Below are positions 1 to 64,000 of a DNA stretch of 64,000 nt, one piece after another. Within the stretch, counting starts at the first letter, position 1. Every line of letters begins with the position of its first letter. Under the pieces are notes generated by a model. It ran no database searches. It was not told the DNA's origin and was given only the letters and a program-made list of their open reading frames with translations. The stretch spans positions 87,783 to 151,782 of the forward strand of contig JABIEQ010000002.1 of the NCBI GenBank assembly GCA_018651085.1, given 5' to 3'. The translations under genes were made by a program, and so were the position numbers. Source of the DNA: Candidatus Magasanikiibacteriota bacterium. GTDB lineage: Bacteria > Patescibacteriota > Patescibacteriia > Magasanikbacterales > UBA922.

Positions 1-19
1 GTCACTTCTTTTAAAGCGC

Positions 20-580
20 GTGCGAAGTGATGGGCGAAAGACAGATATTTATCATGGGGGTCATATAAATGTATCAGGTCGGCACGGTGCTATATCAGTT
101 CATATTCCTCTTGATCCATTGCGTATAGAACACCGTCCATTTCGCATACTTGTTACTCGTTATTTTCGTTTGTTTCAGTATGTTATTTCGTTGTTTGGAT
201 TAGTAAGTACACTTGTTTCATTTTTTATTGTACCAACTTGGTATAATGGACTCCTTCTTTTTGGGCATGCCTGTATTTTTCTTTTATTTATTGTGTATAT
301 TAAACCACGACGACCAAAGGGATGGGGTGTTGTTTCTGATGCCACAAATAATAAATCATTACATCGTGTTGTTGTTCGTCTTTTTTTGAAGAAATTTCAT
401 AAGCTTGTTGCGACTGAAATCACGAATCATAAAGGACAATATGCTTTTTTAGTTGGGCAAAGTGAGTATTATGTTACGTGTGAGAAAAAGAATTATAAAC
501 TTCGAACGATTGAGGGGATTTCTATCACTGATAGTACTAAAGCGGCGGTGGCAGAAGATATAGAATTAGACCGTATTTAA
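20..580 (+). CDS. Hypothetical membrane protein (two N-terminal TM helices plus a C-terminal globular domain, possibly bacterial PH-like). The reading frame is open back to the window edge, so the gene may be 5'-truncated.
   Basis: ORF track; hydrophobic segments LFQYVISLFGLVSTLVSFFIV and LLLFGHACIFLLFIVYI; no in-frame stop upstream of position 20. Confidence 0.4.
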   Translation: MRSDGRKTDIYHGGHINVSGRHGAISVHIPLDPLRIEHRPFRILVTRYFRLFQYVISLFGLVSTLVSFFIVPTWYNGLLLFGHACIFLLFIVYIKPRRPKGWGVVSDATNNKSLHRVVVRLFLKKFHKLVATEITNHKGQYAFLVGQSEYYVTCEKKNYKLRTIEGISITDSTKAAVAEDIELDRI

Positions 581-629
581 GAAGATGAAAAAGAGGGGAT
601 TTATCCCCATAATGGTGATATATCACCTC

Positions 630-658
630 TTGACAATATTTTGATTGTTGTATACAAT
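630..658 (+). promoter_or_regulatory. Sigma70-like promoter upstream of 16S (TTGACA-N17-TACAAT)
   Basis: ttgaca at 630-635, 17-nt spacer, tacaat at 653-658, about 300 nt upstream of the mature 16S 5' end. Confidence 0.45.
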
Positions 659-856
659 AGCCCAGCAATCAGACAACCTATATTTTCCTCTTAAGCCTAA
701 GGGAACTGGGAAGAAAAAAGAGTAATCTATCTACGTTTTGCATATTGGGAGGATATGAGACGTCACCAGATTTCTCTTTTTTCTTTCTAGTCAGTTATGG
801 ATGAAATGAGACTAGAGAGCGATCATTACAATTTACGTTGCAAGAAACAACCATAA

Positions 857-879
857 TTGTCACAATAAAAATGTGACAA
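857..879. promoter_or_regulatory. Perfect inverted repeat TTGTCACA-N7-TGTGACAA in the 16S leader (possible operator or processing element)
   Basis: attgtcacaataaaaatgtgacaa seen directly; followed by a small hairpin gcttcg-tttta-cgaagc at 888-905. Confidence 0.3.
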
Positions 880-961
880 AAACGTATGCTTCGTTTTACG
901 AAGCAGCACGTCTATTTTCCTATAAAATTTTTTTTCTTTTTCGTGAGAAAGAGATTCAACT

Positions 962-2469
<1,508 letters not shown>

Positions 2470-2582
2470 TGGAGATACTCAGTCGAAAGACTGTGAATCC
2501 AAGTCGACCAGTTCCATCATGGTTCTGGATTACAAATAGACGTTATCGTTTTTGTCACTTTTTTCTTGTGAACTATGAATAA

Positions 2583-2608
2583 CACACCCCAAAAGGGTGT
2601 GTTTTTAT
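2583..2608 (+). terminator. Rho-independent terminator in the 16S trailer
   Basis: acacacccc-aaaa-gggtgtgt hairpin followed by TTTTT. Confidence 0.5.
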
Positions 2609-2716
2609 TCTTAATGTAATGAGGCAAGCCTCATTACGTGATTACCTTTAGAATCTGGGTATATATCGGATTATAGATTTCATTTTATTTGATACTTAAC
2701 CTTTGTATAAATAAAA

Positions 2717-2750
2717 ACACCCCGGGACAAAGCCCCCGGGGTGTTTTTTT
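2717..2750. terminator. Strong bidirectional terminator. It ends the 16S transcript on plus and the convergent minus-strand cluster.
   Basis: aaaaa-caccccggg-acaaagc-ccccggggtg-ttttttt; GC-rich 10-bp stem flanked by an A-run and a T-run. Confidence 0.65.
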
Positions 2751-2763
2751 GAAGGTATGTTTT

Positions 2764-3486
2764 TTACATGAGTCCATCGTTTCTTGTTGTGAGAAGCTCA
2801 GTACTTGTTATATGTTGTTGTTTTTGAAGTGCTGATTGAAAGGATGTTTTTTGAGTATCTTTTTTGAATGTGACAGTAAAACTATATTCTTGGACATTGT
2901 CTGTGATACTTCGTACGTGAAGGAGTGTATGATGTTTTATATATGCCTTGAAGATTGGATATAAGACATCATCAATATTATCAGATTTTGTTTGAATGTT
3001 TAGTATAAAGTCGTGAAAGTGGAATTCCCCAAAATTTGTTTTGTAAAAAATCCAGATAACGATACAACTAAATATACTTCCAATAATAGCTGCTGAATAA
3101 TTTAGGGTGCCGACGCCAAGTCCTACTACAAGGGCTAAGAAGACAAAAGCTGTGTCTCTGCTATCTTTAATTGCTGTTCTAAATCGTATAATGGTAAATG
3201 TTCCAAGAAGCGCAAATGCTGTTACGATGTTACCTCCTATTACTGCCATGGCGATGGTGGTAATAAGTGTAAGGAGTACTAATGTAATGACAAATGATTG
3301 TGAGTATGATATGCCGTGGTGTGTATGTTTGTATGTAATAGCAATTACAAGGCCTAGGAACAAGGCTACAAGAAGATTTAAAATAACGATGTCTATAGAA
3401 AATGTTGTTTGTGGAATCTGTGCGAGGAGTGTTTCTATCATATAATTATTTAGTAAGTGTTGGTCGAATATGTTGTAGACCAGCAC
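2764..3486 (-). CDS. Polytopic membrane protein, DUF4956-like. Assigned by typical size and by gene context with VTC and CotH.
   Basis: 240 aa, four or more hydrophobic helices; last gene of the CotH/VTC cluster. Confidence 0.45.
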   Translation of the reverse strand: MLVYNIFDQHLLNNYMIETLLAQIPQTTFSIDIVILNLLVALFLGLVIAITYKHTHHGISYSQSFVITLVLLTLITTIAMAVIGGNIVTAFALLGTFTIIRFRTAIKDSRDTAFVFLALVVGLGVGTLNYSAAIIGSIFSCIVIWIFYKTNFGEFHFHDFILNIQTKSDNIDDVLYPIFKAYIKHHTLLHVRSITDNVQEYSFTVTFKKDTQKTSFQSALQKQQHITSTELLTTRNDGLM

Positions 3487-4135
3487 AGTATTTTGAGTAT
3501 GATGTTTGTTGTAGAGAGAATATTTTTATAAACATATTTACCCATGTAGGAAGGTAAGTATGATATTTCAATTCTATAATTGCTTGATCTGTGAGTAGTG
3601 TACTGTTGGTCTGAGTAAATGTAAAGTCATTAGGAATACAGCTTTGAAGGTCACGATCTATGGTAATACGAATATGAGGATGTTGAATACCAATTAATGG
3701 TTGACGGGTATAGCTTATAAGTGTTGTGGGGCGTAGTGTATCTTGTATGTATAGGTGTCTGAAAGCATTGTCAATTGAATACATATCAGATTGTTGTTTT
3801 ATTGTGTTTGCCTCAAGTTGTATTCGCTCTTTGGTGATAACTGCTCCGTGTTTATATTTAATCTCAGCAAAAATGTTAGATTTTCCATGCGTTTTAGTGT
3901 GGTATTGTCGTAAGCGAAATTTTTTTCTTTTCATTATACCGTATATTTTTTCGAAATAATATTTCAGTGTAGGGGTGTCAAAATATATGCTATGTACAAC
4001 ATATGATTTTGTTATGGGATCAGCGTAGGAAAGGTCCGGTTTAGCAAAGCGGGATAAAAAGAATAGGATTTTTGGTAGATCTTTTTTATTAACGATGTAC
4101 TTGTATTCAAATCTTTTTATTTGTGTTGTAAGCAT
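3446..4135 (-). CDS. VTC/CYTH-like triphosphate-tunnel domain protein (polyphosphate-polymerase-like)
   Basis: 229 aa, no TM; N-terminal RFEYKYIV motif resembles the CYTH EXEXK start; context with DUF4956 and CotH is a recurrent bacterial neighbourhood (established knowledge, not verified by search). Confidence 0.45.
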   Translation of the reverse strand: MLTTQIKRFEYKYIVNKKDLPKILFFLSRFAKPDLSYADPITKSYVVHSIYFDTPTLKYYFEKIYGIMKRKKFRLRQYHTKTHGKSNIFAEIKYKHGAVITKERIQLEANTIKQQSDMYSIDNAFRHLYIQDTLRPTTLISYTRQPLIGIQHPHIRITIDRDLQSCIPNDFTFTQTNSTLLTDQAIIELKYHTYLPTWVNMFIKIFSLQQTSYSKYCAGLQHIRPTLTK

Positions 4136-4136
4136 A

Positions 4137-5294
4137 TTATTTTTTAAAACGATGGGCTTGGCTGTACTTACTATTATTTTGTGGAATAATATCTATTTTT
4201 ATTGATTTGAGTGCTTGAGTAATGTGTTCTTGGATTTCTTGTTGGTTTTGTAGGAATTGATTTTTTATAAAGGTGTTTTTTTCGTATTGATCTGTCTGCT
4301 TTTGTATTAATGTATCTAGTTTTGTGGAAGTATTTCTTTCAAATTCTATTTCTATTTCTTGAGATGTTCCTAATAGTTTGGGAGCAAAGGGTTTGCGTTG
4401 TGATAAAAATTGTAGATATTTTTTTCCGTCGTATACTCTGAATGTATCAAGAGATATGATAAAAGCTTGTTCTGGATTAGGCCCTGATCCCCAAGGGGAT
4501 GGAACATTTAGATGGATTCTTTCCCTTTCTGTTATAACCGCTACGGAAGGGGATAGTGCGATTTTTTGTATGTTGGGATCCTTTTTTTGCAGATATGCCA
4601 TGAGTTTTTGAGAAGGAAGGAGATGATATTGTTTGAATTTTCCTCGTTGTAGGTACGTTATGTAGGTTGTGATATCCCATGGTTGGTTTGGGGGAAGGTT
4701 GTTTTCGTTAAACGGGGTTGATTCTTTACGAAATTCAAATCGAGTTTCTTCTGTTTCACTTAATCCTGCATCTATGTGTGTACGGTTTATTTTTGTTTGA
4801 TATTCCATGCGAGATGGAAAAGATTTTGTATTCAGTGGATCGTTTAAATAAGAGGCAAATATGTTCTGGTTTTTAAATCTCTGTCTTAGTCTATAGAGTG
4901 CTTTATTATTGAACAGTGTATCGTCTTTTGTGTCAAAGTATATATCAAAAAAAATAGAAGAATTTGTGGACGTAGTTATATAGTATGCTTGGGATAATGC
5001 TTCTGGAGGATTGAAGTTATCTTTATCTATTTGTAGTTGCAGTTCTTTTTCAATATGTGCAATCATTTCTTTTGTGGAATATAAGGATGTTGATGGTGTT
5101 TGAATAGATAATTTAAATTCTCTTTCTATTCTTGAAGGAGTACCTGTTGCGGTTTTTTTTGTGATACTTATTGATGTAGTAATTTTGGAAGTGGGAATAC
5201 CAAAAATTGTGATTATAATAATAAGTAGTCCGATTGTACTTAAGATTAGGATGTGTTGGTATTTTCGACACAGGATTGGTATGGAAATTGTCAT
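4137..5294 (-). CDS. Membrane-anchored CYTH-domain protein
   Basis: N-terminal TM helix, then RIEREFKL (canonical CYTH ExExK signature); 385 aa. Confidence 0.45.
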   Translation of the reverse strand: MTISIPILCRKYQHILILSTIGLLIIIITIFGIPTSKITTSISITKKTATGTPSRIEREFKLSIQTPSTSLYSTKEMIAHIEKELQLQIDKDNFNPPEALSQAYYITTSTNSSIFFDIYFDTKDDTLFNNKALYRLRQRFKNQNIFASYLNDPLNTKSFPSRMEYQTKINRTHIDAGLSETEETRFEFRKESTPFNENNLPPNQPWDITTYITYLQRGKFKQYHLLPSQKLMAYLQKKDPNIQKIALSPSVAVITERERIHLNVPSPWGSGPNPEQAFIISLDTFRVYDGKKYLQFLSQRKPFAPKLLGTSQEIEIEFERNTSTKLDTLIQKQTDQYEKNTFIKNQFLQNQQEIQEHITQALKSIKIDIIPQNNSKYSQAHRFKK

Positions 5295-6967
5295 ATATTA
5301 TTTTTTTGTGGAGGTGAAAGTTTCCAAGGGTGTATACTTGTTGCATTTGTATTATCTGGACAGTTGTCATTTTTTTGGAGTGTTTGTAATACTTTATTTA
5401 TCGTGTTTTTGAATGTGATCGTAGAAATATTAATGTTTTCTGATAAGATGAATTGATAAGAAAGAGGAGCTGGGATTGCATGGGGAGGATTTGAGGTGTC
5501 TCTTCCTGGATAAAATATCATATTTTTATTTGAAGGAGAAAGAACCTCTTTTGATGTGACTTCTTCTCCTTTTGTTGTTATTATTGACGTGATTGTGTGA
5601 CTCGATACTCCGTTGACTTGTATAATGAGTTTTTGTCCTTTTTGCAAGAAACATAATTGTTCCTGTCCTATTTTTTTTGTAAATTCTGTTGATGAATTAT
5701 TAATACTTTTTTGTAATATTGTTATTTTTTCTTGCCAGATTTTTGGGGTTATTTTTTTGTATCGATAAAATGAGTAGTAGTCGTGTTTCTGTGTTGCTGC
5801 TAGAGTTTTTGTTATTTTAGATATTTCGTCGTTTATACTATCCGTGATTCCTGATGTTAATAGATTGTATATGTAGTTGTATTTTTGTTGTACAAAATAA
5901 GGATCTTTGTGAAGAAGAATAATTAGATCATTACTTATGATATCTAATTGAAATTCTCCTGTGTATGCGTTGTCTACGGTTCTTGTTAAAAATGTTGCAT
6001 CCCAGGGAATCTGTTGGAACTTTTGTATATCTTCATTGAAATACAATTTTACGTTATGTCTATTATCCCAATGTCTTATTTGGCCAATGTACATGAGTGC
6101 TCCTAGACGAATAAAGTATTCGTAATCAATAAGTGTTCTTAATTTTTTTATATCTTGTTTTTCAATAGCAAGAGATAGCTCATAGAGTTTTTGTTTGTGT
6201 TTTTCTTCTTGATCATGCGTAATACTATTTTCCCAAATAAAAGGTGCTCGAAATACAGAGGTTCCTATTCCTGGTTTTTTTGTAAAGGAAATATTTTCTG
6301 CTTCTAGGATACTTCCTAAGGGCAAATTTCTTCTTTGTAAAAAGGTATTGCGATCTATAGGTTCAGATACTTGGTATAGACCTAAAAATTTTTTGTTTAG
6401 GTATACGTTTGCAAAGGCATGATCAGGTACAATGAGATCGAGTTTTTTTCCGATAAATGATGTAATATACTCTCCAATTATTATAGACCCTTTTGGAGAG
6501 ATAACTTCAACTTGATCGGCATTAAATAATATGGGGGTGTTAGATTTTTCTGATCGTAGACGAAATGATTTTTTTGGGAATCGCCAATGATGATCAATGT
6601 CTCCGCGGAGTTTTATAAGAGATTTTATGGGTGATTTTTCATCTATTTGAATGGTTGCCCCATCGTAAAATTGTTTTTTTCCAGATATAGGAAGATCATT
6701 ATATATTTGTTTAAGTGTATCTTTTTGTGTCTGTATAGATAGAGTATAGATAGAAGATAGATCTTCTTTTTTTACGAGGGCTGATTGGATACTTGCAATG
6801 ATCGTTCTTGTTACTTGATAGTGCGGTTTTGTAATTTGGTCATTTCCATAGTTAAATGGTGTTATATTGAGATCTCTTGTCGTAAATGATATTTCAGCTA
6901 TACTAAGAAGTAATATGGCACTTGCTGCTATTATAAGGAATAAATATGTCATTTTTTTTGTGTACAT
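5291..6967 (-). CDS. cotH: CotH-family atypical protein kinase-like protein, secreted (signal peptide)
   Basis: N-terminal signal peptide MTYLFLIIAASAILLLSIAEI; central block IPWDATFLTRT resembling the CotH PWD(L)D motif; 558 aa, typical CotH size. Confidence 0.55.
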   Translation of the reverse strand: MYTKKMTYLFLIIAASAILLLSIAEISFTTRDLNITPFNYGNDQITKPHYQVTRTIIASIQSALVKKEDLSSIYTLSIQTQKDTLKQIYNDLPISGKKQFYDGATIQIDEKSPIKSLIKLRGDIDHHWRFPKKSFRLRSEKSNTPILFNADQVEVISPKGSIIIGEYITSFIGKKLDLIVPDHAFANVYLNKKFLGLYQVSEPIDRNTFLQRRNLPLGSILEAENISFTKKPGIGTSVFRAPFIWENSITHDQEEKHKQKLYELSLAIEKQDIKKLRTLIDYEYFIRLGALMYIGQIRHWDNRHNVKLYFNEDIQKFQQIPWDATFLTRTVDNAYTGEFQLDIISNDLIILLHKDPYFVQQKYNYIYNLLTSGITDSINDEISKITKTLAATQKHDYYSFYRYKKITPKIWQEKITILQKSINNSSTEFTKKIGQEQLCFLQKGQKLIIQVNGVSSHTITSIITTKGEEVTSKEVLSPSNKNMIFYPGRDTSNPPHAIPAPLSYQFILSENINISTITFKNTINKVLQTLQKNDNCPDNTNATSIHPWKLSPPQKNNI

Positions 6968-6969
6968 AC

Positions 6970-7902
6970 TTAGTGTTCACGAGGTTTAAAAGATATGTCT
7001 ATTTCGATAGACTCAATTTTTGAAGAAAGTTTCATTGAAGGACTTCTCAGATGAGGACTGACGCCATCAATAATGAATGCTGTTGGAGTTCGTGTTAGGT
7101 TACGTGGTTCCCATTCATCAAATGATTTGAATGTAATTATTTCTTCATTTTCTAAGTGTAAGACTATTGATGCAATGGTGAATGTTGTGCCTGTGCCTGG
7201 ATTTTCAAATGGTGATAAATAGATGTACTTTGGTGGATTTACAATATCTGGATGGGATTTAATAATGAGTCTTTTTTTGTGGAATGTATTGTTTATTGGA
7301 GCGTAAATGGGCTTTTGTGTGCTTTGTGTAGAAAATATGTGTGCTTTGTCTGCTAAATAAAATTGAATAGATGTATCTGTTTCTGGGTATGTTGCTGATA
7401 TGTTTTTTATATAGGATGCTTGTTTAATATCTCCTTTTTTTTCTGTTATTTTTATGAGTTGATTAGTAAGGTAGGTGTTTTTTGGTTGGATGTTCCATGC
7501 GTTAAAGTATGCCTCATAAGCTTTTTTTGTGTCTGGTATAAGTAAATAACAGTCTCCAAGAAGTGTAAAATACTCGTAGTTTTGATTCCAGAAGGAAATA
7601 AGTTCTTTAGTATATTTTATGCATTGTTCAGCATTTTTTTGATTTAAGAAAAATTGTGATAAATACGTATATGCTTTTATTTTAGAACTTGCAAAAATAT
7701 GTCGTTCTTGTGTTGCTGGATGATTTGCAATAAATGTTTGTAATGCTTGGGGGTTATCATGAATAATTTCTACTTGATTTTCTAATGCTTGTATTTTTTT
7801 TCCTTTGTATGCTAAAATTACATCATTAATTATGAAAAATATTTTTATTCCTATTAGAATAATTAGTATAGTAATTATTATATTTTTTAAAAAACTTATC
7901 AT
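6970..7902 (-). CDS. Membrane-anchored TPR-like repeat protein
   Basis: N-terminal TM helix; TPR-like segments (YEYFTLLGDCYLL...KKAYEAYFNAW); first gene of the minus-strand cluster. Confidence 0.4.
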   Translation of the reverse strand: MISFLKNIIITILIILIGIKIFFIINDVILAYKGKKIQALENQVEIIHDNPQALQTFIANHPATQERHIFASSKIKAYTYLSQFFLNQKNAEQCIKYTKELISFWNQNYEYFTLLGDCYLLIPDTKKAYEAYFNAWNIQPKNTYLTNQLIKITEKKGDIKQASYIKNISATYPETDTSIQFYLADKAHIFSTQSTQKPIYAPINNTFHKKRLIIKSHPDIVNPPKYIYLSPFENPGTGTTFTIASIVLHLENEEIITFKSFDEWEPRNLTRTPTAFIIDGVSPHLRSPSMKLSSKIESIEIDISFKPREH

Positions 7903-7912
7903 AATGTAGTTT

Positions 7913-10591
7913 ATGTCTTTTTATAAACATCGTAAGAATACATATATTCTTGTAATGGGTATATTTTTAATTGTCACTAGTTTATTACATAGTGGAGTTC
8001 GTGACAACCTTTTTAAAATTTATCAAGTTGGTGCACTTCATCTATCTCCTAGCAGTTGTACTGTTTTTCATAGTGCTGGGTATTGTGGTGCTCCTGGAGG
8101 GGATACTGATCCACCAGCTATTTCTTCTATTAAATTTGATGGAGTTTTGCAAGGGTCAGTCGGGACTTTGACATCTTCAACTGGTGTTATTGAAATTGTT
8201 CTTACTGAAGGTGAAACGGCTTTTGGTGCTGATTGTGCTAGTAATTTAAGTAATGTGAAGGTGAAGGCGGACACTGCCGGTACTCTTATAAGTGAGGGAT
8301 CAGGAATTAGTGAAATAGGGGGAGTTGGTGGTGCTCTAACGTGTACTTGGACTGGGACTTACACCATTAGTGCTGGCACTTCTGATACAGGCGCTTTTGT
8401 GGAAATTGGTACTATTCAAGATGATGCTATTATACCTAATTCTGCATCTAATCAATCAGGTGCAGGTACCTTTGCGGTAAGTATTCCTTCTGGAAATACG
8501 GTTCCAACGGTAAGCGCTATAACGCCGTCACAGACTACAGGATCTATTGTGGCATTTTCTCCAACAGTGGCTGATAGCGATAGCGATGTTACGAATCTTA
8601 TTGTTGAGCATTCTATTGATGGTATTACTTGGACTTCTAGTACATTATTTGTGGTTACTGAAACAGAAGGAGTTGATGGTGTTACTACGTCTACTGGAAA
8701 TATTGCTGATATTGATACTGATAATGATGGTTCAGTCACTTTTACGACAATTCAATGGGATGCTGGGACGGATCTTCCCAATACAGAGGATAGTAGTGTG
8801 TTTTTACGGGCTACTCCGAATGATGGTACGTTAAATGGATCTTCAGCTACGTCTAGTGCATTTGTGCTTGATACGAAAGATCCTACGGCTCCAGGTAATC
8901 TAACTATTGCGAATACCTCTACTACCGCTGTTACGTTTACATATGGTACGGTATCGACTGATGATAATTTTGTGGATTATCGTATTTTTTATAAAGAAGG
9001 TTCTTCTGGCGTCACTACAAGCGATACTTCTTTTACTTCTACAACGGACAGTAATTTGGGAAGTATTAGTTTTAGTTCAGCGACTACTTCAACAATATCA
9101 AGTCTTAGTCTTAATACCCAGTATGTAGCTAACATTTGGGCTTTTGATGGATTTGCTCATTCTACTGCTGCAAGCTCTGAAATTGCATTTTATACTCTTG
9201 CTGCTGCCCCTGGTACGCCAACTATCTCAAGTGTTGGAGAAACTAGCATGAGTTTTACGTTTGCTGGAGAATCTAATCCTACTACGACGGTTCATTCTAT
9301 TTTTGATACAAATGCTGGTCTTTATGTTGCTGCTGATAATGATCTTGACGCAACTACTGCTATATTTCAAACTACTTCTACATGGAGTACACCAACTATT
9401 TCTGGATTGTCCTTAAATACACAATATTGTTTTGGAACATTAGCTAGAAATGGAGATAATATTGAAACAGCGACAACAACTGCAGCGTGTGCGTATACGT
9501 TAGCTGCTGGGCCTGGTTCTGTTACTACCGATATTTTATCCAGTAAGATTACTGTCTCTTGGAATGTAAATGGTAATCCATCTGGTACGGAGTTTTATGC
9601 TTCTATTAGTTCAGGTGGCTCTTGTGGCTGGTCTGCTGATCTTACGACGTGTACGTTTACAGGTTTATCCCAATATACTTCTTATGTGATCACTGTGAAA
9701 TCTCGTAATGGGGATACTATTGAAGCTGTCGCTGGTGCTCTTACACTAAGAACTCTTGCTTCTGGAGGAAGTACACCGACTGCTTCTACTCCTTCTTTGG
9801 GTGGATTATTTAATGGATCAAGGGACTTTAAAGCTGTTGTCATTAATGATGGAGAATCAGAAACTGATTTATTAGACCTTCAATTAACTCTTAAGGCAAC
9901 AAATGTTACGCATATCGCTGTTGCTATTGATGGACTGTTTAACGATGTCTCTTTTGAACCTTTTTCTGAAGAGACTTCTTTTCGTATACCTGTTGATGTC
10001 TCTGGTGATAAACTTGTTTGTGTGAGGTTCCGTGCTTTTGGAGGTGGTACTTCTGATGTCTGTGATTCTATCAAATATGTTAAAAAACAGACACAAAGTT
10101 TGTCTACGTCTGATCCTGAAATACAAGAAGCTGTAAAGGATAAAGAAGTTGTTTCTGAGTTGTTTGATGATGGTTGTCCACTTGTTCGTCAAAAACCATA
10201 TAGGGTCGGAGGTACCAAAGGGGTGTATTATATTACTGTTGAATGTACTAAGCGTATATTTACGAGTCCAGATATATACTTTTCTTATTTTAGATCTTGG
10301 GACGAAATATCTGTGGTTACTCTTGATCAGTTGTCGTTTGTTGAGTATGATTCTTTTTTATATGTTCCTTGGGGACCGTTTAGTTCTCTTTCGAATCATT
10401 CTTTTGTAAATGTGCTTGGAAGTTCAAAAATCTATTTTATTCTTGAAAAAAATCGGCATTTGATTTCTTCTCCTGAAGCGTTGAAAATATTACGTTCACC
10501 GTTTGAGATAATTCATGTTGTAGGTCAATCTTTTTTAGATTTGTATTTTGACGAAGATATTATTTTAGAAAATCATTCCGGACTTTTTTAG
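7913..10591 (+). CDS. Large Thr/Ser-rich cell-surface protein with fibronectin-III-like repeats
   Basis: 892 aa; N-terminal TM/signal; repeated blocks YTLAAAPGTPTISSVGETSMSFTF / YTLAAGPGSVTTDILSSKITVSW typical of Fn3 domains; about 30% Thr+Ser. Confidence 0.55.
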   Translation: MSFYKHRKNTYILVMGIFLIVTSLLHSGVRDNLFKIYQVGALHLSPSSCTVFHSAGYCGAPGGDTDPPAISSIKFDGVLQGSVGTLTSSTGVIEIVLTEGETAFGADCASNLSNVKVKADTAGTLISEGSGISEIGGVGGALTCTWTGTYTISAGTSDTGAFVEIGTIQDDAIIPNSASNQSGAGTFAVSIPSGNTVPTVSAITPSQTTGSIVAFSPTVADSDSDVTNLIVEHSIDGITWTSSTLFVVTETEGVDGVTTSTGNIADIDTDNDGSVTFTTIQWDAGTDLPNTEDSSVFLRATPNDGTLNGSSATSSAFVLDTKDPTAPGNLTIANTSTTAVTFTYGTVSTDDNFVDYRIFYKEGSSGVTTSDTSFTSTTDSNLGSISFSSATTSTISSLSLNTQYVANIWAFDGFAHSTAASSEIAFYTLAAAPGTPTISSVGETSMSFTFAGESNPTTTVHSIFDTNAGLYVAADNDLDATTAIFQTTSTWSTPTISGLSLNTQYCFGTLARNGDNIETATTTAACAYTLAAGPGSVTTDILSSKITVSWNVNGNPSGTEFYASISSGGSCGWSADLTTCTFTGLSQYTSYVITVKSRNGDTIEAVAGALTLRTLASGGSTPTASTPSLGGLFNGSRDFKAVVINDGESETDLLDLQLTLKATNVTHIAVAIDGLFNDVSFEPFSEETSFRIPVDVSGDKLVCVRFRAFGGGTSDVCDSIKYVKKQTQSLSTSDPEIQEAVKDKEVVSELFDDGCPLVRQKPYRVGGTKGVYYITVECTKRIFTSPDIYFSYFRSWDEISVVTLDQLSFVEYDSFLYVPWGPFSSLSNHSFVNVLGSSKIYFILEKNRHLISSPEALKILRSPFEIIHVVGQSFLDLYFDEDIILENHSGLF

Positions 10592-10692
10592 TGGATATTT
10601 TTTAAAAGGTATTAGAAAAAGAGCTGTTACAGCTCTTTTTTTGGATATAATAAAAAAATTGTGCAGAGTCGTTTATATTTTTTGTTTGGAGT

Positions 10693-10718
10693 GTACGAGG
10701 GCGCTTGGGCCCTCGTAC
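10693..10718. repeat. Perfect GC-rich palindrome GTACGAGGGC-gcttgg-GCCCTCGTAC
   Basis: 10-bp perfect arms seen in sequence; stands out in AT-rich DNA; no adjacent T-run. Confidence 0.5.
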
Positions 10719-10732
10719 GACTCGGGTCAAGT

Positions 10733-11107
10733 TCACTCCCACCAGCGTAGTACTGTTGCTGCAATGGGGACGATAAGGAGAAGCGCTTCGATGACGATGA
10801 TGCCCATGAAGGCCAGCGTGATATCGAAGGTTTTGTTTCTTTGCTGGCTGCTTTTCTCGACGCTGTCTTTCCAGTCAGTGGCAACTTGTTGCTTGGCTGA
10901 CGGGAGCATCTTTATGTGGATTTCTCCACTAAGATTTCGGCTCAGGGCTTCCTTTCTTCTGCCGAGCATTTCTCTGAATATCTTCCAGGATTTTCCTCCG
11001 AAGAGAATATTCTGGATGATAGCCACCATGATGGTGACGAGTAAGAGGATCAGAATGGGAAATTGATATTCCCCAGCGAGGAGCACAGCACCTTGAAGCG
11101 TTTTCAT
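10733..11107 (-). CDS. Small two-TM membrane protein in a GC-enriched gene, driven by a consensus promoter
   Basis: 124 aa; TM helices at N and C termini; consensus TTGACA-N17-TATATT promoter upstream on the minus strand. Confidence 0.45.
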   Translation of the reverse strand: MKTLQGAVLLAGEYQFPILILLLVTIMVAIIQNILFGGKSWKIFREMLGRRKEALSRNLSGEIHIKMLPSAKQQVATDWKDSVEKSSQQRNKTFDITLAFMGIIVIEALLLIVPIAATVLRWWE

Positions 11108-11182
11108 CTACCAGATCCTTTGTCGATTGTGGGTCGGAACTTGGCGATTTTTCGAGCTGGGTAGCCCAGAAAAATACTATTA

Positions 11183-11250
11183 AATATAGCATATTTTTCG
11201 TGTTTTGTCAAGGTCTTTTCCTTGACAAATAGGCAAAAAAGCCCTATATT
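11183..11250. promoter_or_regulatory. Divergent promoter pair with -35 boxes embedded in the palindrome TTGTCAAGG-N7-CCTTGACAA
   Basis: plus: TTGACA 11222-11227, N17, TATATT 11245-11250, ahead of the U32 gene; minus: TTGACA (revcomp of 11206-11211), N17, TATATT (revcomp of 11183-11188), ahead of the 124-aa gene. Confidence 0.5.
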
Positions 11251-11269
11251 TAGGGAAAATATATACTTT

Positions 11270-12520
11270 ATGAAAAAACGAATAGAAATTATGTCACCGG
11301 CTGGTTCGCAAGCTGCTATGCAAGCAGCACTTGATGCCGGCGCTAATGCCATTTACTTTGGTATTGAACAATTAAACATGCGAGCAAGAGCTGCTAATAA
11401 TTTTACGCTTGAAGATCTTCCTCGGATTGCTGAGCTTTGTGGATCTAAGAATGTTCGGACGTATTTAACGCTCAACACTATTTTGTATGATCACGATATA
11501 ACGCTCATGAAAAAGATTTGTGATGCAGCAAAAGAAGCTGGTATTACGGCAATTATTGCAAGTGACATTGCGGCTATTTCTTATGCGCATTCTATTGGTT
11601 TAGAAATTCATATTTCAACACAAACTAACGTTACAAATATCGAAGCTGTGAAATTTTTTGCAGCGTATGCTGACGTTATTGTGCTCGCACGAGAATTAAC
11701 ATTGCAACAAGTTACAAAGATTCATGAAGATATTATTCGTGATGATGTGAAGGGACCAAGTGGAGAACTTGTTCAAATTGAACTGTTTGCCCACGGAGCT
11801 CTATGTGTTGCGATCTCTGGAAAATGTTTTATGAGTTTAGCAACGCATAACGCTTCAGCTAATAGAGGAGCATGTGCACAAAATTGTAGACGATCGTACC
11901 GCGTGATTGATGAAGATACTGGGGTGGAATTGGTGCTTGATAATAAATATGTGATGTCGCCGAAAGATCTTTGTACCATTGGAATTGTTGATAAAGTTAT
12001 TGATGCAGGGGTGACGGTGTTTAAATTAGAAGGACGAGGACGTTCACCTGATTATGTTTCAACTGTTACAAAATGTTATAGAGAAGCAGCGGATGCATAC
12101 TTAGAAGGAACATACACCGAAGAAAAAATTACTGCGTGGGTAGCAGAACTTGAAACGGTATATAACCGTGGGTTTTGGCATGGTGGATATTATTTAGGGA
12201 AAAAGATGGGGGAGTGGAGTGGTAGTTATGGAAATCAATCGACAAAAGAAAATATTTTCCTTGGTCCTGTAAAATCGTTTTTTGTACAAGCTAATGTTGG
12301 AGAGTTTCAAATGGAAACAGGTGAGTTATCTGTTGGGGAAGAAATTTTGGTGACTGGTCCCACAACAGGTGCATTTAAAATGGTTGTTGAAGAACTTCGA
12401 GTGGATGGTGAACCTGCAAAAAAAGCAGTGAAGGGTGATTTAATTACTATTAAAACAAATAGTCGAGTTAGAAAGAGTGATAAACTATTTGTGGTTCGTG
12501 ATCGAGTGAAAGTACAATAA
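11270..12520 (+). CDS. Peptidase-U32-family Fe-S protein (RlhA/TrhP/UbiU-like hydroxylase family)
   Basis: MKKRIEIMSPAGS...GANAIYFG U32 N-terminus; CVAISGKC-x15-CAQNC matches CX6CX15CX3C, the Fe-S motif of U32 hydroxylases. Confidence 0.8.
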   Translation: MKKRIEIMSPAGSQAAMQAALDAGANAIYFGIEQLNMRARAANNFTLEDLPRIAELCGSKNVRTYLTLNTILYDHDITLMKKICDAAKEAGITAIIASDIAAISYAHSIGLEIHISTQTNVTNIEAVKFFAAYADVIVLARELTLQQVTKIHEDIIRDDVKGPSGELVQIELFAHGALCVAISGKCFMSLATHNASANRGACAQNCRRSYRVIDEDTGVELVLDNKYVMSPKDLCTIGIVDKVIDAGVTVFKLEGRGRSPDYVSTVTKCYREAADAYLEGTYTEEKITAWVAELETVYNRGFWHGGYYLGKKMGEWSGSYGNQSTKENIFLGPVKSFFVQANVGEFQMETGELSVGEEILVTGPTTGAFKMVVEELRVDGEPAKKAVKGDLITIKTNSRVRKSDKLFVVRDRVKVQ

Positions 12521-12781
12521 TTGTTTGATATGTCTAAGATTTTGCATTTTCGAAATAATTGTATTGGTTGTGGAAGTTGTACGCTTCATGCGCCTGGTTA
12601 TTGGGAAATGGATGAAAAAGATGGAAAGGCAAATCTTAAACGAGGAAAATTGTGTGGTAAGGTTGATCAGCTTGATGTGTATGAGGGAGAAATAGAACAA
12701 AATGTCCGTGCAGCAGAAGATTGTCCCGTTTCTATCATTCATGTGTATGATGATAATGGAAAGAAAATTTCTCCGAAATAA
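12521..12781 (+). CDS. Single-cluster 4Fe-4S ferredoxin
   Basis: 86 aa; CIGCGSC ... C ... CP pattern (CxxCxxC...CP). Confidence 0.6.
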   Translation: MFDMSKILHFRNNCIGCGSCTLHAPGYWEMDEKDGKANLKRGKLCGKVDQLDVYEGEIEQNVRAAEDCPVSIIHVYDDNGKKISPK

Positions 12782-12895
12782 TAGCGTAATGTTCTCTTTT
12801 TTGGTTAGTTATGGGGTATTTTTCCTACTATGCTTGACGGTCTGTTTTTAATCTGGGTATTATAGGTTTATTAGATAATATTTCATTATTTTTTT

Positions 12896-13369
12896 ATGTC
12901 TGAACATTTTGATCGTTTACTCGATTTAGCAAAACGTACTGGGGACCCTCTTATTGTCCATGATCCTCTCCATGGTCAAGATGTTGTTGTTATGAGCCTT
13001 GATTACTATGAAATGCTTATTAGTGCCAATTCAGGCGTTATGGGGCATGGTGTAGAGCCTGCTTGGCACACTGCTGGGGCTGTACTTGAAGATCGTTTTG
13101 AAGACATGCATGAAGAAATATCTATGCCTTCAACTCCATCAACACCTGCATTTAAGCCTTCTTCTTTTGATAGTACTCCTGTCATGGATGATTTTGCTGA
13201 TCCTTTTTCTATTCCTCCTGCTCCTGCTCCAAAGGCAGCTTCATCTGAATTACATGTTGAAGAGTTACCGTATGATGCTCCTTTTTCTGAAGAAAATAAG
13301 ACTCCATTTGGGGAGGTAGAAGGGCGTTTTGGTGATGACGATCCTGTATTTCTTGAAGAACCAGTATAA
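12896..13369 (+). CDS. Phd/YefM-like antitoxin-fold N-domain fused to an acidic Pro-rich disordered tail; no toxin partner adjacent
   Basis: PLIVHDPLHGQDVVVMSLDYYEMLI resembles the YefM [25 protein letters not shown] block; the C-terminal 100 aa are D/E/P/S-rich. Confidence 0.4.
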   Translation: MSEHFDRLLDLAKRTGDPLIVHDPLHGQDVVVMSLDYYEMLISANSGVMGHGVEPAWHTAGAVLEDRFEDMHEEISMPSTPSTPAFKPSSFDSTPVMDDFADPFSIPPAPAPKAASSELHVEELPYDAPFSEENKTPFGEVEGRFGDDDPVFLEEPV

Positions 13370-13559
13370 TTATTGTTGTGTCCCCACAAAAGCCCTTGAC
13401 GAATGATTAAAAATCTACTATAATCTAGAGCGCGTAGAAATGCGCTCATTTTTATACATTTTTTGCTTTATATAGAGCAAAACATATTTATATACGCCGC
13501 TGGATTACAAAACCAGTCTAATCACTTAGGTCAGGTGCGGCAAGCATTATTTCGTTTGT

Positions 13560-14753
13560 ATGGCAGAAGACTTTGATCGTTCAAAGCCACATGTAAACGT
13601 TGGTACTATTGGTCACGTTGATCATGGGAAGACGACTACAACTGCAGCACTTTTAGCTGTAGCAGGTGCACACGGGCTTATCGCATCAACTAAGAAAGTT
13701 GATGAAATTGACGCTGCACCAGAAGAAAAGGCACGTGGTATTACTATCGCAACAGCTCACGTTGAGTATGCGACAGAAAATCGTCACTACGCTCACGTTG
13801 ATTGTCCAGGACATGCTGATTATGTAAAAAACATGATCACAGGGGCAGCACAGATGGATGGAGCAATTTTGGTTGTTTCAGCAGCTGATGGTCCAATGCC
13901 ACAGACTCGTGAGCACATCTTGCTTGCTCGTCAAGTTGGTGTACCATATATTGTTGTATACCTTAATAAGATTGACCAAGTGACAGATCCTGAACTTATT
14001 GATCTTGTTGAAGAAGAAATTCGTGAACTTCTTACAAAATATGAATTCCCAGGAGAAACTACCCCTATTATCCGAGGATCTTCTTTGAAAGCTCTTGAAA
14101 ATCCATCTGACGAAGCTGCGGCTAAGCCAATCTTGGATCTTCTAAAAGCACTTGACGAATACATTCCTACACCTGAACGAGATCTTGATAAAGATTTCCT
14201 CATGCCTATTGAAGATGTTTTCTCAATTGAAGGGCGTGGAACAGTAGTTACTGGAAGAATTGATCGTGGTATTGTTAAAGTTGGTGAAACAGTAGAAATT
14301 GTTGGAATGGGAGTTGATGTAAGTAGTACAACAGTTACTGGAGTAGAGATGTTTAACAAGAACCTTGACCAAGGACAAGCTGGAGACAATGCTGGAATTC
14401 TTCTTCGTGGTACAAAAAAGGAAGATGTTCAACGTGGACAAGTTCTTTCTAAACCAGGAACAATTAATCCACATACTGAATTTGAAGCAGAAGTGTACGT
14501 ACTTACCAAAGAAGAAGGTGGACGTCATAAGCCATTTTTCAAAGGGTATAAACCACAGTTTTACATTCGTACAACTGACGTAACTGGTGAAGTTGAACTT
14601 CCAGAAGGAAGTGAAATGGTAATGCCAGGAGACACTGTTAAACTAAAAATTAAACTTATTGTACCAGTTGCTATGGAAGAAAAAGTTCGATTTGCTATTC
14701 GTGAGGGTGGACGAACTGTTGGAGCTGGTGTTGTAACGAAGATTCTTAACTAA
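13560..14753 (+). CDS. tuf: Elongation factor Tu
   Basis: [21 protein letters not shown] GTPase motifs; 397 aa. Confidence 0.97.
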
Positions 14754-14765
14754 TCTTTATTTAAA

Positions 14766-14789
14766 GGGGGAGGGTAACCTCCCTTTTTA
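14766..14789 (+). terminator. Hairpin plus T-run after tuf (likely a partial terminator before rpsJ)
   Basis: gggagg-gtaa-cctccc followed by TTTTT. Confidence 0.45.
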
Positions 14790-14809
14790 TTGTTCTTTTA
14801 TCTTACTCT

Positions 14810-15151
14810 ATGACTGATCAACCAAAACCAGAAGCACAACAAGCTGGTCCGAGAATTCGGATCAAAATTTGTGCATTCGACAGTATCATTATTGATACAG
14901 CAACAAAAACTATTATTGAGACTGCTGAACGAAATAATGCAAAGGTTGTGGGACCTGTTCCACTACCAACGCATAAAAAGAAGTTTAGTGTGAATCGGTC
15001 TACTTTTGTGCATCGTCGTTCAGGGGAGCAATTTGAGATTCGTACGCATAAGCGACTTATTGATATTTTGAACCCTAATCCAAAGGCAATTGATGCGTTA
15101 ATGAACCTGAATTTGCCGAGTGGTGTTGATGTTGAGATCAAGATGAGTTAA
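14810..15151 (+). CDS. rpsJ: 30S ribosomal protein S10
   Basis: RIRIKICAFD...PVPLPT motif. Confidence 0.95.
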   Translation: MTDQPKPEAQQAGPRIRIKICAFDSIIIDTATKTIIETAERNNAKVVGPVPLPTHKKKFSVNRSTFVHRRSGEQFEIRTHKRLIDILNPNPKAIDALMNLNLPSGVDVEIKMS

Positions 15152-15254
15152 TATTCAACTCGTTTTTGGAGTTGCTGCCCCTTTCGGGGGTAGTATTCTA
15201 GAAATGATCTGATATTTCTTGATTTCTGTGGATAATCATGGGTATATCTCGCCC

Positions 15255-15283
15255 TTGACAGTCTGTATCAAATTTAGTATTAT
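15255..15283 (+). promoter_or_regulatory. Consensus sigma70 promoter in the 370-nt rpsJ-rplC gap (TTGACA-N17-TATTAT)
   Basis: cttgaca gtctgtatcaaatttag tattat seen directly. Confidence 0.5.
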
Positions 15284-15522
15284 ATTGGCGTCTAGATTTA
15301 ACTCTAATGAGGTTCCGTCAGATAAGATCCTAGCTATTAGGAAAACATCTGTGCTCGACCATTATTAGTTTTCGTGAGGTACCCTTCTAAATTATATATT
15401 CCCCTTTATTACAGTTTAATACCTCATTTGTGAGGTCGGTTTGTAAAAAGGCTAGAAGTAGTTATATGACACTCTTGTGTCGCGTTACTGCTTCTAGTTT
15501 TTTGTTAGCAGTCTTGAAGTAT

Positions 15523-16299
15523 ATGAAATTCATTTTAGGAAAAAAACTTGGGATGACACAGGTGTTTCGTGAAGACGGAGCTGTAGTTCCTGTTACCCGT
15601 GTATTTGCTGGACCATGTGTCGTTACGCAAATCAAACATGCTACAAAAGATGGTGTTGATTCTGTACAAGTTGGTTTTGGAGAACAAAAGTCATTTCGAT
15701 TAAACAAGGCAAAGCAAGGACACTTAAAAGATCTTGCAACTGTTCGTTTTGTGAAAGAGTTTCGTTCTTCTGAAGATCATGACCTTAAACGTGGTGACAC
15801 GTTTAGTGTTAAAGTATTTGCACCTGGTGAAAAAGTACACGTTGTTGGTACCTCTAAAGGAAAAGGATTCCAAGGTGTTGTAAAACGTCATGGATTTTCT
15901 GGTGGTCCTGCTAGTCATGGTCACAAAGATCAACTTCGTATGCCTGGAAGTATTGGAGCAACAGATGCTGCTCGTGTATTTAAAGGGAAAAAGATGGGAG
16001 GTCGCATGGGGGGAGACAGAGTGACTGTTAAAAATCTTGAGATTGTTGATATCTTACCTGAAGAGAATATTCTTCTTATTAAAGGTGCTGTTCCTGGAGG
16101 ACGTGGTGGTCTACTAATGATTTCTACTCCTGAAGGAAAGATGGTTATTGATTCAGTAGAAGAGATTGTGCCTGAAGTTGACGTTAAAGAAGTTGTTCCT
16201 GAAGAAGCTCTTGTAAAAGAAGCTGTTGCAAAAGAAGAAGTTGTTGAAGAATCAAAAGAAGTTCCTAAAGAGGAAGCTTCTGCAACTGATAAAGCATAA
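15523..16299 (+). CDS. rplC: 50S ribosomal protein L3 with a ~45-aa acidic E/K/V-rich C-terminal extension
   Basis: MKFILGKKLGMTQVFREDG start; tail EEIVPEVDVKEVVPEEALVKEAVAKEEVVEESKEVPKEE. Confidence 0.9.
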   Translation: MKFILGKKLGMTQVFREDGAVVPVTRVFAGPCVVTQIKHATKDGVDSVQVGFGEQKSFRLNKAKQGHLKDLATVRFVKEFRSSEDHDLKRGDTFSVKVFAPGEKVHVVGTSKGKGFQGVVKRHGFSGGPASHGHKDQLRMPGSIGATDAARVFKGKKMGGRMGGDRVTVKNLEIVDILPEENILLIKGAVPGGRGGLLMISTPEGKMVIDSVEEIVPEVDVKEVVPEEALVKEAVAKEEVVEESKEVPKEEASATDKA

Positions 16300-16304
16300 A
16301 TTAT

Positions 16305-16937
16305 ATGGCAACCGTATCATTATACAACGCACAAGGTAAAGAAAACGGAAAGATTGAGCTTTCTGATGCTGTATTTGGTGTGCCTGTAAAGCAAAATGTT
16401 GTTCATGAAGTGTATACTGCAATTCGTGCAAATGCACGTCAACCATGGGCTCATACAAAAAATAAAAGTGAAGTACGTGGTGGTGGAAGAAAACCATGGC
16501 GTCAAAAGGGGACTGGTCGTGCTCGACACGGATCTATTCGTTCTCCGCTTTGGACTGGTGGTGGTGTGACATTTGGTCCACGATCAACTCGTAATTTTAC
16601 AAAAAAGATTAATAGAAAGAAAAGTCAGTCTGCTGTTCGTATGTGTTTGACTGATAAGGTGCTAGAAAAGAAACTGTTTGTGCTTGATGCACTTACAAGT
16701 GAAGATGGAAAAACAAAAGCATTTGTTGCATTACGAGAGGCTTTTCCAGAATCATATAAATCAACACTTGTTGTACTTCCGAAAACTGATGAAATGGTTC
16801 TTCGTGCGACAGGTAATATTCCAAAACTTGATGTTGTAAGAGCACAAGATGTGAATGTCGTTGATTTGATGCATCATCAGTATATCTTTGTTTCAAAAGA
16901 TAGTGTTGACGCATTAGTAGCGCGCCTTGCAAAATAA
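16305..16937 (+). CDS. rplD: 50S ribosomal protein L4
   Basis: GGGRKPWRQKGTGRARHGS motif. Confidence 0.93.
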   Translation: MATVSLYNAQGKENGKIELSDAVFGVPVKQNVVHEVYTAIRANARQPWAHTKNKSEVRGGGRKPWRQKGTGRARHGSIRSPLWTGGGVTFGPRSTRNFTKKINRKKSQSAVRMCLTDKVLEKKLFVLDALTSEDGKTKAFVALREAFPESYKSTLVVLPKTDEMVLRATGNIPKLDVVRAQDVNVVDLMHHQYIFVSKDSVDALVARLAK

Positions 16938-16946
16938 TTTTGATGT

Positions 16947-17390
16947 ATGGGAATTTTAGATAAATTGACAAAGAAAAAATTATCAAAGCAACCAGAAAAA
17001 GCTGGTGTTATTCCTGCTGCGAAAGAAGTGAAACCTGCAGTGAAAAAAGCTGTAGCTGCGTCATCAACAAAAAAAGCCACTCCTGCTCCTAAGGTAACTG
17101 TTGGTGGTAACGCTTACCGTATTATCAAACACCCAGTGATTAGTGAAAAAGCAGTGTTTGGAGAAAAGAATGGTCAATACACATTTATTGTGGTTGACAG
17201 TGCGAATAAAATTGAGATCAAAAATGCTATAAAGCAGATTTATGGAGTTATGCCGAAGAAAGTTCGGGTAATGCATATTGAAGGGAAATCAAAGCGTTTT
17301 GGTCGTCTTCGAGGAAGACGAAGTGATTATAAAAAAGCGATCGTGTTTCTTTCAAAGGGACAGCGTATTAATATCCATGAAGGGGTGTAA
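16947..17390 (+). CDS. rplW: 50S ribosomal protein L23 with a ~55-aa K/A-rich N-terminal extension
   Basis: core AYRIIKHPVISEKA...GRRSDYKKAIV; N-terminal KKKLSKQPEKAGVIPAAKEVKPAVKKAVAASSTKKATPAPK. Confidence 0.88.
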   Translation: MGILDKLTKKKLSKQPEKAGVIPAAKEVKPAVKKAVAASSTKKATPAPKVTVGGNAYRIIKHPVISEKAVFGEKNGQYTFIVVDSANKIEIKNAIKQIYGVMPKKVRVMHIEGKSKRFGRLRGRRSDYKKAIVFLSKGQRINIHEGV

Positions 17391-17395
17391 TTTCT

Positions 17396-18241
17396 ATGGC
17401 AGTAAAAGTATATAAACCAACTACACCAGGACGTCGCCGATCAAGCGTAGAAGACTTTTCTGATATTACAAAAAAGAAACCAGAGCGTGCACTTGTGACT
17501 CGTATTATGAAAAGCGGTGGACGAAATAATACTGGTCGTATTACTGTTCGTCATCGTGGTGGTGGAGCAAAGAGACTATATCGAATGATTGATTTTACTC
17601 GAAGTCGTTTTGACATGCCAGCAGAAGTGATTGCGATCGAATATGATCCAAATCGAGGACCTAGAATTGCTCTTATCCAATATGAAGATGAAAAGAAGGC
17701 CTATATTTTGGCTGGAGAAGGAATGAAAGTAGGAACAAAGGTTCTGTCTTCACAAAAAGCTATTGAAGCTGTGAATGGAGCTCGTATGCCACTTGAGCAT
17801 ATCCCCTCTGGAATGTTTGTTTACAATGTTGAACTACAACCAACAAAAGGTGGACAAGTTGTTCGTGGGGCTGGAGCTGGAGCACAGATTCAAGTTATTG
17901 AAGGAAAATATGCACAATTGAAACTTCCTTCAGGAGAAATTCGATTGTTCCTAAAAGAATGCATGGGAACCGTTGGTCGTGTAGGAAATTCAGATTATCA
18001 ATTGGTTCGATTAGGAAAAGCTGGACGACGACGACACCTTGGATGGCGTCCAACAGTAAAAGGAAAGAACATGAACCCTGTTGATCACCCTCATGGTGGT
18101 GGAGAAGGGCACAGTCCGATTGGTTTGAAAGTTGGTCCAAAAACTCCTTGGGGTAAGAAAGCTCGTGGAGTAAAGACTCGAAAGAAAGGGAAATGGAATG
18201 ATAAACTTATTGTTCAACGTCGAAAGCGTAAGAAACGGTAA
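17396..18241 (+). CDS. rplB: 50S ribosomal protein L2
   Basis: HRGGGAKRLYR, NPVDHPHGGGEG motifs. Confidence 0.95.
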   Translation: MAVKVYKPTTPGRRRSSVEDFSDITKKKPERALVTRIMKSGGRNNTGRITVRHRGGGAKRLYRMIDFTRSRFDMPAEVIAIEYDPNRGPRIALIQYEDEKKAYILAGEGMKVGTKVLSSQKAIEAVNGARMPLEHIPSGMFVYNVELQPTKGGQVVRGAGAGAQIQVIEGKYAQLKLPSGEIRLFLKECMGTVGRVGNSDYQLVRLGKAGRRRHLGWRPTVKGKNMNPVDHPHGGGEGHSPIGLKVGPKTPWGKKARGVKTRKKGKWNDKLIVQRRKRKKR

Positions 18242-18250
18242 TTTCATTAT

Positions 18251-18529
18251 ATGTCAAGAAGTTTAAAAAAAGGGCCATTTGTTGCTCCAAAACTCATGAA
18301 AAAGGTAACGAAAGCGAAAGCTGAAAATGATCGTAAACCCATTAAAACATGGGCACGAGCATCAACGATTACCCCTGAAATGGTAGGAATGAAATTCTTA
18401 GTACATAACGGGAAAGATTTTCTTGAAGTGTATGTAGAAGAGAACATGGTTGGTCATAAGTTAGGTGAGTTTTCTCCAACACGGAAGTTCCGTGGTCATG
18501 GTGGTAAACTTGCAAAAGGACAAAAATAA
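18251..18529 (+). CDS. rpsS: 30S ribosomal protein S19
   Basis: [10 protein letters not shown]...HNGKDF motifs. Confidence 0.95.
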
Positions 18530-18543
18530 GCTAATTTTACGAT

Positions 18544-18987
18544 ATGAAAGCGCAAGCAAAAGCAAAACTTAGATATTTACGAATGAGCCCTAGAAAGGTA
18601 CGATTATTGGTGGACCTTATTCGTGGTATGGAAGCTGATAAAGCATTGTTACAGTTACAATTTTCTCAAAAAGCAGCAGCACGTCCTATTAAGAAGCTTC
18701 TTGAGTCAGTTATTGCAAATGCTGTGCATAATCATAGTGTAGAAAAGAATAGTTTAGTAGTAAAAACCGCATTTGTTGACGGTGGACCAATTCTTTATCG
18801 ATGGCGTCCACGCGCATTTGGTCGGGCATCTAAGATTCGTAAACGAACGTCACACGTGACGCTTATTGTTGAAGGTGACTTAGCTGCAACAAAAAAGGAT
18901 GCTGAAGTGAAAGAAGAAGTAGTTGTAGAAAGTACAAAAGAAACAGTAGAAAAGAAGAACGTAGCTCCTAAAAAAGCAAGCAAATAA
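18544..18987 (+). CDS. rplV: 50S ribosomal protein L22 with a K/E-rich C-terminal extension
   Basis: LRMSPRKVRLLVDLIRG; extra ~35-aa tail. Confidence 0.9.
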   Translation: MKAQAKAKLRYLRMSPRKVRLLVDLIRGMEADKALLQLQFSQKAAARPIKKLLESVIANAVHNHSVEKNSLVVKTAFVDGGPILYRWRPRAFGRASKIRKRTSHVTLIVEGDLAATKKDAEVKEEVVVESTKETVEKKNVAPKKASK

Positions 18988-19010
18988 TATTAGAACACAT
19001 AACGTACGCT

Positions 19011-19739
19011 ATGGGACGAAAAGTTCATCCAACAATTCATAGAACACAAGTGATTTACACATGGAATTCACGTTGGTTTGCGAAAAAGAAAGATTACGCA
19101 ACATTTGTTGTGCAAGATATTCGTATTCGTGAGTACCTTAAAAAGAAGTTTAAGGATGCACATATTGATGCTATTGGTCTTGAGCGTGGTCCAAAGAATA
19201 TTATTGTTACTATTTTAGCAGCAAAACCTGGTTTCATTATTGGTCGAGGCGGAAAAGGACTAGATGAAGTTCGTAAACACATTGAACGAAAGATTTTACA
19301 GATGAAGACACGAGTGAAAATTAATGTGCGAGAAGTTCGTTCACCAGCATTGTCAGCAGCAGTTGTTGCACAGACTATTGCAGGAGACACAGAACGTCGT
19401 GTTCGGTATCGACGAACCATGAAACAAGCAATTGAAAGAGTGATGAAAGCTGGAGCCAAAGGGGTGAAGGTGAAAATGTCTGGACGACTTAATGGTGCTG
19501 AAATTGCACGAACAGAAACACTTTTTCGAGGAAAAATTCCATTGATTACATTACGAAGTGATATTGATTACGCTCTTGTTGAAGCGCAAACAATTTATGG
19601 TAAGATTGGTATTAAAGTGTGGGTATATCTTGGCGAAGTATTTGGACGAAAGGACAAATTTGCTGAAAGCAAAACAGAAGGTGATGCAGCAAAGAAAAAT
19701 ACATCACGAAGAAGTCCATCACGAAAAAACACGAAATAA
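19011..19739 (+). CDS. rpsC: 30S ribosomal protein S3
   Basis: MGRKVHP...GRGGKG KH-domain motifs. Confidence 0.95.
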   Translation: MGRKVHPTIHRTQVIYTWNSRWFAKKKDYATFVVQDIRIREYLKKKFKDAHIDAIGLERGPKNIIVTILAAKPGFIIGRGGKGLDEVRKHIERKILQMKTRVKINVREVRSPALSAAVVAQTIAGDTERRVRYRRTMKQAIERVMKAGAKGVKVKMSGRLNGAEIARTETLFRGKIPLITLRSDIDYALVEAQTIYGKIGIKVWVYLGEVFGRKDKFAESKTEGDAAKKNTSRRSPSRKNTK

Positions 19740-19748
19740 CGAGATGAT

Positions 19749-20162
19749 ATGTTGTTACCAAAAAAAGTAAAACATAGAAAATGGCAAAAGCCACGACGCA
19801 TGAATAAAGGTGTCGCAACACGAACAAATACTGTCGCATTTGGACAGTTTGGTATTGTTGCTACAACACATGCTTGGGTAAGTTCACGTCAAATTGAATC
19901 TGCTCGTCGTGTGATCACTCGATATGTTCGTCGCGGTGGAAAGATGTGGATTCGTATATTTCCAGATCGACCAGTAACACGAAAAGGATCAGAGGTTCCC
20001 ATGGGAAAAGGAAAAGGTGCACCGGATCATTATGTATGTACGGTAAAACCTGGAACAGTACTATTTGAAGTAGCTGGGATTTCTGAAGAAAAAGCACGAG
20101 AGTCACTTATGCTTTCTGGGTATAAATTGCCAGTTAAGGTGAGATTTGTTAAGAAAGTATAA
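19749..20162 (+). CDS. rplP: 50S ribosomal protein L16
   Basis: MLLPKKVKHRK...RMNKG motifs. Confidence 0.95.
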   Translation: MLLPKKVKHRKWQKPRRMNKGVATRTNTVAFGQFGIVATTHAWVSSRQIESARRVITRYVRRGGKMWIRIFPDRPVTRKGSEVPMGKGKGAPDHYVCTVKPGTVLFEVAGISEEKARESLMLSGYKLPVKVRFVKKV

Positions 20163-20172
20163 CGCGTTTTGT

Positions 20173-20379
20173 ATGGCATACATTGATTTAACAAGTAAAA
20201 CAGAAAAAGAACTCCAAGCATTGCTTGCGCAAAAACGTGATGCGCTTCGGGAGCTTCGATTTAAAGTAAGTGAAGGGCAACTAAAACAAACCCACCTTAT
20301 TTCTGAAATGAAAAGAGATATTGCTCACGTGTTGACTGCGCTTAACGCAAGACGTCACGATGAGGCAAATCAACAATAA
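20173..20379 (+). CDS. rpmC: 50S ribosomal protein L29
   Basis: ELQALLAQKRDALRELRFK; start moved to the internal Met after the rplP stop. Confidence 0.85.
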   Translation: MAYIDLTSKTEKELQALLAQKRDALRELRFKVSEGQLKQTHLISEMKRDIAHVLTALNARRHDEANQQ

Positions 20380-20390
20380 TTATTGTACGT

Positions 20391-20666
20391 ATGAGTAAAG
20401 TAGAAACAACACAAGAACCTAAAAAACAGATCCGTCGATTCGAAGGTATTGTTAAACATGCAAAAGATAAGACTGCTCGTGTTGAAGTTACTCGTACAGT
20501 AATGCACCAAAAATACCGAAAACAATATAAGACCCATAAAAATTATGCTGTGCATGATGAGAAAGAAACTGCTGAGGCAGGGGACACTGTATCGTTTGTT
20601 GAATGTCGACCATTTAGTAAAACAAAACGTTGGCGGCTAACAGCGATTGTAAAGAAAGCGGCGTAA
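20391..20666 (+). CDS. rpsQ: 30S ribosomal protein S17
   Basis: RFEGIVKHAKDKTARVEV...HDE OB-fold pattern. Confidence 0.9.
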   Translation: MSKVETTQEPKKQIRRFEGIVKHAKDKTARVEVTRTVMHQKYRKQYKTHKNYAVHDEKETAEAGDTVSFVECRPFSKTKRWRLTAIVKKAA

Positions 20667-20692
20667 TACTTAGATAATTTTATCGATTTGAT

Positions 20693-21064
20693 ATGATCCA
20701 ACATCAATCAATGCTCAAGGTAGCAGACAATTCAGGAGCCAAAAAGTTGATGTGTATCCGTGTTCTTGGTGGTTATAAGAAACGATATGCATGTATTGGT
20801 GACGTGATAACTTGTACGGTAAAAGAAGCCGTTCCTCGTTCTGCTGTGAAAAAAGGTGAAGTTATTCATGCTGTTATTGTTCGTCAGAGAAAAGAATTCC
20901 GTCGTAAAGATGGGTCATACGTGCGATTTGATGAGAATGCTGCGGTTGTTATTGATAGAAAAACAAAGGAACCAAAGGGAACCCGTATTTTTGGACCAAT
21001 TCCTCGAGAACTTCGAGTAAAAGGGTACCAAAAGATTGTTTCTTTAGCACCCGAAGTATTATAA
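20693..21064 (+). CDS. rplN: 50S ribosomal protein L14
   Basis: [17 protein letters not shown]. Confidence 0.95.
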
Positions 21065-21068
21065 TCAT

Positions 21069-21386
21069 ATGAAAGCAAAGATTAAAACAAATGATAACGT
21101 AAAAGTCCTTACTGGGCGTGATCGCGGAAAGACCGGGAAAGTTATTCAGGTACTTACAAATAAGAAAACGAGTCAAAAGTTTGTTGTTGTTGAAAAGCTT
21201 AATATGCGAAAAAAGCATTTAAAAGCACGATCACGAACGGACAAGGGACAAATTATTGAATTACCTGCACCGATTCACATGAGTAATGTGGCAAAAATTG
21301 CAGAAAAGAAACAAACAGAAAAGAAAACTGCCCCTAAAAGTATTCCTTCTACCGCAAAAAAGGTAAAAACTACCGATAAGAAATAA
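21069..21386 (+). CDS. rplX: 50S ribosomal protein L24 (KOW)
   Basis: DNVKVLTGRDRGKTGKV. Confidence 0.92.
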   Translation: MKAKIKTNDNVKVLTGRDRGKTGKVIQVLTNKKTSQKFVVVEKLNMRKKHLKARSRTDKGQIIELPAPIHMSNVAKIAEKKQTEKKTAPKSIPSTAKKVKTTDKK

Positions 21387-21394
21387 GCTATTAT

Positions 21395-21940
21395 ATGGAA
21401 CCTGTATTATATACACAATATAAAGAAAAAATTGTTCCTGCGCTTAAAGAGCATTTTGGTTTTACCAACGTCATGCAAGTGCCTAAGATTGAAAAAATCG
21501 TTGTTAATGTTGGATACGGACGAAATCATAAGAATAAAGGATTTATTGATAATGCTGAGAAAACACTTATTGCTATTACTGGTCAAAAACCAGTACACAA
21601 TAAGTCACGAAAGGCTATTTCTAACTTTAAGATTCGTGAAGGTGTACCCGTTGGTGTGTCAGTAACACTTCGTGGAAAGGTTATGTATGAATTCTTATAC
21701 AGATTCATTAATCTTACCCTTCCTCGTATGCGAGATTTTCGTGGACTTAATGGTAAGGCATTTGATAAAAGCGGAAACTATTCTATTGGTATTAAAGAAA
21801 ACATTGCATTCCCAGAGATTACTGCGGATTCATCTGATAAGATTCATGGGTTGCAGGTAGTGATTAAGACGACAGCAACGAATAAGGACGAAGGACGAGC
21901 TCTTCTTGATTCACTTGGTTTTCCATTTAAAAAAAAGTAA
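21395..21940 (+). CDS. rplE: 50S ribosomal protein L5
   Basis: NVMQVPKIEKIVVNVG...RDFRGL. Confidence 0.95.
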   Translation: MEPVLYTQYKEKIVPALKEHFGFTNVMQVPKIEKIVVNVGYGRNHKNKGFIDNAEKTLIAITGQKPVHNKSRKAISNFKIREGVPVGVSVTLRGKVMYEFLYRFINLTLPRMRDFRGLNGKAFDKSGNYSIGIKENIAFPEITADSSDKIHGLQVVIKTTATNKDEGRALLDSLGFPFKKK

Positions 21941-21943
21941 GCT

Positions 21944-22132
21944 ATGGCTACTAAAGCACAAATTGCGAAGGGAAAAAATCCTAAACGTCACAAAAGTACG
22001 AGAACAAGAAATCGTTGTACTCTTTGTGGTCGTCCACGTGGTTTTTATCGTTTTTTTCAGATGTGTCGAATCTGTCTTCGTGAAAAAGCTAATGCTGGGG
22101 AACTTCCTGGTATGCGTAAGTCTAGTTGGTAA
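21944..22132 (+). CDS. rpsZ: 30S ribosomal protein S14 type Z (zinc-binding)
   Basis: 61 aa; CTLCGRPRG...CRIC. Confidence 0.92.
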
Positions 22133-22156
22133 TTTTGGATTAATATAGATGTCATT

Positions 22157-22549
22157 ATGATGACTGACCCTATTGCAGACATGTTAACCCGTATTCGTAA
22201 CGCTCAAAAGGCGAGAAAAACGGTTGTACATATCCCACACTCAAAGATGAAAAAAGCAGTTGCTGACATCTTGCTTCGTGAGGGGTATGTTAAGAGTGCA
22301 GATATAGAAGAAATGAAACCTGCCTCAATTCTTGTACTTGGACTTAAGTATGAAGGAAAAGAACCGATTATTCAGTCTATTGTTCGTGAGAGTAAACCGG
22401 GACATCGTAAGTATCGTAAGGCAGAAGAGTTGCCACGTGTGTTAAACGATTACGGTATTGCAATTATTTCTACATCACAAGGCCTTATGACGAATAAAGA
22501 TGCTCGTCAAAAAGGTATTGGTGGAGAGATTATTTGTTCTATCTATTAA
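22157..22549 (+). CDS. rpsH: 30S ribosomal protein S8
   Basis: DPIADMLTRIRNA. Confidence 0.95.
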   Translation: MMTDPIADMLTRIRNAQKARKTVVHIPHSKMKKAVADILLREGYVKSADIEEMKPASILVLGLKYEGKEPIIQSIVRESKPGHRKYRKAEELPRVLNDYGIAIISTSQGLMTNKDARQKGIGGEIICSIY

Positions 22550-22563
22550 GTAGTTTCATAGTT

Positions 22564-22600
22564 CCTCTTTTTGTGAGTGATATATACTCGCACAAAGAGG
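22564..22600 (+). promoter_or_regulatory. Stable hairpin in the rpsH-rplF spacer
   Basis: cctctttttgtgag-tgatatatac-ctcgcacaaagagg seen in sequence. Confidence 0.3.
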
Positions 22601-22627
22601 AGCTATGAAGTATTGAAACGTAATAAT

Positions 22628-23170
22628 ATGTCACGTATTGGAAAACAAACAATTGAAATTCCACAAGGTGTAACTGTTAGTGTAAACGATGGTTTACTTT
22701 CTGTTACTGGACCAAAGGGGACATTGACTCGACCTGTGCATCCTCTTGTTACTATCAATATTACTGACTCAGCTGCTACTGTTGACGTTGTCAACAAAGA
22801 AGATAAGATGGAGCGATCTTTATGGGGAACGTTTGCCGCTCATCTATTGAATATGGTAACTGGTGTCTCAAAAGGATTTACTAAAAAACTTGAAATTAAT
22901 GGTGTTGGATACCGCGTCGCTGTGCAAGGGAAAGAGTTGAAAGTGGAAGCCGGGTATTCTCATCCAGTATTATTCCCTATTCCTGAAGGGCTTACTATTT
23001 CTACAGAAAAGAATCTCATCACTATTGATGGGGCAGATAAGGAACTTGTAGGAAAAGTTGCTTCGGAAATTAGAGCTATTCGTAAACCTGAACCATATAA
23101 AGGAAAAGGTATCAAGTATATTGATGAAGTTATTCGTCGAAAGGCTGGAAAGACAGCCAAAACTGCGTAA
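22628..23170 (+). CDS. rplF: 50S ribosomal protein L6
   Basis: MSRIGKQTIEIPQGV start; the ORF-track start at 22577 is upstream extra. Confidence 0.9.
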   Translation: MSRIGKQTIEIPQGVTVSVNDGLLSVTGPKGTLTRPVHPLVTINITDSAATVDVVNKEDKMERSLWGTFAAHLLNMVTGVSKGFTKKLEINGVGYRVAVQGKELKVEAGYSHPVLFPIPEGLTISTEKNLITIDGADKELVGKVASEIRAIRKPEPYKGKGIKYIDEVIRRKAGKTAKTA

Positions 23171-23190
23171 ATTTACGCTAAACGTATTAT

Positions 23191-23565
23191 ATGAATAAAA
23201 CATTAAAAACAAGACAACAACGACGAATGCGTCGAAAAGCTCGAGTACGTGCTCGTATTTCTGGTACAGCAGCTCGTCCACGTTTGAATGTCTTTCGTAG
23301 TCTTCGTGGAATGTTTTTGCAATTGATTGATGATGCAACTGGAAAAACATTACTTAGTATTAATGCGAAAATGGATGTAAGTGGTGTTGATGCTGGTGAA
23401 CGAACTGGAAAAATGGCACAAGCATATGCGTTAGGAAAATTATTGGCAGAGCAAGCAAAAGAAAAAAATATTAATACTGTTGTTTTTGATCGTGCAGGAT
23501 TTTTATACCATGGGCGTGTAAAAGCGGCTGCTGATGGTGCACGTGATGGCGGTTTGAAATTTTAA
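23191..23565 (+). CDS. rplR: 50S ribosomal protein L18
   Basis: RPRLNVFRSLR... Confidence 0.92.
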   Translation: MNKTLKTRQQRRMRRKARVRARISGTAARPRLNVFRSLRGMFLQLIDDATGKTLLSINAKMDVSGVDAGERTGKMAQAYALGKLLAEQAKEKNINTVVFDRAGFLYHGRVKAAADGARDGGLKF

Positions 23566-23580
23566 TGTATAATCTTCCCT

Positions 23581-24162
23581 ATGGTAGATAATAGAAGAAA
23601 ACCAAAAAGACGAATGAAGCGAGAAAAACCTGAGTTTGATCAACAAATCGTTGACCTTGCTCGTGTTACTCGTGTAACAAAAGGTGGTAAACAGCTAAGC
23701 TTTCGCGTGTGTATTGTGATTGGTGACAGAAAAGGGCGCGTTGGTTATGGGATTGATAAAGGAAAAGATGTACAGATTGCTGTTGAAAAAGCTGTTCGTA
23801 AAGCAAAAAAGAACTTGTTTACTATCCCTATTTTGAAAGGAACTATTCCTCATAGAATTGAAGCAAAGTTTAAAGCAGCTCAAATTATGATGAAGCCTGC
23901 TCCACAAGGTTCTGGTATTATTGCAGGAAGTGTTGTGCGTGTTGCTCTTGAACTTGCTGGTGTTCCAAATATATCTGCTAAGATGATTGGGCGAACTACA
24001 AATAAGTTAACAAATATTCAAGCAGTATTTGCTGCATTTGGGAAGTTGAAAGTAAAAGCAGCTCCCTTGAAAAAAAGAATTCTCCCTAAAAAAGAAGAAA
24101 AAGTAGCACCAAAGAAGGAGCAAAAAGCTGCTCCAAAAGTAGCTGCCTCTAAAAAAGCGTAG
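23581..24162 (+). CDS. rpsE: 30S ribosomal protein S5 with a K/A-rich C-terminal extension; no rpmD follows
   Basis: VTRVTKGGKQLSFRV...; tail KKEEKVAPKKEQKAAPKVAASKKA. Confidence 0.92.
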   Translation: MVDNRRKPKRRMKREKPEFDQQIVDLARVTRVTKGGKQLSFRVCIVIGDRKGRVGYGIDKGKDVQIAVEKAVRKAKKNLFTIPILKGTIPHRIEAKFKAAQIMMKPAPQGSGIIAGSVVRVALELAGVPNISAKMIGRTTNKLTNIQAVFAAFGKLKVKAAPLKKRILPKKEEKVAPKKEQKAAPKVAASKKA

Positions 24163-24186
24163 TTACTATAACTTTAGACGAATTAT

Positions 24187-24630
24187 ATGGCACTTACTCC
24201 ACAAACAATTCAAACGGCTAAAAATTCACAGCGAAAAAAGAAGCGTGTTGGTCGTGGAAATGGATCCGGAAGAGGAACATATTCTGGGCGTGGTCTTAAA
24301 GGACAACGTTCTCGTTCTGGCGGAAAAAAAGGAACAAAGTTTCTTGGATTTAAATCTTCTCTTAAGAAGATTCCAAAACTTCGTGGATTTAAGAGTCCAC
24401 ATGCTAAAAAGCAAACGGTTACTCTTAAGACACTTAATAGAATTGTATCTTCTGACGACGTGATTACTCCACAGTATCTCATGAAAAAAGGCGTTGTTTC
24501 TAACGTACGAGATGGAGTAAAGATCGTGGCAACTGGCGTGATTGATAAAAAAGTACAGATTAAAGGTTGTCTTGCGACAAAGCAAGCCTTAGCCTTAATT
24601 GAAAAAGCTGGTGGGTCACTGATTGTTTAG
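24187..24630 (+). CDS. rplO: 50S ribosomal protein L15
   Basis: GRGNGSGRGTYSGRG. Confidence 0.93.
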   Translation: MALTPQTIQTAKNSQRKKKRVGRGNGSGRGTYSGRGLKGQRSRSGGKKGTKFLGFKSSLKKIPKLRGFKSPHAKKQTVTLKTLNRIVSSDDVITPQYLMKKGVVSNVRDGVKIVATGVIDKKVQIKGCLATKQALALIEKAGGSLIV

Positions 24631-24673
24631 TGACCTTTATTTATTTTAGATTATTGTTTTAGCGTCCTTTTCT

Positions 24674-25942
24674 ATGTTACATAAGTTTAAACGCATTTGG
24701 GACATCAAAGATTTACGAAATAGCATCATATTTGTACTTTTGATGCTTGTTATATTTCGTTTGGCTGCTCATATTCCTGTTCCAGGAGTAAACCCAGAAG
24801 GGTTGAGTCAGTTTTTACAAGGAAATCAGATCCTTGGTCTTTTGAATGTATTTTCTGGTGGAACATTAGAGAACTTTTCTATTGCCATGCTTGGTGTGGC
24901 TCCATACATTACATCAGCTATTATTTTCCAACTTTTGGTTCTTATTGTTCCTCGGCTTGAAGAAATGCAAAAAGAAGGACAAGCTGGTCAACAAAAGATC
25001 AACATGTATACACGTGTTGCGACTGTTCCTCTTGCAATGCTTCAAGCATTTGGACTTATTAAACTTTTAAGTCAATCTGGGCAAAACATTATTCCAAGCT
25101 TAAATTCTTGGACATTTATTGGTATTACGCTTGTTGTTACTGCTGGAACTGTATTTTTGATGTGGATTGGTGAGCTTATTACTGAAAAACGGATTGGAAA
25201 TGGTATTTCTTTACTTATTTTAGCAGGTATTATCGCGGCACTGCCTCGATTAGTTCAAAACGCGATTGTAAACTATACACCAGCTGATTTATATACGTAT
25301 ATTTTGTTTTTATTTATTGCTATTGCAACAATTATTGGTGTGGTGTTTATTAGTGAAGGGCAACGAAATATTCCTGTGCATTATGCTCGTCAAGGTGGTG
25401 GACGTGCGGTAGGGGCGGCACAATCTCATTTACCACTTCGGGTAAATACTGCTGGAGTTATTCCAATTATCTTTGCTATTTCTATTCTTATTTTTCCACA
25501 AACCGTTGCACAGTTTTTTGTGTCTGGATCTGGATGGACGGCGGAACTAGCGTTGTTTGTATCTGAATTATTTGGTAATCAATTATTTTACGGTATATTA
25601 TACTTTGTATTAGTATTTGGATTTACGTATTTTTATACTGCGGTTATTTTTCATCCACATAAGGTTGCTGAAAATCTTCAGCGTCAAGGTGGATTTATTC
25701 CTGGTATTAGACCTGGAAAAGAAACAGAAGAGTATATTGCAAAAACAATGAGTAGATTAGTTTTTGTTGGTGCGGTGTTCCTTGGTGGCGTTGCCATATT
25801 ACCACTTATTGTACAACTTGTAACAAATAGTCAATCTCTTGTTGTTGGTGGTACTGGATTATTGATTGTTGTAGCGGTTGCGATTGATATTGCAAAGCAA
25901 ATTGAAGCGCAAGTTACTCTTCACGAATACAACCGAGTATAA
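24674..25942 (+). CDS. secY: Preprotein translocase SecY
   Basis: 10-TM profile, GGTGLLI..., 422 aa, position after rplO. Confidence 0.95.
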   Translation: MLHKFKRIWDIKDLRNSIIFVLLMLVIFRLAAHIPVPGVNPEGLSQFLQGNQILGLLNVFSGGTLENFSIAMLGVAPYITSAIIFQLLVLIVPRLEEMQKEGQAGQQKINMYTRVATVPLAMLQAFGLIKLLSQSGQNIIPSLNSWTFIGITLVVTAGTVFLMWIGELITEKRIGNGISLLILAGIIAALPRLVQNAIVNYTPADLYTYILFLFIAIATIIGVVFISEGQRNIPVHYARQGGGRAVGAAQSHLPLRVNTAGVIPIIFAISILIFPQTVAQFFVSGSGWTAELALFVSELFGNQLFYGILYFVLVFGFTYFYTAVIFHPHKVAENLQRQGGFIPGIRPGKETEEYIAKTMSRLVFVGAVFLGGVAILPLIVQLVTNSQSLVVGGTGLLIVVAVAIDIAKQIEAQVTLHEYNRV

Positions 25943-26036
25943 GATTTTCCTTTTATATATAAGAAAGCCCCTGTATGGGGCTTTCTTTCTCTTTTATAGC
26001 TACTTTGTTATACTGATGATATCTTAAATTATTGGT

Positions 26037-26342
26037 TTGTCTATTTATAATATGTCTTTATTTGGCTCAATTAAGCAACATTCTAGGAAACTTTGCTATG
26101 TACCTGAAAAGAAGTTATGTGAATTAATAGCTGCAAGGAATATTTCTAGCATGGATTCAAAAGAAGAACAGGTGATTGAAAATGCTCTTCTTAGCGCACA
26201 AAAACCGGGGCATAAAATGTCTTTAGAAGATGTTTATGAAACCCTTAAGCATTTAGAAAAAGAAAGAAGTATTAGTATAAATGATCGTAAAGCAGTTATG
26301 AAAATATTTGAACAATATTTCTCTGATGAGTTTCACGTATAA
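26037..26342 (+). CDS. Hypothetical 101-aa protein inserted between secY and adk
   Basis: ORF track only. Confidence 0.3.
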   Translation: MSIYNMSLFGSIKQHSRKLCYVPEKKLCELIAARNISSMDSKEEQVIENALLSAQKPGHKMSLEDVYETLKHLEKERSISINDRKAVMKIFEQYFSDEFHV

Positions 26343-26350
26343 CACGATGT

Positions 26351-26956
26351 ATGATACCTAAAATTATTATTTTTATTGGACTTCCTGGAAGTGGAAAAGG
26401 CACACAAGCAAAAAAACTTATTGCTGAATTTCATTATGGACATATTTCAACAGGTGATCTTCTTCGTGCACTTGATACTGATCCTGATGGTAATTTGCAT
26501 GATAAAGAAGCGTTGCAGACTATGAAATCTGGTGGTATGGTGTCTAACGAATTAATTTATAAGTTAGCATTTTCTGAAATGGAAAAATGCTTTAGTGAAG
26601 ATCGAGGTGTTGTGCTTGATGGTGCTATTCGTAATATTGATCAAGCAAAATATTATCAGCAATTTTTTGTAGAAAAAGGATTAGAAAGTTCTTTACGTGT
26701 CTTTGATGTACGTATTCCTGATGATGTTGTGTTTAATCGTATTATGGCTCGTATTGAAAACGATAAGGCACGAGGAAAGGCATTACGGGCTGATGATACA
26801 CCGGAAAAGATTAAAAAACGTATTTTAGAACAAGGTCATGAACTTATGCCACCGATTTTATCGTATTATAAAGATATGGGAGTGCTTGTTGATATTGATG
26901 GTACTGATACGATTGATGGTGTTGAAAAACAGATTCGTGACTCATTAGAGATATAA
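26351..26956 (+). CDS. adk: Adenylate kinase
   Basis: IIIFIGLPGSGKGTQA P-loop. Confidence 0.93.
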   Translation: MIPKIIIFIGLPGSGKGTQAKKLIAEFHYGHISTGDLLRALDTDPDGNLHDKEALQTMKSGGMVSNELIYKLAFSEMEKCFSEDRGVVLDGAIRNIDQAKYYQQFFVEKGLESSLRVFDVRIPDDVVFNRIMARIENDKARGKALRADDTPEKIKKRILEQGHELMPPILSYYKDMGVLVDIDGTDTIDGVEKQIRDSLEI

Positions 26957-26959
26957 TAT

Positions 26960-27751
26960 ATGTATATTAAGTCAGAAAGTGATATTGCAAAACTTATTGA
27001 AGGGGGAAAGCATCTTGGTGAAATCCTTGAAGTATTGTCTTTAATGGTTGCCCCTGGTGTGTCTGCATGGGAAATTGATCAAGTTGCTGAAAAACGCATC
27101 CGTGCTATTGGTGGAAGACCAGCATTTAAGGGATATAAAAGTGGAAAAGGTGGTACACCATTTCCTTCGACTGTTTGTTTCTCTCGTAACGAAGAAGTTG
27201 TTCATGGTATTGCATCAAAAAACAAAATAATTCAAAAAGGGGACATTATTACGATTGATATTGGAATGGAGTACCCTGCAAAAAATGGATGTTTTACTGA
27301 TACGGCGATCACTGTTCTTGTAGAACCGGTTGATAAAAAGGTGTCTGCCATGCTTGATGTTGCGAATGCTTCTCTTGAAAAAGGGATTTCTCTTATGCGA
27401 CCTGGTTATACAGTTGCTGATATTGGAAAAATTATTGAAGACACTATTACGCCACATGGGTATGGCATTGTTCGTGATTTATCAGGGCACGGTGTAGGAC
27501 ACGGTGTACATGAAGATCCTTGGGTTCCTAATTATTATGAAAAATCTCTTAAAAAATGGGTGCTTGAACCAGGAGTTGTTCTTGCTATTGAACCAATGAT
27601 TACGCTTGGTACTCACGCTATTACGACGGCTGACGATGGGTGGGGGATTATTACGACGGATAAGAGTTTGTCAGTGCATACTGAACATACGGTTATTGTG
27701 ACAAAAGGGGATCCTCTTATTGTTACTCGTCGTCCTAGTGAATTATCATAA
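26960..27751 (+). CDS. map: Methionine aminopeptidase type I
   Basis: pita-bread fold motifs DIGMEY..., HGVGH..., 263 aa. Confidence 0.92.
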   Translation: MYIKSESDIAKLIEGGKHLGEILEVLSLMVAPGVSAWEIDQVAEKRIRAIGGRPAFKGYKSGKGGTPFPSTVCFSRNEEVVHGIASKNKIIQKGDIITIDIGMEYPAKNGCFTDTAITVLVEPVDKKVSAMLDVANASLEKGISLMRPGYTVADIGKIIEDTITPHGYGIVRDLSGHGVGHGVHEDPWVPNYYEKSLKKWVLEPGVVLAIEPMITLGTHAITTADDGWGIITTDKSLSVHTEHTVIVTKGDPLIVTRRPSELS

Positions 27752-27756
27752 TATAT

Positions 27757-28140
27757 ATGAATGTTTTAGGTGTTGATTATGGGACAAAACGTATTGGACT
27801 TGCCTGGGCAGATGATGCTATGGGGTTTGTGCTTCCTTATGGGGTCCTTGTTGATTCTCATACGACTAAAGAGGAGCAATTGCGCGCTCTTATCAAGGAA
27901 GAAAGAATTAATAAGGTTGTGGTGGGGTTACCTATTGGATTAGATGGAGAAGATAAGGTACGAACGCTTGCTACGAGAATGTTTGTTCATGATTTAGAAG
28001 AGCATCTTTCTATTCCTGTTACCGTTTATGATGAACGGTTTTCTTCAAAACAAGCAGATAATATGGGAGGGGATGCGAGTCGAGATGAAAAAGCTGCAAT
28101 GGTTATTTTACAAAGTTATATTAGTTCACCTAATACGTAG
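27757..28140 (+). CDS. ruvX: Holliday-junction resolvase-like YqgF/RuvX
   Basis: MNVLGVDYGTKRIGLAWAD. Confidence 0.85.
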   Translation: MNVLGVDYGTKRIGLAWADDAMGFVLPYGVLVDSHTTKEEQLRALIKEERINKVVVGLPIGLDGEDKVRTLATRMFVHDLEEHLSIPVTVYDERFSSKQADNMGGDASRDEKAAMVILQSYISSPNT

Positions 28141-28143
28141 TGT

Positions 28144-28893
28144 ATGCAGGCGATTGTTCTTGCACGCCGAAATGTTCGTGAGGTTGATCAAATTATTTCT
28201 GTCTATACGGCAGAATATGGAAGACGAGATCTTTTTGCGCGTGGTGTAAAGAAAATTACCAGTAAAAATACGGCCCATTTGGAGCCGTTTTCTTTTGTGC
28301 ACGTTGGTATTGCTAAGGGACGTGATATGGATCATGTGACAAATGTGCAACCAATTGAATATTTTTCTTCTATTCGTCTTGATATAGATAAATTGTCTCT
28401 TGCTAATTATGTGGTTTCTCTTTGTGCTAGAGTGTTTGAACAAAATCATCCTGATCATCATCTTTTTACTCTTTTACTGACATGGCTTTCTTCGCTTAAT
28501 ACATCAAGATCTACAAATATTTTTGTCTTGGATGCTTTTATAATCTTATTTTTATCTCATCTTGGTTTTTATCCTTCATTTGATGTTTGCGTGTCGTGTG
28601 AAAAACAACTTGATGCAGATCACGATAAGTACCTTGGTTTTTCTATTTCAAGTGGGGGGCTTATTTGTCGATCTTGTCGTGTGACATATATGAATCAACA
28701 TATGCCTATTGTTTCATTTACTCCTCATTTTCGGCGGATATTTCGCGGTATCTTTTCTTCTGATATGGATGTCATTTGTAGAATGCATGTACCTAAAGAT
28801 GTAGAGGATAAGTTTCATACTCTTGTGTATTCTTTTTTGACGTATCATTTAGGTGTGCACATACCTATTTTTTCTTTTTTAGGTGAAGAGTAG
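28144..28893 (+). CDS. recO: DNA repair protein RecO
   Basis: N-terminal OB fold plus C4 zinc finger CVSCEK...CRSCR. Confidence 0.8.
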   Translation: MQAIVLARRNVREVDQIISVYTAEYGRRDLFARGVKKITSKNTAHLEPFSFVHVGIAKGRDMDHVTNVQPIEYFSSIRLDIDKLSLANYVVSLCARVFEQNHPDHHLFTLLLTWLSSLNTSRSTNIFVLDAFIILFLSHLGFYPSFDVCVSCEKQLDADHDKYLGFSISSGGLICRSCRVTYMNQHMPIVSFTPHFRRIFRGIFSSDMDVICRMHVPKDVEDKFHTLVYSFLTYHLGVHIPIFSFLGEE

Positions 28894-28902
28894 GTTGTTT
28901 AT

Positions 28903-29050
28903 TTGACAATTTATATAGTTATGTTATAGTCAATTTATTATGATCTACCAGATACATATCAATAATAATAACGGAAATAATAACTGCCACTAAGTGCGGA
29001 TTGATTTGTATATACATAAAACATACGAATAACCGCCTAAGGGCGGTTTT
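28903..29050 (+). promoter_or_regulatory. Candidate Asn-responsive attenuator: promoter (TTGACA-N16-TATAGT), near-leaderless 17-codon leader ORF with 7 Asn codons (28940-28993), and an intrinsic terminator (29031-29050)
   Basis: ATG ATC TAC CAG ATA CAT ATC AAT AAT AAT AAC GGA AAT AAT AAC TGC CAC TAA read directly; terminator aaccgcc-taag-ggcggtt-TTTTTT; upstream gtgcggatt could pair alternatively with aaccgcc. Confidence 0.4.
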
Positions 29051-29054
29051 TTAT

Positions 29055-29127
29055 TCCCCTGTAGTTCAATTGGTAGAACGTCGTGCTGTTAACGCGAATG
29101 TTGTAGGTTCGAACCCTGCTGGGGGAG
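29055..29127 (+). tRNA. tRNA-Asn (GTT)
   Basis: manual cloverleaf: acceptor TCCCCTG/TGGGGGA, anticodon loop CTGTTAA, T-loop GGTTCGAAC; CCA not encoded. Confidence 0.85.
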
Positions 29128-29235
29128 CTAATGTTAATTATTTATAAATATTTCAGGTCATTTTGGCTACACACCGCATTATATTGCGCTAGCATCATAA
29201 TCATGGTACGCTATTTTCACTGTTAACTTTTTTTT

Positions 29236-30531
29236 ATGCATACACACATTAAAGACATTTCAGCCTACGTCTCAAAAGAAGTAACTCTTAAGGGGTGGCT
29301 TCATAATAAACGTTCTAGCGGAAAGATTGCTTTTTTAGAAATTCGAGATGGATCTGGGTTTTTACAAATTATTGTAAACAAAAGTGATGTTGATGAAGCA
29401 ACTTGGGGGACCGTTGAGGCGTTGACGCAAGAATCATCATTCTCTGTTATCGGAGAAGTTTCTTCTCACCCTAAAAAAGAAGGGGTGTTTGAACTTCAAG
29501 CTAGAACAGTGCATGCAATTCATATTGCGACAGAATATCCAATTGGTAATAAAGATCATGGTCCTGACTTTTTGATGAATCATCGCCATCTTTGGGTTCG
29601 AAGTAAAAAACAATGGGCAACACTTCGTATTCGTGATGTGATTGAAACGGCTATTCATGACTACTTACACTCTGAAGCTTTTGTACGGACAGATTCTCCT
29701 ATTTTTACGCCAAGTGCTTGTGAAGATACAACAGAACTTTTCCCTGTACCGTATTTTGATTTAGGGGAAGCATATCTGTCTCAATCTGGGCAATTGTATC
29801 TTGAAGCTGTTATTGCTGGACTTGGACGGTGTTATGATTTTGGGCCAGTATTTCGTGCAGAAAAATCAGTGACTCGTCGTCATCTTACAGAATTTTGGAT
29901 GATGGATGCTGAAGCTGCATTTGTCGAGCATGACGAAAATATGGATACGCAAGAAGGATTAGTAAAAGCTATTGTAAAAATGTGTTTAGAACGATGTCAG
30001 GTAGAGTTTTCTATATTAGAAAGGGATACGAGTGCACTTCAAGGATTACTTGAAAAACCATTTGAACGATTGATGTATAAAGATGCCATTACCCGATTAC
30101 AATCATTAGGGTCAGACATTAAATTTGGGGAAGATCTTGGAAATGATGATGAAGGACTTCTTACAAAAGAGAGTCCTGTCCCAGTATTTATCCATAAGTG
30201 GCCAAAGGATATTAAGCCATTTTATATGAAGCGAGATGCGGAAGACGAAACACTTGTGTGTAATAATGATCTTATTGGTATTGAAGGTGCTGGAGAAATC
30301 ATTGGAGGATCTCAACGTGAAGATGACTATGATGTGTTAATGGCTCGTATTAAAGAAGATGGACTCGAAATTGAAGATTATGCCTGGTATAGTGAGCTTA
30401 GAAAATATGGATCAGTGCCTCATTCTGGGTTTGGATTAGGATTAGAACGGATGGTTCGTTGGATTGCAGGATCAGCACATATTCGTGAAACAATTCCATT
30501 TCCTCGATTAGTAAACCGTATTCGTCCATAA
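29236..30531 (+). CDS. asnS: Asparaginyl-tRNA synthetase (class IIb; an archaeal-type AspRS cannot be excluded)
   Basis: 431 aa, N-terminal anticodon-binding OB fold, class II motifs; tRNA-Asn immediately upstream; a bacterial-type aspS lies next door. Confidence 0.7.
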   Translation: MHTHIKDISAYVSKEVTLKGWLHNKRSSGKIAFLEIRDGSGFLQIIVNKSDVDEATWGTVEALTQESSFSVIGEVSSHPKKEGVFELQARTVHAIHIATEYPIGNKDHGPDFLMNHRHLWVRSKKQWATLRIRDVIETAIHDYLHSEAFVRTDSPIFTPSACEDTTELFPVPYFDLGEAYLSQSGQLYLEAVIAGLGRCYDFGPVFRAEKSVTRRHLTEFWMMDAEAAFVEHDENMDTQEGLVKAIVKMCLERCQVEFSILERDTSALQGLLEKPFERLMYKDAITRLQSLGSDIKFGEDLGNDDEGLLTKESPVPVFIHKWPKDIKPFYMKRDAEDETLVCNNDLIGIEGAGEIIGGSQREDDYDVLMARIKEDGLEIEDYAWYSELRKYGSVPHSGFGLGLERMVRWIAGSAHIRETIPFPRLVNRIRP

Positions 30532-30533
30532 GT

Positions 30534-31511
30534 ATGGGAAAAAAGAGAAAGCAAACCTCTTCAAAACTTGAATTTTTTTATGAACGACTGGCTACTATTG
30601 TAGGCCGGTCGTTTGTTCAGGATATTAAAAAAACATTCGTAGAAAAGCCAACAACTTTTCGAGTAAACACGTTGTTGTCTACAAGAAAAGATGTAGAAGA
30701 ATTATTAAAACAATCTGGATTTACCGTTCGTCGGGTTCCTTGGTACAGCGATGCGTTTATTTTACAAAATAAAAGTAAACGGGAATTAATGAATCATGTC
30801 CTTTTTGAAAAGGGATATATTTATGTGCAGAGTTTAGCGAGTATGGTTCCGCCAATTGTTTTGAATGCAAAACCAGGAGAGCGTGTGTTAGATCTTACTG
30901 CTGCACCAGGGAGTAAGACATCTCAGATTGCATCATATATGGAAAAGACAGGGGAGCTTGTTGCAAATGATAAAGATCAAGTTCGTTTTTTTAAATTAGA
31001 ACATAACATGAAAAAGCTTGGGGTTATTGATGAAGAAAAAGAAGATTGGAAGTTTACTCTTACAAATGAACCAGGTGAAAGATTATGCCGCGAGTATAAT
31101 GAATATTTTGATAAAATTCTTCTTGATGCGCCTTGTAGTGCAGAGTCAAGATTTATTGAAGGGAAGCCTAAAACGTATTCGTATTGGAGTGAAAAAAAAG
31201 TGGAAGAGCTTGCTCGTTTGCAGCGACGATTATTAAAGGCTGCTTGGAGTGCGCTTAAACCTGGTGGAATATTAGTGTATTCAACGTGTACCATGGCACC
31301 AGAAGAGAATGAGTTACAGATTTCGCGATTTATTTCTGAATGTGAAGATGAAGTAACATTGCTTCCAATTGCTATTGATGGATTGAGACGATTATCTTTA
31401 TTAAAAGATTGGCAAGAAAAAGGGAATAGTAAAAAGATGAAGCATATGCTTCGGATTATGCCAACAAAGGATATTGAAGGATTTTTCATTGTAAAGCTAC
31501 AGAAAGCTTAA
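30534..31511 (+). CDS. RsmB/NOP2/Sun-family RNA m5C methyltransferase
   Basis: LDLTAAPGSKTSQIA (SAM site), LLDAPCSAE and YSTCT catalytic Cys motifs. Confidence 0.8.
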   Translation: MGKKRKQTSSKLEFFYERLATIVGRSFVQDIKKTFVEKPTTFRVNTLLSTRKDVEELLKQSGFTVRRVPWYSDAFILQNKSKRELMNHVLFEKGYIYVQSLASMVPPIVLNAKPGERVLDLTAAPGSKTSQIASYMEKTGELVANDKDQVRFFKLEHNMKKLGVIDEEKEDWKFTLTNEPGERLCREYNEYFDKILLDAPCSAESRFIEGKPKTYSYWSEKKVEELARLQRRLLKAAWSALKPGGILVYSTCTMAPEENELQISRFISECEDEVTLLPIAIDGLRRLSLLKDWQEKGNSKKMKHMLRIMPTKDIEGFFIVKLQKA

Positions 31512-31615
31512 ATAATGGAAGGAAAGGACTTGTTTAAGCCATTTTTTGGCTTATTTAGGGGTTTGCAAAATGAATTCAGTATGGTAGTATATTCTTGTAA
31601 TTTAAGCGAAAAAAT

Positions 31616-33382
31616 ATGTATCGAACTCATACGTGTAATGCATTAAACACGACTCATGTCGGTCAGGAAGTAACCCTTTCTGGGTGGGTTCATAAACGGC
31701 GTGATTTGGGAGGACTTATTTTTGTTGATCTTCGTGATCGTTATGGGCTTACACAAGTAGTGTTTCATCCTGAAGACATTGCTGACTTTTCTGTGGTTGA
31801 AGGGTTGAAATATGAACATATTATTAAGGTTTCTGGGAAGGTTGTTGCGCGTGATACGAAGGCCGTGAATGATAAGCTCACGACAGGGAAAATTGAGCTT
31901 AGCGCAGTGAGCATTGATATTCTGTCGGCGACTAAACCTATGCCGTTTGAGATTTTTGAAACGGATAAGGGAGAAGAAGACGAAGAACTTCGGCTAAAAT
32001 ATCGATTTTTAGAATTACGACGGAAACGATTAAAAGAAAATATACTGTTTCGTAACAAAATGGAACAATATATTCATAAATACATGCAAGAGAGAGATTT
32101 TATTCATATCTCTACACCAATTTTAACAGTATCGTCTCCAGAAGGAGCAAGAGACTTTTTGGTTCCAAGTCGGATTCATCCTGGAAAGTTTTATGCGTTA
32201 CCTCAAGCACCACAGCAGTATAAACAGCTTTCAATGGTTGCTGGGTTTGATCGGTATTATCAGATTGCGCCATGTCTTCGAGATGAAGACCCGAGAGCCG
32301 ATCGTTCACCAGGAGAATTTTATCAACTTGATTGCGAAGTGAGTTTTATGACGCGTGATGAGTTTTTTGATCTCATGGAACCACTTTTTATTGAACTTAC
32401 AGAAAATGTTGCTGGGAAAACCGTCATGCAAAAACCGTTTCCTCGTATTCCATATAAGGAAGTTATGGAAACATATGGAAGTGATCGTCCAGACCTTCGC
32501 TTTGATTTAAAGATTTCGGATGTTACTGAGTGGGGGAAAGAAACTGATTTTAAAGTATTTCAATCAGCTGAACATGTTCGTGTCCTTGTTGTTCCAGGTG
32601 GGCATGAGTTTAGTCGTAAAGAAATTACGGATGAATTTGAAGATAAGGCTAAACGAGGCCATGCAAAAGGGTTAGCATGGATGAAGCATGTGGATGGTGC
32701 CTTTGATGGAGGTATCATGAAATTCTTTACTGAAACTCAGTTGCAACAACTGAAAGAACAAGTGTCACTTAGTGAAAATAGTATTCTCTTTTTTGTAGCT
32801 GATTCCTGGGATGTGTCTTGTAAAGCTCTTGGAGTTGTTCGAGAATATGTTGGAGAAAAAATGAAACTTGCTGATCCTAATATGATTGGGTGGGCGTGGG
32901 TTGTTGATTTTCCTTTTTATGAATGGAATGAAGAATATAAAAAAGTAGATTTTGGGCATAATCCATTTTCTATGCCACAAGGTGGTATGGATGCGCTTAT
33001 GAACCAAGATCCATTGATGATTCTTGCTGATCAATATGACATCATTGCAAACGGGTTAGAATTGTCTTCTGGTGCTGTTCGAAATAAAGATCCTGAAGTA
33101 ATGTATAAAGCCTTTGAAATTGCAGGGTATAAAAAAAGTGATGTTGATGATAAGTTTGGTCACATGATTCGTGCTTTTGAGTATGGTGCTCCACCTCATT
33201 GTGGGTTTGCGCCAGGTATTGAACGATTAGTGATGCTTCTTCGAGGTGAAAAGAACATTAGATCTGTTGTACCATTTCCAAAAAATCAAAAAGCAGAAGA
33301 GCCGATGGTGGGAAGCCCAAGTACGGTTGACGACGAACAACTCAAAGAACTTTCTATCAAGGTATCATTACCAAAAGCATAA
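31616..33382 (+). CDS. aspS: Aspartyl-tRNA synthetase, bacterial type
   Basis: 588 aa; MYRTHTCNAL...GWVHKRRDLGGLIFVDLRD; GAD insertion domain present. Confidence 0.93.
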   Translation: MYRTHTCNALNTTHVGQEVTLSGWVHKRRDLGGLIFVDLRDRYGLTQVVFHPEDIADFSVVEGLKYEHIIKVSGKVVARDTKAVNDKLTTGKIELSAVSIDILSATKPMPFEIFETDKGEEDEELRLKYRFLELRRKRLKENILFRNKMEQYIHKYMQERDFIHISTPILTVSSPEGARDFLVPSRIHPGKFYALPQAPQQYKQLSMVAGFDRYYQIAPCLRDEDPRADRSPGEFYQLDCEVSFMTRDEFFDLMEPLFIELTENVAGKTVMQKPFPRIPYKEVMETYGSDRPDLRFDLKISDVTEWGKETDFKVFQSAEHVRVLVVPGGHEFSRKEITDEFEDKAKRGHAKGLAWMKHVDGAFDGGIMKFFTETQLQQLKEQVSLSENSILFFVADSWDVSCKALGVVREYVGEKMKLADPNMIGWAWVVDFPFYEWNEEYKKVDFGHNPFSMPQGGMDALMNQDPLMILADQYDIIANGLELSSGAVRNKDPEVMYKAFEIAGYKKSDVDDKFGHMIRAFEYGAPPHCGFAPGIERLVMLLRGEKNIRSVVPFPKNQKAEEPMVGSPSTVDDEQLKELSIKVSLPKA

Positions 33383-33426
33383 TATATATAAAAGGGTGAG
33401 GTTCTCCTCATCCTTTTCTTCTTTTT

Positions 33427-35139
33427 ATGGATCTTCTTTATTCTGACATACAACACCTTGTTGCAATAAAATTGTGCTTTTTCTTGTTTTTGATATTTGC
33501 CATTGTTGGTATCTATAGAAAATGGCGTTTAGGGTACTTTGTAGGGCTTATAAGTCTTTTATCGGGTATTTCCTACCTTTTGCTCGTTCGAGGGCGTGAG
33601 CTCATGTTTTGGGGCCTTCATGGGGACGAGGTGACTATTGCCGCGATGTATACCATGGTGTCTAAAGGACCTGGTTTTGTGGATTTTGCGTATACGCATC
33701 TTCCTGCTTTTTATCCACCATTGTATTTTTGGGTATTTGGTTTTATTGGCCGTATGCTGTCGTTAAATGGTGTGCAGGTTGCTAAAATTGCTACGTTTTC
33801 TACTATTTTGTTTGTACCTATTATGTTGTATTTGGTGCAGGCCTGGTTTTGGAAAAAGAAAAAAGATGCAGGGATATTATTTACTCAAAAACTTTTATGG
33901 TTTTTATCTACGCTTTTGTTATTTGTAGTGATTGAGTGGGATGCCATTATTACAAAGCCATATCAATTTGTTTCCGCTGCTGGGATTATTATTTGGACAA
34001 CCATGTTGTTGTATTGGGTTCATAAGGAACGTCTTCGTCTTTTGAGTGGTATTGTGTTTGGAATTGTTGGTGGTCTTTTGTTTTTAACGTATTATTTTTG
34101 GTTTTTTCTTGCTGCTATTGGGATTACATTTTTTCATCTTTTTTATAAACGGGTTTCTTTTCGGGCGTATCTGTCTTTGTTTGGTGTTGGAGCGTTAACG
34201 CTCCTTGTTGGTTCTCCATTTTGGTGGCCACTTGCAAGGAGTTATCGAGCATTTGGTACAGAAAATTGGCAATTCGGGTATTTACTTGTTGAATGGCTTT
34301 CTACGCACGTCTCATTTTTCACCTTTTCGATTTCTTCGCTTGTTATGCTTTTTGGATTTGGTGTTCTTGTTTGGTATAGAAAACGTTTTTATTGCCGGGT
34401 GCTCTTGAGTTTATTTATTGCTTCATATGTGTGGCAAATAATGGGATTGTTTACGATTTTGTTTTTAGCGTCTCCCATGCAAGAAGCGAAAGGGTTTTAC
34501 TTTTTTAGTCGATCTGTTTTAGCTTTTGGCGCTGCGTATGGTATGACGCGTGTGTGGTTTTTCATTCGTCGTAAATATAAAGGGAATATCTTTATTTTAC
34601 GGACTATTCAGATTATTGCTATTTGTTTCTTAGCTACGCAGCTTCCGTTTGGATTTTTTATTGACGAACCACTTATCTATAATACCCGTGTAAGTGCTCG
34701 AGCACTTAATCCTGAAGTACGGTTGTTGATTGATTATCTAGACGATAAACACGTTGAAGATAGTGTTACTGTTCATAGTGGTATTACTGGTTTACATGCA
34801 TTTTTACCATTGAATACTTTTGTGTATTTTAATATGAATAATTCTCATCCTGCTGCATTGTTTTCTGAACGATTACTTGTGCTTGATGAATTATCTCGTG
34901 CAAAAACACCAGAAGAATTTTATACAATATCTCAAAATAATTATGTAGATACGATTGGTAGGTTTATTCTACGAAAAGACGAGGGAGAACAGTATCTTTT
35001 GTATTTTTTGATTGATAATTTTCCTCATGGTACAAAAGAGCATATTATTTCTTTTTCTAAAGATCTTATTTCTGACACACATTTTTCGTCAGTGTTTGAA
35101 ACAGAACATTTTGTGATATTTGAATCGAAGAATCTATGA
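33427..35139 (+). CDS. Polytopic GT-C-like membrane protein, paralog A (~13 TM plus a C-terminal soluble domain)
   Basis: 570 aa; WGLHGDEVTIAAMY acidic motif in the first loop; HLPAFYPPLYFW; clear paralogy to 41528-43246. Confidence 0.5.
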   Translation: MDLLYSDIQHLVAIKLCFFLFLIFAIVGIYRKWRLGYFVGLISLLSGISYLLLVRGRELMFWGLHGDEVTIAAMYTMVSKGPGFVDFAYTHLPAFYPPLYFWVFGFIGRMLSLNGVQVAKIATFSTILFVPIMLYLVQAWFWKKKKDAGILFTQKLLWFLSTLLLFVVIEWDAIITKPYQFVSAAGIIIWTTMLLYWVHKERLRLLSGIVFGIVGGLLFLTYYFWFFLAAIGITFFHLFYKRVSFRAYLSLFGVGALTLLVGSPFWWPLARSYRAFGTENWQFGYLLVEWLSTHVSFFTFSISSLVMLFGFGVLVWYRKRFYCRVLLSLFIASYVWQIMGLFTILFLASPMQEAKGFYFFSRSVLAFGAAYGMTRVWFFIRRKYKGNIFILRTIQIIAICFLATQLPFGFFIDEPLIYNTRVSARALNPEVRLLIDYLDDKHVEDSVTVHSGITGLHAFLPLNTFVYFNMNNSHPAALFSERLLVLDELSRAKTPEEFYTISQNNYVDTIGRFILRKDEGEQYLLYFLIDNFPHGTKEHIISFSKDLISDTHFSSVFETEHFVIFESKNL

Positions 35140-35900
35140 GTATGTTATCTGACAATTCTGTTGTTCTTATTATTCCTGTATATAATGGGGAAGAGTACTT
35201 GTTACGAACATGTGAAGAACTTGAAACGTACTTTGTAGAGCGACGTTATCTTAAAGAAATTATATTTGTTGACGACGGGAGTACTGATAATACCCATATT
35301 GCTTTAAAAAATAGTGTTCCTGCAGTATTAGCCTCTAGAGTGCGAGTACTCCATTATAAGAAAAATAGGGGAAAGGGATATGCAATTATGCATGCATTAT
35401 CTACGATTGACGATGCTGTTTCTTTTTTTGGCTTTACTGATGTTGAAATTCCATATGGATTGTCTTCTTTTGAAGAAGCCCTTTTTAAGCTTTTTGAATC
35501 AAAAGATATTGATGTTGTTATTGGAAATAGAAAACATAAAGATCAGACACAAGTGCAATATAGTTGGTATAGACAGTTTTGTACTCGTTTTTTTCGTTTA
35601 TTACTTCCTAAACCTATTCGTGCCATTTCAGATACACAAAGTGGGTTAAAGGTGTTTAAGGGAGATGTTGGACAAAAATTATTTTCATTAGTTCGAACAC
35701 ATCGTTGGGTGTTTGATATTGAGCTTCTGTTAGCTGTTGTTCGTGGTGGTTTTTCTTTTTATGAAATGCCCGTCTCTTTGAAGTCGTCGTGTCTCTCTCG
35801 TACTGGTGGTGTGTCTTTGTTTCGTCATGGTCCTCGAATCTTGTATGATATGATACGAATTTACTTATATGATAGAAAAAGCATATACAATTCTAAATAA
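35136..35900 (+). CDS. GT2-family glycosyltransferase (polyprenyl-phosphate sugar synthase-like, DPM1/GtrB type)
   Basis: VVLIIPVYNGEE...FVDDGSTDNT DXD-type GT2 N-terminus. Confidence 0.7.
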   Translation: MSMLSDNSVVLIIPVYNGEEYLLRTCEELETYFVERRYLKEIIFVDDGSTDNTHIALKNSVPAVLASRVRVLHYKKNRGKGYAIMHALSTIDDAVSFFGFTDVEIPYGLSSFEEALFKLFESKDIDVVIGNRKHKDQTQVQYSWYRQFCTRFFRLLLPKPIRAISDTQSGLKVFKGDVGQKLFSLVRTHRWVFDIELLLAVVRGGFSFYEMPVSLKSSCLSRTGGVSLFRHGPRILYDMIRIYLYDRKSIYNSK

Positions 35901-37542
35901 ATACGCGTCGATTATTGTTCCTGTTGGGCTTTTTTTGCTCATCTTCGCGGTATATTTCCCCCTTTTATCTATTGGGTTTTTTAGTGATGATTATCACATG
36001 CTTTCTGTTGTTTCTGACCAGGGGAGTGTATGGAAATATTGGATAACGAACCTTATTGGAGAGCGTGGAGGACACTCATATGGTCCAATATACAATATGG
36101 TGTTTACACTTGAATATTGGCTTTTTGGTTTACACAGTCTTGGGTATCATGTATTTACGTTGTTTTTTCATTTTATGAGTGCTTGTTTGGTGTTTTTCTT
36201 TGGAAGAGCATTAAGTAAACGAGTTTCTGTTGGGCTTGGTGCTGCTATTTTGTTTTCTATATTGCCTAATCATACGGAATCTCTTGCTTGGGTGTCTGTG
36301 CAACCGCATGTATTATCTACTTTGGGGTATCTTGGAGCACTATTAAGTTATTTCCTTTTTTTACAAAAACAGACAGTATTACGGTATATTGTGATGCTTG
36401 GTAGTGTGATATTTGCACTTTTTTCTAAAGATGCTGCATTGACGCTTCCAATTGCTCTTATATTAATGCATGTATTTTTTTCTCGACCTTCTTTTACAAA
36501 GGAATCCCTATATAGTTTTTTTCGTACCATATTGCCTGTTGTAGCTATTACTGGAGTGTATCTATTTTTGCGTACGTATACCACTCAAAGTGGAGGATAT
36601 TATGCTGGGGCACTTGATGTATCATTTTTCCCACTGCTTTCTATGTTTGTTGAGATTACGGTAAATATGTTTGTTGTGTATCCGGCGCGTATGATTGTTA
36701 CTCATTTTTTACCGACTACATTTGTTGTTCTTTTACTATTACCATTTTTTTTGTACTTTTTTATATTGTATACAAAACGTATACAAAAATCTGTGCGTAC
36801 GCCATTATGGTTTTTGTGTTGTTTGTATCCCGTTGTTCTTGCTCCGTTTTTGCTTCTTCAATATAACGTTCTTCATGACGGGGGTGAGCGATATGCCTAT
36901 CTTGGTTCATCAATATTTTTTATCCTTTTTTCGTATGTTATCTATACGTTTTTACGAAGATATATTAAACAATCATCTTTTCGTTTAGTGTATTTTGGTA
37001 TTTTCTTTTTATTCTTTCTTCTTTTTATTCCAATATCAATTTCTAAAAATATGAATTGGGAAGCTGCAGGAGATGTAAGAGATTCTATTTTTTCTTCTGA
37101 ACTAGTGGTATCATCTGACGATTATGTATTATTTGTAGGTATTCCTGACAACATAGATGGTGCAGAACTTTTTAGGAATGCTATTTTTGAATCTTTTTCT
37201 CTTGAAAATGATATGGATTTATCTGGTGAACGTTTACCTCTTTATACTCTTTTAGATAAGGATAGAGCTTTGTCTTTGGTTTTTGAAGAAGTGACACCTT
37301 ATGAATTTCTCCTTACCCCTCAAGAAAATGATGTTGATGATGTGGTGTTTACTGGGTTCCCTCACTATGATCATGCGTTTGGGTCTGCTGAATTAGGTGG
37401 ATTTGATTCTTTTGGGAGTGTTGGCCGGTCAATTCGTATTGTATTTGATGAAGAAAAGATTGAAGATGCATTTACCGGTGAGAGATCATTGGTTTTAGTG
37501 TATTTTTCAGATGGAGTATTTCAATCAGTGTCATTGTATTAA
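35869..37542 (+). CDS. GT-C-like polytopic membrane glycosyltransferase (PMT/ArnT/YfhO-like)
   Basis: 557 aa; FSDDYHM acidic motif in the first extracytoplasmic loop, 11 or more TM helices, C-terminal soluble domain. Confidence 0.45.
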   Translation: MIEKAYTILNKYASIIVPVGLFLLIFAVYFPLLSIGFFSDDYHMLSVVSDQGSVWKYWITNLIGERGGHSYGPIYNMVFTLEYWLFGLHSLGYHVFTLFFHFMSACLVFFFGRALSKRVSVGLGAAILFSILPNHTESLAWVSVQPHVLSTLGYLGALLSYFLFLQKQTVLRYIVMLGSVIFALFSKDAALTLPIALILMHVFFSRPSFTKESLYSFFRTILPVVAITGVYLFLRTYTTQSGGYYAGALDVSFFPLLSMFVEITVNMFVVYPARMIVTHFLPTTFVVLLLLPFFLYFFILYTKRIQKSVRTPLWFLCCLYPVVLAPFLLLQYNVLHDGGERYAYLGSSIFFILFSYVIYTFLRRYIKQSSFRLVYFGIFFLFFLLFIPISISKNMNWEAAGDVRDSIFSSELVVSSDDYVLFVGIPDNIDGAELFRNAIFESFSLENDMDLSGERLPLYTLLDKDRALSLVFEEVTPYEFLLTPQENDVDDVVFTGFPHYDHAFGSAELGGFDSFGSVGRSIRIVFDEEKIEDAFTGERSLVLVYFSDGVFQSVSLY

Positions 37543-37545
37543 CGT

Positions 37546-38919
37546 ATGTCTTCATTTTTTTCTTTTATTACAAAACATAAAGTATATACAGTGCTTCTTT
37601 TTTTATGTTTTATCCTTGGAGTAAGTATCCGTATTCATGATATACGAACATACAATCCTTGGTGGGCAGATGATGGAGGAGCACACGTTGCATATGTTAA
37701 TACTCTATTTAACGATCATGTGCTTCCTGACCCTTCTATAAATTATTTAGCGTGGCATGAACCTGGATATTATGCACTTAGCGCGGTATGGAAAGGAGTC
37801 GGCACATTGTTTGGTATTGAAAGTTTGGCCTTCGTCACAGCACTACAACTTATATTTTTTATTTTTCTATTTATTCTTGTCTGGCTGTTTACCTATTGGT
37901 ATAGCAAAAAAAATATTTGGCTTTCGTTATATGCTACGGGGCTTATAAGTGTTCTTTTTTCTTATGTGAAGGTGTCAACGTATATTACGAATGAGTTTTT
38001 AGTGCAAGTGGGCATTATTTTTGGCATTGCGGCTTTTTTATACTTTCGTCTTTATACATCTTCATCATATCTTCGGGTGAGTGTGTGGGCATTGTTTGTT
38101 GCCGGTTTATTACTTATAAAGGTGAGTGCTGTTCTTTTATTGTTTGGGGCTTGTGTGTTGTGGGGTATTAGAGCGATATCTAAAAAACAATGGTATCCAT
38201 TTTTATACATTGTTCTTACTATTTTTATTATTGGTGTGATTAATAGTCCTTGGCTTATGTATAAGCATCATACCTTTGGGGAGTCATTTTCTATTAATAG
38301 TCATGAATCTGTTAAGCAATCTGTTTTTACAAGTGATGCCTGGGAGTATATGTTTTCTTTTAATGGGCATGTTTTTTCTGATAACCCTTATTGGTTCTCT
38401 TTACCGTATTCATTTTCGAGTATTATAATTTCTGACACGTTTAGTGATTATTATAATTTGTTTCATGATGCTGATCGTTTAGCATTGTTACCAGAAAAAG
38501 ATAAGACACTACTTCCTAATAATAGATACACTACAGCAGTGCTTACCCATGCAACGCTTCGAATGAATCAGATTGGCTTAGGGATATTTGTATTATGGGT
38601 CATTGGTCTTTTTGGAACCCTCTATACTTCTGTTCGTTCTTATTATTTCTCAAAAAAGATCGATTATCGAACACTTTTTGTGTTTATTATGATTGGATCT
38701 GGTTGGGGTGCACTTATCTATAATAATCTTCGTCTGCCTTATCTTGATCGAGGAGTACTTAAGATTCATTTTGTATTGTTTGTTATCTTTTTGATGAGTA
38801 TGGTATCGTCGGTATGGTGGTGGAACATGCTTAAGGTTTGGTATTTTCGTGCTTTAGTGTTGTTTTTACCACTTTTTGTCTATACCGTCATAGGATGGTC
38901 TATTCTTTTTATGAAATAG
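37546..38919 (+). CDS. GT-C-like polytopic membrane protein
   Basis: 457 aa; NPWWADDGGAH motif in the first loop; multi-TM. Confidence 0.4.
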   Translation: MSSFFSFITKHKVYTVLLFLCFILGVSIRIHDIRTYNPWWADDGGAHVAYVNTLFNDHVLPDPSINYLAWHEPGYYALSAVWKGVGTLFGIESLAFVTALQLIFFIFLFILVWLFTYWYSKKNIWLSLYATGLISVLFSYVKVSTYITNEFLVQVGIIFGIAAFLYFRLYTSSSYLRVSVWALFVAGLLLIKVSAVLLLFGACVLWGIRAISKKQWYPFLYIVLTIFIIGVINSPWLMYKHHTFGESFSINSHESVKQSVFTSDAWEYMFSFNGHVFSDNPYWFSLPYSFSSIIISDTFSDYYNLFHDADRLALLPEKDKTLLPNNRYTTAVLTHATLRMNQIGLGIFVLWVIGLFGTLYTSVRSYYFSKKIDYRTLFVFIMIGSGWGALIYNNLRLPYLDRGVLKIHFVLFVIFLMSMVSSVWWWNMLKVWYFRALVLFLPLFVYTVIGWSILFMK

Positions 38920-38925
38920 GGTTGT

Positions 38926-40368
38926 ATGCTTTTTAGTTCCCTTCCATTTTTATTTCTCTTTTTACCAATATTTTTATTGGCATATTATCTATTGCCAAGA
39001 TCTTTAAGAAATATAGTGGTCCTTGTCTTTAGTTACCTTTTTTATGCGTGGGGTGCGCCTATGTTTGTACTGGTTCTTTTTGGTACAACGATTATCGACT
39101 ATGTGCTTGGTCGATTGATTGCAAGATATGCTACAAAAGGGAATGTCTCTCGATTATTTCTATGGATTTCTTTATTATCTAATGTAGGGTTATTGGTGTA
39201 TTTTAAGTATGCTAATTTTTTTGTAGGAGAGTTTCAGGTGCTTCTTAGTTCATTTGGTTTTTCTTCGTCGTCTTTTGTTGCCATTGCTCTTCCTATTGGA
39301 ATATCCTTTTTTACTTTTCAAAAAATTAGCTATATTGTTGACGTCTATCGTGGAACGACACCGCCAGCAAAAAAATTTACAGACTTTGCGTTATATATTG
39401 CATTATTTCCACAACTTATTGCTGGGCCGATTGTACGGTATCATGATATAGCTTCTCAAATAATTTCTCGGACACATTCATTTAAAAAGTTTTTTTCTGG
39501 ATTGTGGCGTTTTTCTATAGGGCTTGGTAAAAAAGTACTGATTGCTAATGAGTTATCTCAAATTGTTGATACTGTATTTGCGCTTCCTGTTGAAAGTATC
39601 CCTTTTACCTATGCATGGATAGCTATTCTTGCGTATGCTTTTCAGATTTATTTTGATTTTTCTGGATACTCTGATATGGCTATTGGGCTTTCTCGTATGA
39701 TTGGTTTTGATATTTTAGAAAACTTTCGGTTGCCATATATTTCTCGAACGATTACAGAGTTTTGGCGTCGTTGGCATATTTCGTTGTCTCGTTTCATGAG
39801 AGAATATTTGTATATTCCCCTTGGAGGAAATCGTGTGAGTGCTGTACGTATGTATGGTAATTTGTGGATTGTTTTTTTACTTAGTGGATTTTGGCATGGA
39901 GCAGCATGGACATTTGTTATTTGGGGTGCGTGGCATGGATTTTTTCTTATGTGTGATAAAATGTTTTTTAAAGCCTATGCAAAAAAGATTTCTGGTCTTA
40001 TTACTGTTCCATTAACGTTTTTTATTGTAAGTATGGGATGGGTATTTTTTCGTTCTGAAACGTTATCATATGCGTGGGGATTTTTTAATGCCTTATTTAA
40101 TGTATTTTCTATTGGCACGGTGTTTTCTGGTATAGCTTGGGGAGAATTTATTACCCATAGAGGTCTGTTTGTACTTGTCATTGCTTTATTGATTAGTTTT
40201 ATCCCTGCAATTGTTCCTTTGTCTAAAAAAGTTATTCAATGGATTTCTTGTATTTCCCCCATAAAAAAAGTAGCATTTCAGTCTGTGTGTATTGTGTTTC
40301 TTTTATTGGTATCTGTAATGGCTATAACAAACGATGCGTTTCATCCGTTTATCTATTTTAGATTTTAG
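38926..40368 (+). CDS. MBOAT-family membrane O-acyltransferase (AlgI/DltB/PatA-like)
   Basis: FWRRWHISLSRFMREYLYIPLGGNR and FLLSGFWHGAAW contain the MBOAT conserved His. Confidence 0.8.
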   Translation: MLFSSLPFLFLFLPIFLLAYYLLPRSLRNIVVLVFSYLFYAWGAPMFVLVLFGTTIIDYVLGRLIARYATKGNVSRLFLWISLLSNVGLLVYFKYANFFVGEFQVLLSSFGFSSSSFVAIALPIGISFFTFQKISYIVDVYRGTTPPAKKFTDFALYIALFPQLIAGPIVRYHDIASQIISRTHSFKKFFSGLWRFSIGLGKKVLIANELSQIVDTVFALPVESIPFTYAWIAILAYAFQIYFDFSGYSDMAIGLSRMIGFDILENFRLPYISRTITEFWRRWHISLSRFMREYLYIPLGGNRVSAVRMYGNLWIVFLLSGFWHGAAWTFVIWGAWHGFFLMCDKMFFKAYAKKISGLITVPLTFFIVSMGWVFFRSETLSYAWGFFNALFNVFSIGTVFSGIAWGEFITHRGLFVLVIALLISFIPAIVPLSKKVIQWISCISPIKKVAFQSVCIVFLLLVSVMAITNDAFHPFIYFRF

Positions 40369-40369
40369 T

Positions 40370-41518
40370 ATGCGACGGTTTTTTATATTCACAACTATAT
40401 TCTTTTTCCTTTTTCTTTTTGCTCCCGTATTGCAAGGGGTGTCTCATGTATTTCAAGAGTCATCTGTATCTGGAGTGGAATATATTCCGACGCGACCTAC
40501 CTTAACGTTGTCTTCTTTTAAAACAGGTGATTTCCAACGAGATTTTTCTGATTGGTTTTCGTATGTGATGGGGTTCCGGGGAGCATTGATTCGATCTGAT
40601 AATCAATTAAATTTTTCTTTGTTTTCTGATATTTCTTCACAAGCTGACACAAAGATTGTTTTAGGAAAACAGGACTTTTTATATGAGCAAGGCTATATTG
40701 ATGGTATACAACATATTGATCCGATTGACCCCTTGATATTAAAAGAACGGGTTTTAGCACTTCGTACATTTCAGGATGAACTTAATAAACGAGAAATTCC
40801 TTTTCTTTTGTTAATTAGTCCAAGTAAAGCAAGTGTCTATCCGGAGTTTATTCCTGATCGTTTTTTGTATACTGAAGCTGTTCAGACAAAAAATACCTAT
40901 GAACAGCTTGTTCCGCTTTTAGATACATATGGTATTCAGTATATTGATGGTCATGATTTTTTTGTAAGACAAAAAGAAACACAGCCCCATACGTTATTTT
41001 CTGCTGGTGGAACGCATTGGAATTATTATGGAGCACTTCTTTTTTTACAACATGTGTTTGATGTTCTTGAGATACATATAGATAAAGATTTACCAGAGCT
41101 TATCTTAGACGATGTTGTTGTTGATACGGATTCATATGCTGCTGATAGAGATCTTTTGGAGCTTATAAATGTTTGGGATACTAGTCCACTTGATTCGTTA
41201 ACACCACATCCGTTGTATCATAGTGAGACAGAAGGGAAGTTTCTTGGTGATTTTCTCTTTGTTGGCGATAGTTTTAGTTGGATTCTTCTAGATATTCTTG
41301 ATGGAGCTCATATGTACAATTCTCGGGATTTCTATTATTATTTTAAGCAGCATGACACGTACCCAGAGAAAAGCTCGACTTCGATTAATCGAAGTAACAT
41401 TAATTGGGAAAAAGATGTCTTTTCTCGTGATGCGATTATTTTAGAGGTAAATGAGACGGCGCCACTTCCATTATGGTTTGGTTTTGTTGACGAAGCGCTT
41501 AATTATCTTGAACTGTAA
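40370..41518 (+). CDS. AlgJ/AlgX-like SGNH-type partner of MBOAT (extracytoplasmic O-acetyltransferase)
   Basis: N-terminal signal/TM; SAGGTHWNYYG motif; always adjacent to MBOAT in such systems. Confidence 0.5.
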   Translation: MRRFFIFTTIFFFLFLFAPVLQGVSHVFQESSVSGVEYIPTRPTLTLSSFKTGDFQRDFSDWFSYVMGFRGALIRSDNQLNFSLFSDISSQADTKIVLGKQDFLYEQGYIDGIQHIDPIDPLILKERVLALRTFQDELNKREIPFLLLISPSKASVYPEFIPDRFLYTEAVQTKNTYEQLVPLLDTYGIQYIDGHDFFVRQKETQPHTLFSAGGTHWNYYGALLFLQHVFDVLEIHIDKDLPELILDDVVVDTDSYAADRDLLELINVWDTSPLDSLTPHPLYHSETEGKFLGDFLFVGDSFSWILLDILDGAHMYNSRDFYYYFKQHDTYPEKSSTSINRSNINWEKDVFSRDAIILEVNETAPLPLWFGFVDEALNYLEL

Positions 41519-41527
41519 TGTTTACAT

Positions 41528-43246
41528 ATGTTTTTTGATTTTCTGACCTACAATGATATTCAGCACATTATTGTTATTAAATTATGTTTTTTTCTGTTTT
41601 TAGGTTTATGTCTCTGGGGAATATATAAGCGATGCCGCGGATGGTGGTTTGTTTTTTTAGTAAGTATTTTTTCTTCTTTTACTTACCTTGTGTTTGTGAA
41701 TAATCTTGGTCTTCCGCTCTGGGGGTTAAAAGGTGATGAGATTACAATTACTGCTATGTATGAAATGATGGCGCATGGTGCAATGTTCCGTGATTTTGCC
41801 TATCCTAACTTACCAGCCTTCTATCCGCCGCTTTGGTTTTCTTTTTTTGGCCTTATTGGAAAGATTTTTTCTTGGAATGGAATTTTTATTGGTAAATTTG
41901 CAGCTGCAAGTACATTTTTATTGTTACCAGCAGTGTTTTATGCGCTGCAGGTATATTTTTGGGGTAAACAAAAGAGTGCAAGTCTTCCTGGTCCTGTAGC
42001 CTGGTTGTTTTCTTCTTTAGCGCTTTTTGTTGTTTTTGATTGGCATGTGGTGGTCTCTAAACCTTATGAAGTTGTGAGTGCTTGTTTGATTGTTCTTTGG
42101 ACGTTATTTTTCTTGTATGATTTGTGGCATAAAAAGATATCGCTTAAACGAGGACTCGTGTACAGTGTTACAGGTGGACTTCTGTTTATGGTATTTTATT
42201 TTTGGTTTTTTCTTGTAGCACTTGGTATTACTTTTTTTCATTTGTTATATAAACGTGTTTCGTTACGTAAATACGTTTCTTTATGTATTGTTGGTTTAGG
42301 GATTTTGTTGGTATCAGCTCCTTTTTGGTATCCTTTATTTGAAAGTTATAGAGTGTTAGGATCAGAAAATTGGACGCTTGGGTATTTTCTTCTTTCTGGT
42401 GTTGCAACGCATGGTCCGTTATTAACGTATTCCATTTCTTCGTTGGTTCTTTTGTTTGGATTAGTCTCTCTTATAGTGTACAGGAAACATTTTGTGCCGC
42501 GTATTCTTTTGAGTTTATTTGTTGCACAGTATGTGTGGCATATTATGGGACTTGTCACGCTTTTAGTATTGTCGTATCCAATGCAAGAAGCAAAGGGAGT
42601 CTATTATTTTCATCGAGTGGTTCTTTTGTTGGGAGCAGCTTATGGGGTTGAGCGATTATGGATATACTGTAAAAAAAGATTTTCATATAAGCATAAAGTT
42701 TGGACGCGTTCTGTTGTCCTTATTGGTGTGTGTGTATTATCTACGCAACTTTTTTTCGGGTTTACTGTTGACGATGTGCATCTACAAGAACGACGTTCTT
42801 TATCTCGATCTCTTGATAGTGATATGCAGGATCTCATATCATTTTTAGATGATACGAATGACACCGTTCATCGAGTGACTCTTCATTCAGGTATTTCTGA
42901 AATATCTGCATTTTTGCCAACCAACACCTTTATCTATTATAATGCCCATAACAGTCATCCTGCTGCACGGTTTTCTGAACGGCTATCTGTTGTTGATGCG
43001 CTGACAAGAATGACTGATCCTGAATCTTTTTTTGAGTTGACGCAACATAATGGAATAACTCCTATTACGCGATTTATCTTTTTTGCAGAAGAAGAGAAGG
43101 GATATCCACTATACTTTCATGTTGATGATTTTCCACACACTGCAAAAGAAGTAACTATGTATATTTCTCCATCGGTATTTTCTCCAGATTATTTTTCTGA
43201 AGTGTATCGATCAAAACGTTTTGTTGTATATGAATCAAACAAGTAA
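41528..43246 (+). CDS. Polytopic GT-C-like membrane protein, paralog B
   Basis: 572 aa; WGLKGDEITITAMY, NLPAFYPPLWFS, GITFFHLLYKRVSLRKY aligned with paralog A. Confidence 0.5.
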   Translation: MFFDFLTYNDIQHIIVIKLCFFLFLGLCLWGIYKRCRGWWFVFLVSIFSSFTYLVFVNNLGLPLWGLKGDEITITAMYEMMAHGAMFRDFAYPNLPAFYPPLWFSFFGLIGKIFSWNGIFIGKFAAASTFLLLPAVFYALQVYFWGKQKSASLPGPVAWLFSSLALFVVFDWHVVVSKPYEVVSACLIVLWTLFFLYDLWHKKISLKRGLVYSVTGGLLFMVFYFWFFLVALGITFFHLLYKRVSLRKYVSLCIVGLGILLVSAPFWYPLFESYRVLGSENWTLGYFLLSGVATHGPLLTYSISSLVLLFGLVSLIVYRKHFVPRILLSLFVAQYVWHIMGLVTLLVLSYPMQEAKGVYYFHRVVLLLGAAYGVERLWIYCKKRFSYKHKVWTRSVVLIGVCVLSTQLFFGFTVDDVHLQERRSLSRSLDSDMQDLISFLDDTNDTVHRVTLHSGISEISAFLPTNTFIYYNAHNSHPAARFSERLSVVDALTRMTDPESFFELTQHNGITPITRFIFFAEEEKGYPLYFHVDDFPHTAKEVTMYISPSVFSPDYFSEVYRSKRFVVYESNK

Positions 43247-43949
43247 TAATTCTATTGACCTTCAACTTGGGCAATTTGCAGGCCCTCTTGATCTTTTGTT
43301 ACACGTGTTACAAGAAAAAGAGCTCCATATTACGGAAGTCTCCCTTTCTTTGGTTACAGAGCAATATTTGGGGTATCTTGATGCCTTAGAAGATGATCAT
43401 AAGCATGAAGAATTAGCGGATTTTCTTGTTGTTGCTACAAAACTGCTTCTTATCAAAGCGCGGGCACTTTTGCCACATTTTTCCTTTCAGGAAGAAGAAG
43501 ACATGAATGAGCTTGAAGAACAGTTACGACGATATAAACGTTTTGTTGATGCAAGCAAAAAATTACATCAATTATGGCTGCATCCTCATCGTTCTTTGCC
43601 ACGTATTGAACCACCAAGAAAAGCGACGTCGTTTGTGTGGCCTACAAATGTGACTCTCGACCGTCTTCATGAACGTATGGTACAATTGGTTGAGCGTTTA
43701 TCTCCACCAAAGGCACTTCCAACGGCGACCATTGATCAGCGAGTGTCTATGAAGGACACCATTAATCGGATTCGTACGCTTCTTTCTTCTGAATCTCAAG
43801 TGATATTTCAAGAAGTAGTTGGAAAAACACAGAATAAAACAGCTCTTATTGTTGGGTTTATTGCTCTTTTAGAGCTTATGAAACAAAAAGAAGTGTTTTT
43901 ACATCAAGATCATACTTTTGGAGATATTGTTATTGAATCTGCATCATAA
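43230..43949 (+). CDS. scpA: Segregation and condensation protein A
   Basis: LQLGQFAGPLDLLLHVLQEKELHITEVSL. Confidence 0.8.
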   Translation: MNQTSNNSIDLQLGQFAGPLDLLLHVLQEKELHITEVSLSLVTEQYLGYLDALEDDHKHEELADFLVVATKLLLIKARALLPHFSFQEEEDMNELEEQLRRYKRFVDASKKLHQLWLHPHRSLPRIEPPRKATSFVWPTNVTLDRLHERMVQLVERLSPPKALPTATIDQRVSMKDTINRIRTLLSSESQVIFQEVVGKTQNKTALIVGFIALLELMKQKEVFLHQDHTFGDIVIESAS

Positions 43950-43955
43950 TTATTT

Positions 43956-44483
43956 ATGGATATTCTCTCTCACATTGAATCAATTTTATTTGTGGCATCA
44001 AAACCACTTCCTTTGACACGGATTGCAAAAGCTACAGGAAAGCAGGTAGGGGATATTTGTGAGGCTGTTGAAAATTTACGTCGTAAATGGAATCGAGATG
44101 ATTCAGGTATTCATATCCTTTTTGAAGCAGATCAAGTGCAAATGGTAACGAACCCTTTGTGTAGTGATGTTATTGAAGGGTTTGTAAAAGATGAAGTGGC
44201 GGGAGAGTTAACACGAGCACAACTTGAAACATTAACGGTTGTTGCGTATCAAGGTCCAGTGACTCGTCCTGAACTTGAACAAATTCGTGGGGTCAATTGT
44301 GCTATTATTTTACGAAATTTACTTATTCGTGGGTTGATTGAAGAAACAACGTCATCTGAACATATTCTTCCTGTGTATACATTATCTATTCTTTCTTTAC
44401 GTCATCTTGGTATCAGTGCTGCAACGGATCTTCCTGGATTTACTGAATTACGAAACCATGATCATATTTTAGCTTCTTCATAA
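43956..44483 (+). CDS. scpB: Segregation and condensation protein B
   Basis: IESILFVASKPLPLTRIAKATG winged helix. Confidence 0.8.
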   Translation: MDILSHIESILFVASKPLPLTRIAKATGKQVGDICEAVENLRRKWNRDDSGIHILFEADQVQMVTNPLCSDVIEGFVKDEVAGELTRAQLETLTVVAYQGPVTRPELEQIRGVNCAIILRNLLIRGLIEETTSSEHILPVYTLSILSLRHLGISAATDLPGFTELRNHDHILASS

Positions 44484-44484
44484 T

Positions 44485-45516
44485 ATGGAACCTATTAATT
44501 TTCTTCCTCCAGCGCCTCTTGAACCTCACGTGCGTACTCGTCGGTACGCTTTTTTTGGTGTTGTTTGTCTTTTTTTGTTTGTCGGTATTGGTCTTGTTGT
44601 TATGAAGCCTTCTTCTCCTGAATCTCAAGAAGTTTCTGAAGTTGTTGCTGTTGTACCCAACATTAGTGCTGTGAGTGATGTGGTTGGAGGGGATATTCAT
44701 GTTCCTCCTCCATCACCTGTTGTCGCGTTACCAGTTCTTGAAGGTACGTTACCTTCTGTCACTGATTTTACGGCAACTCACATGGTTGTTAAAGATCATA
44801 AAACAGGGGTTGTTTTATTTGAAAAGGATCCGTACACTGAATGGCCACTTGCGAGTATTACAAAGCTTATGAGTGCGCTTGTTCTTCTTGAAAGACCACT
44901 TGATATGACAAGTTCTACTGCTGTCGTGTCTGACGCTCTTATTGATACGCATATGTACGCAGGGGACACGTATACACTTGAAGAATTGTGGCAAGCAGCA
45001 CTTATTGGTTCATCAAATAAGGCTATTGTGACGCTTGTTGACGTGAGTGGTTGGCAGCGTGAAACATTTGTGGAGCGAATGAATCAAAAAGCGTTAGAGC
45101 TTGGAATGGGGGATACGCATTTTGTTGAACCCACAGGGCTTGATGCTAAAAACACGTCGACCGCTGTTGATGTGAGTATTTTATTGTCTGAAGCATTACG
45201 TTATGATGATATCCGTGATATTGTCCTTTCTCGTGAACTGACATTGTATTCGTTTGAACGAGAAAATGAACATCACTTGTGGAATACTAATTGGCTTCTT
45301 TTGGGGTGGATTCCATATGATGGGTTTATTCTTCGAGGAGCAAAAACTGGGTATATTCCGCGTTCACGGTATAATTTTACCGTGCAAGTTGAAGATACTG
45401 ACGGACACATTATTGATGTTGTTGTTTTAGGTGCAGAAGCACATGAAGCCCGATTTACAGAAGCAAGAGACATTGCTAAGGCGGTATTTGAGGCGTATCG
45501 TTGGCCTTCTTCATAA
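44485..45516 (+). CDS. D-alanyl-D-alanine carboxypeptidase (PBP5/6-type, peptidase S11), membrane anchored
   Basis: SITK (SxxK), SSN (SxN) and KTG motifs in order. Confidence 0.75.
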   Translation: MEPINFLPPAPLEPHVRTRRYAFFGVVCLFLFVGIGLVVMKPSSPESQEVSEVVAVVPNISAVSDVVGGDIHVPPPSPVVALPVLEGTLPSVTDFTATHMVVKDHKTGVVLFEKDPYTEWPLASITKLMSALVLLERPLDMTSSTAVVSDALIDTHMYAGDTYTLEELWQAALIGSSNKAIVTLVDVSGWQRETFVERMNQKALELGMGDTHFVEPTGLDAKNTSTAVDVSILLSEALRYDDIRDIVLSRELTLYSFERENEHHLWNTNWLLLGWIPYDGFILRGAKTGYIPRSRYNFTVQVEDTDGHIIDVVVLGAEAHEARFTEARDIAKAVFEAYRWPSS

Positions 45517-45527
45517 TTGATGAGTAT

Positions 45528-46091
45528 ATGCTGAAAAAATATAAAAAACATATATTTCGCCTTGTTGGGCTCGTCTTGTTGTTTTTTTTATTTGTCGTAA
45601 TTAATCAATCCCTAGTTGAAATTGATTTTATTCGTGATGTGGCACAAGATTCAGGGTACATTGGTATTTTTCTTCTTTCGGCATTAAGTGGATTTAATAT
45701 TTTAGTGCCGGTTCCAATTATTGGTTTTTTTCCTTTTTTTACAGAGATTGGTCTTCATCCTGTGTATGTGATTCTTATTATTTCAGTAGGGATGAGTTGT
45801 GGAGATACATTGGGGTTTCTTATTGGTCGATTTACAAAAACAGTAATGACTGATAAATCTCATACGTTTATGCGTCGTATTGAAAAACTGCGAGAGAAAA
45901 ATATTTGGTTACTGAGTACCTTTTTGTTTTTATATGCCTCTGTTGTGCCTTTGCCTAATGAATTGGTCGTTATCCCCGCATCTTTTTTAGGGATACGGTT
46001 TTTTCGAGTGATGATTCCTGTATTTTTTGGAAATTTAACCTTTAATATTCTTGCGGCTTTTGGGCTGTTTCATATTTTTCAATTGTTTTAG
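45528..46091 (+). CDS. DedA/VTT-domain membrane protein
   Basis: multi-TM; GxxxSCGDTLGFLIGR-like VTT motif. Confidence 0.45.
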   Translation: MLKKYKKHIFRLVGLVLLFFLFVVINQSLVEIDFIRDVAQDSGYIGIFLLSALSGFNILVPVPIIGFFPFFTEIGLHPVYVILIISVGMSCGDTLGFLIGRFTKTVMTDKSHTFMRRIEKLREKNIWLLSTFLFLYASVVPLPNELVVIPASFLGIRFFRVMIPVFFGNLTFNILAAFGLFHIFQLF

Positions 46092-46094
46092 TTT

Positions 46095-46601
46095 ATGGAT
46101 TTTTTCTCTCCCTTATCTCTTGTTGCGTCTTTTCCCCCTGAACTAGGTGTCTTTTTGCTTTCCATGCTTCCTATTACAGAACTTCGTGCATCAATCCCAA
46201 TTGGGATTGAAGTGTATGGGTTGCCCGTTATTGAAACCTGGGTTATTGCTGTCGTTGGAAATATTTTACCTACTATTTTTATATTATTACTTTTTCCTAA
46301 AATGCATGAATGGTTAATTCGTCAACGATTTTTAGGAGATGTCGTGAAGAAAAAAATGCAAGCAGCTTCAGAAAAATTTTCTGGAAGATATGCAAAATAT
46401 GGAGCAATTGCTTTAATTTTATTTGTGGGGCTTCCGTTACCTTTTACTGGAGCTTGGACAGGTTCTTTAGCGGCTTTTATTTTTGACATTCCTTTTAAAA
46501 AATCACTTCCCCTTATTTCTATTGGTGTGTGTATTGCCGCTACCATTGTCACACTCATTACTGTCTTTGCAGGAGGAACATTGCGTTGGTTTTTAGGTTA
46601 A
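46095..46601 (+). CDS. Small multi-TM protein, COG2426/putative small multidrug-export-like
   Basis: 168 aa; LPITELRASIPIGIE motif. Confidence 0.35.
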   Translation: MDFFSPLSLVASFPPELGVFLLSMLPITELRASIPIGIEVYGLPVIETWVIAVVGNILPTIFILLLFPKMHEWLIRQRFLGDVVKKKMQAASEKFSGRYAKYGAIALILFVGLPLPFTGAWTGSLAAFIFDIPFKKSLPLISIGVCIAATIVTLITVFAGGTLRWFLG

Positions 46602-46615
46602 TATATATACAAAAT

Positions 46616-46645
46616 AAAAACAGGTACATGTGTACCTGTTTTTTT
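46616..46645. terminator. Bidirectional terminator between the membrane-protein gene (plus) and tRNA-Leu (minus)
   Basis: aaaaa-caggtacatgtgtacctg-ttttttt perfect palindromic stem. Confidence 0.6.
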
Positions 46646-46646
46646 G

Positions 46647-46730
46647 TAGGCGAGGAGGGACTTGAACCCTCATGATGTCGCCATCGCTGGATTTTGAATC
46701 CAGTGCGTCTACCAATTCCGCCACCCGCCC
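46647..46730 (-). tRNA. tRNA-Leu (CAA), long variable arm
   Basis: reverse complement GGGCGGGTGGCGGAATTGGTAGACGC...CTGGATTCAAAATCCAG...GAGGGTTCAAGTCCCTCCTCGCCT; anticodon loop TTCAAAA. Confidence 0.8.
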
Positions 46731-46806
46731 AAAGTAAGATGTCCCTAAGTATAGGGCTTTTTGGTGTTTTTGTCAATGATATAGTATACTATGTGTATTA
46801 TTTTCT

Positions 46807-47577
46807 ATGTCAAAAATCATTGCTGTTGTGAATCAGAAAGGTGGTGTTGGAAAAACAACAACCACTATGAACTTAGCTGCATATCTTGCTGAACTCGGTA
46901 AATTTGTGCTTGTTGTTGACATGGATCCTCAAGGAAATGCGACGAGCGGTCTTGGTATTTCTCGAGCTGACCTTGCTCATGGTATATATGAAGCACTAGC
47001 GAAGCAGAAACGTATTCATGATGTTGTTATTAATACGAATCATGAAGGGTTGCGATTGGTTCCTGCAACACAAGATTTAGCGGGAGCAAACATTGAGCTT
47101 GTTGACGTGGAACGACGTGAGTTTCAGCTTGGTGACTTGTTAGAAGAACTTCGTCATGCATATGATTATATTTTAATTGATTGTCCACCGTCATTAGGGT
47201 TGTTAACGATTAATAGTTTAGTAGCAGCTGATGAGATTCTTATCCCTGTGCAAGCTGAATATTATGCGCTTGAGGGACTTGGGCAATTATTACAAACCAT
47301 TGGTCTTGTAAAAGAGCACATAAAGCCTGAAATTTCAGTGCTTGGCGCTGTGCTTACCATGTTTGATAAGCGAACAAAATTAGCAGGTGACGTTATGGAA
47401 GAATTGTATAAGTATTTTCCTGATAATATTTTTAGAAGTGTTATTCCTCGAAATGTTCGGTTGGCTGAAGCACCTAGTTTTGGGAAATCTATTTTTCATT
47501 ATGATCCAAAAGGTAAAGGGGCTCGTGCGTATGAGCGTCTTGCTCGCGAAATTTTAGAAAAACATAGCGTTATTTAA
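46807..47577 (+). CDS. parA: Chromosome partitioning ATPase ParA/Soj
   Basis: KIIAVVNQKGGVGKTTT deviant Walker A. Confidence 0.93.
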   Translation: MSKIIAVVNQKGGVGKTTTTMNLAAYLAELGKFVLVVDMDPQGNATSGLGISRADLAHGIYEALAKQKRIHDVVINTNHEGLRLVPATQDLAGANIELVDVERREFQLGDLLEELRHAYDYILIDCPPSLGLLTINSLVAADEILIPVQAEYYALEGLGQLLQTIGLVKEHIKPEISVLGAVLTMFDKRTKLAGDVMEELYKYFPDNIFRSVIPRNVRLAEAPSFGKSIFHYDPKGKGARAYERLAREILEKHSVI

Positions 47578-47585
47578 TTATATTT

Positions 47586-48455
47586 ATGGCATTAGGTAAG
47601 GGGCTTGGGTCACTCATCCCACAACATAAAACAAAACGAAAGGTACTTAGACGTGAAACAAGTGGAGCAAGTGATGTTCCTGATGGTGTTCGGGTTATTG
47701 ATATTCCGTTAACTGAGATTGTTCCAAATTCAGAACAACCTCGAAAACACTTTGATCATCATGATTTAGAAAGTTTGGTTGCGTCGATTAAAAAACATGG
47801 TATTTTGCAGCCGGTTACTGTAACAGAAAAGTCTGATGGGAGTTATGAGCTTATTGCTGGGGAGCGTCGTTTTAGATCTTCTCAAATTGCTGGGTTAGTC
47901 ACTATTCCTGCTATTGTTCGTTCTGTTACTGATCAAGAAAAATTAGAGCTTGCTTTAATTGAAAATATTCAGCGTCAGCAACTTAACTCTATTGAAGAAG
48001 CTTTTGCGTATAGACGGTTAATGGATGCATTTGGTCTTACGCAACAACAAGTAGCTGATCAAGTTGGTAAAAAGCGTCCAACAGTTGCTAATACTGTTCG
48101 TTTGCTTGATTTACCGTCAGTTGTGCAAAAAGCATTAATTGATGGGCAAATTAGTGCAGGGAAAGCGAGAGCTCTTTTGAGTCTAAAGGACGAAAAGGAA
48201 CAGTTAGCTATGTTTAAGAGCATGATAGGTGAATCAATGACTGTTCGTGAGGTTGAACAAGTTGTTGCAAGAAAAGGACCAATGTCACGAAAAGGATCTG
48301 TGCGGCGAGATCCAAATCTATTAGCGCAAGAACAGCTTATTGAAGAAAGACTTGGGACGAAAGTACATATTACGAAAAAAGGGGAAAAAGGAAAGATTGA
48401 AATTGAATATTATTCAAAAGAAGAATTAAAACGGTTGATTTCTGAATTGTCTTAA
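47586..48455 (+). CDS. parB: Chromosome partitioning protein ParB/Spo0J
   Basis: GERRFRSS ParB box, HTH. Confidence 0.92.
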   Translation: MALGKGLGSLIPQHKTKRKVLRRETSGASDVPDGVRVIDIPLTEIVPNSEQPRKHFDHHDLESLVASIKKHGILQPVTVTEKSDGSYELIAGERRFRSSQIAGLVTIPAIVRSVTDQEKLELALIENIQRQQLNSIEEAFAYRRLMDAFGLTQQQVADQVGKKRPTVANTVRLLDLPSVVQKALIDGQISAGKARALLSLKDEKEQLAMFKSMIGESMTVREVEQVVARKGPMSRKGSVRRDPNLLAQEQLIEERLGTKVHITKKGEKGKIEIEYYSKEELKRLISELS

Positions 48456-48469
48456 TCAGATATGATAAA

Positions 48470-48504
48470 TAAAAAAACAACAGATGTATTTCTGTTGTTT
48501 TTTA
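48470..48504. terminator. Bidirectional terminator between parB (plus) and tRNA-Ser (minus)
   Basis: aaaaaaa-caacaga-tgtatt-tctgttg-ttttt. Confidence 0.55.
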
Positions 48505-48506
48505 TG

Positions 48507-48593
48507 CGGAGAGACAGGGATTCGAACCCTGGGAAGGCGTTAACCCTCAACGGTTTTCAAGACCGCCGCCTTAAACCGCTCAGCCATCTCTCC
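48507..48593 (-). tRNA. tRNA-Ser (TGA), long variable arm
   Basis: reverse complement GGAGAGATGGCTGAGCGG...CGGTCTTGAAAACCG...GGGTTCGAATCCCTGTCTCTCCG. Confidence 0.8.
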
Positions 48594-48614
48594 ATGACCT
48601 TTTTGATAAAGGTG

Positions 48615-48702
48615 CGGAAGGGGCGGGATTCGAACCCGCGGTCCGGGAGTACCGGACAACACGTTAGCAGTGTGCCGCTTTCGACCACTCAGCCACCCTT
48701 CC
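48615..48702 (-). tRNA. tRNA-Ser (GCT), long variable arm (one mismatch at the base of the anticodon stem)
   Basis: reverse complement GGAAGGGTGGCTGAGTGGTCGAAAGC...CTGCTAA...GCGGGTTCGAATCCCGCCCCTTCCG. Confidence 0.65.
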
Positions 48703-48860
48703 ATAAGTTGGTATGAACGGGGTCTATTGTAGTCGTTTTGTCTGTTTTTGTCAATATATTTTTGTTGTGGAGAAAAATGTGCTATACTCAATCATATCTA
48801 TTACATTTTTTAATCCTCATTAGCATGTCTGTCGAGTGTTAATGATTTCAGGGAGAGTCT

Positions 48861-49220
48861 ATGAGCTTTGATTTTGCTCATATTTTACCAATAACTGCAG
48901 CGCTTGCGCTCGTATGGGTAACAATATTTTTATGTGTTCTTTTATATCAGGCTGCGCGTGTTCTTCGTAATGCTAATAACATTATTGAAAATCTTACGCA
49001 TAAGCTTGAACTTATCGTTGAAGCGGTTGAGTTTATTAAAGAACGAGTTGATGGGATGACAAGTCGTATGGGTGTGTTAAGTGGTGTTGCAACAAAACTT
49101 GTGGATTCGTTTGTAATGGGCCCCATAAAAAGTAAATTGAATGCAAAAATATCTGCTAAAATGAAAGCGCCACCTCCTAAGCGGAAGAAATCAACGGCAA
49201 AGACCAAAAAGAAAAAATAA
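48861..49220 (+). CDS. Small membrane-anchored protein with a Lys-rich C-terminal tail
   Basis: 119 aa, N-terminal TM, ends KAPPPKRKKSTAKTKKKK; terminator at 49232-49262. Confidence 0.4.
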   Translation: MSFDFAHILPITAALALVWVTIFLCVLLYQAARVLRNANNIIENLTHKLELIVEAVEFIKERVDGMTSRMGVLSGVATKLVDSFVMGPIKSKLNAKISAKMKAPPPKRKKSTAKTKKKK

Positions 49221-49299
49221 CCTTTTTAGTTAACACACCTTATATATGAGGTGTGTTTTTTTATATCCCTTTTTATCTTGTGTTATACTATGTATTAGT

Positions 49300-50487
49300 A
49301 TGAAAGATATATTGCGTCATTTTTTTGTTCCTCATAAGGAAAATGGGTATCATCCGCACGTGCTTCATCCTAAACGAGCCGTGTTTTATAGTATGGTTTT
49401 TTGCGCTATAAAAGGAGTGCTTGTTTTGTGTGCATTACTTTTACCTACGACAGCTTTTTTATCTGATGATTTTTTTAAAGGAGAAGAGGAGATTTTATAT
49501 ACTCTTACGAATGAACTTCGTGCTTCTCAAGGGGTAGCAACTCTTGGTGTTGATGAACTTTTAGCTACGTCGGCTATGCTTAAGGCTGAAGATATGGCTA
49601 CAAAAGGATATTTTAGTCATGTTGGTCCAGATGGAAGGGGATTGGCATCTTTTTTATCAGAAGCAGAATATGATTATGGTGTTGCTGGGGAAAATTTAGG
49701 AATGGGTTTTTATGATGCTCTGTCGTTATTTCGTGCGTGGGTTAATAGTGAAACACATTATGCAAATTTGATTGATGGTTCTTTTGACGAGGTCGGTTTT
49801 GCTATTCGTTCTGGTGTGTTTGAAGGAAAACAGGTGACGTATGTTGTGCAGCATTTTGGGACGACTGCTGACGCTTTACCTGCTAAGATTGCTGCTGAAC
49901 GTATTCATAGTGTTGTGGTTGCTCCACAAGAGAACGGAGTTTCTTCGTCGTATCCTTTTGTTTGGAACGCAACGGACACCATTGTGAAAGATACTTCATT
50001 TATTTCTCAAGAGTCTGTTGAAGGAGGACTTCTTCTTCGTGCTCATGTATCTTTTCTTTCTCCAATTCACTCAGCATATGTAAAAGCGCATTCTACTATT
50101 ATTCCTTTATCTTTTGACGAAGACCTTCAAATGTATACAGGTGCTTATATGGTGGATCTACCTCCTGAAGGTACTTTTTCTGGTGTTGTTCCTGCAACAC
50201 TTCATGTTGTTGATGCCTCTCAAAATGTTCGCGTATATCCACTTTTGTGGAAAGAAGTTTCTCCAGGTGTTATTTCCTCAGTTCAACAGTATTTTTTAGC
50301 AAAACGTGATGGGTCTCCACTTGCTCCGTTATTTTTGGTTTCTCAGTGGATCTATGGTCTTTGTACATTATTTTTCATTATCATCCTTGGAGTGAAGGTG
50401 TTTGTGCATATTCGTCATCAGCATTATCATGTCATTGGGCAGACGCTTGGCCTCCTTTTTCTGCTGGGAACGTTCTTTTTTATATAA
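49300..50487 (+). CDS. Secreted CAP/SCP/PR1-like domain protein with a C-terminal TM anchor
   Basis: GYFSHVGPDG...ETHYANLIDGSFDEVGFAI CAP-like blocks; the start is placed at the MKDILRHFF Met downstream of the terminator. Confidence 0.5.
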   Translation: MKDILRHFFVPHKENGYHPHVLHPKRAVFYSMVFCAIKGVLVLCALLLPTTAFLSDDFFKGEEEILYTLTNELRASQGVATLGVDELLATSAMLKAEDMATKGYFSHVGPDGRGLASFLSEAEYDYGVAGENLGMGFYDALSLFRAWVNSETHYANLIDGSFDEVGFAIRSGVFEGKQVTYVVQHFGTTADALPAKIAAERIHSVVVAPQENGVSSSYPFVWNATDTIVKDTSFISQESVEGGLLLRAHVSFLSPIHSAYVKAHSTIIPLSFDEDLQMYTGAYMVDLPPEGTFSGVVPATLHVVDASQNVRVYPLLWKEVSPGVISSVQQYFLAKRDGSPLAPLFLVSQWIYGLCTLFFIIILGVKVFVHIRHQHYHVIGQTLGLLFLLGTFFFI

Positions 50488-50589
50488 ATAGTAATAAAAG
50501 TAGCTTTTTTAAACAAACCCTTTATTTTTAGGGGTTTATTTTGGTATTTTTTGACTTTTTTCCTTGCATTGTTATAGTACCTTTAGAAT

Positions 50590-51507
50590 GTGTATAACAA
50601 TATATATATGGATGTATTTCAGCAGGGGCTCTATTTTGGTAGTTATTTCGTTTTCCCTTTTCTTTTATGGTGTATATATCGCTATACCGTAAAGCGATCA
50701 CGCATTGTATTGTTTCTCTTTGTCCTTTCTCTTTTATTTGTTGATATGCGTTTTATTGAGCCTAATATTGTGATTACTCGAGAAGAGTCGTTTTCTTTTA
50801 GTGCTCATGGTGAAAATGAAGGAACTGAAGTACGTATGGCTTTATTATCCGATATCCATCTTGGGGTATATAGAGGAAAGCGTTTTTTTGCAAAAACTAT
50901 TGACACTGTCATTGCTTCGAATCCTGATATTGTGCTTATTCCTGGAGATTTTATTTATTATATATCTTCTGAAGAACTCGTTATTTTATTTGAAGAATTT
51001 TCTAGAATTGATGTTCCTATATATGCCGTCACAGGAAATCATGATGCTGGGTATCCCGGACCATATACGAGTTCTGAGATACGACGTGCTATTAGTGCTT
51101 CTGGTGTGATATTTTTAGATAACGATATTACCTCTATTGATGTAAAAGGAAAGAAGCTTCGTTTAGTAGGTTTAAGTGATCTTTGGGAAGGGGATACAAA
51201 TTACAGTGTGTTAAAAAATATTCGTCCAGAAGATAATGCTATTGTTATTGCTCATAATCCTGACACTGTGTATGACTTTCCGTCATATGATGCTGATTTG
51301 GTAGTATCAGGTCATACGCATGGGGGGCAGATTCGGATTCCTTTTTTGTATAAACGTGCTATTCCTTCATCATATGGTTTTGATAAAGGGTGGTATGATG
51401 TTGAATCATTGAAAGTGTATGTTACGAGTGGTCTTGGTATTATTGGTCTTCCACTTCGTTTTTTAAATCTTCCTGAGGTTGTGCTTATATCTTCTCAAGT
51501 GTATTAG
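50590..51507 (+). CDS. Membrane-anchored calcineurin-like metallophosphoesterase
   Basis: SDIHLG, GDF, GNHD, GHTHGG motif series. Confidence 0.8.
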   Translation: MYNNIYMDVFQQGLYFGSYFVFPFLLWCIYRYTVKRSRIVLFLFVLSLLFVDMRFIEPNIVITREESFSFSAHGENEGTEVRMALLSDIHLGVYRGKRFFAKTIDTVIASNPDIVLIPGDFIYYISSEELVILFEEFSRIDVPIYAVTGNHDAGYPGPYTSSEIRRAISASGVIFLDNDITSIDVKGKKLRLVGLSDLWEGDTNYSVLKNIRPEDNAIVIAHNPDTVYDFPSYDADLVVSGHTHGGQIRIPFLYKRAIPSSYGFDKGWYDVESLKVYVTSGLGIIGLPLRFLNLPEVVLISSQVY

Positions 51508-51531
51508 CAGTGTATGATTATATGCAAACGT

Positions 51532-54500
51532 ATGGTGGGGATTCGTTTGACTGGAGTTATTGTACTATGTGCTCTTCTTTTTCCTATTCAAGTATTTGCG
51601 TCTTTAGAATTTAAGACGTCTATTGATACTGACTTAATTACTCTTCCTGAAGATGTTCATGAGTATAATCGTTTGTTTGAAGAATATCTTTCTCAAGAAA
51701 AGAATAGTGAGTTGTCTTTTCTTAAAGTTAAAGAGCGTTCTTTAATAGATCCTATCGTTCAAAAACACTTTCGTGATGGTCTTTTAATAAATGATGTCAA
51801 AGAACAGATTGATGCTGCTTCTTTATTTACTGATTTATCTGTACAGCAACCAGTTTTTCCCATATATAAGCATGCATTACCATTATCTCCTTTTTTATCA
51901 CCATCCGTTTCATCGTTGTCTTCGTTAGATCGATATTTATTTTCTCCTTTAATAAAAAATGCAGGGGGTTCTTCTTTTGATAATGCTTCTTTATCTTTTT
52001 TTACTATTCCATCTGTCCATGCTGATGATGATTTATTGATACCATATTATACAGATATTGAGACTTCTCCAGTTGATTTTCTTCTTTATTATATTTCTCA
52101 GTATCAAAATAGCGATGGGAGTGTTGGTAATTCTCGACAATATGAGTTTACTGTTCGTTTAGCTATGATATTAAGTCAGTTTCAAAAGACTGATAATGAT
52201 CAATATACACTCATGCTTGGTTATCTTCGTGATACTGAACCAGTGACTGTGAGGGAAAAAGCATTACAAGTACGCTTTTTGATGCATATTGGTGACCCTT
52301 ATGAAGATATTCTTCATGAAATTACGTCACTACAAAAAAATGATGGGGGTTTTCCTCTTTCTCCTTCACTTGATGTGAGTGATATTGAAACGACTCTTGA
52401 GGTTGCGCTTTCTTTTTTAGCAGCTGACCATGGACTTGATGATTCTTTGCCTTTGGCACTTTATTATGTTGTTTCTTCGATTCCTGAAGATGGTGGTATG
52501 TTTTATGGGCGTGATGCATTGTATAGTGATCCAAATTATCCACTTATAAATAAGACCGTACAAATGTTACAACCATTTGAAGCGTTTACTCTTCGAATTA
52601 ATAATGAAGATGTTGTGATATCTGAAATTATTGATTCTTTGTTTTCTTTTGTTGTAGGTGGGTATGAAGAAAATAGTGGGTTTTCTTCTCATGGTTTTTT
52701 TAATGATGTTAGTACGCTTTATACATTGCATGTGTATGGTGAGTATAATGATTTATATACATTTCTTTTTGATACAAGTAAATCTTATCAAAAGGTAGAT
52801 GGATCAGTGGGTGCTTCTTTTGAAGAAATTTTAGTATCTCTTCAGGGCTTTTCTCAACCTGATCTTGTTGTATCTGATATGCAATTTGTGGGGGATAGGA
52901 TAAGTGGGGAAGATGCGTCTATGCGTATAACTATTCAAAACAATGGATACGTCCGTCCAAAAGATGGGATACTTCATGTGTTTGTTGATAATGTTGACAT
53001 TGGACTTCAGCTTTCTTTATCTCAATCTGATGTAGAGGCTCTTTCTTTTAGAAATAGTCATACTATTGTTTTTGATATTCCTTTTTCATATACGAAACGA
53101 TTTTTAGGGAACACATCTTTTCAAGTGTATCTTGAGTCTAAAAATGATATGACACCAATTGATAATTGGTTATCGAGGTCTTTTTCTTTTGCTTCATCAA
53201 TTGATAGTTCTCCATCTTTCCCACTATATTATTCAGCGTTTGCTTCATCATTTCAGGGTGGTCCTTCTTTGACTTTTTCTTTATATGATCGAGAAGATCA
53301 AAACCGGGTGGGGTATGTATTAGGAGTACGTGAACTTGGTGAAGAAACTTGGTCTACATATGTAGTAAATGTTGAACAATATATTGTTGGAGGAATATTT
53401 TCTGAAGGGACTACCTATGAAGTCATTGTAGGAGTATTTGGAGATAATCAAGAAGTATTATTTTTTCCCGAAGAAGAGATTACAACTATTCGTATGAGTG
53501 CTACGCCTGAAATATATGAAGGGAGTATAAAAGGGGATGTTCGTGTTGATAATCTATTGTCTTCCCCTCAAATATTTGTGCAGGGTGGATCATCTATATA
53601 TGTAGAAAATGGTGAATTTGAGGCAAGGGTGCCAAATGGTTCTATTATGGCTTGGGTACAGGAAGATCAATATGATGCGGTGCGCTATCGATTTAATGTA
53701 TCTTCTGCTGAAATTGTTGACGATGCTCGACTGTTTTCTCACTTATCGTTTGATGATGAGTCGCCTACCATAACAAGTTTTGGGTTATCTCCTTTTTTTG
53801 ATGGAGTTCTTTTTAATCAGGGTATTGTAACTATGACGGTGCAAGCTCAAGATACTTTGGCACTTGATTCTGTTGATATTTTTTATTTTGATCCGGATGA
53901 ATCACTATGGTTGTATGTAACAACGGCTTCTTTTTTAGGAGAGCAATCACGTATTGATTGGTTTGTCCCACATACTTTTTTAGGAGAAGGGTATCAGTTT
54001 CGTGCAATTGCTCGGGATTTTAGAGGGAATGTATCTATTCCATTTGATGTGGATGTCACATCTATTCGTGATGGAACTCCACCTTCTTTTTCATTTAGTA
54101 CTCCTGTTAGTAGTACTGTGTGGCAGTTGGGGGAAGAGCATTCTATTTCTTGGGAAACACAAGCTATTAATAATGTTAATGATGTTACTATTGATCTTTT
54201 GTATGGAGAATACGTTGAGCCTATTTATCGGTCTCGTGAAAATACAGGGGAGTATCTTTGGTCTATTCCGTATGACATGTCTTACGCATCTGACGATGTG
54301 TATCTTCGTGTGTCAGGAGAAGATAATGAAAATTATCGTCTTGGTGTTCAATATACAACATCTTCTTTTCATATTGTTGATCCATCTTCTTTTGTAGATG
54401 CCCCTTGGGGAAATCCTGTCGTTGTAACAGATACTCTTCGTGATGAGTTTTATGGTGGACGATATTATGACGTTGTAAGTGCTTATGACGATGCTGGTAT

Positions 54501-56919
54501 TCTTCATGTAGTGTATCAATTTATTCGTGACGAGTTAGGTGATACACGTATACTTACGCAACAATTACATTATCTTACTTTTTTTGAAAATACATGGTCT
54601 TCCCCTCAGATTATATTTGAAGAACAAATTGAAACAGATAATTCTCTTACAGGGTATCGATCTATTAGTGATATGCAAATGCTTGTGGGCACTGACGCTT
54701 TTCCACGATTGCTTTGGCGGCAGGGACTTAGTCAAGGTTGTGAGTCTTTGAACACTCAAGATATCTTTTTTATGGAATATGTAGGTGACACTTGGTCTGA
54801 TGTTATGAATGTGTCTTCTAATGAAACTGATTCTCGTCAACCAGATATGACTATTAGTGATATGGGTGTGGTTACATTTATTTGGTCTGATGGTCCGGCT
54901 TGGACAGAGACCTGTGATTTTATTGGTGAACAAGGGTTGTCTTATGTGTCTTATGATAATGGTGAATGGGGAAGTATGACATCTCTTTTTGAAGGAACAT
55001 ATCCAAGTAAACCGCAACTTGTTTCATTAGGTGGAAATGATATTGATGTTGTGTATAGAAGTGGGGATGTTGGGGAACTTGCTCATGTTCGTTTTTCTAA
55101 TAATGCATGGTCTCTTCCAGATTATTTTATGAGTGCACGATCTGAAACACCGCAACTTGTTTTAGGAGAAAATGGAACACTTCATTATGTATTTCGTGAA
55201 TTTCATTTTCGTACTCAACCTGTACGTAGTCGTATTGTATATGCTTATTTTGATGGGGATCATTGGTCAACGGAAGAAGTATCGCCCATTGTAGACGGGT
55301 ATGAGGTGTTTTATCCGTCTATTATGCTTGATGGTACAAATAGTCCATATATTATGTATGAACGTCGTAATACTGAGAATCAGCGGCGTGATGGGGTGTT
55401 TTTGAGCCAATCTCCGGGTGGAGAATGGCTTACACCTATATCTATACAAAGGGACTCTCAATTTCTTACCTCTGGTACATTAAATACAAATATAAGCTCT
55501 CTTGGCCAGGTGTCTGCTTTATGGCTGGGGTCATATCAATTTCATCCAGAGATATTTTATAATCAGGCAGATGTTTCTCGTGGAGATTCCACCATAAGAT
55601 CATTTGGGGTGTCAGAAAATGTTATATTTACTAATAGTAGCGCAACACAAACTATACAATTTGTATTAGATGATGCTCGAGATGTCGATGAAGTTCGTTT
55701 TTTGTGTAATCATCGATATCATCGTGAACAAGATAATCCTGCTTGTGGGTATATACAGATTGTACGTGATCCTGATACTTATGAATATACTCCTCAATTG
55801 TATACGGCAGGTTTTGGAAATGATGTCATGGATTTAAAGATGGATGATTTTTCTTATACGTATCATCATGATGGTTCTCTTTCTTTTTCTATTCCTTTTA
55901 CACTTTCTCCAGCATTTGGTGAATATACTAATAATATTTTTTCTGTTATTTGGTATGAACATGAAAATGAGTATGTTCGTGGATGGTTTGCAAGCCCTGA
56001 GCGGTTTGATACGTATCTTGACGAAAATGTTCTTCCTCCACCTGTTGTTGGTGAGATTTCTTTTTTAAAGGATACTGTTTTAGCAAATGATAGTGATATA
56101 CAGTTTAGTACTGTTACATTTCAATATGGTGAGCCCGTTGATGAGTTTCGATTGTATATAAATCATGACTGGTACGCTGATAACGATAATCCACGTGGGG
56201 GGCTTTTCTTGTGGCGACGTGAGGATGATGTATTTATGGAATTAGGTGGAAATAATTATGGAGGAGATATCGTTACTCTTTTACCTGAGTTATCTTCTTC
56301 TTTTTTGGATGAAGATACACATGAACGTACTATCGTATTTGCTTGGAGTTTGTCTCCTACGTACCCACAAACAGAAGGGCATACTCTTTCTTATCTCTGG
56401 CAAGATCTGGATATTGCATATTCTTCTGGGTGGAAACATTTATTAGATGAATCGTTTCGTGTTGTATCTGATGATGATTATATTCCACCAGCTCTTCTTG
56501 ACTCAGTACAAGTATTGAAAGAATTTGTAGCACGAAATAATATAGATACTCAAGAAGTTACGTTTGTATTTTCTTCTGGTGAACAGGTGGACGATGTTCG
56601 ATTATATATTAATCATGATTGGTATCCTGATAACGATAATCCACGTGGTGGCCTTTTTATTTGGCGACGAGAAAGTAATAGTTTTTCTGAGCTTGGTGGA
56701 AATAATTATGGATCTCAATTGGTTACTCTTTTGCCTGATTCTCACGTTGTCATTGATGAAGAAAGTGGGGAAGTGCGTGTTACATTTATTTGGTCTATTT
56801 TATCTGATTATCCTATTTCTTTTAATAATACATTATCTTATTTATGGCAGGATAGTGATATATCCTATTCTTCAAATTGGAAACATGTAGAGGGCCAACA
56901 TTTTTCCATTATTGATTAG
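51532..56919 (+). CDS. Giant secreted/surface protein (~1796 aa): N-terminal signal peptide, region with repeated DG(S/G) alpha/alpha-toroid-like motifs, and three C-terminal tandem ~150-aa repeats
   Basis: signal MVGIRLTGVIVLCALLFPIQVFAS; repeats NHDWY(A/P)DNDNPRGGLF(L/I)WRRE...TLSYLWQD(L/S)DI(A/S)YSS(G/N)WKH at about 56070-56500 and 56520-56919, plus a diverged copy at about 55620-56050. Confidence 0.6.
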   Translation: MVGIRLTGVIVLCALLFPIQVFASLEFKTSIDTDLITLPEDVHEYNRLFEEYLSQEKNSELSFLKVKERSLIDPIVQKHFRDGLLINDVKEQIDAASLFTDLSVQQPVFPIYKHALPLSPFLSPSVSSLSSLDRYLFSPLIKNAGGSSFDNASLSFFTIPSVHADDDLLIPYYTDIETSPVDFLLYYISQYQNSDGSVGNSRQYEFTVRLAMILSQFQKTDNDQYTLMLGYLRDTEPVTVREKALQVRFLMHIGDPYEDILHEITSLQKNDGGFPLSPSLDVSDIETTLEVALSFLAADHGLDDSLPLALYYVVSSIPEDGGMFYGRDALYSDPNYPLINKTVQMLQPFEAFTLRINNEDVVISEIIDSLFSFVVGGYEENSGFSSHGFFNDVSTLYTLHVYGEYNDLYTFLFDTSKSYQKVDGSVGASFEEILVSLQGFSQPDLVVSDMQFVGDRISGEDASMRITIQNNGYVRPKDGILHVFVDNVDIGLQLSLSQSDVEALSFRNSHTIVFDIPFSYTKRFLGNTSFQVYLESKNDMTPIDNWLSRSFSFASSIDSSPSFPLYYSAFASSFQGGPSLTFSLYDREDQNRVGYVLGVRELGEETWSTYVVNVEQYIVGGIFSEGTTYEVIVGVFGDNQEVLFFPEEEITTIRMSATPEIYEGSIKGDVRVDNLLSSPQIFVQGGSSIYVENGEFEARVPNGSIMAWVQEDQYDAVRYRFNVSSAEIVDDARLFSHLSFDDESPTITSFGLSPFFDGVLFNQGIVTMTVQAQDTLALDSVDIFYFDPDESLWLYVTTASFLGEQSRIDWFVPHTFLGEGYQFRAIARDFRGNVSIPFDVDVTSIRDGTPPSFSFSTPVSSTVWQLGEEHSISWETQAINNVNDVTIDLLYGEYVEPIYRSRENTGEYLWSIPYDMSYASDDVYLRVSGEDNENYRLGVQYTTSSFHIVDPSSFVDAPWGNPVVVTDTLRDEFYGGRYYDVVSAYDDAGILHVVYQFIRDELGDTRILTQQLHYLTFFENTWSSPQIIFEEQIETDNSLTGYRSISDMQMLVGTDAFPRLLWRQGLSQGCESLNTQDIFFMEYVGDTWSDVMNVSSNETDSRQPDMTISDMGVVTFIWSDGPAWTETCDFIGEQGLSYVSYDNGEWGSMTSLFEGTYPSKPQLVSLGGNDIDVVYRSGDVGELAHVRFSNNAWSLPDYFMSARSETPQLVLGENGTLHYVFREFHFRTQPVRSRIVYAYFDGDHWSTEEVSPIVDGYEVFYPSIMLDGTNSPYIMYERRNTENQRRDGVFLSQSPGGEWLTPISIQRDSQFLTSGTLNTNISSLGQVSALWLGSYQFHPEIFYNQADVSRGDSTIRSFGVSENVIFTNSSATQTIQFVLDDARDVDEVRFLCNHRYHREQDNPACGYIQIVRDPDTYEYTPQLYTAGFGNDVMDLKMDDFSYTYHHDGSLSFSIPFTLSPAFGEYTNNIFSVIWYEHENEYVRGWFASPERFDTYLDENVLPPPVVGEISFLKDTVLANDSDIQFSTVTFQYGEPVDEFRLYINHDWYADNDNPRGGLFLWRREDDVFMELGGNNYGGDIVTLLPELSSSFLDEDTHERTIVFAWSLSPTYPQTEGHTLSYLWQDLDIAYSSGWKHLLDESFRVVSDDDYIPPALLDSVQVLKEFVARNNIDTQEVTFVFSSGEQVDDVRLYINHDWYPDNDNPRGGLFIWRRESNSFSELGGNNYGSQLVTLLPDSHVVIDEESGEVRVTFIWSILSDYPISFNNTLSYLWQDSDISYSSNWKHVEGQHFSIID

Positions 56920-56989
56920 GTATATCTATTTGATATATGATTTTTTTCTGTTTTTTGGCTAAAATATGGGTGTTTTTTGGTTATTTCTC

Positions 56990-57018
56990 TTGACAAAATC
57001 ATCAATATGTGAGATACT
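56990..57018 (+). promoter_or_regulatory. Sigma70 promoter of deaD (TTGACA-N17-GATACT) with a ~110-nt 5' UTR
   Basis: cttgacaaaatcatcaatatgtgagatact seen directly. Confidence 0.45.
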
Positions 57019-57127
57019 GCGGTCGCTAGTTTATAATGGTTTGCCGCATACATATTTTAGGGAAAATATAGGTGGCACACTTATCGTATACGAGTGTCAC
57101 TTAATTTACCTATAATATTGCACCTTT

Positions 57128-58846
57128 ATGGCAACATTTATAGAGCTGGGTCTCAACCCAGCCATTCTTCAGGCGCTTACTGACCTTGGGTTTAGTGAAC
57201 CAACGCCTATTCAACAAAAGAGTATTCCTCATATTTTAACGAATACTCAAGACCTTATTGCCTTTGCTCAGACGGGTACAGGAAAAACGGCAGCATTTTG
57301 TTTGCCGGTTATTCATAATATTGATGAGACATCAAACGAGGTACAAGCCCTTGTTCTTTGCCCTACACGGGAATTGTGTCTTCAAATTACTAAAGACATT
57401 ACGTCTTTTACAAAGCATATGCCAAATGTTGGTGTTGTTGCAGTGTACGGGGGAGACCCAGTATATAAACAACTCCAAGCATTAAAGAAAAAACCGCAAA
57501 TTGTTGTGGGTACTCCGGGTCGTGTTGCTGACTTTGTTCGAAAAAACAAAGTTGATTTTAGTACAGTTCGTTTTGCTATTCTTGACGAAGCTGATGAAAT
57601 GTTGAACATGGGATTTAAAGAAGAGCTTGATCAAATCTTGGGAGCTACTCCTAAAGATAAGCAAACACTTCTTTTTTCTGCAACCATGCCAAAAACTGTT
57701 GATCGTATTGCGAAAAAATACATGAACAATCCTTTAGAAATTTCTGTTGCAGGTAGAAATCAAGGAGCTTCTAACGTGAGCCATGTGTATTATCAAGCGC
57801 ATCCACGTGATAGGTATCATGTGCTTCGCCGTATTGTAGATATGAATTCTGATATGTATGGTATCGTATTTTGTCGAACAAGAAACGATTGTAAGGAACT
57901 TGTGACAAAGCTTGTAGGAGATAGTTATGCAGCTGAAGCTATTCATGGGGAATTAGATCAAAATCAACGAGAAAAGGTTATGACTCGTTTTCGTAAGCAA
58001 AAAACTAAGTTGCTTATTGCAACGGATGTTGCTGCTCGTGGTATTGATGTAAAAAATCTTACACATGTTATCAATTTTGCTCTTCCTGATCAACTTGAAA
58101 GTTATGTTCATAGAAGTGGAAGAACTGGTCGAGCTGGAAATGATGGTGTATCAATTGCTTTTGTCTCAAATCGAGAACTTCGAAGTATTGGTACTCTTGA
58201 GCGACATATGAATAAAAAATTTGAACGTGGAATGATTCCAACGGGAGAAGATGTATGTAAAAAACAGCTTTTTGAGCTTATTGAAAAAGTGAAAGCCGTT
58301 GATGTTGATGAGTCACACATTGATACATATCTTGAAGAAGTATATGAAAAATTGTCTCATTTTGACCGTGAAACTATTATTAAAAACTTTGTATCTTTAG
58401 AATTTAGTCGCGTGTTATCTTTTTATAAAGGTGCAAGAGACTTGAATGGCTCACAATCATCAAGACGAGATGATCGATCAGTGGGAAATAAAGATTTAAA
58501 AACCCTTAAGGTAAATTTAGGAAAAAAAGATGCCTTTAAGGTTGTTGACTTGTTTGGACTTTTAAATCGGCATAGAAAGTTAAAGGGAGCAAAAGTTGGA
58601 AATATTCATATCCAAGAATCAAGTACGTTATTTGAAATTGATCAATCTCTTGTAAATGAGATTTTGATTTGTTTTAATAAGGCGCATTTTAATAGACGAA
58701 AAGTGATTGTTGGGGAAGGTGAACAGATTCAACGATATGCCCCTTCTCGTGAGCGATCACGTCATAGTCGTGGATCTTCTCGACGACGTGCAACAAGCCC
58801 TTCTCGTACCCGTGGAAATTATAAACAATCACGCGGACGACGATAA
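57128..58846 (+). CDS. deaD: DEAD-box ATP-dependent RNA helicase with DbpA-like C-terminal domain and R/S-rich tail
   Basis: Q motif, AQTGTGKT, DEAD, SAT, HRSGRTGRAG. Confidence 0.93.
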   Translation: MATFIELGLNPAILQALTDLGFSEPTPIQQKSIPHILTNTQDLIAFAQTGTGKTAAFCLPVIHNIDETSNEVQALVLCPTRELCLQITKDITSFTKHMPNVGVVAVYGGDPVYKQLQALKKKPQIVVGTPGRVADFVRKNKVDFSTVRFAILDEADEMLNMGFKEELDQILGATPKDKQTLLFSATMPKTVDRIAKKYMNNPLEISVAGRNQGASNVSHVYYQAHPRDRYHVLRRIVDMNSDMYGIVFCRTRNDCKELVTKLVGDSYAAEAIHGELDQNQREKVMTRFRKQKTKLLIATDVAARGIDVKNLTHVINFALPDQLESYVHRSGRTGRAGNDGVSIAFVSNRELRSIGTLERHMNKKFERGMIPTGEDVCKKQLFELIEKVKAVDVDESHIDTYLEEVYEKLSHFDRETIIKNFVSLEFSRVLSFYKGARDLNGSQSSRRDDRSVGNKDLKTLKVNLGKKDAFKVVDLFGLLNRHRKLKGAKVGNIHIQESSTLFEIDQSLVNEILICFNKAHFNRRKVIVGEGEQIQRYAPSRERSRHSRGSSRRRATSPSRTRGNYKQSRGRR

Positions 58847-58863
58847 AACATTTTATTTTTTAA

Positions 58864-58891
58864 AAGCCCTACATCATGTAGGGCTTTTTTT
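58864..58891 (+). terminator. Rho-independent terminator after deaD
   Basis: aagccctacatcatgtagggctt-TTTTTTT. Confidence 0.6.
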
Positions 58892-58963
58892 ATATTTGAC
58901 TGATATGTTATGTTTGTGTTAATTTATGGTTTCTTGTTCTTTCATGCTTAACGGAGGGTAAAG

Positions 58964-59398
58964 ATGCAACATTGTCCAAAATGCGCTGGGAACGTCTTGT
59001 TTGATGAATCATCAAGTGAGTGGTGGTGTTTCCACTGTGATTCTGATGGACTTAAAGGGAAGCCTGGGGTGAAGGCTTCTTCTTCTGTCGCAGAGGTCAA
59101 GTCCAGACTTGCTGCGGTGGAGTTCCAAAACCCAACGGGCAATTGGAGCTACGAAGGAGCCTACTCGGTTGAACTGACCGATCGCGCTGACATGAGCGTC
59201 GCCCCCGTGGGCAGTGAATTCCTCAAGATCGAGGGGAATCGAGTCGTCATCAGTGAAGGGCGCGCCATGCAGGGGATGGGAGGCATTCAGCTTTACGTGG
59301 AGGAATATCCCTTTTTTTTGGGATACGTCTGCCTCAAGTGCATTCGTAGAGGAGACGGCTTTCTCCTTTGGAAGAACAACAACTACGACAACATGTAG
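58964..59398 (+). CDS. Hypothetical zinc-ribbon protein in a GC-rich island (horizontal-acquisition candidate)
   Basis: strong SD GGAGGG 6 nt before the ATG; CPKC...CFHC N-terminal zinc ribbon; local GC clearly above the flanks. Confidence 0.45.
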   Translation: MQHCPKCAGNVLFDESSSEWWCFHCDSDGLKGKPGVKASSSVAEVKSRLAAVEFQNPTGNWSYEGAYSVELTDRADMSVAPVGSEFLKIEGNRVVISEGRAMQGMGGIQLYVEEYPFFLGYVCLKCIRRGDGFLLWKNNNYDNM

Positions 59399-59473
59399 GA
59401 GGACGCTGTGAAAAATTCACGAGCACCACCCTGAGAGAACGTGTTTCACGATTCAATCGGGGGACATAAAAAA

Positions 59474-59498
59474 TAACCGAATAATCGGTTATTTTTTA
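59474..59498 (+). terminator. Terminator after the zinc-ribbon ORF
   Basis: aaccgaataatcggtt-TTTTTT. Confidence 0.55.
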
Positions 59499-59526
59499 TT
59501 GACAAAAACTTTTTTTATGATATAAT
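59499..59526 (+). promoter_or_regulatory. Strong promoter with extended -10 (TTGACA-N16-TGaTATAAT)
   Basis: ttgacaaaaactttttttatgatataat seen directly. Confidence 0.5.
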
Positions 59527-59534
59527 TTTGTTTT

Positions 59535-59960
59535 CTACTTTCTTATACCAACCTGCGGAGAATAATGGAACTCTTGCTTCTTTCGACAGATCGCGTTCCT
59601 TCGAAGTCACATATGACAGTATCTACGGTTCAGCCTCCTGAGGAGAGGAATACCCAAAATGAAGAGGTTGTACGAACCTCGACCATTGTGGGGGAGCCGA
59701 TTCGCCGATCGTACTGGTGTCTGCTTGCAGAGGCCATCAATCGCGGTATGGAGTAGTCCGGCTTTGGACGCTAAACTGAGTGTTGCGGAAACCTTTTCCC
59801 GTGTCCTAACCATTCTGGTTAGTTGATAAAGAAGGTGCGGTCGCTGAGTATCAAGTGACCCTGACATGACCATAGGTCTGCTCTTCCCACACATCGTGGG
59901 TAGAATGGCAAGGTTGTGTCGGGGAGAGTATAAAAATCATCTTATATAGGTGGTTTTTTG
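59535..59960 (+). ncRNA. Promoter-to-terminator transcript of ~420 nt, GC-enriched, open on both strands. Either a small ORF (59565-59756, 63 aa, GGAG SD) with a long 3' region or a structured ncRNA. Identity unresolved.
   Basis: defined by the promoter at 59499 and the hairpin at 59974-59993; contains GGAGUAGUCCGGCU and GGUGCGGUCGCUGAG, which resemble RNase P CR-I/CR-II, but no P4 partner was found. Confidence 0.3.
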
Positions 59961-59965
59961 TTGTA

Positions 59966-59996
59966 TAAAAAAAGACACCGTTTGAACGGTGTCTCG
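59966..59996 (-). terminator. Terminator for the minus-strand small ORF (9-bp perfect stem, T-run on minus). A degenerate copy recurs at 60315-60343.
   Basis: plus aaaaaaa-gacaccgtt-tgaa-aacggtgtc. Confidence 0.5.
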
Positions 59997-60026
59997 TTTA
60001 TAGGACTGATGGTACGGTATTAAAAC

Positions 60027-60212
60027 TTATTTTTTAAACCAAGCAACAAGTACATAGGTCCAAAATACTATGAACCCTAGCCAAAAAAGCCAGGAATAAT
60101 TTATTAGAGCATCTGCAAATTGAATTCCAACAGCAATACCAAGACACAGTCCACCCCAACCAATAACCTTTAGCTCCCACCATTTCCAAGTTGTTTGTTT
60201 AAAAAGGTTCAT
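60027..60212 (-). CDS. Small two-TM membrane protein (61 aa)
   Basis: ORF track; hydrophobic helices; own terminator. Confidence 0.3.
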   Translation of the reverse strand: MNLFKQTTWKWWELKVIGWGGLCLGIAVGIQFADALINYSWLFWLGFIVFWTYVLVAWFKK

Positions 60213-60314
60213 ATTATTTAGGCTAAATAAATTATATATAAACTATACCATAATTTAAAATTTTAAATAGATCCCTTATCTTCTTTATTTAGTAGAGAGG
60301 ATTAAGGAATAGAA

Positions 60315-60343
60315 AAAGACACCCTTTGAAAGGCGTCTCGTTT
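60315..60343 (-). terminator. Terminator of tRNA-Asp (a copy of the 59966-59996 element)
   Basis: minus-strand reading gagacgcctttcaaagggtgtc-TTTTTC. Confidence 0.5.
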
Positions 60344-60344
60344 G

Positions 60345-60418
60345 CGGACCGGACGGGATTCGAACCCGCAACTTCCGCCGTGACAGGGCGGTGCTCTAGC
60401 CAATTGAACTACCGGTCC
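60345..60418 (-). tRNA. tRNA-Asp (GTC)
   Basis: reverse complement GGACCGGTAGTTCAATTGGCTAGAGCACCGCCCTGTCACGGCGGAAGTTGCGGGTTCGAATCCCGTCCGGTCCG. Confidence 0.85.
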
Positions 60419-60707
60419 AAATGTCTTATAAGACTATGCTTATAAGAATGGAATTTATTTTGTTTTTTCTATTGCTTTTCCATGCATTGTAAGGTGGAGT
60501 TTTTCTCCAGCAGTCAGTGGTTTCAATGCTCGTTTCACCTTGTTTGCTGCTCGTTTAAGCCTATTCTTTTTTTCAGCAACAGCTGCGAGCATCTTGTTTC
60601 TTTTTCGTCTTCCCATACAGTTTCTTAAAGTTAACGTTCATATGATACACCAGGTATCTGTTAATGTCAATATATTGAATATGTGGAAAAGCCGGTTTTT
60701 TATAAAT

Positions 60708-60815
60708 AAAAAAACCGCTAGATGTCCAAGCCTGGCATGAGGGATGAAGGAGGGGGCATCCCCGCCTAGCTTGGACATACAACGGTCTTCGTTTTGATTG
60801 TTTTTTGTGTAACAA
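60708..60815 (-). ncRNA. Candidate small RNA: consensus promoter (TTGACA-N17-TATATT on minus, 60822-60850), nested hairpin and T-run terminator
   Basis: RNA about 100 nt: ...GUAUGUCCAAGCUAGGCGGGGAUGCCCCCUCCUUCAUCCCUCAUGCCAGGCUUGGACAU...UUUUUUU; 10-bp outer stem, inner GGGAUG/CAUCCC stem, loop contains CCUCCU. Confidence 0.35.
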
Positions 60816-60967
60816 CACCTCAATATAACATGTATAGTTGCTCTTGTCAATAATTCCATGTGGATAAGTAAAAATATGTGTTTTTCCGTTGTTTAAGCCA
60901 TGTATTAGGTATAATTCTTTTTCTATTCTGTTTAATGAGACTTAACAAAATAATAACATTTTTTTAT

Positions 60968-60998
60968 AAAAAAACCCTCACAATTTGTATTGTGAGGG
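60968..60998 (-). terminator. Terminator of the infC-rpmI-rplT operon
   Basis: minus reading ccctcacaatacaaattgtgaggg-TTTTTTT. Confidence 0.6.
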
Positions 60999-61008
60999 AA
61001 TTGAGGTC

Positions 61009-61353
61009 TTATTTTACGAGATCAACGATCTTTTCAAATGTTTGAGGATGTTTTGCTGCGATTTCTGAAAGTACTTTTCGGTTCAGTCCAACTTCTTTTT
61101 CTTTCAGTTTGCCAGTAAATACGCTGTAGCTTAGTCCAAATTTTCGGACAGCGGCGTTAATACGTACTTGCCACAATGCTCTCATAACACGCTTTTTCTT
61201 TCTACGGTCACGATATGCATGTGCTCCAGCTTTTGTTTCTGCTGTTTTTGCTAATTTTATGAGGTTTTTACGTCCGTTAGAGAATCCTTTCACTCGTTTC
61301 ATGAGTGACTTTCGTTTCTTTAAGTGACTTTTTCCTCGTTTTACTCTTGCCAT
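61009..61353 (-). CDS. rplT: 50S ribosomal protein L20
   Basis: MARVKRGKSHLKKRK... Confidence 0.93.
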   Translation of the reverse strand: MARVKRGKSHLKKRKSLMKRVKGFSNGRKNLIKLAKTAETKAGAHAYRDRRKKKRVMRALWQVRINAAVRKFGLSYSVFTGKLKEKEVGLNRKVLSEIAAKHPQTFEKIVDLVK

Positions 61354-61368
61354 ACTAGGATGATTAAT

Positions 61369-61587
61369 TTAGAGGCTATGTGGCATTGCTGCCTTAATTG
61401 CCTTGTGGTTTGCCTTGATCATACCGTCAGTTCTCTTATTTCGCTTGATTTTTCCGGATTCACGTGCATTAAAATGCCCTTGACCACAAGTTCTTTTTTC
61501 GACTGTCATTTCTACTTTTCCAGTCTTTTTGTTCTTCTTTCTTCTAATTTTTAGTCGTTTTACAAACGATTTTTTTGTTTTTTGCAT
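61369..61587 (-). CDS. rpmI: 50S ribosomal protein L35
   Basis: MQKTKKSFVKRLKIRRKKNKKTGK; 72 aa; start moved to the internal Met. Confidence 0.75.
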   Translation of the reverse strand: MQKTKKSFVKRLKIRRKKNKKTGKVEMTVEKRTCGQGHFNARESGKIKRNKRTDGMIKANHKAIKAAMPHSL

Positions 61588-61675
61588 ATAACCATTCAGG
61601 TCAGATAAATACAAGTGGTAGGAGTATAGCTTCTTTCTTCTATACTGTCAAGTATAGATTTGTGTATAGTAAGGC

Positions 61676-62224
61676 TTATTTTTTGGCTACAATAGCGGTA
61701 ATTTTGTTTCCTTGTCTTGTGGGTTCTTGTTCGTGTCTAATCGAGGTATTCTCTTCTAGACGAGTAACAAAGGTTTTAATGATCTCATAGGCCATTTGTG
61801 ACTTTCCTCGTTCTCTTCCTCGGAGGATGATTTCTACTTTCACCTTATCTCCTCGGCTTAGGAATTTTTCTGCTTGTTTTTGTCTTACACCCATATCACC
61901 CTCACTAATTCGCATAGATAGGCGTATTCCTTTCAGTTCAGCTACGTGTGTCCGGGCTTTTTGTTTTCGGGCCTCTTTTTCTTTTTGATACTTAAAATGC
62001 GTAAAATCAAGAATTTGCGCGATTGGTGGCACTGCTTTTGGGTTGATTTCTACTAAATCAAGTTCTTGTTCACGTGCCATGTTTAAGGCTTCTCTTGTTG
62101 TGAATATTCCTAGGTTTTCTCCTTCAGCACCAATAAGACGCACTTCTGGTGCTTCTATGCGGTTGTTAAGGTTGAATTTTGGAATGAGAAGCTTTTTAGG
62201 TCTTTTCTTTCTTGATATTCGCAT
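61676..62224 (-). CDS. infC: Translation initiation factor IF-3
   Basis: NNRIEAPEVRLIGAEGENLGIF...; promoter TTGACA-N17-TATAGT on minus at 62251-62279. Confidence 0.92.
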   Translation of the reverse strand: MRISRKKRPKKLLIPKFNLNNRIEAPEVRLIGAEGENLGIFTTREALNMAREQELDLVEINPKAVPPIAQILDFTHFKYQKEKEARKQKARTHVAELKGIRLSMRISEGDMGVRQKQAEKFLSRGDKVKVEIILRGRERGKSQMAYEIIKTFVTRLEENTSIRHEQEPTRQGNKITAIVAKK

Positions 62225-62306
62225 ATCATTATGAGGTTTATACTGAGCTCACTATAGCAACTTATAAAAAACATGTCAATGGAGGGGATTTCTTCTGAAT
62301 TTATGG

Positions 62307-62335
62307 TTGACTATAGTCTTTTGTAGTGGTATGGT
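62307..62335 (+). promoter_or_regulatory. Promoter-like element (TTGACT-N17-TATGGT) at the 5' edge of the GC-rich RNA locus, divergent from the infC promoter
   Basis: ttgact atagtcttttgtagtgg tatggt. Confidence 0.35.
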
Positions 62336-62339
62336 GCTC

Positions 62340-62960
62340 ACTGGTTTTCCATCTTATGACTCAAGGGGGAGGTTATGGATACTTTGTGGTGTGTTTCGAC
62401 AAAGGTGTCTTCGGGAGCGTTGCTGTTCATCGGTTCGGTGACTACCTATGGTGGTCCTACTCCACGTTCGCTTGCAGGAGTGGAGGTCTCGGATACTTCT
62501 GTTGGCCTCATCACTCATAGTCTGGCTGGGGTAGAGGCCTTTCTCATTCATCATGGTCAGGAGCTTGATGATGAAAGTCGGGATCTTTGTTTCGATCAGC
62601 TGTCCCGACGGCCTTGGGCGTACGGAATGCACTTGCCGGACCGGGACACTTCGATCACTGATCCGTTCGCAGCCTCTTTGTGGGCACAGTTCCTTCTCCT
62701 GATGGGACGTGCGCCTCAATTTTCGAAGGGGGCAGTTCGTTTGCCTACGGAGATTCTTTCGATTCTCAGTCTGGCCGATGCGATGCATCTTGGCACGGCT
62801 AATCGACAGGTTCTGTGGAAGCTGGCGCTGTCGTCTTTGCTTGTGGAGCCGCCGGACTTCGATCAAGAGACTGTGATCATGGGGCTCTGAAGATGGATCA
62901 AAGGGGGAGGCCGCTTGCGTTTTCGTATTGCGGCCACTCCTCGTAGAGATGTTATAACAA
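62340..62960 (+). ncRNA. About 620-nt GC-rich (~50%) structured-RNA candidate, open on both strands. The sub-region 62513-62885 has RNase P RNA-like features (rnpB candidate).
   Basis: P3-like hairpin CAUCAUGG...UGAUGAUG immediately 5' of GAAAGUCGGGAUC (CR-I-like); GCCGGACUUCGAUC (CR-IV-like) 270 nt downstream; 9-bp enclosing helix UCAUAGUCU/AGACUGUGA; ends at the bidirectional terminator 62971-63010. Confidence 0.35.
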
Positions 62961-62970
62961 ATATATGACA

Positions 62971-63010
62971 TTTGTCCGAGAACAAAAAATCAACATATGT
63001 TATATGTTGA
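62971..63010. terminator. Bidirectional terminator shared by the GC-rich RNA locus (plus) and ssrA (minus)
   Basis: aaaaaa-tcaacatatgttatatgttga-tttttt. Confidence 0.6.
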
Positions 63011-63020
63011 TTTTTTATTG

Positions 63021-63414
63021 TGGAGATGCTGGGATTTGAACCCAGGTCTAGAGCGGGCTACCTACACACTCTACATACATAGCCGTTTTGTTGTTTCATA
63101 CTGTGATAAAAAAGCGGCAAAATCACGCAGTACTAGCCTAGGAGAATTTCAGATATACCATGCAGACACACTATATACCCTACACTCAATGTTTTGACAC
63201 CGCGGGACCATTATTGAGTATCATGGACGCGATGGCTGTGCTTATTTAGGCAACAACAGATGCGAGTGTTGGCATAGCAAATGCGTTAGCAAGTGTAGCC
63301 TTTACTCGACTGATAACGTTTGCACGTAATCGGTTGCCCCTTGATTTACGAGGGGAGACACCCTCGGTATGCATATATAGATAACGGATCCGTCTATCGA
63401 GTCCTGTCATCCCC
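63021..63414 (-). ncRNA. ssrA: tmRNA (transfer-messenger RNA)
   Basis: 5' GGGGAUGACAGGACUCGAUAGACGG; 3' GACCUGGGUUCAAAUCCCAGCAUCUCCA, a tRNA-like T-arm with encoded CCA; acceptor pairing GGGGAUG/CAUCUCC; candidate tag reading frame GCA AAC ... GUU GUU GCC UAA giving AN...ASVVA; immediately downstream of smpB. Confidence 0.8.
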
Positions 63415-63423
63415 ATTAGAGCC

Positions 63424-63873
63424 TTATTGGTGTTCTTTCATGATTCTCGCTGTTTCTCGTTTCTGCTCACGTGTTTTGATGCTTTGTCGTTTATCGTATT
63501 TCTTTTTTCCTTTAACAATAGCAACTTCCACCTTAATATGGCGACCCTTAGTATATACTGATAATGGGACAATTGTCAATCCTTTTTCCTCTATTTTTCC
63601 CCTTAAATAAGCAATTTCTTTTTTATGAAAGAGGAGTGTTCTACTCCTCGTTGGTTCATATTCGCCTTTAAGGTTTGCAAACTTATATGGTGCAATATGC
63701 GCATTTGTAAGCATGGGGGTCTCTTTATGAAATGTGACATATGATCCTTTGAGGTTTATTTGACCGTCTCTTACAGATTTTACCTCTTGCCCAGAGAGCA
63801 TTAAGCCGGCCTCAAGGGTTTTGAGGACTTCATAGTCGTGAAATACTTTTTTATTTTTTGCGTATGTAGGCAT
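63424..63873 (-). CDS. smpB: SsrA-binding protein SmpB
   Basis: KKVFHDYEVLKTLEAGLMLSGQEVKSVRDGQINLKGSYV... Confidence 0.9.
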   Translation of the reverse strand: MPTYAKNKKVFHDYEVLKTLEAGLMLSGQEVKSVRDGQINLKGSYVTFHKETPMLTNAHIAPYKFANLKGEYEPTRSRTLLFHKKEIAYLRGKIEEKGLTIVPLSVYTKGRHIKVEVAIVKGKKKYDKRQSIKTREQKRETARIMKEHQ

Positions 63874-64000
63874 AGTGCTTCAAGGATAGCAACTTTTCCC
63901 CTCTTTTACTAGGGGAGAGGGCATGGTATACTTTCATGGAGCATGTATTGTTTTTTAATTTATTTTTATCTGTTAAATGACGTTTATGTCCAATCCTTCG

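What the first reader, a model, noticed from the sequence alone, without database searches (positions are those of the whole stretch)
11270..12781. U32 Fe-S protein with CX6CX15CX3C motif plus dedicated ferredoxin: candidate O2-independent RNA hydroxylase pair
The U32 protein carries exactly the Cys spacing (CVAISGKC-x15-C-AQN-C) that coordinates the 4Fe-4S cluster in RlhA (23S rRNA C2501 hydroxylation), TrhP (tRNA ho5U34) and UbiU/UbiV (anaerobic ubiquinone hydroxylation). It is translationally coupled (stop/start adjacent at 12520/12521) to a CxxCxxC...CP single-cluster ferredoxin, a likely electron donor. A quinone-less CPR-like organism has no ubiquinone to hydroxylate, so an rRNA/tRNA nucleoside hydroxylation role is the most plausible.
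Basis: partly seen in the sequence, partly recalled or inferred. Interest (0 to 1): 0.6.

Follow-up and report, generated by a model that had tools for sequence, protein, structure and literature searches.

The report
Iron-sulfur U32 hydroxylase with its ferredoxin
This two-gene unit in a tiny marine CPR bacterium encodes a PrtC-type "U32 peptidase", which looks like an oxygen-independent iron-sulfur hydroxylase most likely acting on the tRNA wobble uridine, together with a dedicated ferredoxin that accompanies it across bacteria and archaea.

Summary
Window 11270-12520 encodes a 416-aa U32 protein with C179-x6-C186-x15-C202-x3-C206. Window 12530-12781 encodes an 83-aa single-cluster ferredoxin. 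The ferredoxin start is probably ATG 12530, not TTG 12521.

The U32 protein is not TrhP, RlhA or UbiU/V (28-31% identity, far below the NCBIfam cut-offs). By elimination it belongs to the uncharacterised PepU32#4 subfamily, which contains the P. gingivalis "collagenase" PrtC.

Comparative genomics gave three leads:
- A homologous ferredoxin lies directly downstream in 46 of 80 related loci (CPR, DPANN-like archaea, many Bacteroidota, Ignavibacteria-type and Pelagibacteraceae-labelled MAGs).
- A chorismate mutase, which makes prephenate, is adjacent in 7 loci.
- An archaeal lineage fuses this U32 to a bona fide TrhO, the O2-dependent tRNA U34 hydroxylase. A Flavobacteriales MAG has trhO-U32-fdx.

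Best reading: a prephenate-dependent Fe-S hydroxylase acting on tRNA U34, with the ferredoxin as its electron partner. The direction of electron flow is unresolved.

Nothing is shown biochemically. The window contains no prephenate, TrmR/Cmo or TrhO genes.

The gene is an ordinary member of a widespread family. That family has no convincing assigned function, and these links make one testable.

The parts
11222..11250 (+). Promoter-like site (TTGACA, 17 nt, TATATT; 11 of 12 matches) about 20 nt upstream of the U32 start codon.
   Evidence: This is a consensus match only, not evidence of function. It overlaps a mirror-image promoter-like site on the minus strand (11211-11183).
11270..12520 (+). 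U32-family protein, 416 aa, PrtC / PepU32#4 type. It has a TIM-barrel U32 domain (residues ~1-310) and a C-terminal beta-barrel (residues ~325-416).
   Evidence: Pfam PF01136 at E 1.5e-65. The AF2 model has confident barrel and C-terminal domains. Foldseek matches 5D88 (MK0906 U32, TMt 0.57) and 4HE5/4HE6 (U32 C-terminal domain, TMt 0.88, rmsd 1.2 A), plus EF-Tu domain-2-like barrels. Orthologues share 53-73% identity.
11780..11887 (+). Codons for the catalytic Glu171 and the four-Cys motif C179-x6-C186-x15-C202-x3-C206. This is the predicted [4Fe-4S] site.
   Evidence: These residues are invariant in 79/79 family members and align with the residues shown to be essential in TrhP and RlhA and with the Fe-S ligands of UbiU (PMC6599085, PMC5727448, PMC6747719). 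AF2 confidence is below 50 in this stretch.
12242..12517 (+). C-terminal beta-barrel domain (Peptidase_U32_C / EF-Tu domain-2-like). It is basic (pI about 9) and is a candidate RNA-binding module.
   Evidence: PF16325 scores only E 0.044 in the window protein but exceeds its cut-off in the close homologue P0022. Structural match to 4HE5. pI. The RNA-binding role is inferred.
12530..12781 (+). Single-cluster ferredoxin, 83 aa (C11-x2-C14-x2-C17...C65-P66). An in-frame alternative start, TTG 12521, abuts the U32 stop codon.
   Evidence: Fer4_13 scores 39.9 bits and Fer4_15 37.5 bits, both above their cut-offs. The nearest solved relatives are the monocluster ferredoxins 1DAX, 1IQZ and 2Z8Q. A homologue lies directly downstream of the U32 gene in 46/80 GTDB loci and in 6 further loci. 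Conserved R8, C11, C14, C17, W25, D31-G32-K33, L36 and C65-P66 are shown.

Best explanation
The two genes form a bicistronic unit encoding a cytoplasmic, oxygen-independent hydroxylase system.

Shown by sequence:
- The 416-aa protein is a U32 TIM-barrel enzyme of the PrtC / PepU32#4 subfamily.
- It keeps the Glu and the four Cys that are essential in TrhP and RlhA and that ligate a [4Fe-4S] cluster in UbiU and TrhP.
- It carries the TrhP-type C-terminal beta-barrel.
- The 83-aa protein is a monocluster [4Fe-4S]-type ferredoxin that travels with this U32 subfamily across phyla and domains.

Inferred:
- The enzyme hydroxylates C5 of a pyrimidine in RNA, most likely the wobble uridine (U34) of tRNAs, giving ho5U.
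- Prephenate serves as the hydroxyl donor.
- The two electrons taken from the base pass through the enzyme's cluster to the ferredoxin, which relays them to the cell.
- Alternatively, the ferredoxin supplies an activating electron. The direction of flow is not resolved.

In this organism it would substitute for TrhP and TrhO.
For: 1. Active-site conservation. E171, C179, C186, C202 and C206 are invariant in 79/79 members and align with TrhP E162/C170/C177/C193/C197 and RlhA E161/C169/C176/C192/C196. TrhP is an experimentally confirmed [4Fe-4S] protein (PMC11138216).

2. Ferredoxin partnership. A homologous ferredoxin lies immediately downstream on the same strand in 46/80 species-level loci, mostly with -1/-4 overlaps. 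It is also present in L091-L095 and the P0038 locus. The rest of the neighbourhood is not conserved.

3. Prephenate link. A chorismate mutase (PF01817, above cut-off) is adjacent in 7 loci from archaeal and Bacteroidota lineages. These include overlapping U32-CM-Fd operons (L010, L015, L092) and a CM-U32-Fd operon (L029).

4. tRNA U34 link.
- There are single-ORF fusions of this U32 type with a complete TrhO. These are P0300 (774 aa), P0397 (800 aa, on 13 contigs from ENA and JGI), P0152 and P0401.
- The TrhO part scores 244.7 bits against an equivalog cut-off of 170.
- The fusion ORF has no internal stop, and the junction Gly is GGA.
- A Flavobacteriales MAG has trhO-U32-fdx (L021; TrhO 250 bits).

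5. Architecture. U32 plus U32_C matches TrhP, TrhP2 and PrtC. It has no DUF3656, which marks RlhA, and it is not the short UbiU/V form.

6. Phyletic gap. Bacteroides, Porphyromonas and Capnocytophaga have TrmR but no TrhO or TrhP. Bacteroides species are listed with only PepU32#4 and RlhA1 (Sakai 2019 Supplementary Data 1 and 2).

7. The protein has no signal peptide; the N-terminus is strand 1 of the barrel.
Against: - Identity is only 28% to TrhP, and the score is 174 bits against the 534-bit equivalog cut-off. Function cannot be transferred by orthology.
- The TrhO links are rare: one operon in 80 loci and one archaeal fusion lineage.
- Chlorobium and Akkermansia carry PepU32#4 but lack TrmR and CmoA/B in Sakai's table.
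- The 64-kb window contains no chorismate mutase, shikimate, TrmR, CmoA/B or TrhO gene. CPR bacteria generally lack aromatic biosynthesis (general knowledge), so the source of the O donor is unexplained.
- xo5U-type modifications have not been reported in archaea or CPR, to my knowledge.
- No U32 enzyme has been reconstituted in vitro in any paper of the held library (PMC10990095, PMC11574389).
- A low-potential ferredoxin is an odd oxidant for an aromatic ring.
- Collagenase activity has been reported for PrtC-type proteins (PMC5727448, PMC12768972).
- The AF2 model is unreliable around the cluster site.
Confidence: 0.5

Rival explanations
1. It is the same Fe-S, prephenate-dependent hydroxylase chemistry with the ferredoxin partner, but it acts on a different RNA position. 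Candidates are 23S rRNA C2501 (as for RlhA) or a site not yet described.
For: Identity is as high to RlhA (30%) as to TrhP (28%). Some PepU32#4-bearing taxa (Chlorobium, Akkermansia) lack the enzymes that elaborate ho5U34. The very high conservation between CPR and DPANN proteins (64-73%) suits a universal macromolecular substrate such as rRNA.
Against: The protein has no DUF3656, the domain unique to the RlhA subfamily. Bacteroidota carry RlhA1 as well as PepU32#4, so the two are not redundant. The fusion and operon partners are TrhO, a tRNA U34 enzyme.
Confidence: 0.15
2. The U32-ferredoxin pair hydroxylates or otherwise oxidises a small molecule, such as a cofactor or lipid precursor. UbiU-UbiV does this for ubiquinone intermediates.
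For: UbiU is the closest E. coli paralogue by identity (31%) and gives the second-best NCBIfam score. Chorismate mutase adjacency fits any prephenate-dependent reaction. One archaeal locus has CM-U32-aminotransferase, which reads like a metabolic module (L025).
Against: CPR and DPANN organisms have minimal metabolism and generally no quinones (general knowledge). There is no UbiT/SCP2 protein or second U32 partner nearby. No metabolic gene other than chorismate mutase recurs next to the pair. The TrhO fusion and the EF-Tu-domain-2-like C-terminal barrel point to tRNA.
Confidence: 0.15
3. It is a true collagenase or peptidase, as annotated for its subfamily prototype PrtC of Porphyromonas gingivalis.
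For: The subfamily contains PrtC, for which collagen degradation was reported. A recombinant Veillonella prtC gave collagenase activity in a 2025 study (PMC5727448; PMC12768972). Database names are 'collagenase' or 'U32 family peptidase'.
Against: The protein has no signal peptide. The hosts are free-living marine or groundwater CPR, DPANN-like archaea and Pelagibacteraceae-labelled MAGs, with no obvious collagen source (host ecology is inferred from the sample and record names). The Fe-S Cys and Glu are invariant. The gene is in operons with ferredoxin, chorismate mutase and TrhO. No peptidase catalytic mechanism is known for U32 (PMC5727448). My recollection, not checked here, is that P. gingivalis collagenolysis was later attributed to gingipains.
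Confidence: 0.03

Closest known systems
TrhP (YegQ) of E. coli, and TrhP1/TrhP2 (YrrN/YrrO) of B. subtilis: prephenate-dependent tRNA U34 hydroxylation
   Same: It shares the U32 TIM barrel, the identical Glu and C-x6-C-x15-C-x3-C motif, and a U32_C beta-barrel at the C-terminus. It is predicted to be cytoplasmic and O2-independent. As in E. coli, where TrhP and TrhO are redundant, relatives of this protein are fused to or in an operon with TrhO.
   Different: Identity is only 28%, and the score is 174 bits against the 534-bit equivalog cut-off. It lacks the roughly 50-residue insertion that TrhP has after the Cys motif, and it has its own roughly 10-residue insertion near residue 160. A dedicated ferredoxin gene is adjacent, which is not the case at E. 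coli trhP. No experimental data exist.
PrtC of Porphyromonas gingivalis (MEROPS U32 prototype; subfamily PepU32#4 of Kimura et al. 2017)
   Same: It is the same subfamily by elimination. The 53-60% identical, end-to-end orthologues occur in Bacteroidota, Akkermansia and Draconibacterium, whose only listed U32 proteins are PepU32#4 and the DUF3656-bearing RlhA1. The U32 plus U32_C architecture also matches.
   Different: PrtC is described as a collagenase and virulence factor. Here the context (ferredoxin, chorismate mutase, TrhO; CPR and DPANN-like hosts) argues for a redox enzyme. Bacteroidales members, the order that includes Porphyromonas, mostly lack the adjacent ferredoxin. I could not obtain the PrtC sequence itself for a direct comparison.
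RlhA (YdcP): 23S rRNA C2501 hydroxylation
   Same: It has the same Glu and Cys motif and 30% identity. RlhA is also prephenate- and iron-dependent.
   Different: RlhA has DUF3656 and often a second U32 domain, and is 650-850 aa long. Neither feature is present here.
UbiU-UbiV(-UbiT): anaerobic ubiquinone hydroxylation
   Same: It is a U32 Fe-S protein that uses prephenate as O donor and that needs a so-far-unidentified electron acceptor (PMC6747719, PMC10990095).
   Different: UbiU and UbiV form a heterodimer of two short U32 proteins with different Cys spacings, plus an SCP2 lipid carrier. Here there is one long U32 protein plus a ferredoxin, no UbiT, and the scores are far below the cut-offs.
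Monocluster ferredoxins of the Fer4_13/Fer4_15 type (D. africanus Fd I, B. thermoproteolyticus Fd, P. furiosus Fd)
   Same: It has one CxxCxxC...CP cluster site, a size of 60-85 aa, and sits in an operon with the enzyme it serves. From general knowledge, not checked here: ferredoxins of this type also act as partners of P450 enzymes.
   Different: It forms its own conserved clade that travels with PepU32#4, marked by R8, W25, DGK31-33 and L36. No ferredoxin partner has been described for a U32 enzyme in the papers I could read. My recollection that E. coli YfhL affects ho5U (Lauhon 2019) could not be checked, because that paper is not held.

Membership tests
Peptidase U32 superfamily (PF01136) | The Pfam PF01136 domain scores above its gathering threshold. 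| tested here: met
   221.2 bits against a cut-off of 22.4, over residues 80-308.
Peptidase U32 superfamily (PF01136) | A TIM-barrel fold like the only solved U32 catalytic domain (MK0906, PDB 5D88). | tested here: met
   Foldseek matches 5D88 at E 1.6e-6 with TMt 0.57. The barrel segments of the AF2 model have pLDDT around 90. No PDB relative is detectable by sequence alone.
U32 Fe-S hydroxylases ('U32 oxidases': TrhP, RlhA, UbiU/V) | A four-Cys motif CX6CX15CX3/4C and a conserved Glu, aligned with the residues shown experimentally to be essential. | tested here: met
   E171, C179, C186, C202 and C206 align with TrhP E162/C170/C177/C193/C197 and RlhA E161/C169/C176/C192/C196. They are invariant in 79/79 relatives.
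U32 Fe-S hydroxylases ('U32 oxidases': TrhP, RlhA, UbiU/V) | The protein binds a [4Fe-4S] cluster. | not testable with these tools
   This needs purification with UV-vis, EPR and iron analysis. The AF2 model has pLDDT below 50 across residues 177-232.
U32 Fe-S hydroxylases ('U32 oxidases': TrhP, RlhA, UbiU/V) | Activity depends on prephenate as the oxygen donor. | tested here: inconclusive
   A chorismate mutase (PF01817) is adjacent to the U32 gene in 7 relatives. No chorismate mutase is present in this 64-kb window, and the rest of the genome could not be read.
TrhP (NCBIfam NF011996 equivalog) | The score reaches the curated equivalog cut-off of 534 bits. | tested here: not met
   174.5 bits, matching only the N-terminal half (residues 3-214).
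TrhP (NCBIfam NF011996 equivalog) | A U32 domain is followed by a Peptidase_U32_C beta-barrel. | tested here: met
   Structural match to 4HE5 with TMt 0.88 and rmsd 1.2 A. PF16325 is weak in the window protein (E 0.044) but above its cut-off in the close homologue P0022.
TrhP (NCBIfam NF011996 equivalog) | The protein is required for ho5U34 formation in tRNA. | not testable with these tools
   Only indirect evidence is available: the fusion with TrhO and the operon with trhO in relatives.
RlhA | A DUF3656 domain (PF12392) is present C-terminal to the U32 domain. | tested here: not met
   The window protein and its orthologues have no PF12392 hit. The distant 1084-aa relative P0290 does have it.
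UbiU / UbiV | The NCBIfam equivalog cut-offs are reached (440 and 275 bits), and a paired second U32 gene and a UbiT gene are present. | tested here: not met
   Scores are 160.3 and 50.4 bits. No second U32 gene or SCP2 gene is found in the window or in related loci.
PepU32#4 subfamily (includes PrtC; Kimura 2017, Sakai 2019) | The protein is orthologous to the single-domain, DUF3656-less U32 protein of taxa listed as having only PepU32#4 plus RlhA1. | tested here: met
   End-to-end orthologues with 53-60% identity occur in Akkermansia (L071, 423 aa), Draconibacterium-labelled MAGs (L042, L077) and many other Bacteroidota. Those taxa are listed as PepU32#4 plus RlhA1. The family is monophyletic against E. 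coli TrhP, RlhA and UbiU. The assignment is by elimination.
PepU32#4 subfamily (includes PrtC; Kimura 2017, Sakai 2019) | The protein falls inside the published PepU32#4 clade together with the reference sequences (P33437, H1YXA1). | not tested
   The reference sequences could not be fetched by accession, and the AFDB library was unavailable.
Monocluster [4Fe-4S] ferredoxin (Fer4_13 / Fer4_15) | Pfam matches above cut-off, and the CxxCxxC...CP ligand set is present. | tested here: met
   39.9 and 37.5 bits against cut-offs of 24.5 and 22.4. C11, C14, C17 and C65-P66 are invariant in 47 homologues. The nearest PDB entries are 1DAX and 1IQZ.

The most novel reading that the evidence does not exclude
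The PrtC / PepU32#4-ferredoxin pair is the missing oxygen-independent tRNA U34 hydroxylase of Bacteroidota, CPR bacteria and DPANN archaea. Three consequences would follow:
- The co-evolved ferredoxin would be the long-sought electron-transfer partner of U32 hydroxylases, the component whose absence may explain why none has been reconstituted in vitro.
- xo5U-type wobble modification would exist in ultra-small CPR and DPANN cells, including archaea, where it has never been reported.
- The founding 'U32 collagenase' PrtC would be a mis-assigned RNA-modifying enzyme.
Probability: 0.35. Interest if true: 0.7.

Novelty: new variant of a known kind. Interest (0 to 1): 0.55.

Why it matters
U32 proteins are an emerging class of anaerobic hydroxylases that use prephenate as the oxygen donor. 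In the papers I could read, no member has been reconstituted in vitro and the electron acceptor is unknown (PMC10990095, PMC11574389).

PepU32#4 is one of the largest U32 subfamilies. It is still labelled 'collagenase' and is used as such in current medical microbiome work (PMC12768972).

Three genomic links emerged from this locus. None of them appears in the papers I could search:
- a ferredoxin that accompanies the enzyme across domains of life
- an adjacent chorismate mutase
- fusion with TrhO

Together they give a concrete, testable assignment: tRNA U34 hydroxylation. They also name a candidate redox partner to include in reconstitution assays.

If the assignment is right, it fills the 'TrmR but no hydroxylase' gap in Bacteroides and Porphyromonas. 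It would also imply wobble-uridine hydroxylation in CPR and DPANN organisms, which must obtain prephenate or chorismate despite their minimal metabolism.

Tried and rejected
- **PDB sequence searches.** Searches with the protein and with a family profile found no U32 relative. Only fold comparison worked.
- **AFDB50 fold search.** I wanted it to tie the protein to UniProt accessions in the published PepU32#4 list, but the library was not available.
- **Lauhon 2019.** This is the paper I recall linking ferredoxin YfhL to ho5U synthesis. It is not held, and a text search for YfhL plus hydroxyuridine gave only irrelevant papers. The precedent is therefore cited as memory only.
- **Adjacency to tuf and the S10/spc ribosomal operon as evidence for a translation role.** Rejected. 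The pair has its own promoter-like site. The next genes have their own promoter-like sites and a terminator. The neighbourhood differs in every other lineage.
- **The 157-aa ORF downstream (12896-13369) as a third component.** Rejected. It has no family match and no homologue in any related locus.
- **An apparent recurrent ABC-ATPase neighbour (8 loci).** It dissolved on a direct search into unrelated ABC proteins.
- **A substitute partner in the ferredoxin-less loci.** No Fe-S-motif ORF or recurrent downstream gene was found.
- **The U32::TrhO fusion as an artefact of UGA recoding or a frameshift.** Rejected. There is no internal stop under table 11, the junction Gly is GGA, neighbouring genes end in TGA, and the fusion recurs on at least 13 contigs from two sources.
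- **P0150 (505 aa, three matched stretches).** This is an internal duplication or assembly artefact, not a new architecture.
- **Rfam scan of 10500-13600.** It found no riboswitch or leader.
- **Overall pI as a hint of RNA binding.** Uninformative, because TrhP itself is acidic.
- **TrmR, CmoA/B, TrhO, chorismate mutase and shikimate genes.** None was found in the window.
Full report
**What is in the window**

ORF 11270-12520 (+) encodes a 416-aa protein. Its only significant Pfam match is Peptidase_U32 (PF01136, E 1.5e-65, residues 80-308).

The next ORF ends at 12781 and matches the single-cluster ferredoxin families Fer4_13 and Fer4_15 above their cut-offs. Its ligand set is C11-x2-C14-x2-C17...C65-P66.

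The TTG at 12521 does abut the U32 stop codon. However, 47 aligned homologues begin at the Met that corresponds to ATG 12530, and public annotation aa. The spacer is therefore most likely 9 nt.

For the U32 gene, ATG 11270 is preferable to the 409-aa call at 11291, because invariant Glu6 lies upstream of Met8. A near-consensus promoter-like site (TTGACA-17-TATATT) lies at 11222-11250.

The following genes are a 157-aa orphan ORF and tuf. Each has its own promoter-like site, and a terminator-like hairpin lies at 13428-13447. The two genes therefore look like a separate bicistronic unit, not part of the tuf/S10 operon.

The organism is a Candidatus Magasanikbacteria (CPR) MAG. It has been recovered repeatedly from marine samples, one of them labelled 150 m, and the longest contig is 863 kb.

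**Which U32 protein it is**

Identity to the four E. coli paralogues is 28% (TrhP), 30% (RlhA), 31% (UbiU) and 18% (UbiV). NCBIfam scores are far below every equivalog cut-off: TrhP 174.5 against 534, UbiU 160 against 440, UbiV 50 against 275. It is a member of none of the characterised families.

The catalytic signature is nevertheless intact. Glu171 and Cys179/186/202/206 align with TrhP E162/C170/C177/C193/C197, RlhA E161/C169/C176/C192/C196 and UbiU C169/C176/C193. They are invariant in all 79 family members examined.

Those residues are essential in TrhP and RlhA (PMC6599085, PMC5727448). They ligate a [4Fe-4S] cluster in UbiU (PMC6747719). TrhP is a confirmed [4Fe-4S] protein (PMC11138216).

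The AF2 model (mean pLDDT 75.9) is confident for the TIM barrel and for a C-terminal beta-barrel. It is below 50 around the Cys loop.

Foldseek matches three groups of structures:
- the barrel resembles the only solved U32 domain (5D88, TMt 0.57)
- the C-terminal domain resembles the Geobacillus U32 C-terminal domain (4HE5, TMt 0.88, rmsd 1.2 A)
- the C-terminal domain also resembles EF-Tu domain-2-type barrels

The architecture is therefore U32 plus U32_C, as in TrhP, TrhP2 and PrtC. It lacks DUF3656, which is unique to RlhA (PMC5727448).

**Subfamily assignment**

Close relatives are abundant. Proteins with 64-73% identity occur in CPR bacteria and in Woesearchaeota-, Pacearchaeota- and Nanoarchaeota-type archaea.

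A scan of one genome per GTDB species returned 596 confirmed relatives. The best 80 share 53-68% identity end to end. Apart from the CPR and DPANN-like genomes, most are Bacteroidota. The rest are Pelagibacteraceae-labelled, Ignavibacteria-type, Akkermansia, Lentisphaeria and other MAGs.

Supplementary Data 1 of Sakai et al. lists Bacteroides, Flavobacterium, Draconibacterium and Akkermansia as having exactly two U32 types: PepU32#4 and the DUF3656-bearing RlhA1. The roughly 415-aa, DUF3656-less orthologues found here in those taxa must therefore be PepU32#4.

Kimura et al. place the P. gingivalis 'collagenase' PrtC in PepU32#4. PrtC has the same U32 plus U32_C architecture.

In a neighbour-joining tree the 79 sequences form one tight clade, well separated from E. 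coli TrhP, RlhA and UbiU. The CPR sequences are nested among DPANN-like archaeal ones, which suggests inter-domain transfer.

In the library of 50%-identity cluster representatives, 13,200 proteins match at E<=1e-3 and 4,769 at E<=1e-30.

**The ferredoxin is a family-level partner**

In 46 of the 80 loci a homologue of the window ferredoxin (phmmer E 4e-24 to 5e-7) is present on the same strand downstream of the U32 gene. In 45 of them it lies within 300 nt, and most overlap the U32 gene by 1-4 nt.

Six further loci reached through protein look-ups also have it. In one of them a toxin-antitoxin pair is inserted between the two genes.

Nothing else in the neighbourhood is conserved.

The ferredoxins form a coherent clade with invariant C11, C14, C17 and C65-P66. 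R8, W25, D31-G32-K33 and L36 are also conserved. The nearest solved relatives are the monocluster ferredoxins of D. africanus, B. thermoproteolyticus and P. furiosus.

The partner is present in the CPR/DPANN branch and in the Flavobacteriia/Cytophagia/Sphingobacteriia/Ignavibacteria branch. It is mostly absent in Bacteroidales and in the PVC members (Akkermansia, Lentisphaeria, Pontiella). No substitute partner is adjacent in those loci. I infer, without a test, that they use a housekeeping ferredoxin or flavodoxin.

**Link to prephenate**

Seven loci carry a chorismate mutase (PF01817, above the gathering score) next to the U32 gene:
- overlapping U32-CM-Fd operons in three archaeal genomes (L010, L015, L092)
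- CM-U32 in another archaeon (L025), followed there by an aminotransferase
- CM-U32-Fd in a Bacteroidota MAG (L029)
- divergently oriented CM-domain proteins in two more Bacteroidota MAGs (L033, L055)

Chorismate mutase makes prephenate. Prephenate is required for the TrhP and RlhA reactions and is the demonstrated oxygen donor for UbiU/V (PMC6599085, PMC5727448, PMC10990095).

I found no paper in the held library that mentions this gene linkage.

**Link to tRNA U34**

Among the best representatives, P0152 (670 aa, 54% identical to the window protein over residues 2-412) continues into UPF0176_N and rhodanese domains. Its relative P0300 (774 aa) carries a complete TrhO module. That module scores 244.7 bits against the NCBIfam TrhO equivalog, whose cut-off is 170.

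The DNA (L096:3155-5479) is one ORF without an internal stop under the standard code. The junction glycine is GGA, and neighbouring genes end in TGA. The fusion is therefore not a recoding or frameshift artefact.

Variants of 800 and 749 aa occur on 13 and 3 contigs from ENA and JGI assemblies. The host is an archaeon: it has uS2 of the archaeal/eukaryotic type, and a TYW1 gene lies two genes away.

Independently, a Flavobacteriales MAG (L021) has trhO (250 bits)-U32-fdx on one strand. One Magasanikbacteria genome (L016) has a single-domain rhodanese ORF immediately upstream of its U32 gene.

TrhO is the O2-dependent tRNA U34 hydroxylase that works redundantly with TrhP in E. coli (PMC6599085). 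A fusion of the two types is the strongest available hint that this U32 subfamily acts on the same substrate.

The phyletic data fit. In Sakai's Supplementary Data 2, Bacteroides, Porphyromonas and Capnocytophaga have TrmR (ho5U to mo5U) but neither TrhO nor TrhP. The authors made the same argument for PepU32#1 and PepU32#2, but not for PepU32#4.

**Most likely mechanism**

Shown by sequence: a cytoplasmic U32 barrel with the hydroxylase Glu/Cys signature and a TrhP-type C-terminal barrel, co-expressed with a monocluster ferredoxin.

Inferred: C5 hydroxylation of tRNA U34. Prephenate would supply the hydroxyl group and be converted to phenylpyruvate and CO2.

In the published model the substrate ring is oxidised by two electrons, and the clusters carry these to an unidentified acceptor (PMC10990095). 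A low-potential ferredoxin would, however, be a poor oxidant. A role in reductive activation cannot be excluded.

**Weaknesses**

- Orthology to TrhP is not met.
- The TrhO links are rare.
- Chlorobium and Akkermansia have PepU32#4 without TrmR or CmoA/B.
- The window has no chorismate mutase, TrmR, CmoA/B or TrhO gene, and the rest of the genome could not be read.
- CPR bacteria usually lack aromatic biosynthesis (general knowledge), so the donor supply is open.
- Collagenase activity is still claimed for PrtC-type proteins.

I put about 0.75 on 'Fe-S hydroxylase/oxidase with ferredoxin partner' and about 0.5 on tRNA U34 specifically. The rivals are another RNA site at 0.15, a small-molecule substrate at 0.15, and a protease at 0.03.

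**Novelty and verdict**

The gene pair itself is an ordinary, widely distributed and routinely annotated pair ('U32 family peptidase' and 'ferredoxin'). That uncharacterised U32 subfamilies are probably hydroxylases has been proposed since 2017-2019.

What is not in the literature I could search is threefold:
- the conserved ferredoxin partner
- the chorismate mutase linkage
- the TrhO fusion for the PrtC subfamily

Together these turn a generic guess into a specific, testable assignment and offer a candidate for the missing redox partner of U32 hydroxylases. I rate it a new variant of a known kind, with interest 0.55.

Noticed in passing
L096:3155-5479; L097 and L098:10001-12403: A DPANN-type archaeon (archaeal uS2; TYW1 two genes away) encodes a single 774-800 aa protein that fuses a PrtC-type U32 domain to a complete TrhO. 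In Sakai's table TrhO is otherwise absent from archaea. A generic class I SAM methyltransferase is divergently adjacent.
   Followed up: yes
L025:4744-7455: An archaeal locus has chorismate mutase, then U32, then a class I/II aminotransferase-like gene, with no ferredoxin. An aminotransferase could recycle the phenylpyruvate left after prephenate donates its oxygen. This arrangement was seen only once.
   Followed up: partly
L093:4001-6158: A PemK/MazE-type toxin-antitoxin pair is inserted between the U32 gene and its ferredoxin. The pair remains on one strand.
   Followed up: no
L017 and L019: The U32-ferredoxin pairs from two Pelagibacteraceae-labelled MAGs nest inside the Flavobacteriales branch of the tree. 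This reflects either horizontal transfer or a binning error.
   Followed up: no
window 962-2468: A complete 16S rRNA gene (1440 bits) has no 23S or 5S gene next to it. The next gene is on the opposite strand, so the rRNA genes appear to be unlinked.
   Followed up: no
window 10592-11269: A roughly 680-nt stretch between the fn3 surface protein and the U32 gene has no called gene. It contains two back-to-back near-consensus promoter-like sites: plus strand 11222-11250 and minus strand 11211-11183, the latter with a TG extension. Only overlapping, unconvincing ORFs lie there, and there is no Rfam match.
   Followed up: partly
window 12896-13369: A 157-aa ORF with an acidic, proline-rich C-terminal half lies between the ferredoxin gene and tuf. 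It has its own promoter-like site and a terminator-like hairpin at 13428-13447. It has no Pfam or NCBIfam match and no homologue in any related locus.
   Followed up: partly
window 2764-6967 (minus strand): A gene cluster encodes DUF4956, a VTC-domain protein, an unknown 385-aa protein and a CotH-family protein. It is followed by an 892-aa Ser/Thr-rich fibronectin-III surface protein on the plus strand (7913-10591).
   Followed up: no
window 29236-33382: An RsmB/F-type m5C RNA methyltransferase (30534-31511) is sandwiched between two class II Asp/Asn-type tRNA synthetase genes. These are a 431-aa protein and a 588-aa protein with a GAD domain. A tRNA-Asn gene lies just upstream at 29055-29128.
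   Followed up: no
window 51514-56919 and 63018-63414: A very large ORF (1801 aa) of unexamined function, and a tmRNA gene with tag peptide ANAFAMPTLASVVA.
   Followed up: no
P0158 and P0180: More distant U32 relatives (about 42-43% identity) are fused to a NUDIX domain at the C-terminus or to an HD domain at the N-terminus. Both are nucleotide-directed hydrolase folds.
   Followed up: no

Follow-up and report, generated by a model that had tools for sequence, protein, structure and literature searches.

In the 64,000-nucleotide stretch of a Candidatus Magasanikiibacteriota genome analysed here (the window), tRNA-Asn is preceded by a short, asparagine-rich open reading frame and a terminator hairpin that together quite probably form a ribosome-mediated leader-peptide attenuator, which would sense the supply of Asn-tRNA(Asn) and gate tRNA-Asn and, at this locus, probably asnS too. 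The pairing of an Asn-rich ORF with a terminator is not a matter of chance. The comparison of sequences is the sole basis for inferring that ribosomes read the ORF, that the hairpin ends transcription and that the system responds to asparagine, and there is no experimental evidence for any of these.

Organisation of the locus

The leader promoter lies downstream of recO, which ends at 28893. The principal features, in order, are as follows.

28903-28908, + strand: -35 hexamer TTGACA (from the sequence and promoter scoring)
28922-28930, + strand: extended -10 element TGtTATAGT, with the hexamer TATAGT at 28925-28930 (promoter scoring)
28940-28993, + strand: leader ORF of 17 codons, MIYQIHINNNNGNNNCH and stop, without a Shine-Dalgarno sequence and probably read by ribosomes from a leaderless transcript (ORF reading and homologues)
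28961-28984, + strand: putative sensor codons AAT AAT AAT AAC gga AAT AAT AAC (sequence)
29031-29054, + strand: intrinsic terminator, AACCGCC-taag-GGCGGTT with tail TTTTAT, -11.4 kcal/mol
29055-29128, + strand: tRNA-Asn (GTT) (ARAGORN; Rfam 61 bits)
29236-30531, + strand: asnS, asparaginyl-tRNA synthetase, 107 nt downstream of the tRNA (gene call)
30534-31511: rsmB-like gene, preceding aspS and a strong terminator
31616-33382: aspS, preceding the terminator at 33390-33417
33390-33417, + strand: next strong terminator, after the rsmB-like gene and aspS (terminator scan)

The two promoter hexamers are separated by a 16-nt spacer ending in TGt and score 11 of 12, with the extended -10 in addition; they make up the top sigma-70 match on either strand within positions 20000-39999, and a TTGACA-like -35 occupies the equivalent position in every leader examined. 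The ATG of the ORF, at 28940, stands 9 nt after the -10 box, and transcription is predicted to start at about 28937-28940, that is, 0-3 nt 5' of the AUG. Asn codons at 28961-28972 and 28976-28984 fill seven of eight consecutive positions and account for 7 of the 17 codons, compared with 2.6% of codons in seven neighbouring genes. The fold of the leader RNA has a z-score of -3.95 against dinucleotide shuffles, and its terminator hairpin (29031-29048, with T6 at 29047-29052), which begins 37 nt after the leader stop, ranks among the top three terminator-like sites of a 20-kb scan. The sequence-only reading from which this work began had described the TTGACA-N16-TATAGT promoter (28903-28930), the 17-codon ORF with its seven-in-eight Asn run, and a terminator less than 40 nt after the stop followed by tRNA-Asn and asnS; each description is accurate, except that the tRNA does not start 5 nt after the T-run but 2 nt past the last T of T6 and 6 nt past the stem.

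Co-transcription of tRNA-Asn and asnS is probable, but the sole ground for inferring it is that no signals are predicted between them: no promoter-like site was found on the + strand from 28931 to 29642, and from 28931 to 29236 no terminator-like site is predicted on that strand apart from the terminator of the attenuator itself. The transcription unit may end at the terminator at 33390-33417, although the extent of the operon is inferred only. A scan for asnS-proximal promoters in about 75 relatives, in which start coordinates are imprecise, gave moderate scores. Across the whole window, a search for leaders enriched in one amino acid other than Asn produced only chance L/F/I-rich frames inside genes.

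Conservation among relatives

Related tRNA-Asn loci were reached through three anchors that are independent of the leader: AsnRS, a DNA pattern for the tRNA alone, and an ABC transporter. Loci from the last of these carry a tRNA with a different D-arm, and no tRNA-Asn lies upstream of the transporter homologue in L102. Each of the 20 distinct tRNA-Asn loci retrieved is preceded by a promoter, by a short ORF in which Asn codons form a run or cluster, and by a hairpin followed by a T-run, so that the conservation in relatives originally proposed as the check on this element is borne out. Counted by leader, Asn runs or clusters and an intrinsic terminator (hairpin and U-run) were each found in 21 of 21. 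The leaderless start claimed at the outset also has support from relatives, 18 of 21 leaders having 6-13 nt between the end of the -10 box and the ATG; L098, L101 and L103 have a 5' UTR of about 27 nt, and the latter two only three Asn codons. Among close relatives the Asn runs differ only by synonymous exchange of AAT and AAC, and interruptions of the run stay in frame (AAT:AAC is 74:18 in leaders and 43:13 in nearby genes). At most loci 6-22 nt separate the T-run and the tRNA; in L011, L007, L088 and L064 the terminator stands 53-131 nt from the next gene.

These data bear on the simplest alternative, that an AT-rich spacer happens to read as Asn-rich, that the hairpin is merely the recO terminator, and that the tRNA is adjacent by accident. 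AAT triplets are indeed common, because the genome is about 37% GC, and readthrough from recO would be halted by the hairpin. But the leader and tRNA-Asn recur together at 20/20 loci in differing gene contexts, many of them without recO. Moreover, a background scan of both strands of the window and its relatives (639 kb), for ATG mini-ORFs of at most 45 codons with at least five Asn codons in eight, found only two outside tRNA-Asn leaders; a leader rich in the cognate codons was seen at none of 20 non-Asn tRNAs; and the segment at the leader stop covaries with the terminator arm, as described below. Conservation therefore effectively refutes the chance reading, to which we attach next to no weight. 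We lean, with moderate confidence, towards a leader family that spans Magasanikbacteria and Komeilibacteria-like Patescibacteria and moves with the tRNA when gene order changes, as part of the homeostat reading that we return to below.

The tRNA as the constant partner

Judged from the gene neighbourhoods compared, the conserved partner of the leader is tRNA-Asn, not asnS. In about 70 related genomes asnS has no nearby tRNA-Asn and no Asn leader of any kind, and the RecO-anchored loci L093-L095 possess recO and asnS but neither tRNA-Asn nor leader; therefore, the leader is not part of asnS itself. Where the two do co-occur, asnS is directly downstream (the window, L002 and L091) or farther downstream (L003, L007 and L011), and L064 has the order Asn leader, tRNA-Leu, asnS. 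A convergent gene follows the tRNA in L031, L081 and L083, which leaves the tRNA as the sole possible regulated product. The initial proposal that the element controls both tRNA-Asn and AsnRS thus stands for the tRNA, to which it is linked at 20/20 loci, but extends to asnS in only some genomes; and its suggestion that such logic is unusual for an aminoacyl-tRNA synthetase has to be toned down in view of the pheST attenuator and those predicted at trpS and leuS, the truly unusual target being the tRNA gene.

We also considered a plain tRNA unit situated beside the terminator of the upstream gene. This was rejected because the 6-nt gap between stem and tRNA in the window leaves no room for a separate promoter and none is found on the + strand in 28931-29642. 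More generally, the short distance between T-run and tRNA at most loci makes the tRNA dependent on the leader promoter.

Alternative pairings in the leader RNA

Four segments of the leader RNA, with an inner helix, are predicted to enter into competing structures.

28982-28988, + strand: region 1, AACUGCC, predicted to pair with region 4 if ribosome-free (MFE fold)
28990-28999, + strand: region 2, CUAAGUGCGG, 5' strand of the antiterminator, core GCGG at 28996-28999 (folding, shuffle tests)
29004-29030, + strand: inner helix AUUUGUAU / AUACGAAU, 29004-29011 with 29023-29030, extending the antiterminator (folding)
29031-29037 and 29042-29048, + strand: regions 3 and 4, the terminator arms (folding)

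Region 2 overlaps the leader stop codon and runs past it. In the window the 2:3 core (gtgcgg/ccgc) is worth -6.9 kcal/mol, consists of four G-C pairs only and reaches p=0.07 alone; adding the inner helix brings the antiterminator to -10.2 kcal/mol. By itself, therefore, the antiterminator of the window is modest, and it is convincing only at the family level. The region 1:4 duplex is stronger, at -10.6 kcal/mol (p=0.002 against shuffles), with a combined p = 4e-9 across the family. A 1:2 pause hairpin is clear in L087, L090/L091 and L083, weak or absent in many other loci, and weak in the window (-3.3 kcal/mol, p=0.07).

Alignment of 16 leader 3' halves with MAFFT and RNAalifold yielded no consensus structure, the stems being out of register between loci, and per-locus folding with shuffle and permutation controls was used in its place. 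The terminator arms themselves vary by locus (AACCGCC, ACACTCG, CCCGCT, ATACCCACC, CCACCCA, ACCGGCC, GTCGGTC and others), and in 21/21 leaders the segment that pairs best with region 3 begins within -10 to +4 of the first base of the stop codon, spanning to +15. Against dinucleotide shuffles the 2:3 pairing is significant (p<0.05) in 10 of 16 leaders, with a Fisher combined p = 2e-13, and cross-locus permutation gives a summed energy of -152.5 compared with -100+/-8.7 (p<5e-5). In a later validation set two of five loci reached p<0.05, L101 and L103 fell at about 0.07-0.08, and L099 at 0.29. The observation that the 5' arm of the terminator could alternatively pair with an upstream gtgcggatt segment is hence upheld, the mutual exclusivity of the two pairings having statistical support across loci.

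Folding with parts of the RNA masked or absent gives the same alternatives. A ribosome masked on the stop codon leaves the 3:4 terminator in 16/16 loci, and RNA made only up to region 3 folds into the 2:3 helix at -8 to -18 kcal/mol. At each of the 16 loci a simple sequential model places the last Asn codons within the readthrough window, and at about 10 of them that window is restricted to the 3' end of the run. At equilibrium, the antiterminator is less stable than the terminator or a nested long hairpin, and so the attenuator model has to presume co-transcriptional kinetics; the trp attenuator likewise depends on them.

Covariation of this kind is difficult to accommodate if the ORF is instead a gene for a functional, Asn-rich micro-peptide that carries its own terminator, with tRNA-Asn supplied by constitutive leaky readthrough without regulation. 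The strong promoter and conserved small ORF are what such a gene would have, and the Komeilibacteria-like subgroup shares a peptide pattern, xV(T/A)NLxNN(N/S)RF. Yet residues outside the Asn run vary freely, those at the C-terminus track the RNA stems (SPVDGV, TACGM, HPCGM, LPLAD), the element is tied specifically to tRNA-Asn, and that tRNA depends on the leader promoter, with the T-run 6-22 nt away in most loci; under this explanation the covariation of regions 2 and 3 would have no purpose. We regard it as very unlikely.

Proposed mechanism

We propose that attenuation would proceed as follows. The strong promoter would start transcription 0-3 nt before the AUG, and a 70S ribosome would load on the leaderless 17-codon ORF. 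When Asn-tRNA is ample, the ribosome would reach the UAA and cover region 2 (28990-28999), permitting the 3:4 terminator to form and transcription to stop before the tRNA. When Asn-tRNA is scarce, a ribosome stalled on the Asn codons, especially those of the second cluster at 28976-28984, would cover region 1 and leave region 2 free to capture region 3 before region 4 is made, and the polymerase would continue into tRNA-Asn and asnS. With no ribosome, region 1 would pair with 4 and region 2 with 3 to produce a single long hairpin that still abuts the U-run, and therefore the untranslated default would also be off. The outcome would be negative feedback on the Asn-decoding capacity of the cell. 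Extra tRNA-Asn is no cure for a shortage of asparagine, and such feedback makes clear adaptive sense only where the limit is set by the tRNA or its charging.

The likeness to classical leader-peptide attenuators drawn by the sequence-only reading is apt, the geometry being of the trpL/hisL/pheM type, with a segment at the stop codon that is complementary to the 5' arm of the terminator. Leaderless initiation is plausible as a normal mode here because a Shine-Dalgarno sequence precedes only one of 45 long ORFs, and in many of them a -10-like box stands immediately 5' of the ATG. Terminator-like sites are enriched (30 against 11.9+/-3.4).

The same elements could conceivably operate without a ribosome, if the AAY run and hairpins answered directly to a protein or to tRNA-Asn. 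Any factor bound at regions 1 and 2 could drive the alternative hairpins, the AAY repeats are complementary to the GUU anticodon, and translation of the leader ORF is undemonstrated. However, neither a T-box nor another Rfam family matches at the locus (E<=10) or at 15 related loci (gathering score), and the leader is only about 115 nt long without a conserved structured domain. An untranslated switch would also leave unexplained why the ATG keeps a fixed short spacing from the -10 box, why the frame is always open from ATG through the Asn run, why changes within the run are synonymous, and why the stop codon always overlaps or abuts region 2. We consider an untranslated switch unlikely, without discounting it.

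A translated sensor of Asn-tRNA might instead act on precursor processing or stability, for example through access of RNase P or RNase E to the 5' leader of the pre-tRNA. With the hairpin only 6 nt from the mature 5' end of the tRNA in the window, its fold could affect RNase P cleavage, and intrinsic termination is not known to have been tested in any CPR bacterium. But a U-run, the hallmark of termination, follows the hairpin at every locus, and in L011, L007, L088 and L064, where the terminator is 53-131 nt from the next gene, closeness to the tRNA is evidently not required; we would give an output of this kind a slim chance at best.

Comparison with known systems

Among synthetase genes, pheST is known to have a leader-peptide attenuator, and trpS and leuS of Streptomyces are predicted to have one (PMC1262725). 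Like the Asn leader, pheM-pheST (in E. coli and other gamma-proteobacteria) and the Streptomyces systems combine a short ORF rich in cognate codons with an intrinsic terminator and a competing antiterminator, and charged-tRNA supply is read as ribosome stalling; their target is the cognate aminoacyl-tRNA synthetase, as asnS would be here. The Asn leader differs in its amino acid, in having the cognate tRNA as the first and sole constant downstream gene, in its leaderless ORF without a Shine-Dalgarno sequence, and in its CPR/Patescibacteria host. Nor is there detectable sequence homology to pheM-pheST: among Rfam leader families at 28850-29260 the best scores were Thr_leader at 19.7 bits and Phe_leader at 15, each with a gathering score of 55, so that the Asn leader is not a member of Thr_leader, and no match to His_leader, Leu_leader or Trp_leader was listed at the locus.

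The four-segment logic is that of trpL, hisL, thrL and leuL, with a 3:4 terminator, a 2:3 antiterminator, regulatory codons just upstream of or inside region 1, and a stop codon sited so that the terminating ribosome masks region 2. In contrast, those leaders control biosynthetic enzymes where the Asn leader would control components of translation, and their ORFs are led by Shine-Dalgarno sequences. The Asn leader departs from the trpL type also in its weak 1:2 pause hairpin and in the nested 1:4 and 2:3 hairpin predicted as its untranslated default.

Precedents for a leaderless leader peptide come from Corynebacterium, in the ilvB leader and others (PMC5784534, PMC11857589), in which the transcription start likewise coincides with the start codon, a 70S ribosome loads on the 5'-terminal AUG, and attenuation proceeds by alternative hairpins. 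Unlike the Asn leader, these belong to Actinobacteria, use Ile/Val/Leu/Trp codons and are directed at biosynthetic operons. The T-box of Firmicutes, found upstream of aminoacyl-tRNA synthetase genes including asnS, follows the same logic, from tRNA charging to antitermination of the cognate synthetase gene, but recognises uncharged tRNA directly, by means of Stem I and the T-box bulge, needs no ORF, and exceeds 180 nt. The initial view that this element is not a T-box is correct: RF00230 has no match at E<=10 in 28850-29260 and none at the gathering score in the 15 related loci. Ordinary tRNA genes such as E. coli pheU/pheV resemble the present locus in being single tRNAs with a strong sigma-70 promoter; an attenuator-like leader at pheU/pheV was ruled out, the promoter being directly before the tRNA with no ORF or terminator between.

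Implications

Leader-peptide attenuation, a textbook mechanism, is known to act on operons for amino-acid biosynthesis and on a few synthetase genes, with specificity for Trp, His, Phe, Leu, Thr and Ile/Val, and for Cys in some actinobacteria. We know of no tRNA gene under such control, and searches of the open-access full-text literature turned up neither an Asn leader nor a leader-controlled tRNA gene. An Asn-specific, mostly leaderless form of leader-peptide attenuation directed at a tRNA gene thus appears to be new, though its function is read from DNA alone. With a constant tRNA target, it would extend attenuation to direct feedback on tRNA supply. On balance we favour, as a reading with somewhat better than even prospects, a self-sensing tRNA homeostat in which transcription of tRNA-Asn is set in cis by stalling on its own codons. 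If that is true, this would be the first leader-peptide attenuator dedicated to a tRNA gene, recruiting asnS in some lineages; it may be among very few amino-acid-responsive controls in these reduced, host-dependent bacteria, and Asn-tRNA supply could report what the cell can scavenge.

To our knowledge, almost nothing is known of gene regulation in the CPR/Patescibacteria, which are uncultured and have tiny genomes, and a clearly conserved family of Asn leaders offers a concrete system for studying it. The Asn leader is also indirect evidence for leaderless translation, transcription-translation coupling and intrinsic termination in these organisms.

Organisation of the leader locus

Reading of positions 28500-29700 bore out each part of the arrangement that the sequence-only reading had described, promoter, Asn-codon-rich ORF, terminator, tRNA-Asn and asnS, with one correction: the T6 run and the tRNA are closer than the 5 nt first given, the tRNA starting 2 nt after the run's final T. 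The features, from sequence reading unless another source is stated, are as follows.

28903-28908, + strand: -35 hexamer TTGACA
between -35 and -10, + strand: 16-nt spacer with TGt at its end
28925-28930, + strand: -10 hexamer TATAGT
28940-28993, + strand: leader ORF, peptide MIYQIHINNNNGNNNCH, its ATG 9 nt downstream of the -10 hexamer
29031-29048, + strand: terminator hairpin AACCGCC-taag-GGCGGTT, then TTTTAT
29055-29128, + strand: tRNA-Asn(GTT), by tRNA detection
29236-30531, + strand: asnS, by gene calling

The ORF reads ATG ATC TAC CAG ATA CAT ATC AAT AAT AAT AAC GGA AAT AAT AAC TGC CAC TAA, that is, 7 Asn codons in 17, compared with 2.6% (56/2184) in seven neighbouring proteins. Its promoter, which scores 11/12 and has an extended -10, is the top match on both strands across 20 kb, and by strength the hairpin ranks within the top three terminator-like sites over the same 20 kb; no promoter-like or terminator-like site was found on the + strand in the interval between leader and asnS. 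The encoded AsnRS is 100% identical to a database entry assigned to Candidatus Magasanikbacteria, which places the host among the CPR/Patescibacteria. Two very strong terminator-like hairpins of 11-12 bp, at 25961-25987 and 33390-33417 (+), flank the block adk-map-ruvX-recO-[leader-tRNA-Asn]-asnS-rsmB-aspS, and the synteny adk-map-ruvX-recO...asnS-rsmB is kept in relatives with or without the tRNA.

Association of the leader with tRNA-Asn

Related loci (given L numbers where they must be told apart) were retrieved through three anchors that are independent of the leader: AsnRS, a tRNA-only DNA pattern and an ABC transporter. Alignment of AsnRS gave 80 species-representative loci, with a tRNA-Asn within reach 5' of asnS only in L002, L003, L007, L011 and L031; an Asn-run mini-ORF lies directly 5' of the tRNA in all five, and in the approximately 70 AsnRS-anchored loci without a nearby tRNA-Asn, no Asn leader precedes asnS. 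The DNA pattern, built from the tRNA-Asn body alone, hit 12 loci in metagenomes, of which about 10 are distinct, and the leader arrangement was present in 12/12 (sample peptides: MMRLHVKNNNNNNNSPESGV, MKQHSANNNTNNNHPCGM, MKMHLSNNNNNLLSPLR, MKLYFGNNNNNNNNSC, MKLQSLNNNNNNLPLAD). The third anchor was the ABC transporter adjoining the tRNA of L092, which has relatives in Komeilibacteria and Patescibacteria. Five of the six homologues examined have directly 5' a tRNA-Asn with a different D-arm, and all five of these loci carry the mini-ORF and terminator (peptides MFGKVLNNVNNANRLL, MKYTKVTNLMNNNGINNR, MMYKKANNLNNNNRF, MIFAKVTNLWMNNSRFI and MIFAKVTNQLMNNSRFK).

Taken together, the three anchors place the element at 20/20 distinct tRNA-Asn loci, which answers the call of the sequence-only reading for a check of conservation, while the 20 non-Asn tRNAs found in that DNA (16 Leu, 2 Ser, 1 Lys, 1 Asp) all lack a leader rich in their own codons. 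Gene contexts differ: the upstream neighbour is recO at many loci and an argH-like or other gene elsewhere, and the downstream side is occupied by asnS, by a small ORF and then asnS, by an ABC transporter or by a convergent gene. A convergent gene follows at L031, L081 and L083, which leaves the tRNA as the sole product of the unit. Since the element is found at every tRNA-Asn locus retrieved while these contexts vary, the comparison of sequences indicates that the leader moves together with tRNA-Asn, and that asnS often accompanies the pair without being required. The original proposal, an attenuator controlling tRNA-Asn and asnS, is supported as to attenuation and refined as to its primary conserved target, which is tRNA-Asn.

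The leader ORF as a probable coding sequence

A chance origin for the Asn runs is addressed by a scan of 639 kb (the window and all fetched relatives, both strands and all frames) for ATG ORFs of <=45 codons with >=5/8 Asn codons. Seventeen ORFs qualify: 15 of the leaders described here and two unrelated antisense frames in the window. Runs in close relatives differ only by synonymous AAT/AAC changes (L090 vs L091; L002 vs L083), the N-terminal residues of the leaders drift among close relatives, and interruptions of the run are without exception whole codons (GGA, AAG, ACG, AGC). AAT outnumbers AAC by 74:18 in leaders and by 43:13 in genes, and the leader ORFs are 15-25 codons long.

The distance from the end of the -10 hexamer to the ATG is 6-13 nt, mostly 8-9 nt, in 18/21 leaders, and none of the 21 has a Shine-Dalgarno sequence. 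Across the window, a GGAG/GAGG/AGGA motif precedes only 1/45 ORFs of >=150 aa and a TAnnnT box lies 6-10 nt 5' of the ATG at many ORFs, despite a canonical anti-Shine-Dalgarno CCUCC at the 16S rRNA 3' end (about 2455-2468), which suggests that leaderless or SD-independent initiation is widespread in this Magasanikbacterium. In Corynebacterium, leader peptides with leaderless starts have been documented (PMC5784534, PMC11857589).

Predicted alternative pairing in the leader RNA

Every leader has a GC hairpin and U-run 19-48 nt past the stop codon, followed by the tRNA after 6-22 nt at most loci, or by the next gene after 53-131 nt at four; the arm sequences vary widely. The window leader folds better than 200/200 dinucleotide shuffles (z = -3.95). 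We term the 5' and 3' arms of the terminator regions 3 and 4, the segment at the stop codon region 2 and that at the end of the Asn run region 1. The best upstream partner of region 3 always starts at -10 to +4 of the first base of the stop codon, and spans -10 to +15. This 2:3 pairing, the putative antiterminator, exceeds dinucleotide shuffles at p<0.05 in 10/16 loci (Fisher combined p = 2e-13). When stop-codon segments are swapped between loci, the summed energy is -152.5 with a locus's own segments vs -100+/-8.7 with those of others, and 0/20,000 permutations match the former. Five later-found loci show the same pairing behaviour, with UGACCGG overlapping the UGA stop.

When a ribosome footprint covers the stop codon, 16/16 loci have the simple terminator as their minimum-energy fold, and RNA truncated at region 3 forms a 2:3 helix of -8 to -18 kcal/mol. 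With the ribosome absent, most leaders form a single long hairpin, with 1:4 pairing continuing the 2:3 helix, and this hairpin still abuts the U-run; the 1:4 pairing reaches -10.6 kcal/mol in the window (p=0.002; overall combined p = 4e-9). In a simple sequential-folding model the ribosome positions that spare region 4 from pairing include the last Asn codons in 16/16 loci, and in about 10/16 are restricted to these and one to three codons beyond. A 1:2 pause hairpin of the classical kind does not recur consistently across the leaders. A motif G-UAG-UUUU(U), at or just past the stop codon in L002, L003, L007, L011, L081, L083, L084 and L090/L091, makes up the outer portion of the extended 2:3 helix and could be a polymerase pause signal; that it is common to these leaders suggests shared ancestry over convergence.

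Proposed mechanism

We propose that a strong promoter drives a unit whose default state would be off. A ribosome that reached the stop codon, or the absence of a ribosome, would lead to termination immediately 5' of the tRNA. A ribosome stalled at the Asn codons would mask region 1 and leave region 2 free to form the 2:3 helix, and polymerase would continue into tRNA-Asn and, in the window genome, asnS. The leader hairpin would also halt readthrough transcripts from recO. Because the next strong + strand terminator lies only at 33390-33417, past an rsmB-like gene and aspS, the transcription unit may be longer than tRNA-Asn and asnS. The attenuator interpretation is supported, although all function is inferred from comparative sequence analysis of uncultured organisms.

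Comparison with known systems

The window element is inferred to work like the classical attenuators, and at the sequence level it satisfies the criteria for that class. It lies outside every curated family: neither the window leader nor 15 related loci match Rfam 15 at gathering score, and at E<=10 the only leader-type matches in the window are to Thr_leader (19.7 bits, gathering 55) and Phe_leader (15 bits). No T-box matches the window leader even at E<=10, consistent with its earlier description as not a T-box. Among synthetase genes, pheST is known to have a leader-peptide attenuator, and attenuators of this kind have been predicted for trpS and leuS (PMC1262725). In full-text searches of open-access literature, neither an Asn leader nor a tRNA gene under leader control came up. 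E. coli pheU/pheV, considered as a possible precedent for the latter, have plain promoters.

Unusual loci and other features of the window

Among the AsnRS-anchored loci, L064 (2648-2998) belongs to a Patescibacteria genome that is more distant. Its Asn leader, MKKYFSKNNGNNNNRAI, which has a strong antiterminator (-14.8 kcal/mol), is followed after 131 nt by tRNA-Leu(CAG) and then asnS; tRNA-Asn is absent, and from its sequence it looks as if tRNA-Leu had replaced tRNA-Asn within the same regulated unit. In a Komeilibacteria-like subgroup (L092, L098-L101, L103) the peptide follows the pattern xV(T/A)NLxNN(N/S)RF and the UGA stop belongs to region 2 (UGACCGG); in L098, L101 and L103 a 5' UTR of about 27 nt replaces the leaderless start, and Asn codons are down to 3 in L101 and L103. 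In L083 a convergent 541-aa ORF on the - strand directly follows tRNA-Asn, 62-1687 nt downstream; it is a tentative candidate for the recombinase of an integrated element that would have tRNA-Asn as its attachment site.

Elsewhere in the window, a complete 16S rRNA gene lies at 962-2468, but the 64 kb contain no match to 23S or 5S, so the rRNA genes appear unlinked. GC content is unusually low (0.30-0.32) in the flanking stretch 4001-8000, where both GC skew and AT skew are strong. The tag peptide encoded by a tmRNA at 63020-63414 (-), ANAFAMPTLASVVA, has VVA as its last residues, where LAA is common.

Follow-up and report, generated by a model that had tools for sequence, protein, structure and literature searches.

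A Sec-exported multi-domain protein of Candidatus Magasanikbacteria ends in three copies of a rare Ig-like module

Introduction

How CPR bacteria (Patescibacteria) recognise other cells and stay attached to them is, to our knowledge, poorly understood; the leading candidates for this role are their large exported proteins. Secreted enzymes and toxins can carry terminal arrays of wall-binding repeats such as SLH, CWB2 and LysM, and in the Rhs-type toxin WapA the wall-binding region is at the N-terminus. S-layer proteins are usually highly expressed and of a single architecture.

Giant surface proteins have already been described as a feature of CPR epibionts (PMC8080830), where their proposed role is host recognition and attachment (PMC8080830; PMC11665869). 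The protein analysed here resembles such giants, for example those of Vampirococcus lugosii (PMC8080830), in its CPR host, its Sec export and its size, which lies inside their range of 1392-4163 aa. It also shares their mosaic construction from propeller, integrin/FG-GAP-like and Ig/fibronectin-like domains, and in both cases the attachment role is inferred.

Results

The window is the whole 64,000-nucleotide stretch of DNA analysed. All three ORFs that an earlier note had proposed in this part of it (a CAP-domain protein, a membrane metallophosphoesterase and a giant ORF) were confirmed. They are arranged as follows, the hairpins and the promoter being pattern matches only, from a consensus scan:

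49232-49257, terminator-like hairpin overlapping the upstream ATG of the CAP gene
49300..50487, + strand, CAP-domain (YkwD-like) membrane protein (Pfam CAP)
50515-50537, + strand, terminator-like hairpin between the CAP and phosphoesterase genes
50551-50578, + strand, sigma-70-like promoter, TTGACT-16-TATAGT with TG
50590..51507, + strand, membrane metallophosphoesterase, YaeI-like (Pfam Metallophos)
51514..56919 (stop codon included), + strand, uninterrupted large ORF for a secreted multi-domain protein of 1801 aa

The CAP ORF has its first ATG at 49246, but the second candidate, M19 at 49300, is the likelier start of the gene. Its product matched Pfam CAP (PF00188) over aa 87-204 with 59.3 bits against a cut-off of 21.1 (E 8.6e-16), and full-length coverage of the profile (3-117/117) places it in the CAP superfamily. 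At 79.7 bits it fell below the 171-bit cut-off of the NCBIfam YkwD model TIGR02909; judged by its sequence, it is YkwD-related and lies outside the curated subfamily. Hydrophobic segments occur at aa 48-66 and aa 362-413. The phosphoesterase, which has an N-terminal TM segment at aa 33-57, scored 62.2 bits against Pfam Metallophos (PF00149; cut-off 21.5, E 1.1e-16), and its translation contains the full set of metal-binding motifs DxH, GD, GNHD, H and GHxH (as LSDIHLG, PGDFIY, TGNHD, AHNPD and SGHTHGG). HMM score and motifs together identify a calcineurin-like metallophosphoesterase. It matched the NCBIfam YaeI-like model at E 7e-37 and remained under the equivalog cut-offs (YaeI, 127 vs 188 bits; LpxG, 101 vs 350).

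The earlier note had suggested that these two proteins belong to the same secreted toolkit as the giant protein, and this idea was not sustained. The hairpin and promoter element together span 50515..50578, between the CAP and phosphoesterase genes, and neither gene was found as a neighbour at the loci where relatives of the large protein are encoded (0/5). Because both are missing beside all 5 related genes, we conclude that there is no shared toolkit. The CAP gene is an independent neighbour. The phosphoesterase gene, whose stop codon is 6 nt from the ATG of the large ORF, probably shares a transcript with the large gene and has no evolutionary link to it.

The large ORF, a gene of 5.4 kb, encodes 1801 aa from its first ATG or 1795 aa from M7, close to the 1796 aa estimated earlier. 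Export is indicated by a Sec-type signal peptide with a putative cleavage site read from the sequence. A hydropathy scan found one hydrophobic segment only, at the N-terminus (aa 7-25), and no further TM segments. The protein is very acidic (D+E 267 vs K+R 103). An ORF of this size might reflect an error of assembly or a pseudogene made by fusing several genes; the earlier note had named frameshifts or stop codons as the sign of the latter. Nothing was found in favour of either, and there are no internal stops. An independent ENA assembly differs from the window by 8 SNPs, with 0 gaps across 17.5 kb, and encodes the same protein except for 2 residues. Intact cluster members were found in NCBI, JGI and ENA data on at least 16 contigs, the longest of 863 kb, and the distant homologues P0014 and P0010 repeat the N-to-C domain order. 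Because the ORF is intact in independent Candidatus Magasanikbacteria assemblies, it is not a pseudogene fusion, and we give the artefact reading practically no weight. The annotation of the cluster members, as hypothetical proteins of Candidatus Magasanikbacteria (Patescibacteria/CPR), agrees with the CPR-like host proposed from the sequence.

From N- to C-terminus, the protein comprises a signal peptide, a Ser/Pro/Leu-rich linker, a toroid, CARDB/Ig-like spacers, a predicted beta-propeller and three copies of a module:

51514..51600, + strand, aa 1-29, Sec-type signal peptide (h-region aa 7-25, then VFA, cut before S)
51991..52848, + strand, aa ~160-445, alpha/alpha-toroid-like domain with squalene-cyclase/prenyltransferase-type repeats
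52855..54357, + strand, aa 448-948, beta-sandwich spacer region, made up of the next three entries
aa 448-545, CARDB-like domain (PF07705, E 2.1e-4, 21.9 bits, just under the 22.7-bit cut-off)
aa 546-862, Ig-like stretch without a family match
aa 863-948, Kre9/KNH-like Ig (Kre9_KNH, E 5e-3)
54361..55569, + strand, aa 950-1352, predicted beta-propeller with six W-S-x-P-type blade motifs
55570..56007, + strand, aa 1353-1498, module copy 1, divergent, with a Cys pair (C1398, C1411); family HMM domain E 6e-32
56038..56466, + strand, aa 1509-1651, module copy 2
56485..56916, + strand, aa 1658-1801, module copy 3, reaching the C-terminus; family HMM E 4e-40

The first third had been likened to prenyltransferase, terpene-cyclase and macroglobulin repeats, and only the cyclase/prenyltransferase part of this comparison stood. 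A profile of three sequences (A3), compared with PDB sequences, aligned three repeats with the SQHop_cyclase_C proteins 7xr7/8zg1 at E 1.4e-6. The repeated QW/prenyltransferase-type helical hairpins are thus seen at profile level, and a relationship to squalene-cyclase/prenyltransferase-type alpha/alpha-toroid repeats is supported; a single-sequence Pfam scan was negative, with gathering thresholds not reached. The toroid region, which is conserved with P0014 and P0010, has QxxDG(S/G) at aa 198, 274 and 426 and PEDGG at about aa 325. An alpha-2-macroglobulin or complement thioester domain is not supported: the toroid lacks a CGEQ-type thioester motif, the protein has a total of only 6 Cys (aa 4, 19, 1076, 1134, 1398 and 1411; 0 in the toroid) and A2M Pfam matches were not obtained. 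The conserved catalytic Asp-rich motif (DxDD) is also absent from the toroid, and the sole DDD (aa 171-173) is not kept in P0014 or P0010. The toroid is most likely a non-catalytic squalene-cyclase-like domain.

The CARDB score of homologue P0014 (23.2 bits) exceeds the cut-off, and the spacer region is colinear with the relatives at loci L002-L006. These proteins have in common a core of aa ~150-1200, at 27-31% identity and E 1e-63 to 1e-105. The module is present in only some of them, and the C-terminal payload varies among family members. Toroid, spacers and propeller are the conserved core by which these large CPR-type proteins form a small family.

The structure modelled for residues 950-1352 is a lectin/polysaccharide-lyase-like beta-propeller, closed and composed of 4-stranded blades, probably seven in number (pLDDT 77.8, from a shallow 3-sequence alignment). 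The blade motifs, G-x-x-W-S-x-P, are unlike the canonical Asp-boxes (SxDxGxTW) of BNR/sialidase propellers, and a Pfam scan gave a faint BNR_4 match only (E 0.14). Hydrolases and lyases are among the structural neighbours, and both propeller and toroid could be catalytic instead of binding. On this alternative the large protein would be an extracellular enzyme, with a polysaccharide-lyase/glycosidase-like propeller or a catalytic toroid, that degrades or remodels a glycan (in the cell wall or matrix of a host, for example), with Ig-like domains and modules as carbohydrate-binding or spacer accessories. However, non-catalytic lectins and integrins are equally good structural neighbours, identity to the enzymes is 8-14% with no sequence-level match to solved structures, the toroid lacks a conserved DxDD motif, and catalytic residues are not assignable. 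We regard an enzymatic role as unlikely.

The three tandem C-terminal repeats of ~150 aa announced by the earlier note were recovered by BLASTP between copies and as a DNA repeat period of 450 nt. Copies 2 and 3 are 52-54% identical in amino acid sequence (BLASTP E 3e-51), and copy 1 is 22-24% identical to copies 2 and 3 (E 1e-9). A 22-nt identical DNA stretch, from which a recent duplication of copies 2 and 3 had been deduced, is indeed present (56177-56198 = 56627-56648), and it codes for the most conserved peptide, DNDNPRG. The deduction itself fails. The duplication cannot be called recent because the DNA of the two copies is just 63% identical overall (72% across the best 204 nt), and the 22-nt run is no sign of recency, since in a simulation at 70% identity a run of at least 22 nt arose by chance in about 4.5% of cases.

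The three window copies were turned into a family HMM, which was searched exhaustively against 1.84 billion representatives. At E<=1e-3 it recovered 44 representative proteins, of which 32 reached E<=1e-10, with about 112 module instances across 43 proteins, including the 3 in the large protein. No Pfam or NCBIfam model matched the whole module, in line with its being called novel. Its length is ~135 aa and its signature is IN-x6-10-N-x3-RGYF.W, YGN..V.LL, N.vsy.W. AlphaFold modelled it confidently as an Ig-like beta-sandwich (pLDDT 95), and no PDB relatives specific to it were found (Foldseek TM at most 0.46). The module is a real, rare, uncurated Ig-like domain family. Its first strands weakly resemble intimin/invasin Big-type domains (intimin, E 1.5e-4; Invasin_D3, E 2.6e-4, on P0007). 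Assignment to Big_1 or Invasin_D3 was rejected, as the alignment was limited to the first ~40 residues and no full-length match was obtained.

Of 39 complete module proteins, 36 have a signal-type N-terminus. The tandem arrays, each of 1-6 copies, were terminal in 41/42, either straight after the signal peptide (25) or at the extreme C-terminus (16). All of the domains that accompany the module are extracellular: S8 subtilase with P-domain, RHS/YD toxins, SASA esterase with fn3, FG-GAP/ASPIC, RCC1 and Temptin/MopE. Some carriers are diderm Myxococcota.

A look for sortase-type anchoring came out negative. The motif [LIV]Px[TSA]G occurs nowhere in the large protein, and its hydrophilic C-terminus ends ...WKHVEGQHFSIID, without a hydrophobic tail. 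SLH, LysM, CWB and S-layer models of Pfam and NCBIfam gave no match at E<=1 (E<=10 for segments). These results bear on a further alternative, in which the large protein is a structural part of the envelope, an S-layer-like or fibrous coat with no specific ligand, and the repeats add length. Its strong acidity, its size relative to a small genome, its many beta-sandwich domains and the absence of an enzymatic signature would suit such a role, and the fibrous surfaces of the CPR bacterium Vampirococcus have been ascribed to large proteins (PMC8080830). Apart from the missing SLH and S-layer family matches, this family swaps its C-terminal payloads, unlike the usual single architecture of S-layer proteins. 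Because the module is also found on toxins and proteases, a targeting or anchoring role is favoured over lattice building, and we hold a purely structural role to be improbable.

Discussion

The large protein is, with a somewhat better than even chance in our estimate, a Sec-exported binding protein of the cell surface or extracellular space of a candidate-phylum bacterium with tiny cells (Candidatus Magasanikbacteria). In this model, toroid and propeller would act as ligand-binding heads for a glycan or lipid, and the terminal triple Ig-like array would make attachment multivalent. The array may tether the protein non-covalently to an envelope polymer of the producer; we propose this because its position is that of wall-binding repeats in secreted enzymes and toxins. 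Alternatively, the array may bind the surface of a partner cell. Retention at the surface, with no recognised anchor (LPXTG, C-terminal TM segment, SLH/LysM/CWB), is assumed, and Ig-like arrays can also be inert spacers.

A bolder proposal, which we put forward as a long shot, is that the module is a cell-envelope recognition or tethering domain common to CPR giants (Magasanikbacteria, Peregrinibacteria), to RHS/YD polymorphic toxins and to subtilases secreted by predatory Myxococcota. The toroid-CARDB-propeller core would then head a CPR-specific attachment system, with a conserved ~1400-aa transglutaminase-like partner in other lineages. If true, epibiotic, predatory and antagonistic bacteria would have in common one device for sticking to a bacterial surface.

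Most likely, the large protein represents an ordinary kind of gene plus one small new domain family, so that its novelty is modest, and the analysis brings no new mechanism to light. Nonetheless, one "hypothetical protein" has been parsed into a domain architecture, and a few large CPR-type proteins have been found to share a toroid-spacer-propeller core. With about 44 sequence clusters and terminal tandem arrays on proteases, esterases and RHS toxins, the module family can be made into a Pfam-style model, and the domains are now delimited as constructs for binding and structural experiments.

In the literature searched, we found no description of an architecture that combines a squalene-cyclase-like toroid, CARDB, a propeller and this module. 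The Vampirococcus lugosii giants (PMC8080830) share no demonstrated homology with the large protein, and the Magasanikbacteria lineage may be epibiotic or free-living. With the SQHop_cyclase_C and Prenyltrans toroids (7xr7, 8zg1, 1gsz) the large protein shares QxxDG(G/S)(F/W)G-type repeats; unlike squalene-hopene cyclase and prenyltransferase, its toroid is exported and has neither a conserved DxDD nor DDxxD, and unlike the macroglobulin TED it has no thioester. The closest structural comparators of the predicted propeller are the seven-bladed lectins PLL, BP39L and CV39L, the glycoside hydrolase BACINT_00347 (5mum) and an L-rhamnose-alpha-1,4-D-glucuronate lyase (7esk), from which our shallow-alignment model differs in its low identity (8-14%) and in binding or catalytic residues that are not identifiable. 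The module is set apart from intimin/invasin (Big_1, Invasin_D3) and V-set Ig domains by its length (~135 vs about 95 aa), its own signature and a Foldseek TM of <=0.46. Neither in sequence nor in fold is it related to SLH, CWB2 or LysM, and its diderm carriers among the Myxococcota are a further departure from that analogy. Its putative binding of a wall polymer is nevertheless modelled on these arrays, which module arrays resemble in adjoining the signal peptide or the C-terminus of proteases, esterases and RHS toxins.

An intact gene encodes a large secreted protein

The region holds three ORFs, all on the same strand:

49246-50487, plus strand: CAP-domain protein, 413 aa if started at the first ATG
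50590-51507, plus strand: calcineurin-like metallophosphoesterase, 305 aa (Pfam E 1.1e-16)
51514-56919, plus strand: the large protein, 1801 aa from the first ATG or 1795 aa from M7

No stop codon interrupts the large ORF. The only hydrophobic segment of its product, aa 7-25, is of signal type and is followed by VFA|S, which bears out the secretion proposed for this protein in the earlier note. Beyond it we found no further TM segment and no LPXTG-like motif, and the C-terminus is hydrophilic; sortase, S-layer or LysM anchoring was rejected, as neither motifs nor matches were present. The protein is strongly acidic (267 D+E vs 103 K+R).

An independent ENA contig (L001) spans 17.5 kb of the window with 8 mismatches and 0 indels; the large protein it encodes departs from the window version at two residues. 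Five of the 8 differences fall within 26 nt (47123-47148) inside a ParA gene, a cluster that reflects local variability at this site or else a misassembly in the window or in L001. Full-length proteins in the 90% cluster of the large protein come from 16 or more contigs, the longest 863 kb, and carry the GenBank name 'hypothetical protein [Candidatus Magasanikbacteria bacterium]' (MBT3418756.1 among them). This naming places them in the Patescibacteria group, Parcubacteria group, and supports the CPR origin assumed earlier. Because the ORF is intact in L001 and in the cluster members, we rejected a pseudogene fusion, the reading that frameshifts or stop codons would have favored. The large gene is real, and had been correctly observed.

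The C-terminal repeats belong to a rare extracellular domain family

Segment BLAST resolved three tandem units at the C-terminal end of the large protein; whole-protein self-BLAST returned the trivial match only, and the repeats are visible only with segment queries:

aa 1353-1498: module copy 1, 22-24% identical to copy 2 or 3 (E 1e-9)
aa 1509-1651: module copy 2, 52-54% identical to copy 3 (E 3e-51)
aa 1658-1801: module copy 3, the pair of copy 2

In the DNA the repeat period is 450 nt. A 22-nt identity between copies 2 and 3, previously taken as a sign of recent duplication, was confirmed (56177-56198 equals 56627-56648), but it codes for the module's most conserved peptide, DNDNPRG, and DNA identity between the copies is just 63% overall, reaching 72% in the best 204 nt. 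Of simulations at 70% identity, ~4.5% contained a run of at least 22 nt by chance. The duplication giving copies 2 and 3 is later than the split from copy 1, yet not recent.

The module proved to be uncatalogued, as the earlier note had supposed: Pfam and NCBIfam gave no match to it, even at E<=10, and no Pfam family covers it in the 23 carriers scanned. An exhaustive search of 1.84 billion representative proteins with a profile of the three window copies returned 44 matches at E<=1e-3, of which 32 reached E<=1e-10 and 13 reached E<=1e-30. Local HMM iteration located 112 module instances across 43 proteins, each with between 1 and 6 copies in tandem, and eliminated one match (P0042) as a coiled-coil false positive. 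The consensus reads F.sftv.k..v.AdG.d.Qt..Lt..vd.vR..IN-x(6-10)-ng...rGYF.wt....Gf.E.g...yGN..V.Ll...tf.Frwt..p.yG....N.vsy.W....W. and 24 of 69 instances have two Cys residues that covary as a pair. The AlphaFold2 model of copy 2, built from the 69-instance alignment (A2), is all-beta and of very high confidence (pLDDT 95, pTM 0.89), and Foldseek found no PDB match to it at E<=1e-3 (TM <=0.46). Resemblance to intimin/invasin Big-type domains is confined to the first strands (profile E 1.5e-4; Invasin_D3 E 2.6e-4 in the carrier P0007).

Signal-type hydrophobic N-termini are present in 36 of 39 complete carriers, and 41 of 42 module arrays are terminal, 25 lying straight after the signal peptide and 16 at the extreme C-terminus. 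Partner domains include S8 subtilase with a P-domain, teneurin/RHS YD-shell toxins with NHL repeats, SASA esterase with fn3, FG-GAP/ASPIC, RCC1, Temptin_C/MopE and Laminin_G-like domains, and carriers with names belong to Peregrinibacteria (CPR) and Myxococcota. On the strength of the family search, the model, the terminal arrays and the partner domains, we conclude that the module is a real, rare and uncurated family of extracellular Ig-like domains.

Six carriers (P0021, P0023, P0029, P0035, P0040, P0041) also share an unannotated C-terminal domain that ends NDFIWSDRH...HS...DWTNGYLV(S/Q)GL and has no Pfam model.

A conserved core carries exchangeable C-termini

For the first third of the protein, alpha/alpha-toroid repeats of prenyltransferase, terpene-cyclase or macroglobulin-like type had been suggested. 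A profile built from the window protein and two distant homologues, P0014 and P0010, supports a toroid at the level of sequence: aa ~160-445 match 'SQHop_cyclase_C domain-containing' structures (E 1.4e-6) in an alignment covering three successive repeats, with squalene-hopene cyclase itself matched more weakly. The sole Asp-rich stretch is not conserved in the relatives compared, and a catalytic terpene cyclase was rejected for want of such a conserved motif. The macroglobulin-like reading fails because the toroid has zero Cys from which to form a thioester. Downstream, aa 448-545 are CARDB-like (21.9 bits vs a cut-off of 22.7 bits) and aa 863-948 are Kre9/KNH-like Ig (Pfam). Neither the whole protein nor a profile of the modelled propeller (aa 950-1352) gave any match among PDB sequences.

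A word-indexed search with the full protein returned only the protein itself and one partial relative (P0002), missing P0010, P0014 and others found by exhaustive HMM search. Queries with the module alignment and with only the propeller found nothing by this type of search, although P0001, which is the window protein apart from two residues, is in the searched collection. One-genome-per-species contigs yielded no relatives of the large protein or of the CAP protein; at that sensitivity they hold nothing closely related to the lineage.

Over aa ~150-920 the protein aligns at 28-30% identity with P0010 (E 6e-64; 1780 aa) and P0014 (E 6.5e-97; 2596 aa), whose C-termini carry 3 or 5 module copies. 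A metagenome scan with this cassette recovered more relatives at three loci (L004-L006), with 27% identity across ~1040-1070 residues, extending into the propeller; the module is absent from these proteins. Because they share the core without the module, the conserved unit is the toroid and spacers, with or without the propeller, and the C-terminal payloads are exchangeable.

At four metagenomic loci a conserved secreted protein of ~1400-1550 aa lies upstream of the large-protein relative, with 1-2 small ORFs between:

L002, 2341-7011: upstream partner, with weak Transglut_core and EndoU matches
L004, 3337-7470: upstream partner
L005, 1-4155: upstream partner
L006, 896-5509: upstream partner

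These partners are 31-35% identical to one another over 900-1370 residues, and tblastn found no homologue in the 64-kb window.

The neighboring genes do not form a conserved toolkit

The CAP domain is full-length (aa 87-204, Pfam E 8.6e-16) and YkwD-like, yet under that subfamily's NCBIfam cut-off; hydrophobic segments lie ahead of it and at the C-terminus. Since a hairpin resembling a terminator (49232-49257) extends over the first ATG, M19 at 49300, the start chosen in the earlier note, is the likelier one. The phosphoesterase has an N-terminal TM segment and every metal-binding motif, and its best NCBIfam match is YaeI (E 7e-37, below the equivalog cut-off). Its stop codon lies 6 nt ahead of the large ORF, a gap that makes co-transcription of these two genes plausible. 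Pattern matches place a hairpin and a promoter-like site between the CAP and phosphoesterase genes, splitting CAP off, and at five related loci no neighboring gene encodes a CAP protein or a metallophosphoesterase. A secreted toolkit shared by the three genes, or a conserved operon of them, was rejected on these grounds.

Genome context

Other features of the window are as follows:

962-2468, plus strand: complete 16S rRNA gene; a 23S gene does not follow, and the next ORFs are on the opposite strand
4137-6967, minus strand: CotH-kinase-domain protein (558 aa) adjoining a CYTH-domain protein (385 aa)
7913-10591, plus strand: 892-aa protein whose sole Pfam match is a fibronectin type III domain
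23581-24630, plus strand: ribosomal S5 then L15, with a 24-nt gap and no L30 gene between
33427-43246, plus strand: envelope-glycan genes for two AftA_N-like GT-C membrane proteins, a GT2 glycosyltransferase, two unassigned ~460-560-aa proteins, an MBOAT acyltransferase and an AlgX-like SGNH protein
46647-46730, 48507-48593 and 48615-48702, minus strand: tRNA genes, among plus-strand genes
63018-63414, minus strand: tmRNA gene (119.5 bits)

Nearly all genes lie on one strand. This bias, the unlinked rRNA operon (16S without 23S) and the S5-L15 junction without L30 are consistent with a CPR genome; L30 is not known from CPR. GC content in the window is lowest (30-32%), with strong skew, in the stretch that holds the CotH-CYTH pair. 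The 892-aa protein may be a second surface protein, and the 33427-43246 run looks like a cluster for surface-polysaccharide synthesis and O-acylation.

Possible role of the large protein

The analysis establishes an export signal, the domain composition, an intact gene and modules of a family with a terminal, extracellular context. The large protein would be exposed at the cell surface or released, and would bind ligands, likely a glycan at the propeller and a glycan or lipid at the toroid. The triple terminal Ig-like array may provide multivalent attachment. Wall-binding repeats hold the same terminal position in secreted proteases and Rhs-type toxins, and because the array occupies that position we rated three roles for it. 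It possibly tethers the protein to the producer's own envelope, a reading we hold tentatively; binding to a partner or host surface is only slightly less probable, and a passive stalk is unlikely. The polysaccharide cluster could make a ligand for wall-binding modules.

For CPR epibionts, the accepted candidates for recognizing a host are large exported proteins (PMC8080830; PMC11665869). At 1801 aa, the protein is far from the Omnitrophota 'giant gene' class. It is probably a large mosaic CPR surface protein, a kind already known, to which it adds one small new Ig-like domain family that is worth curating.
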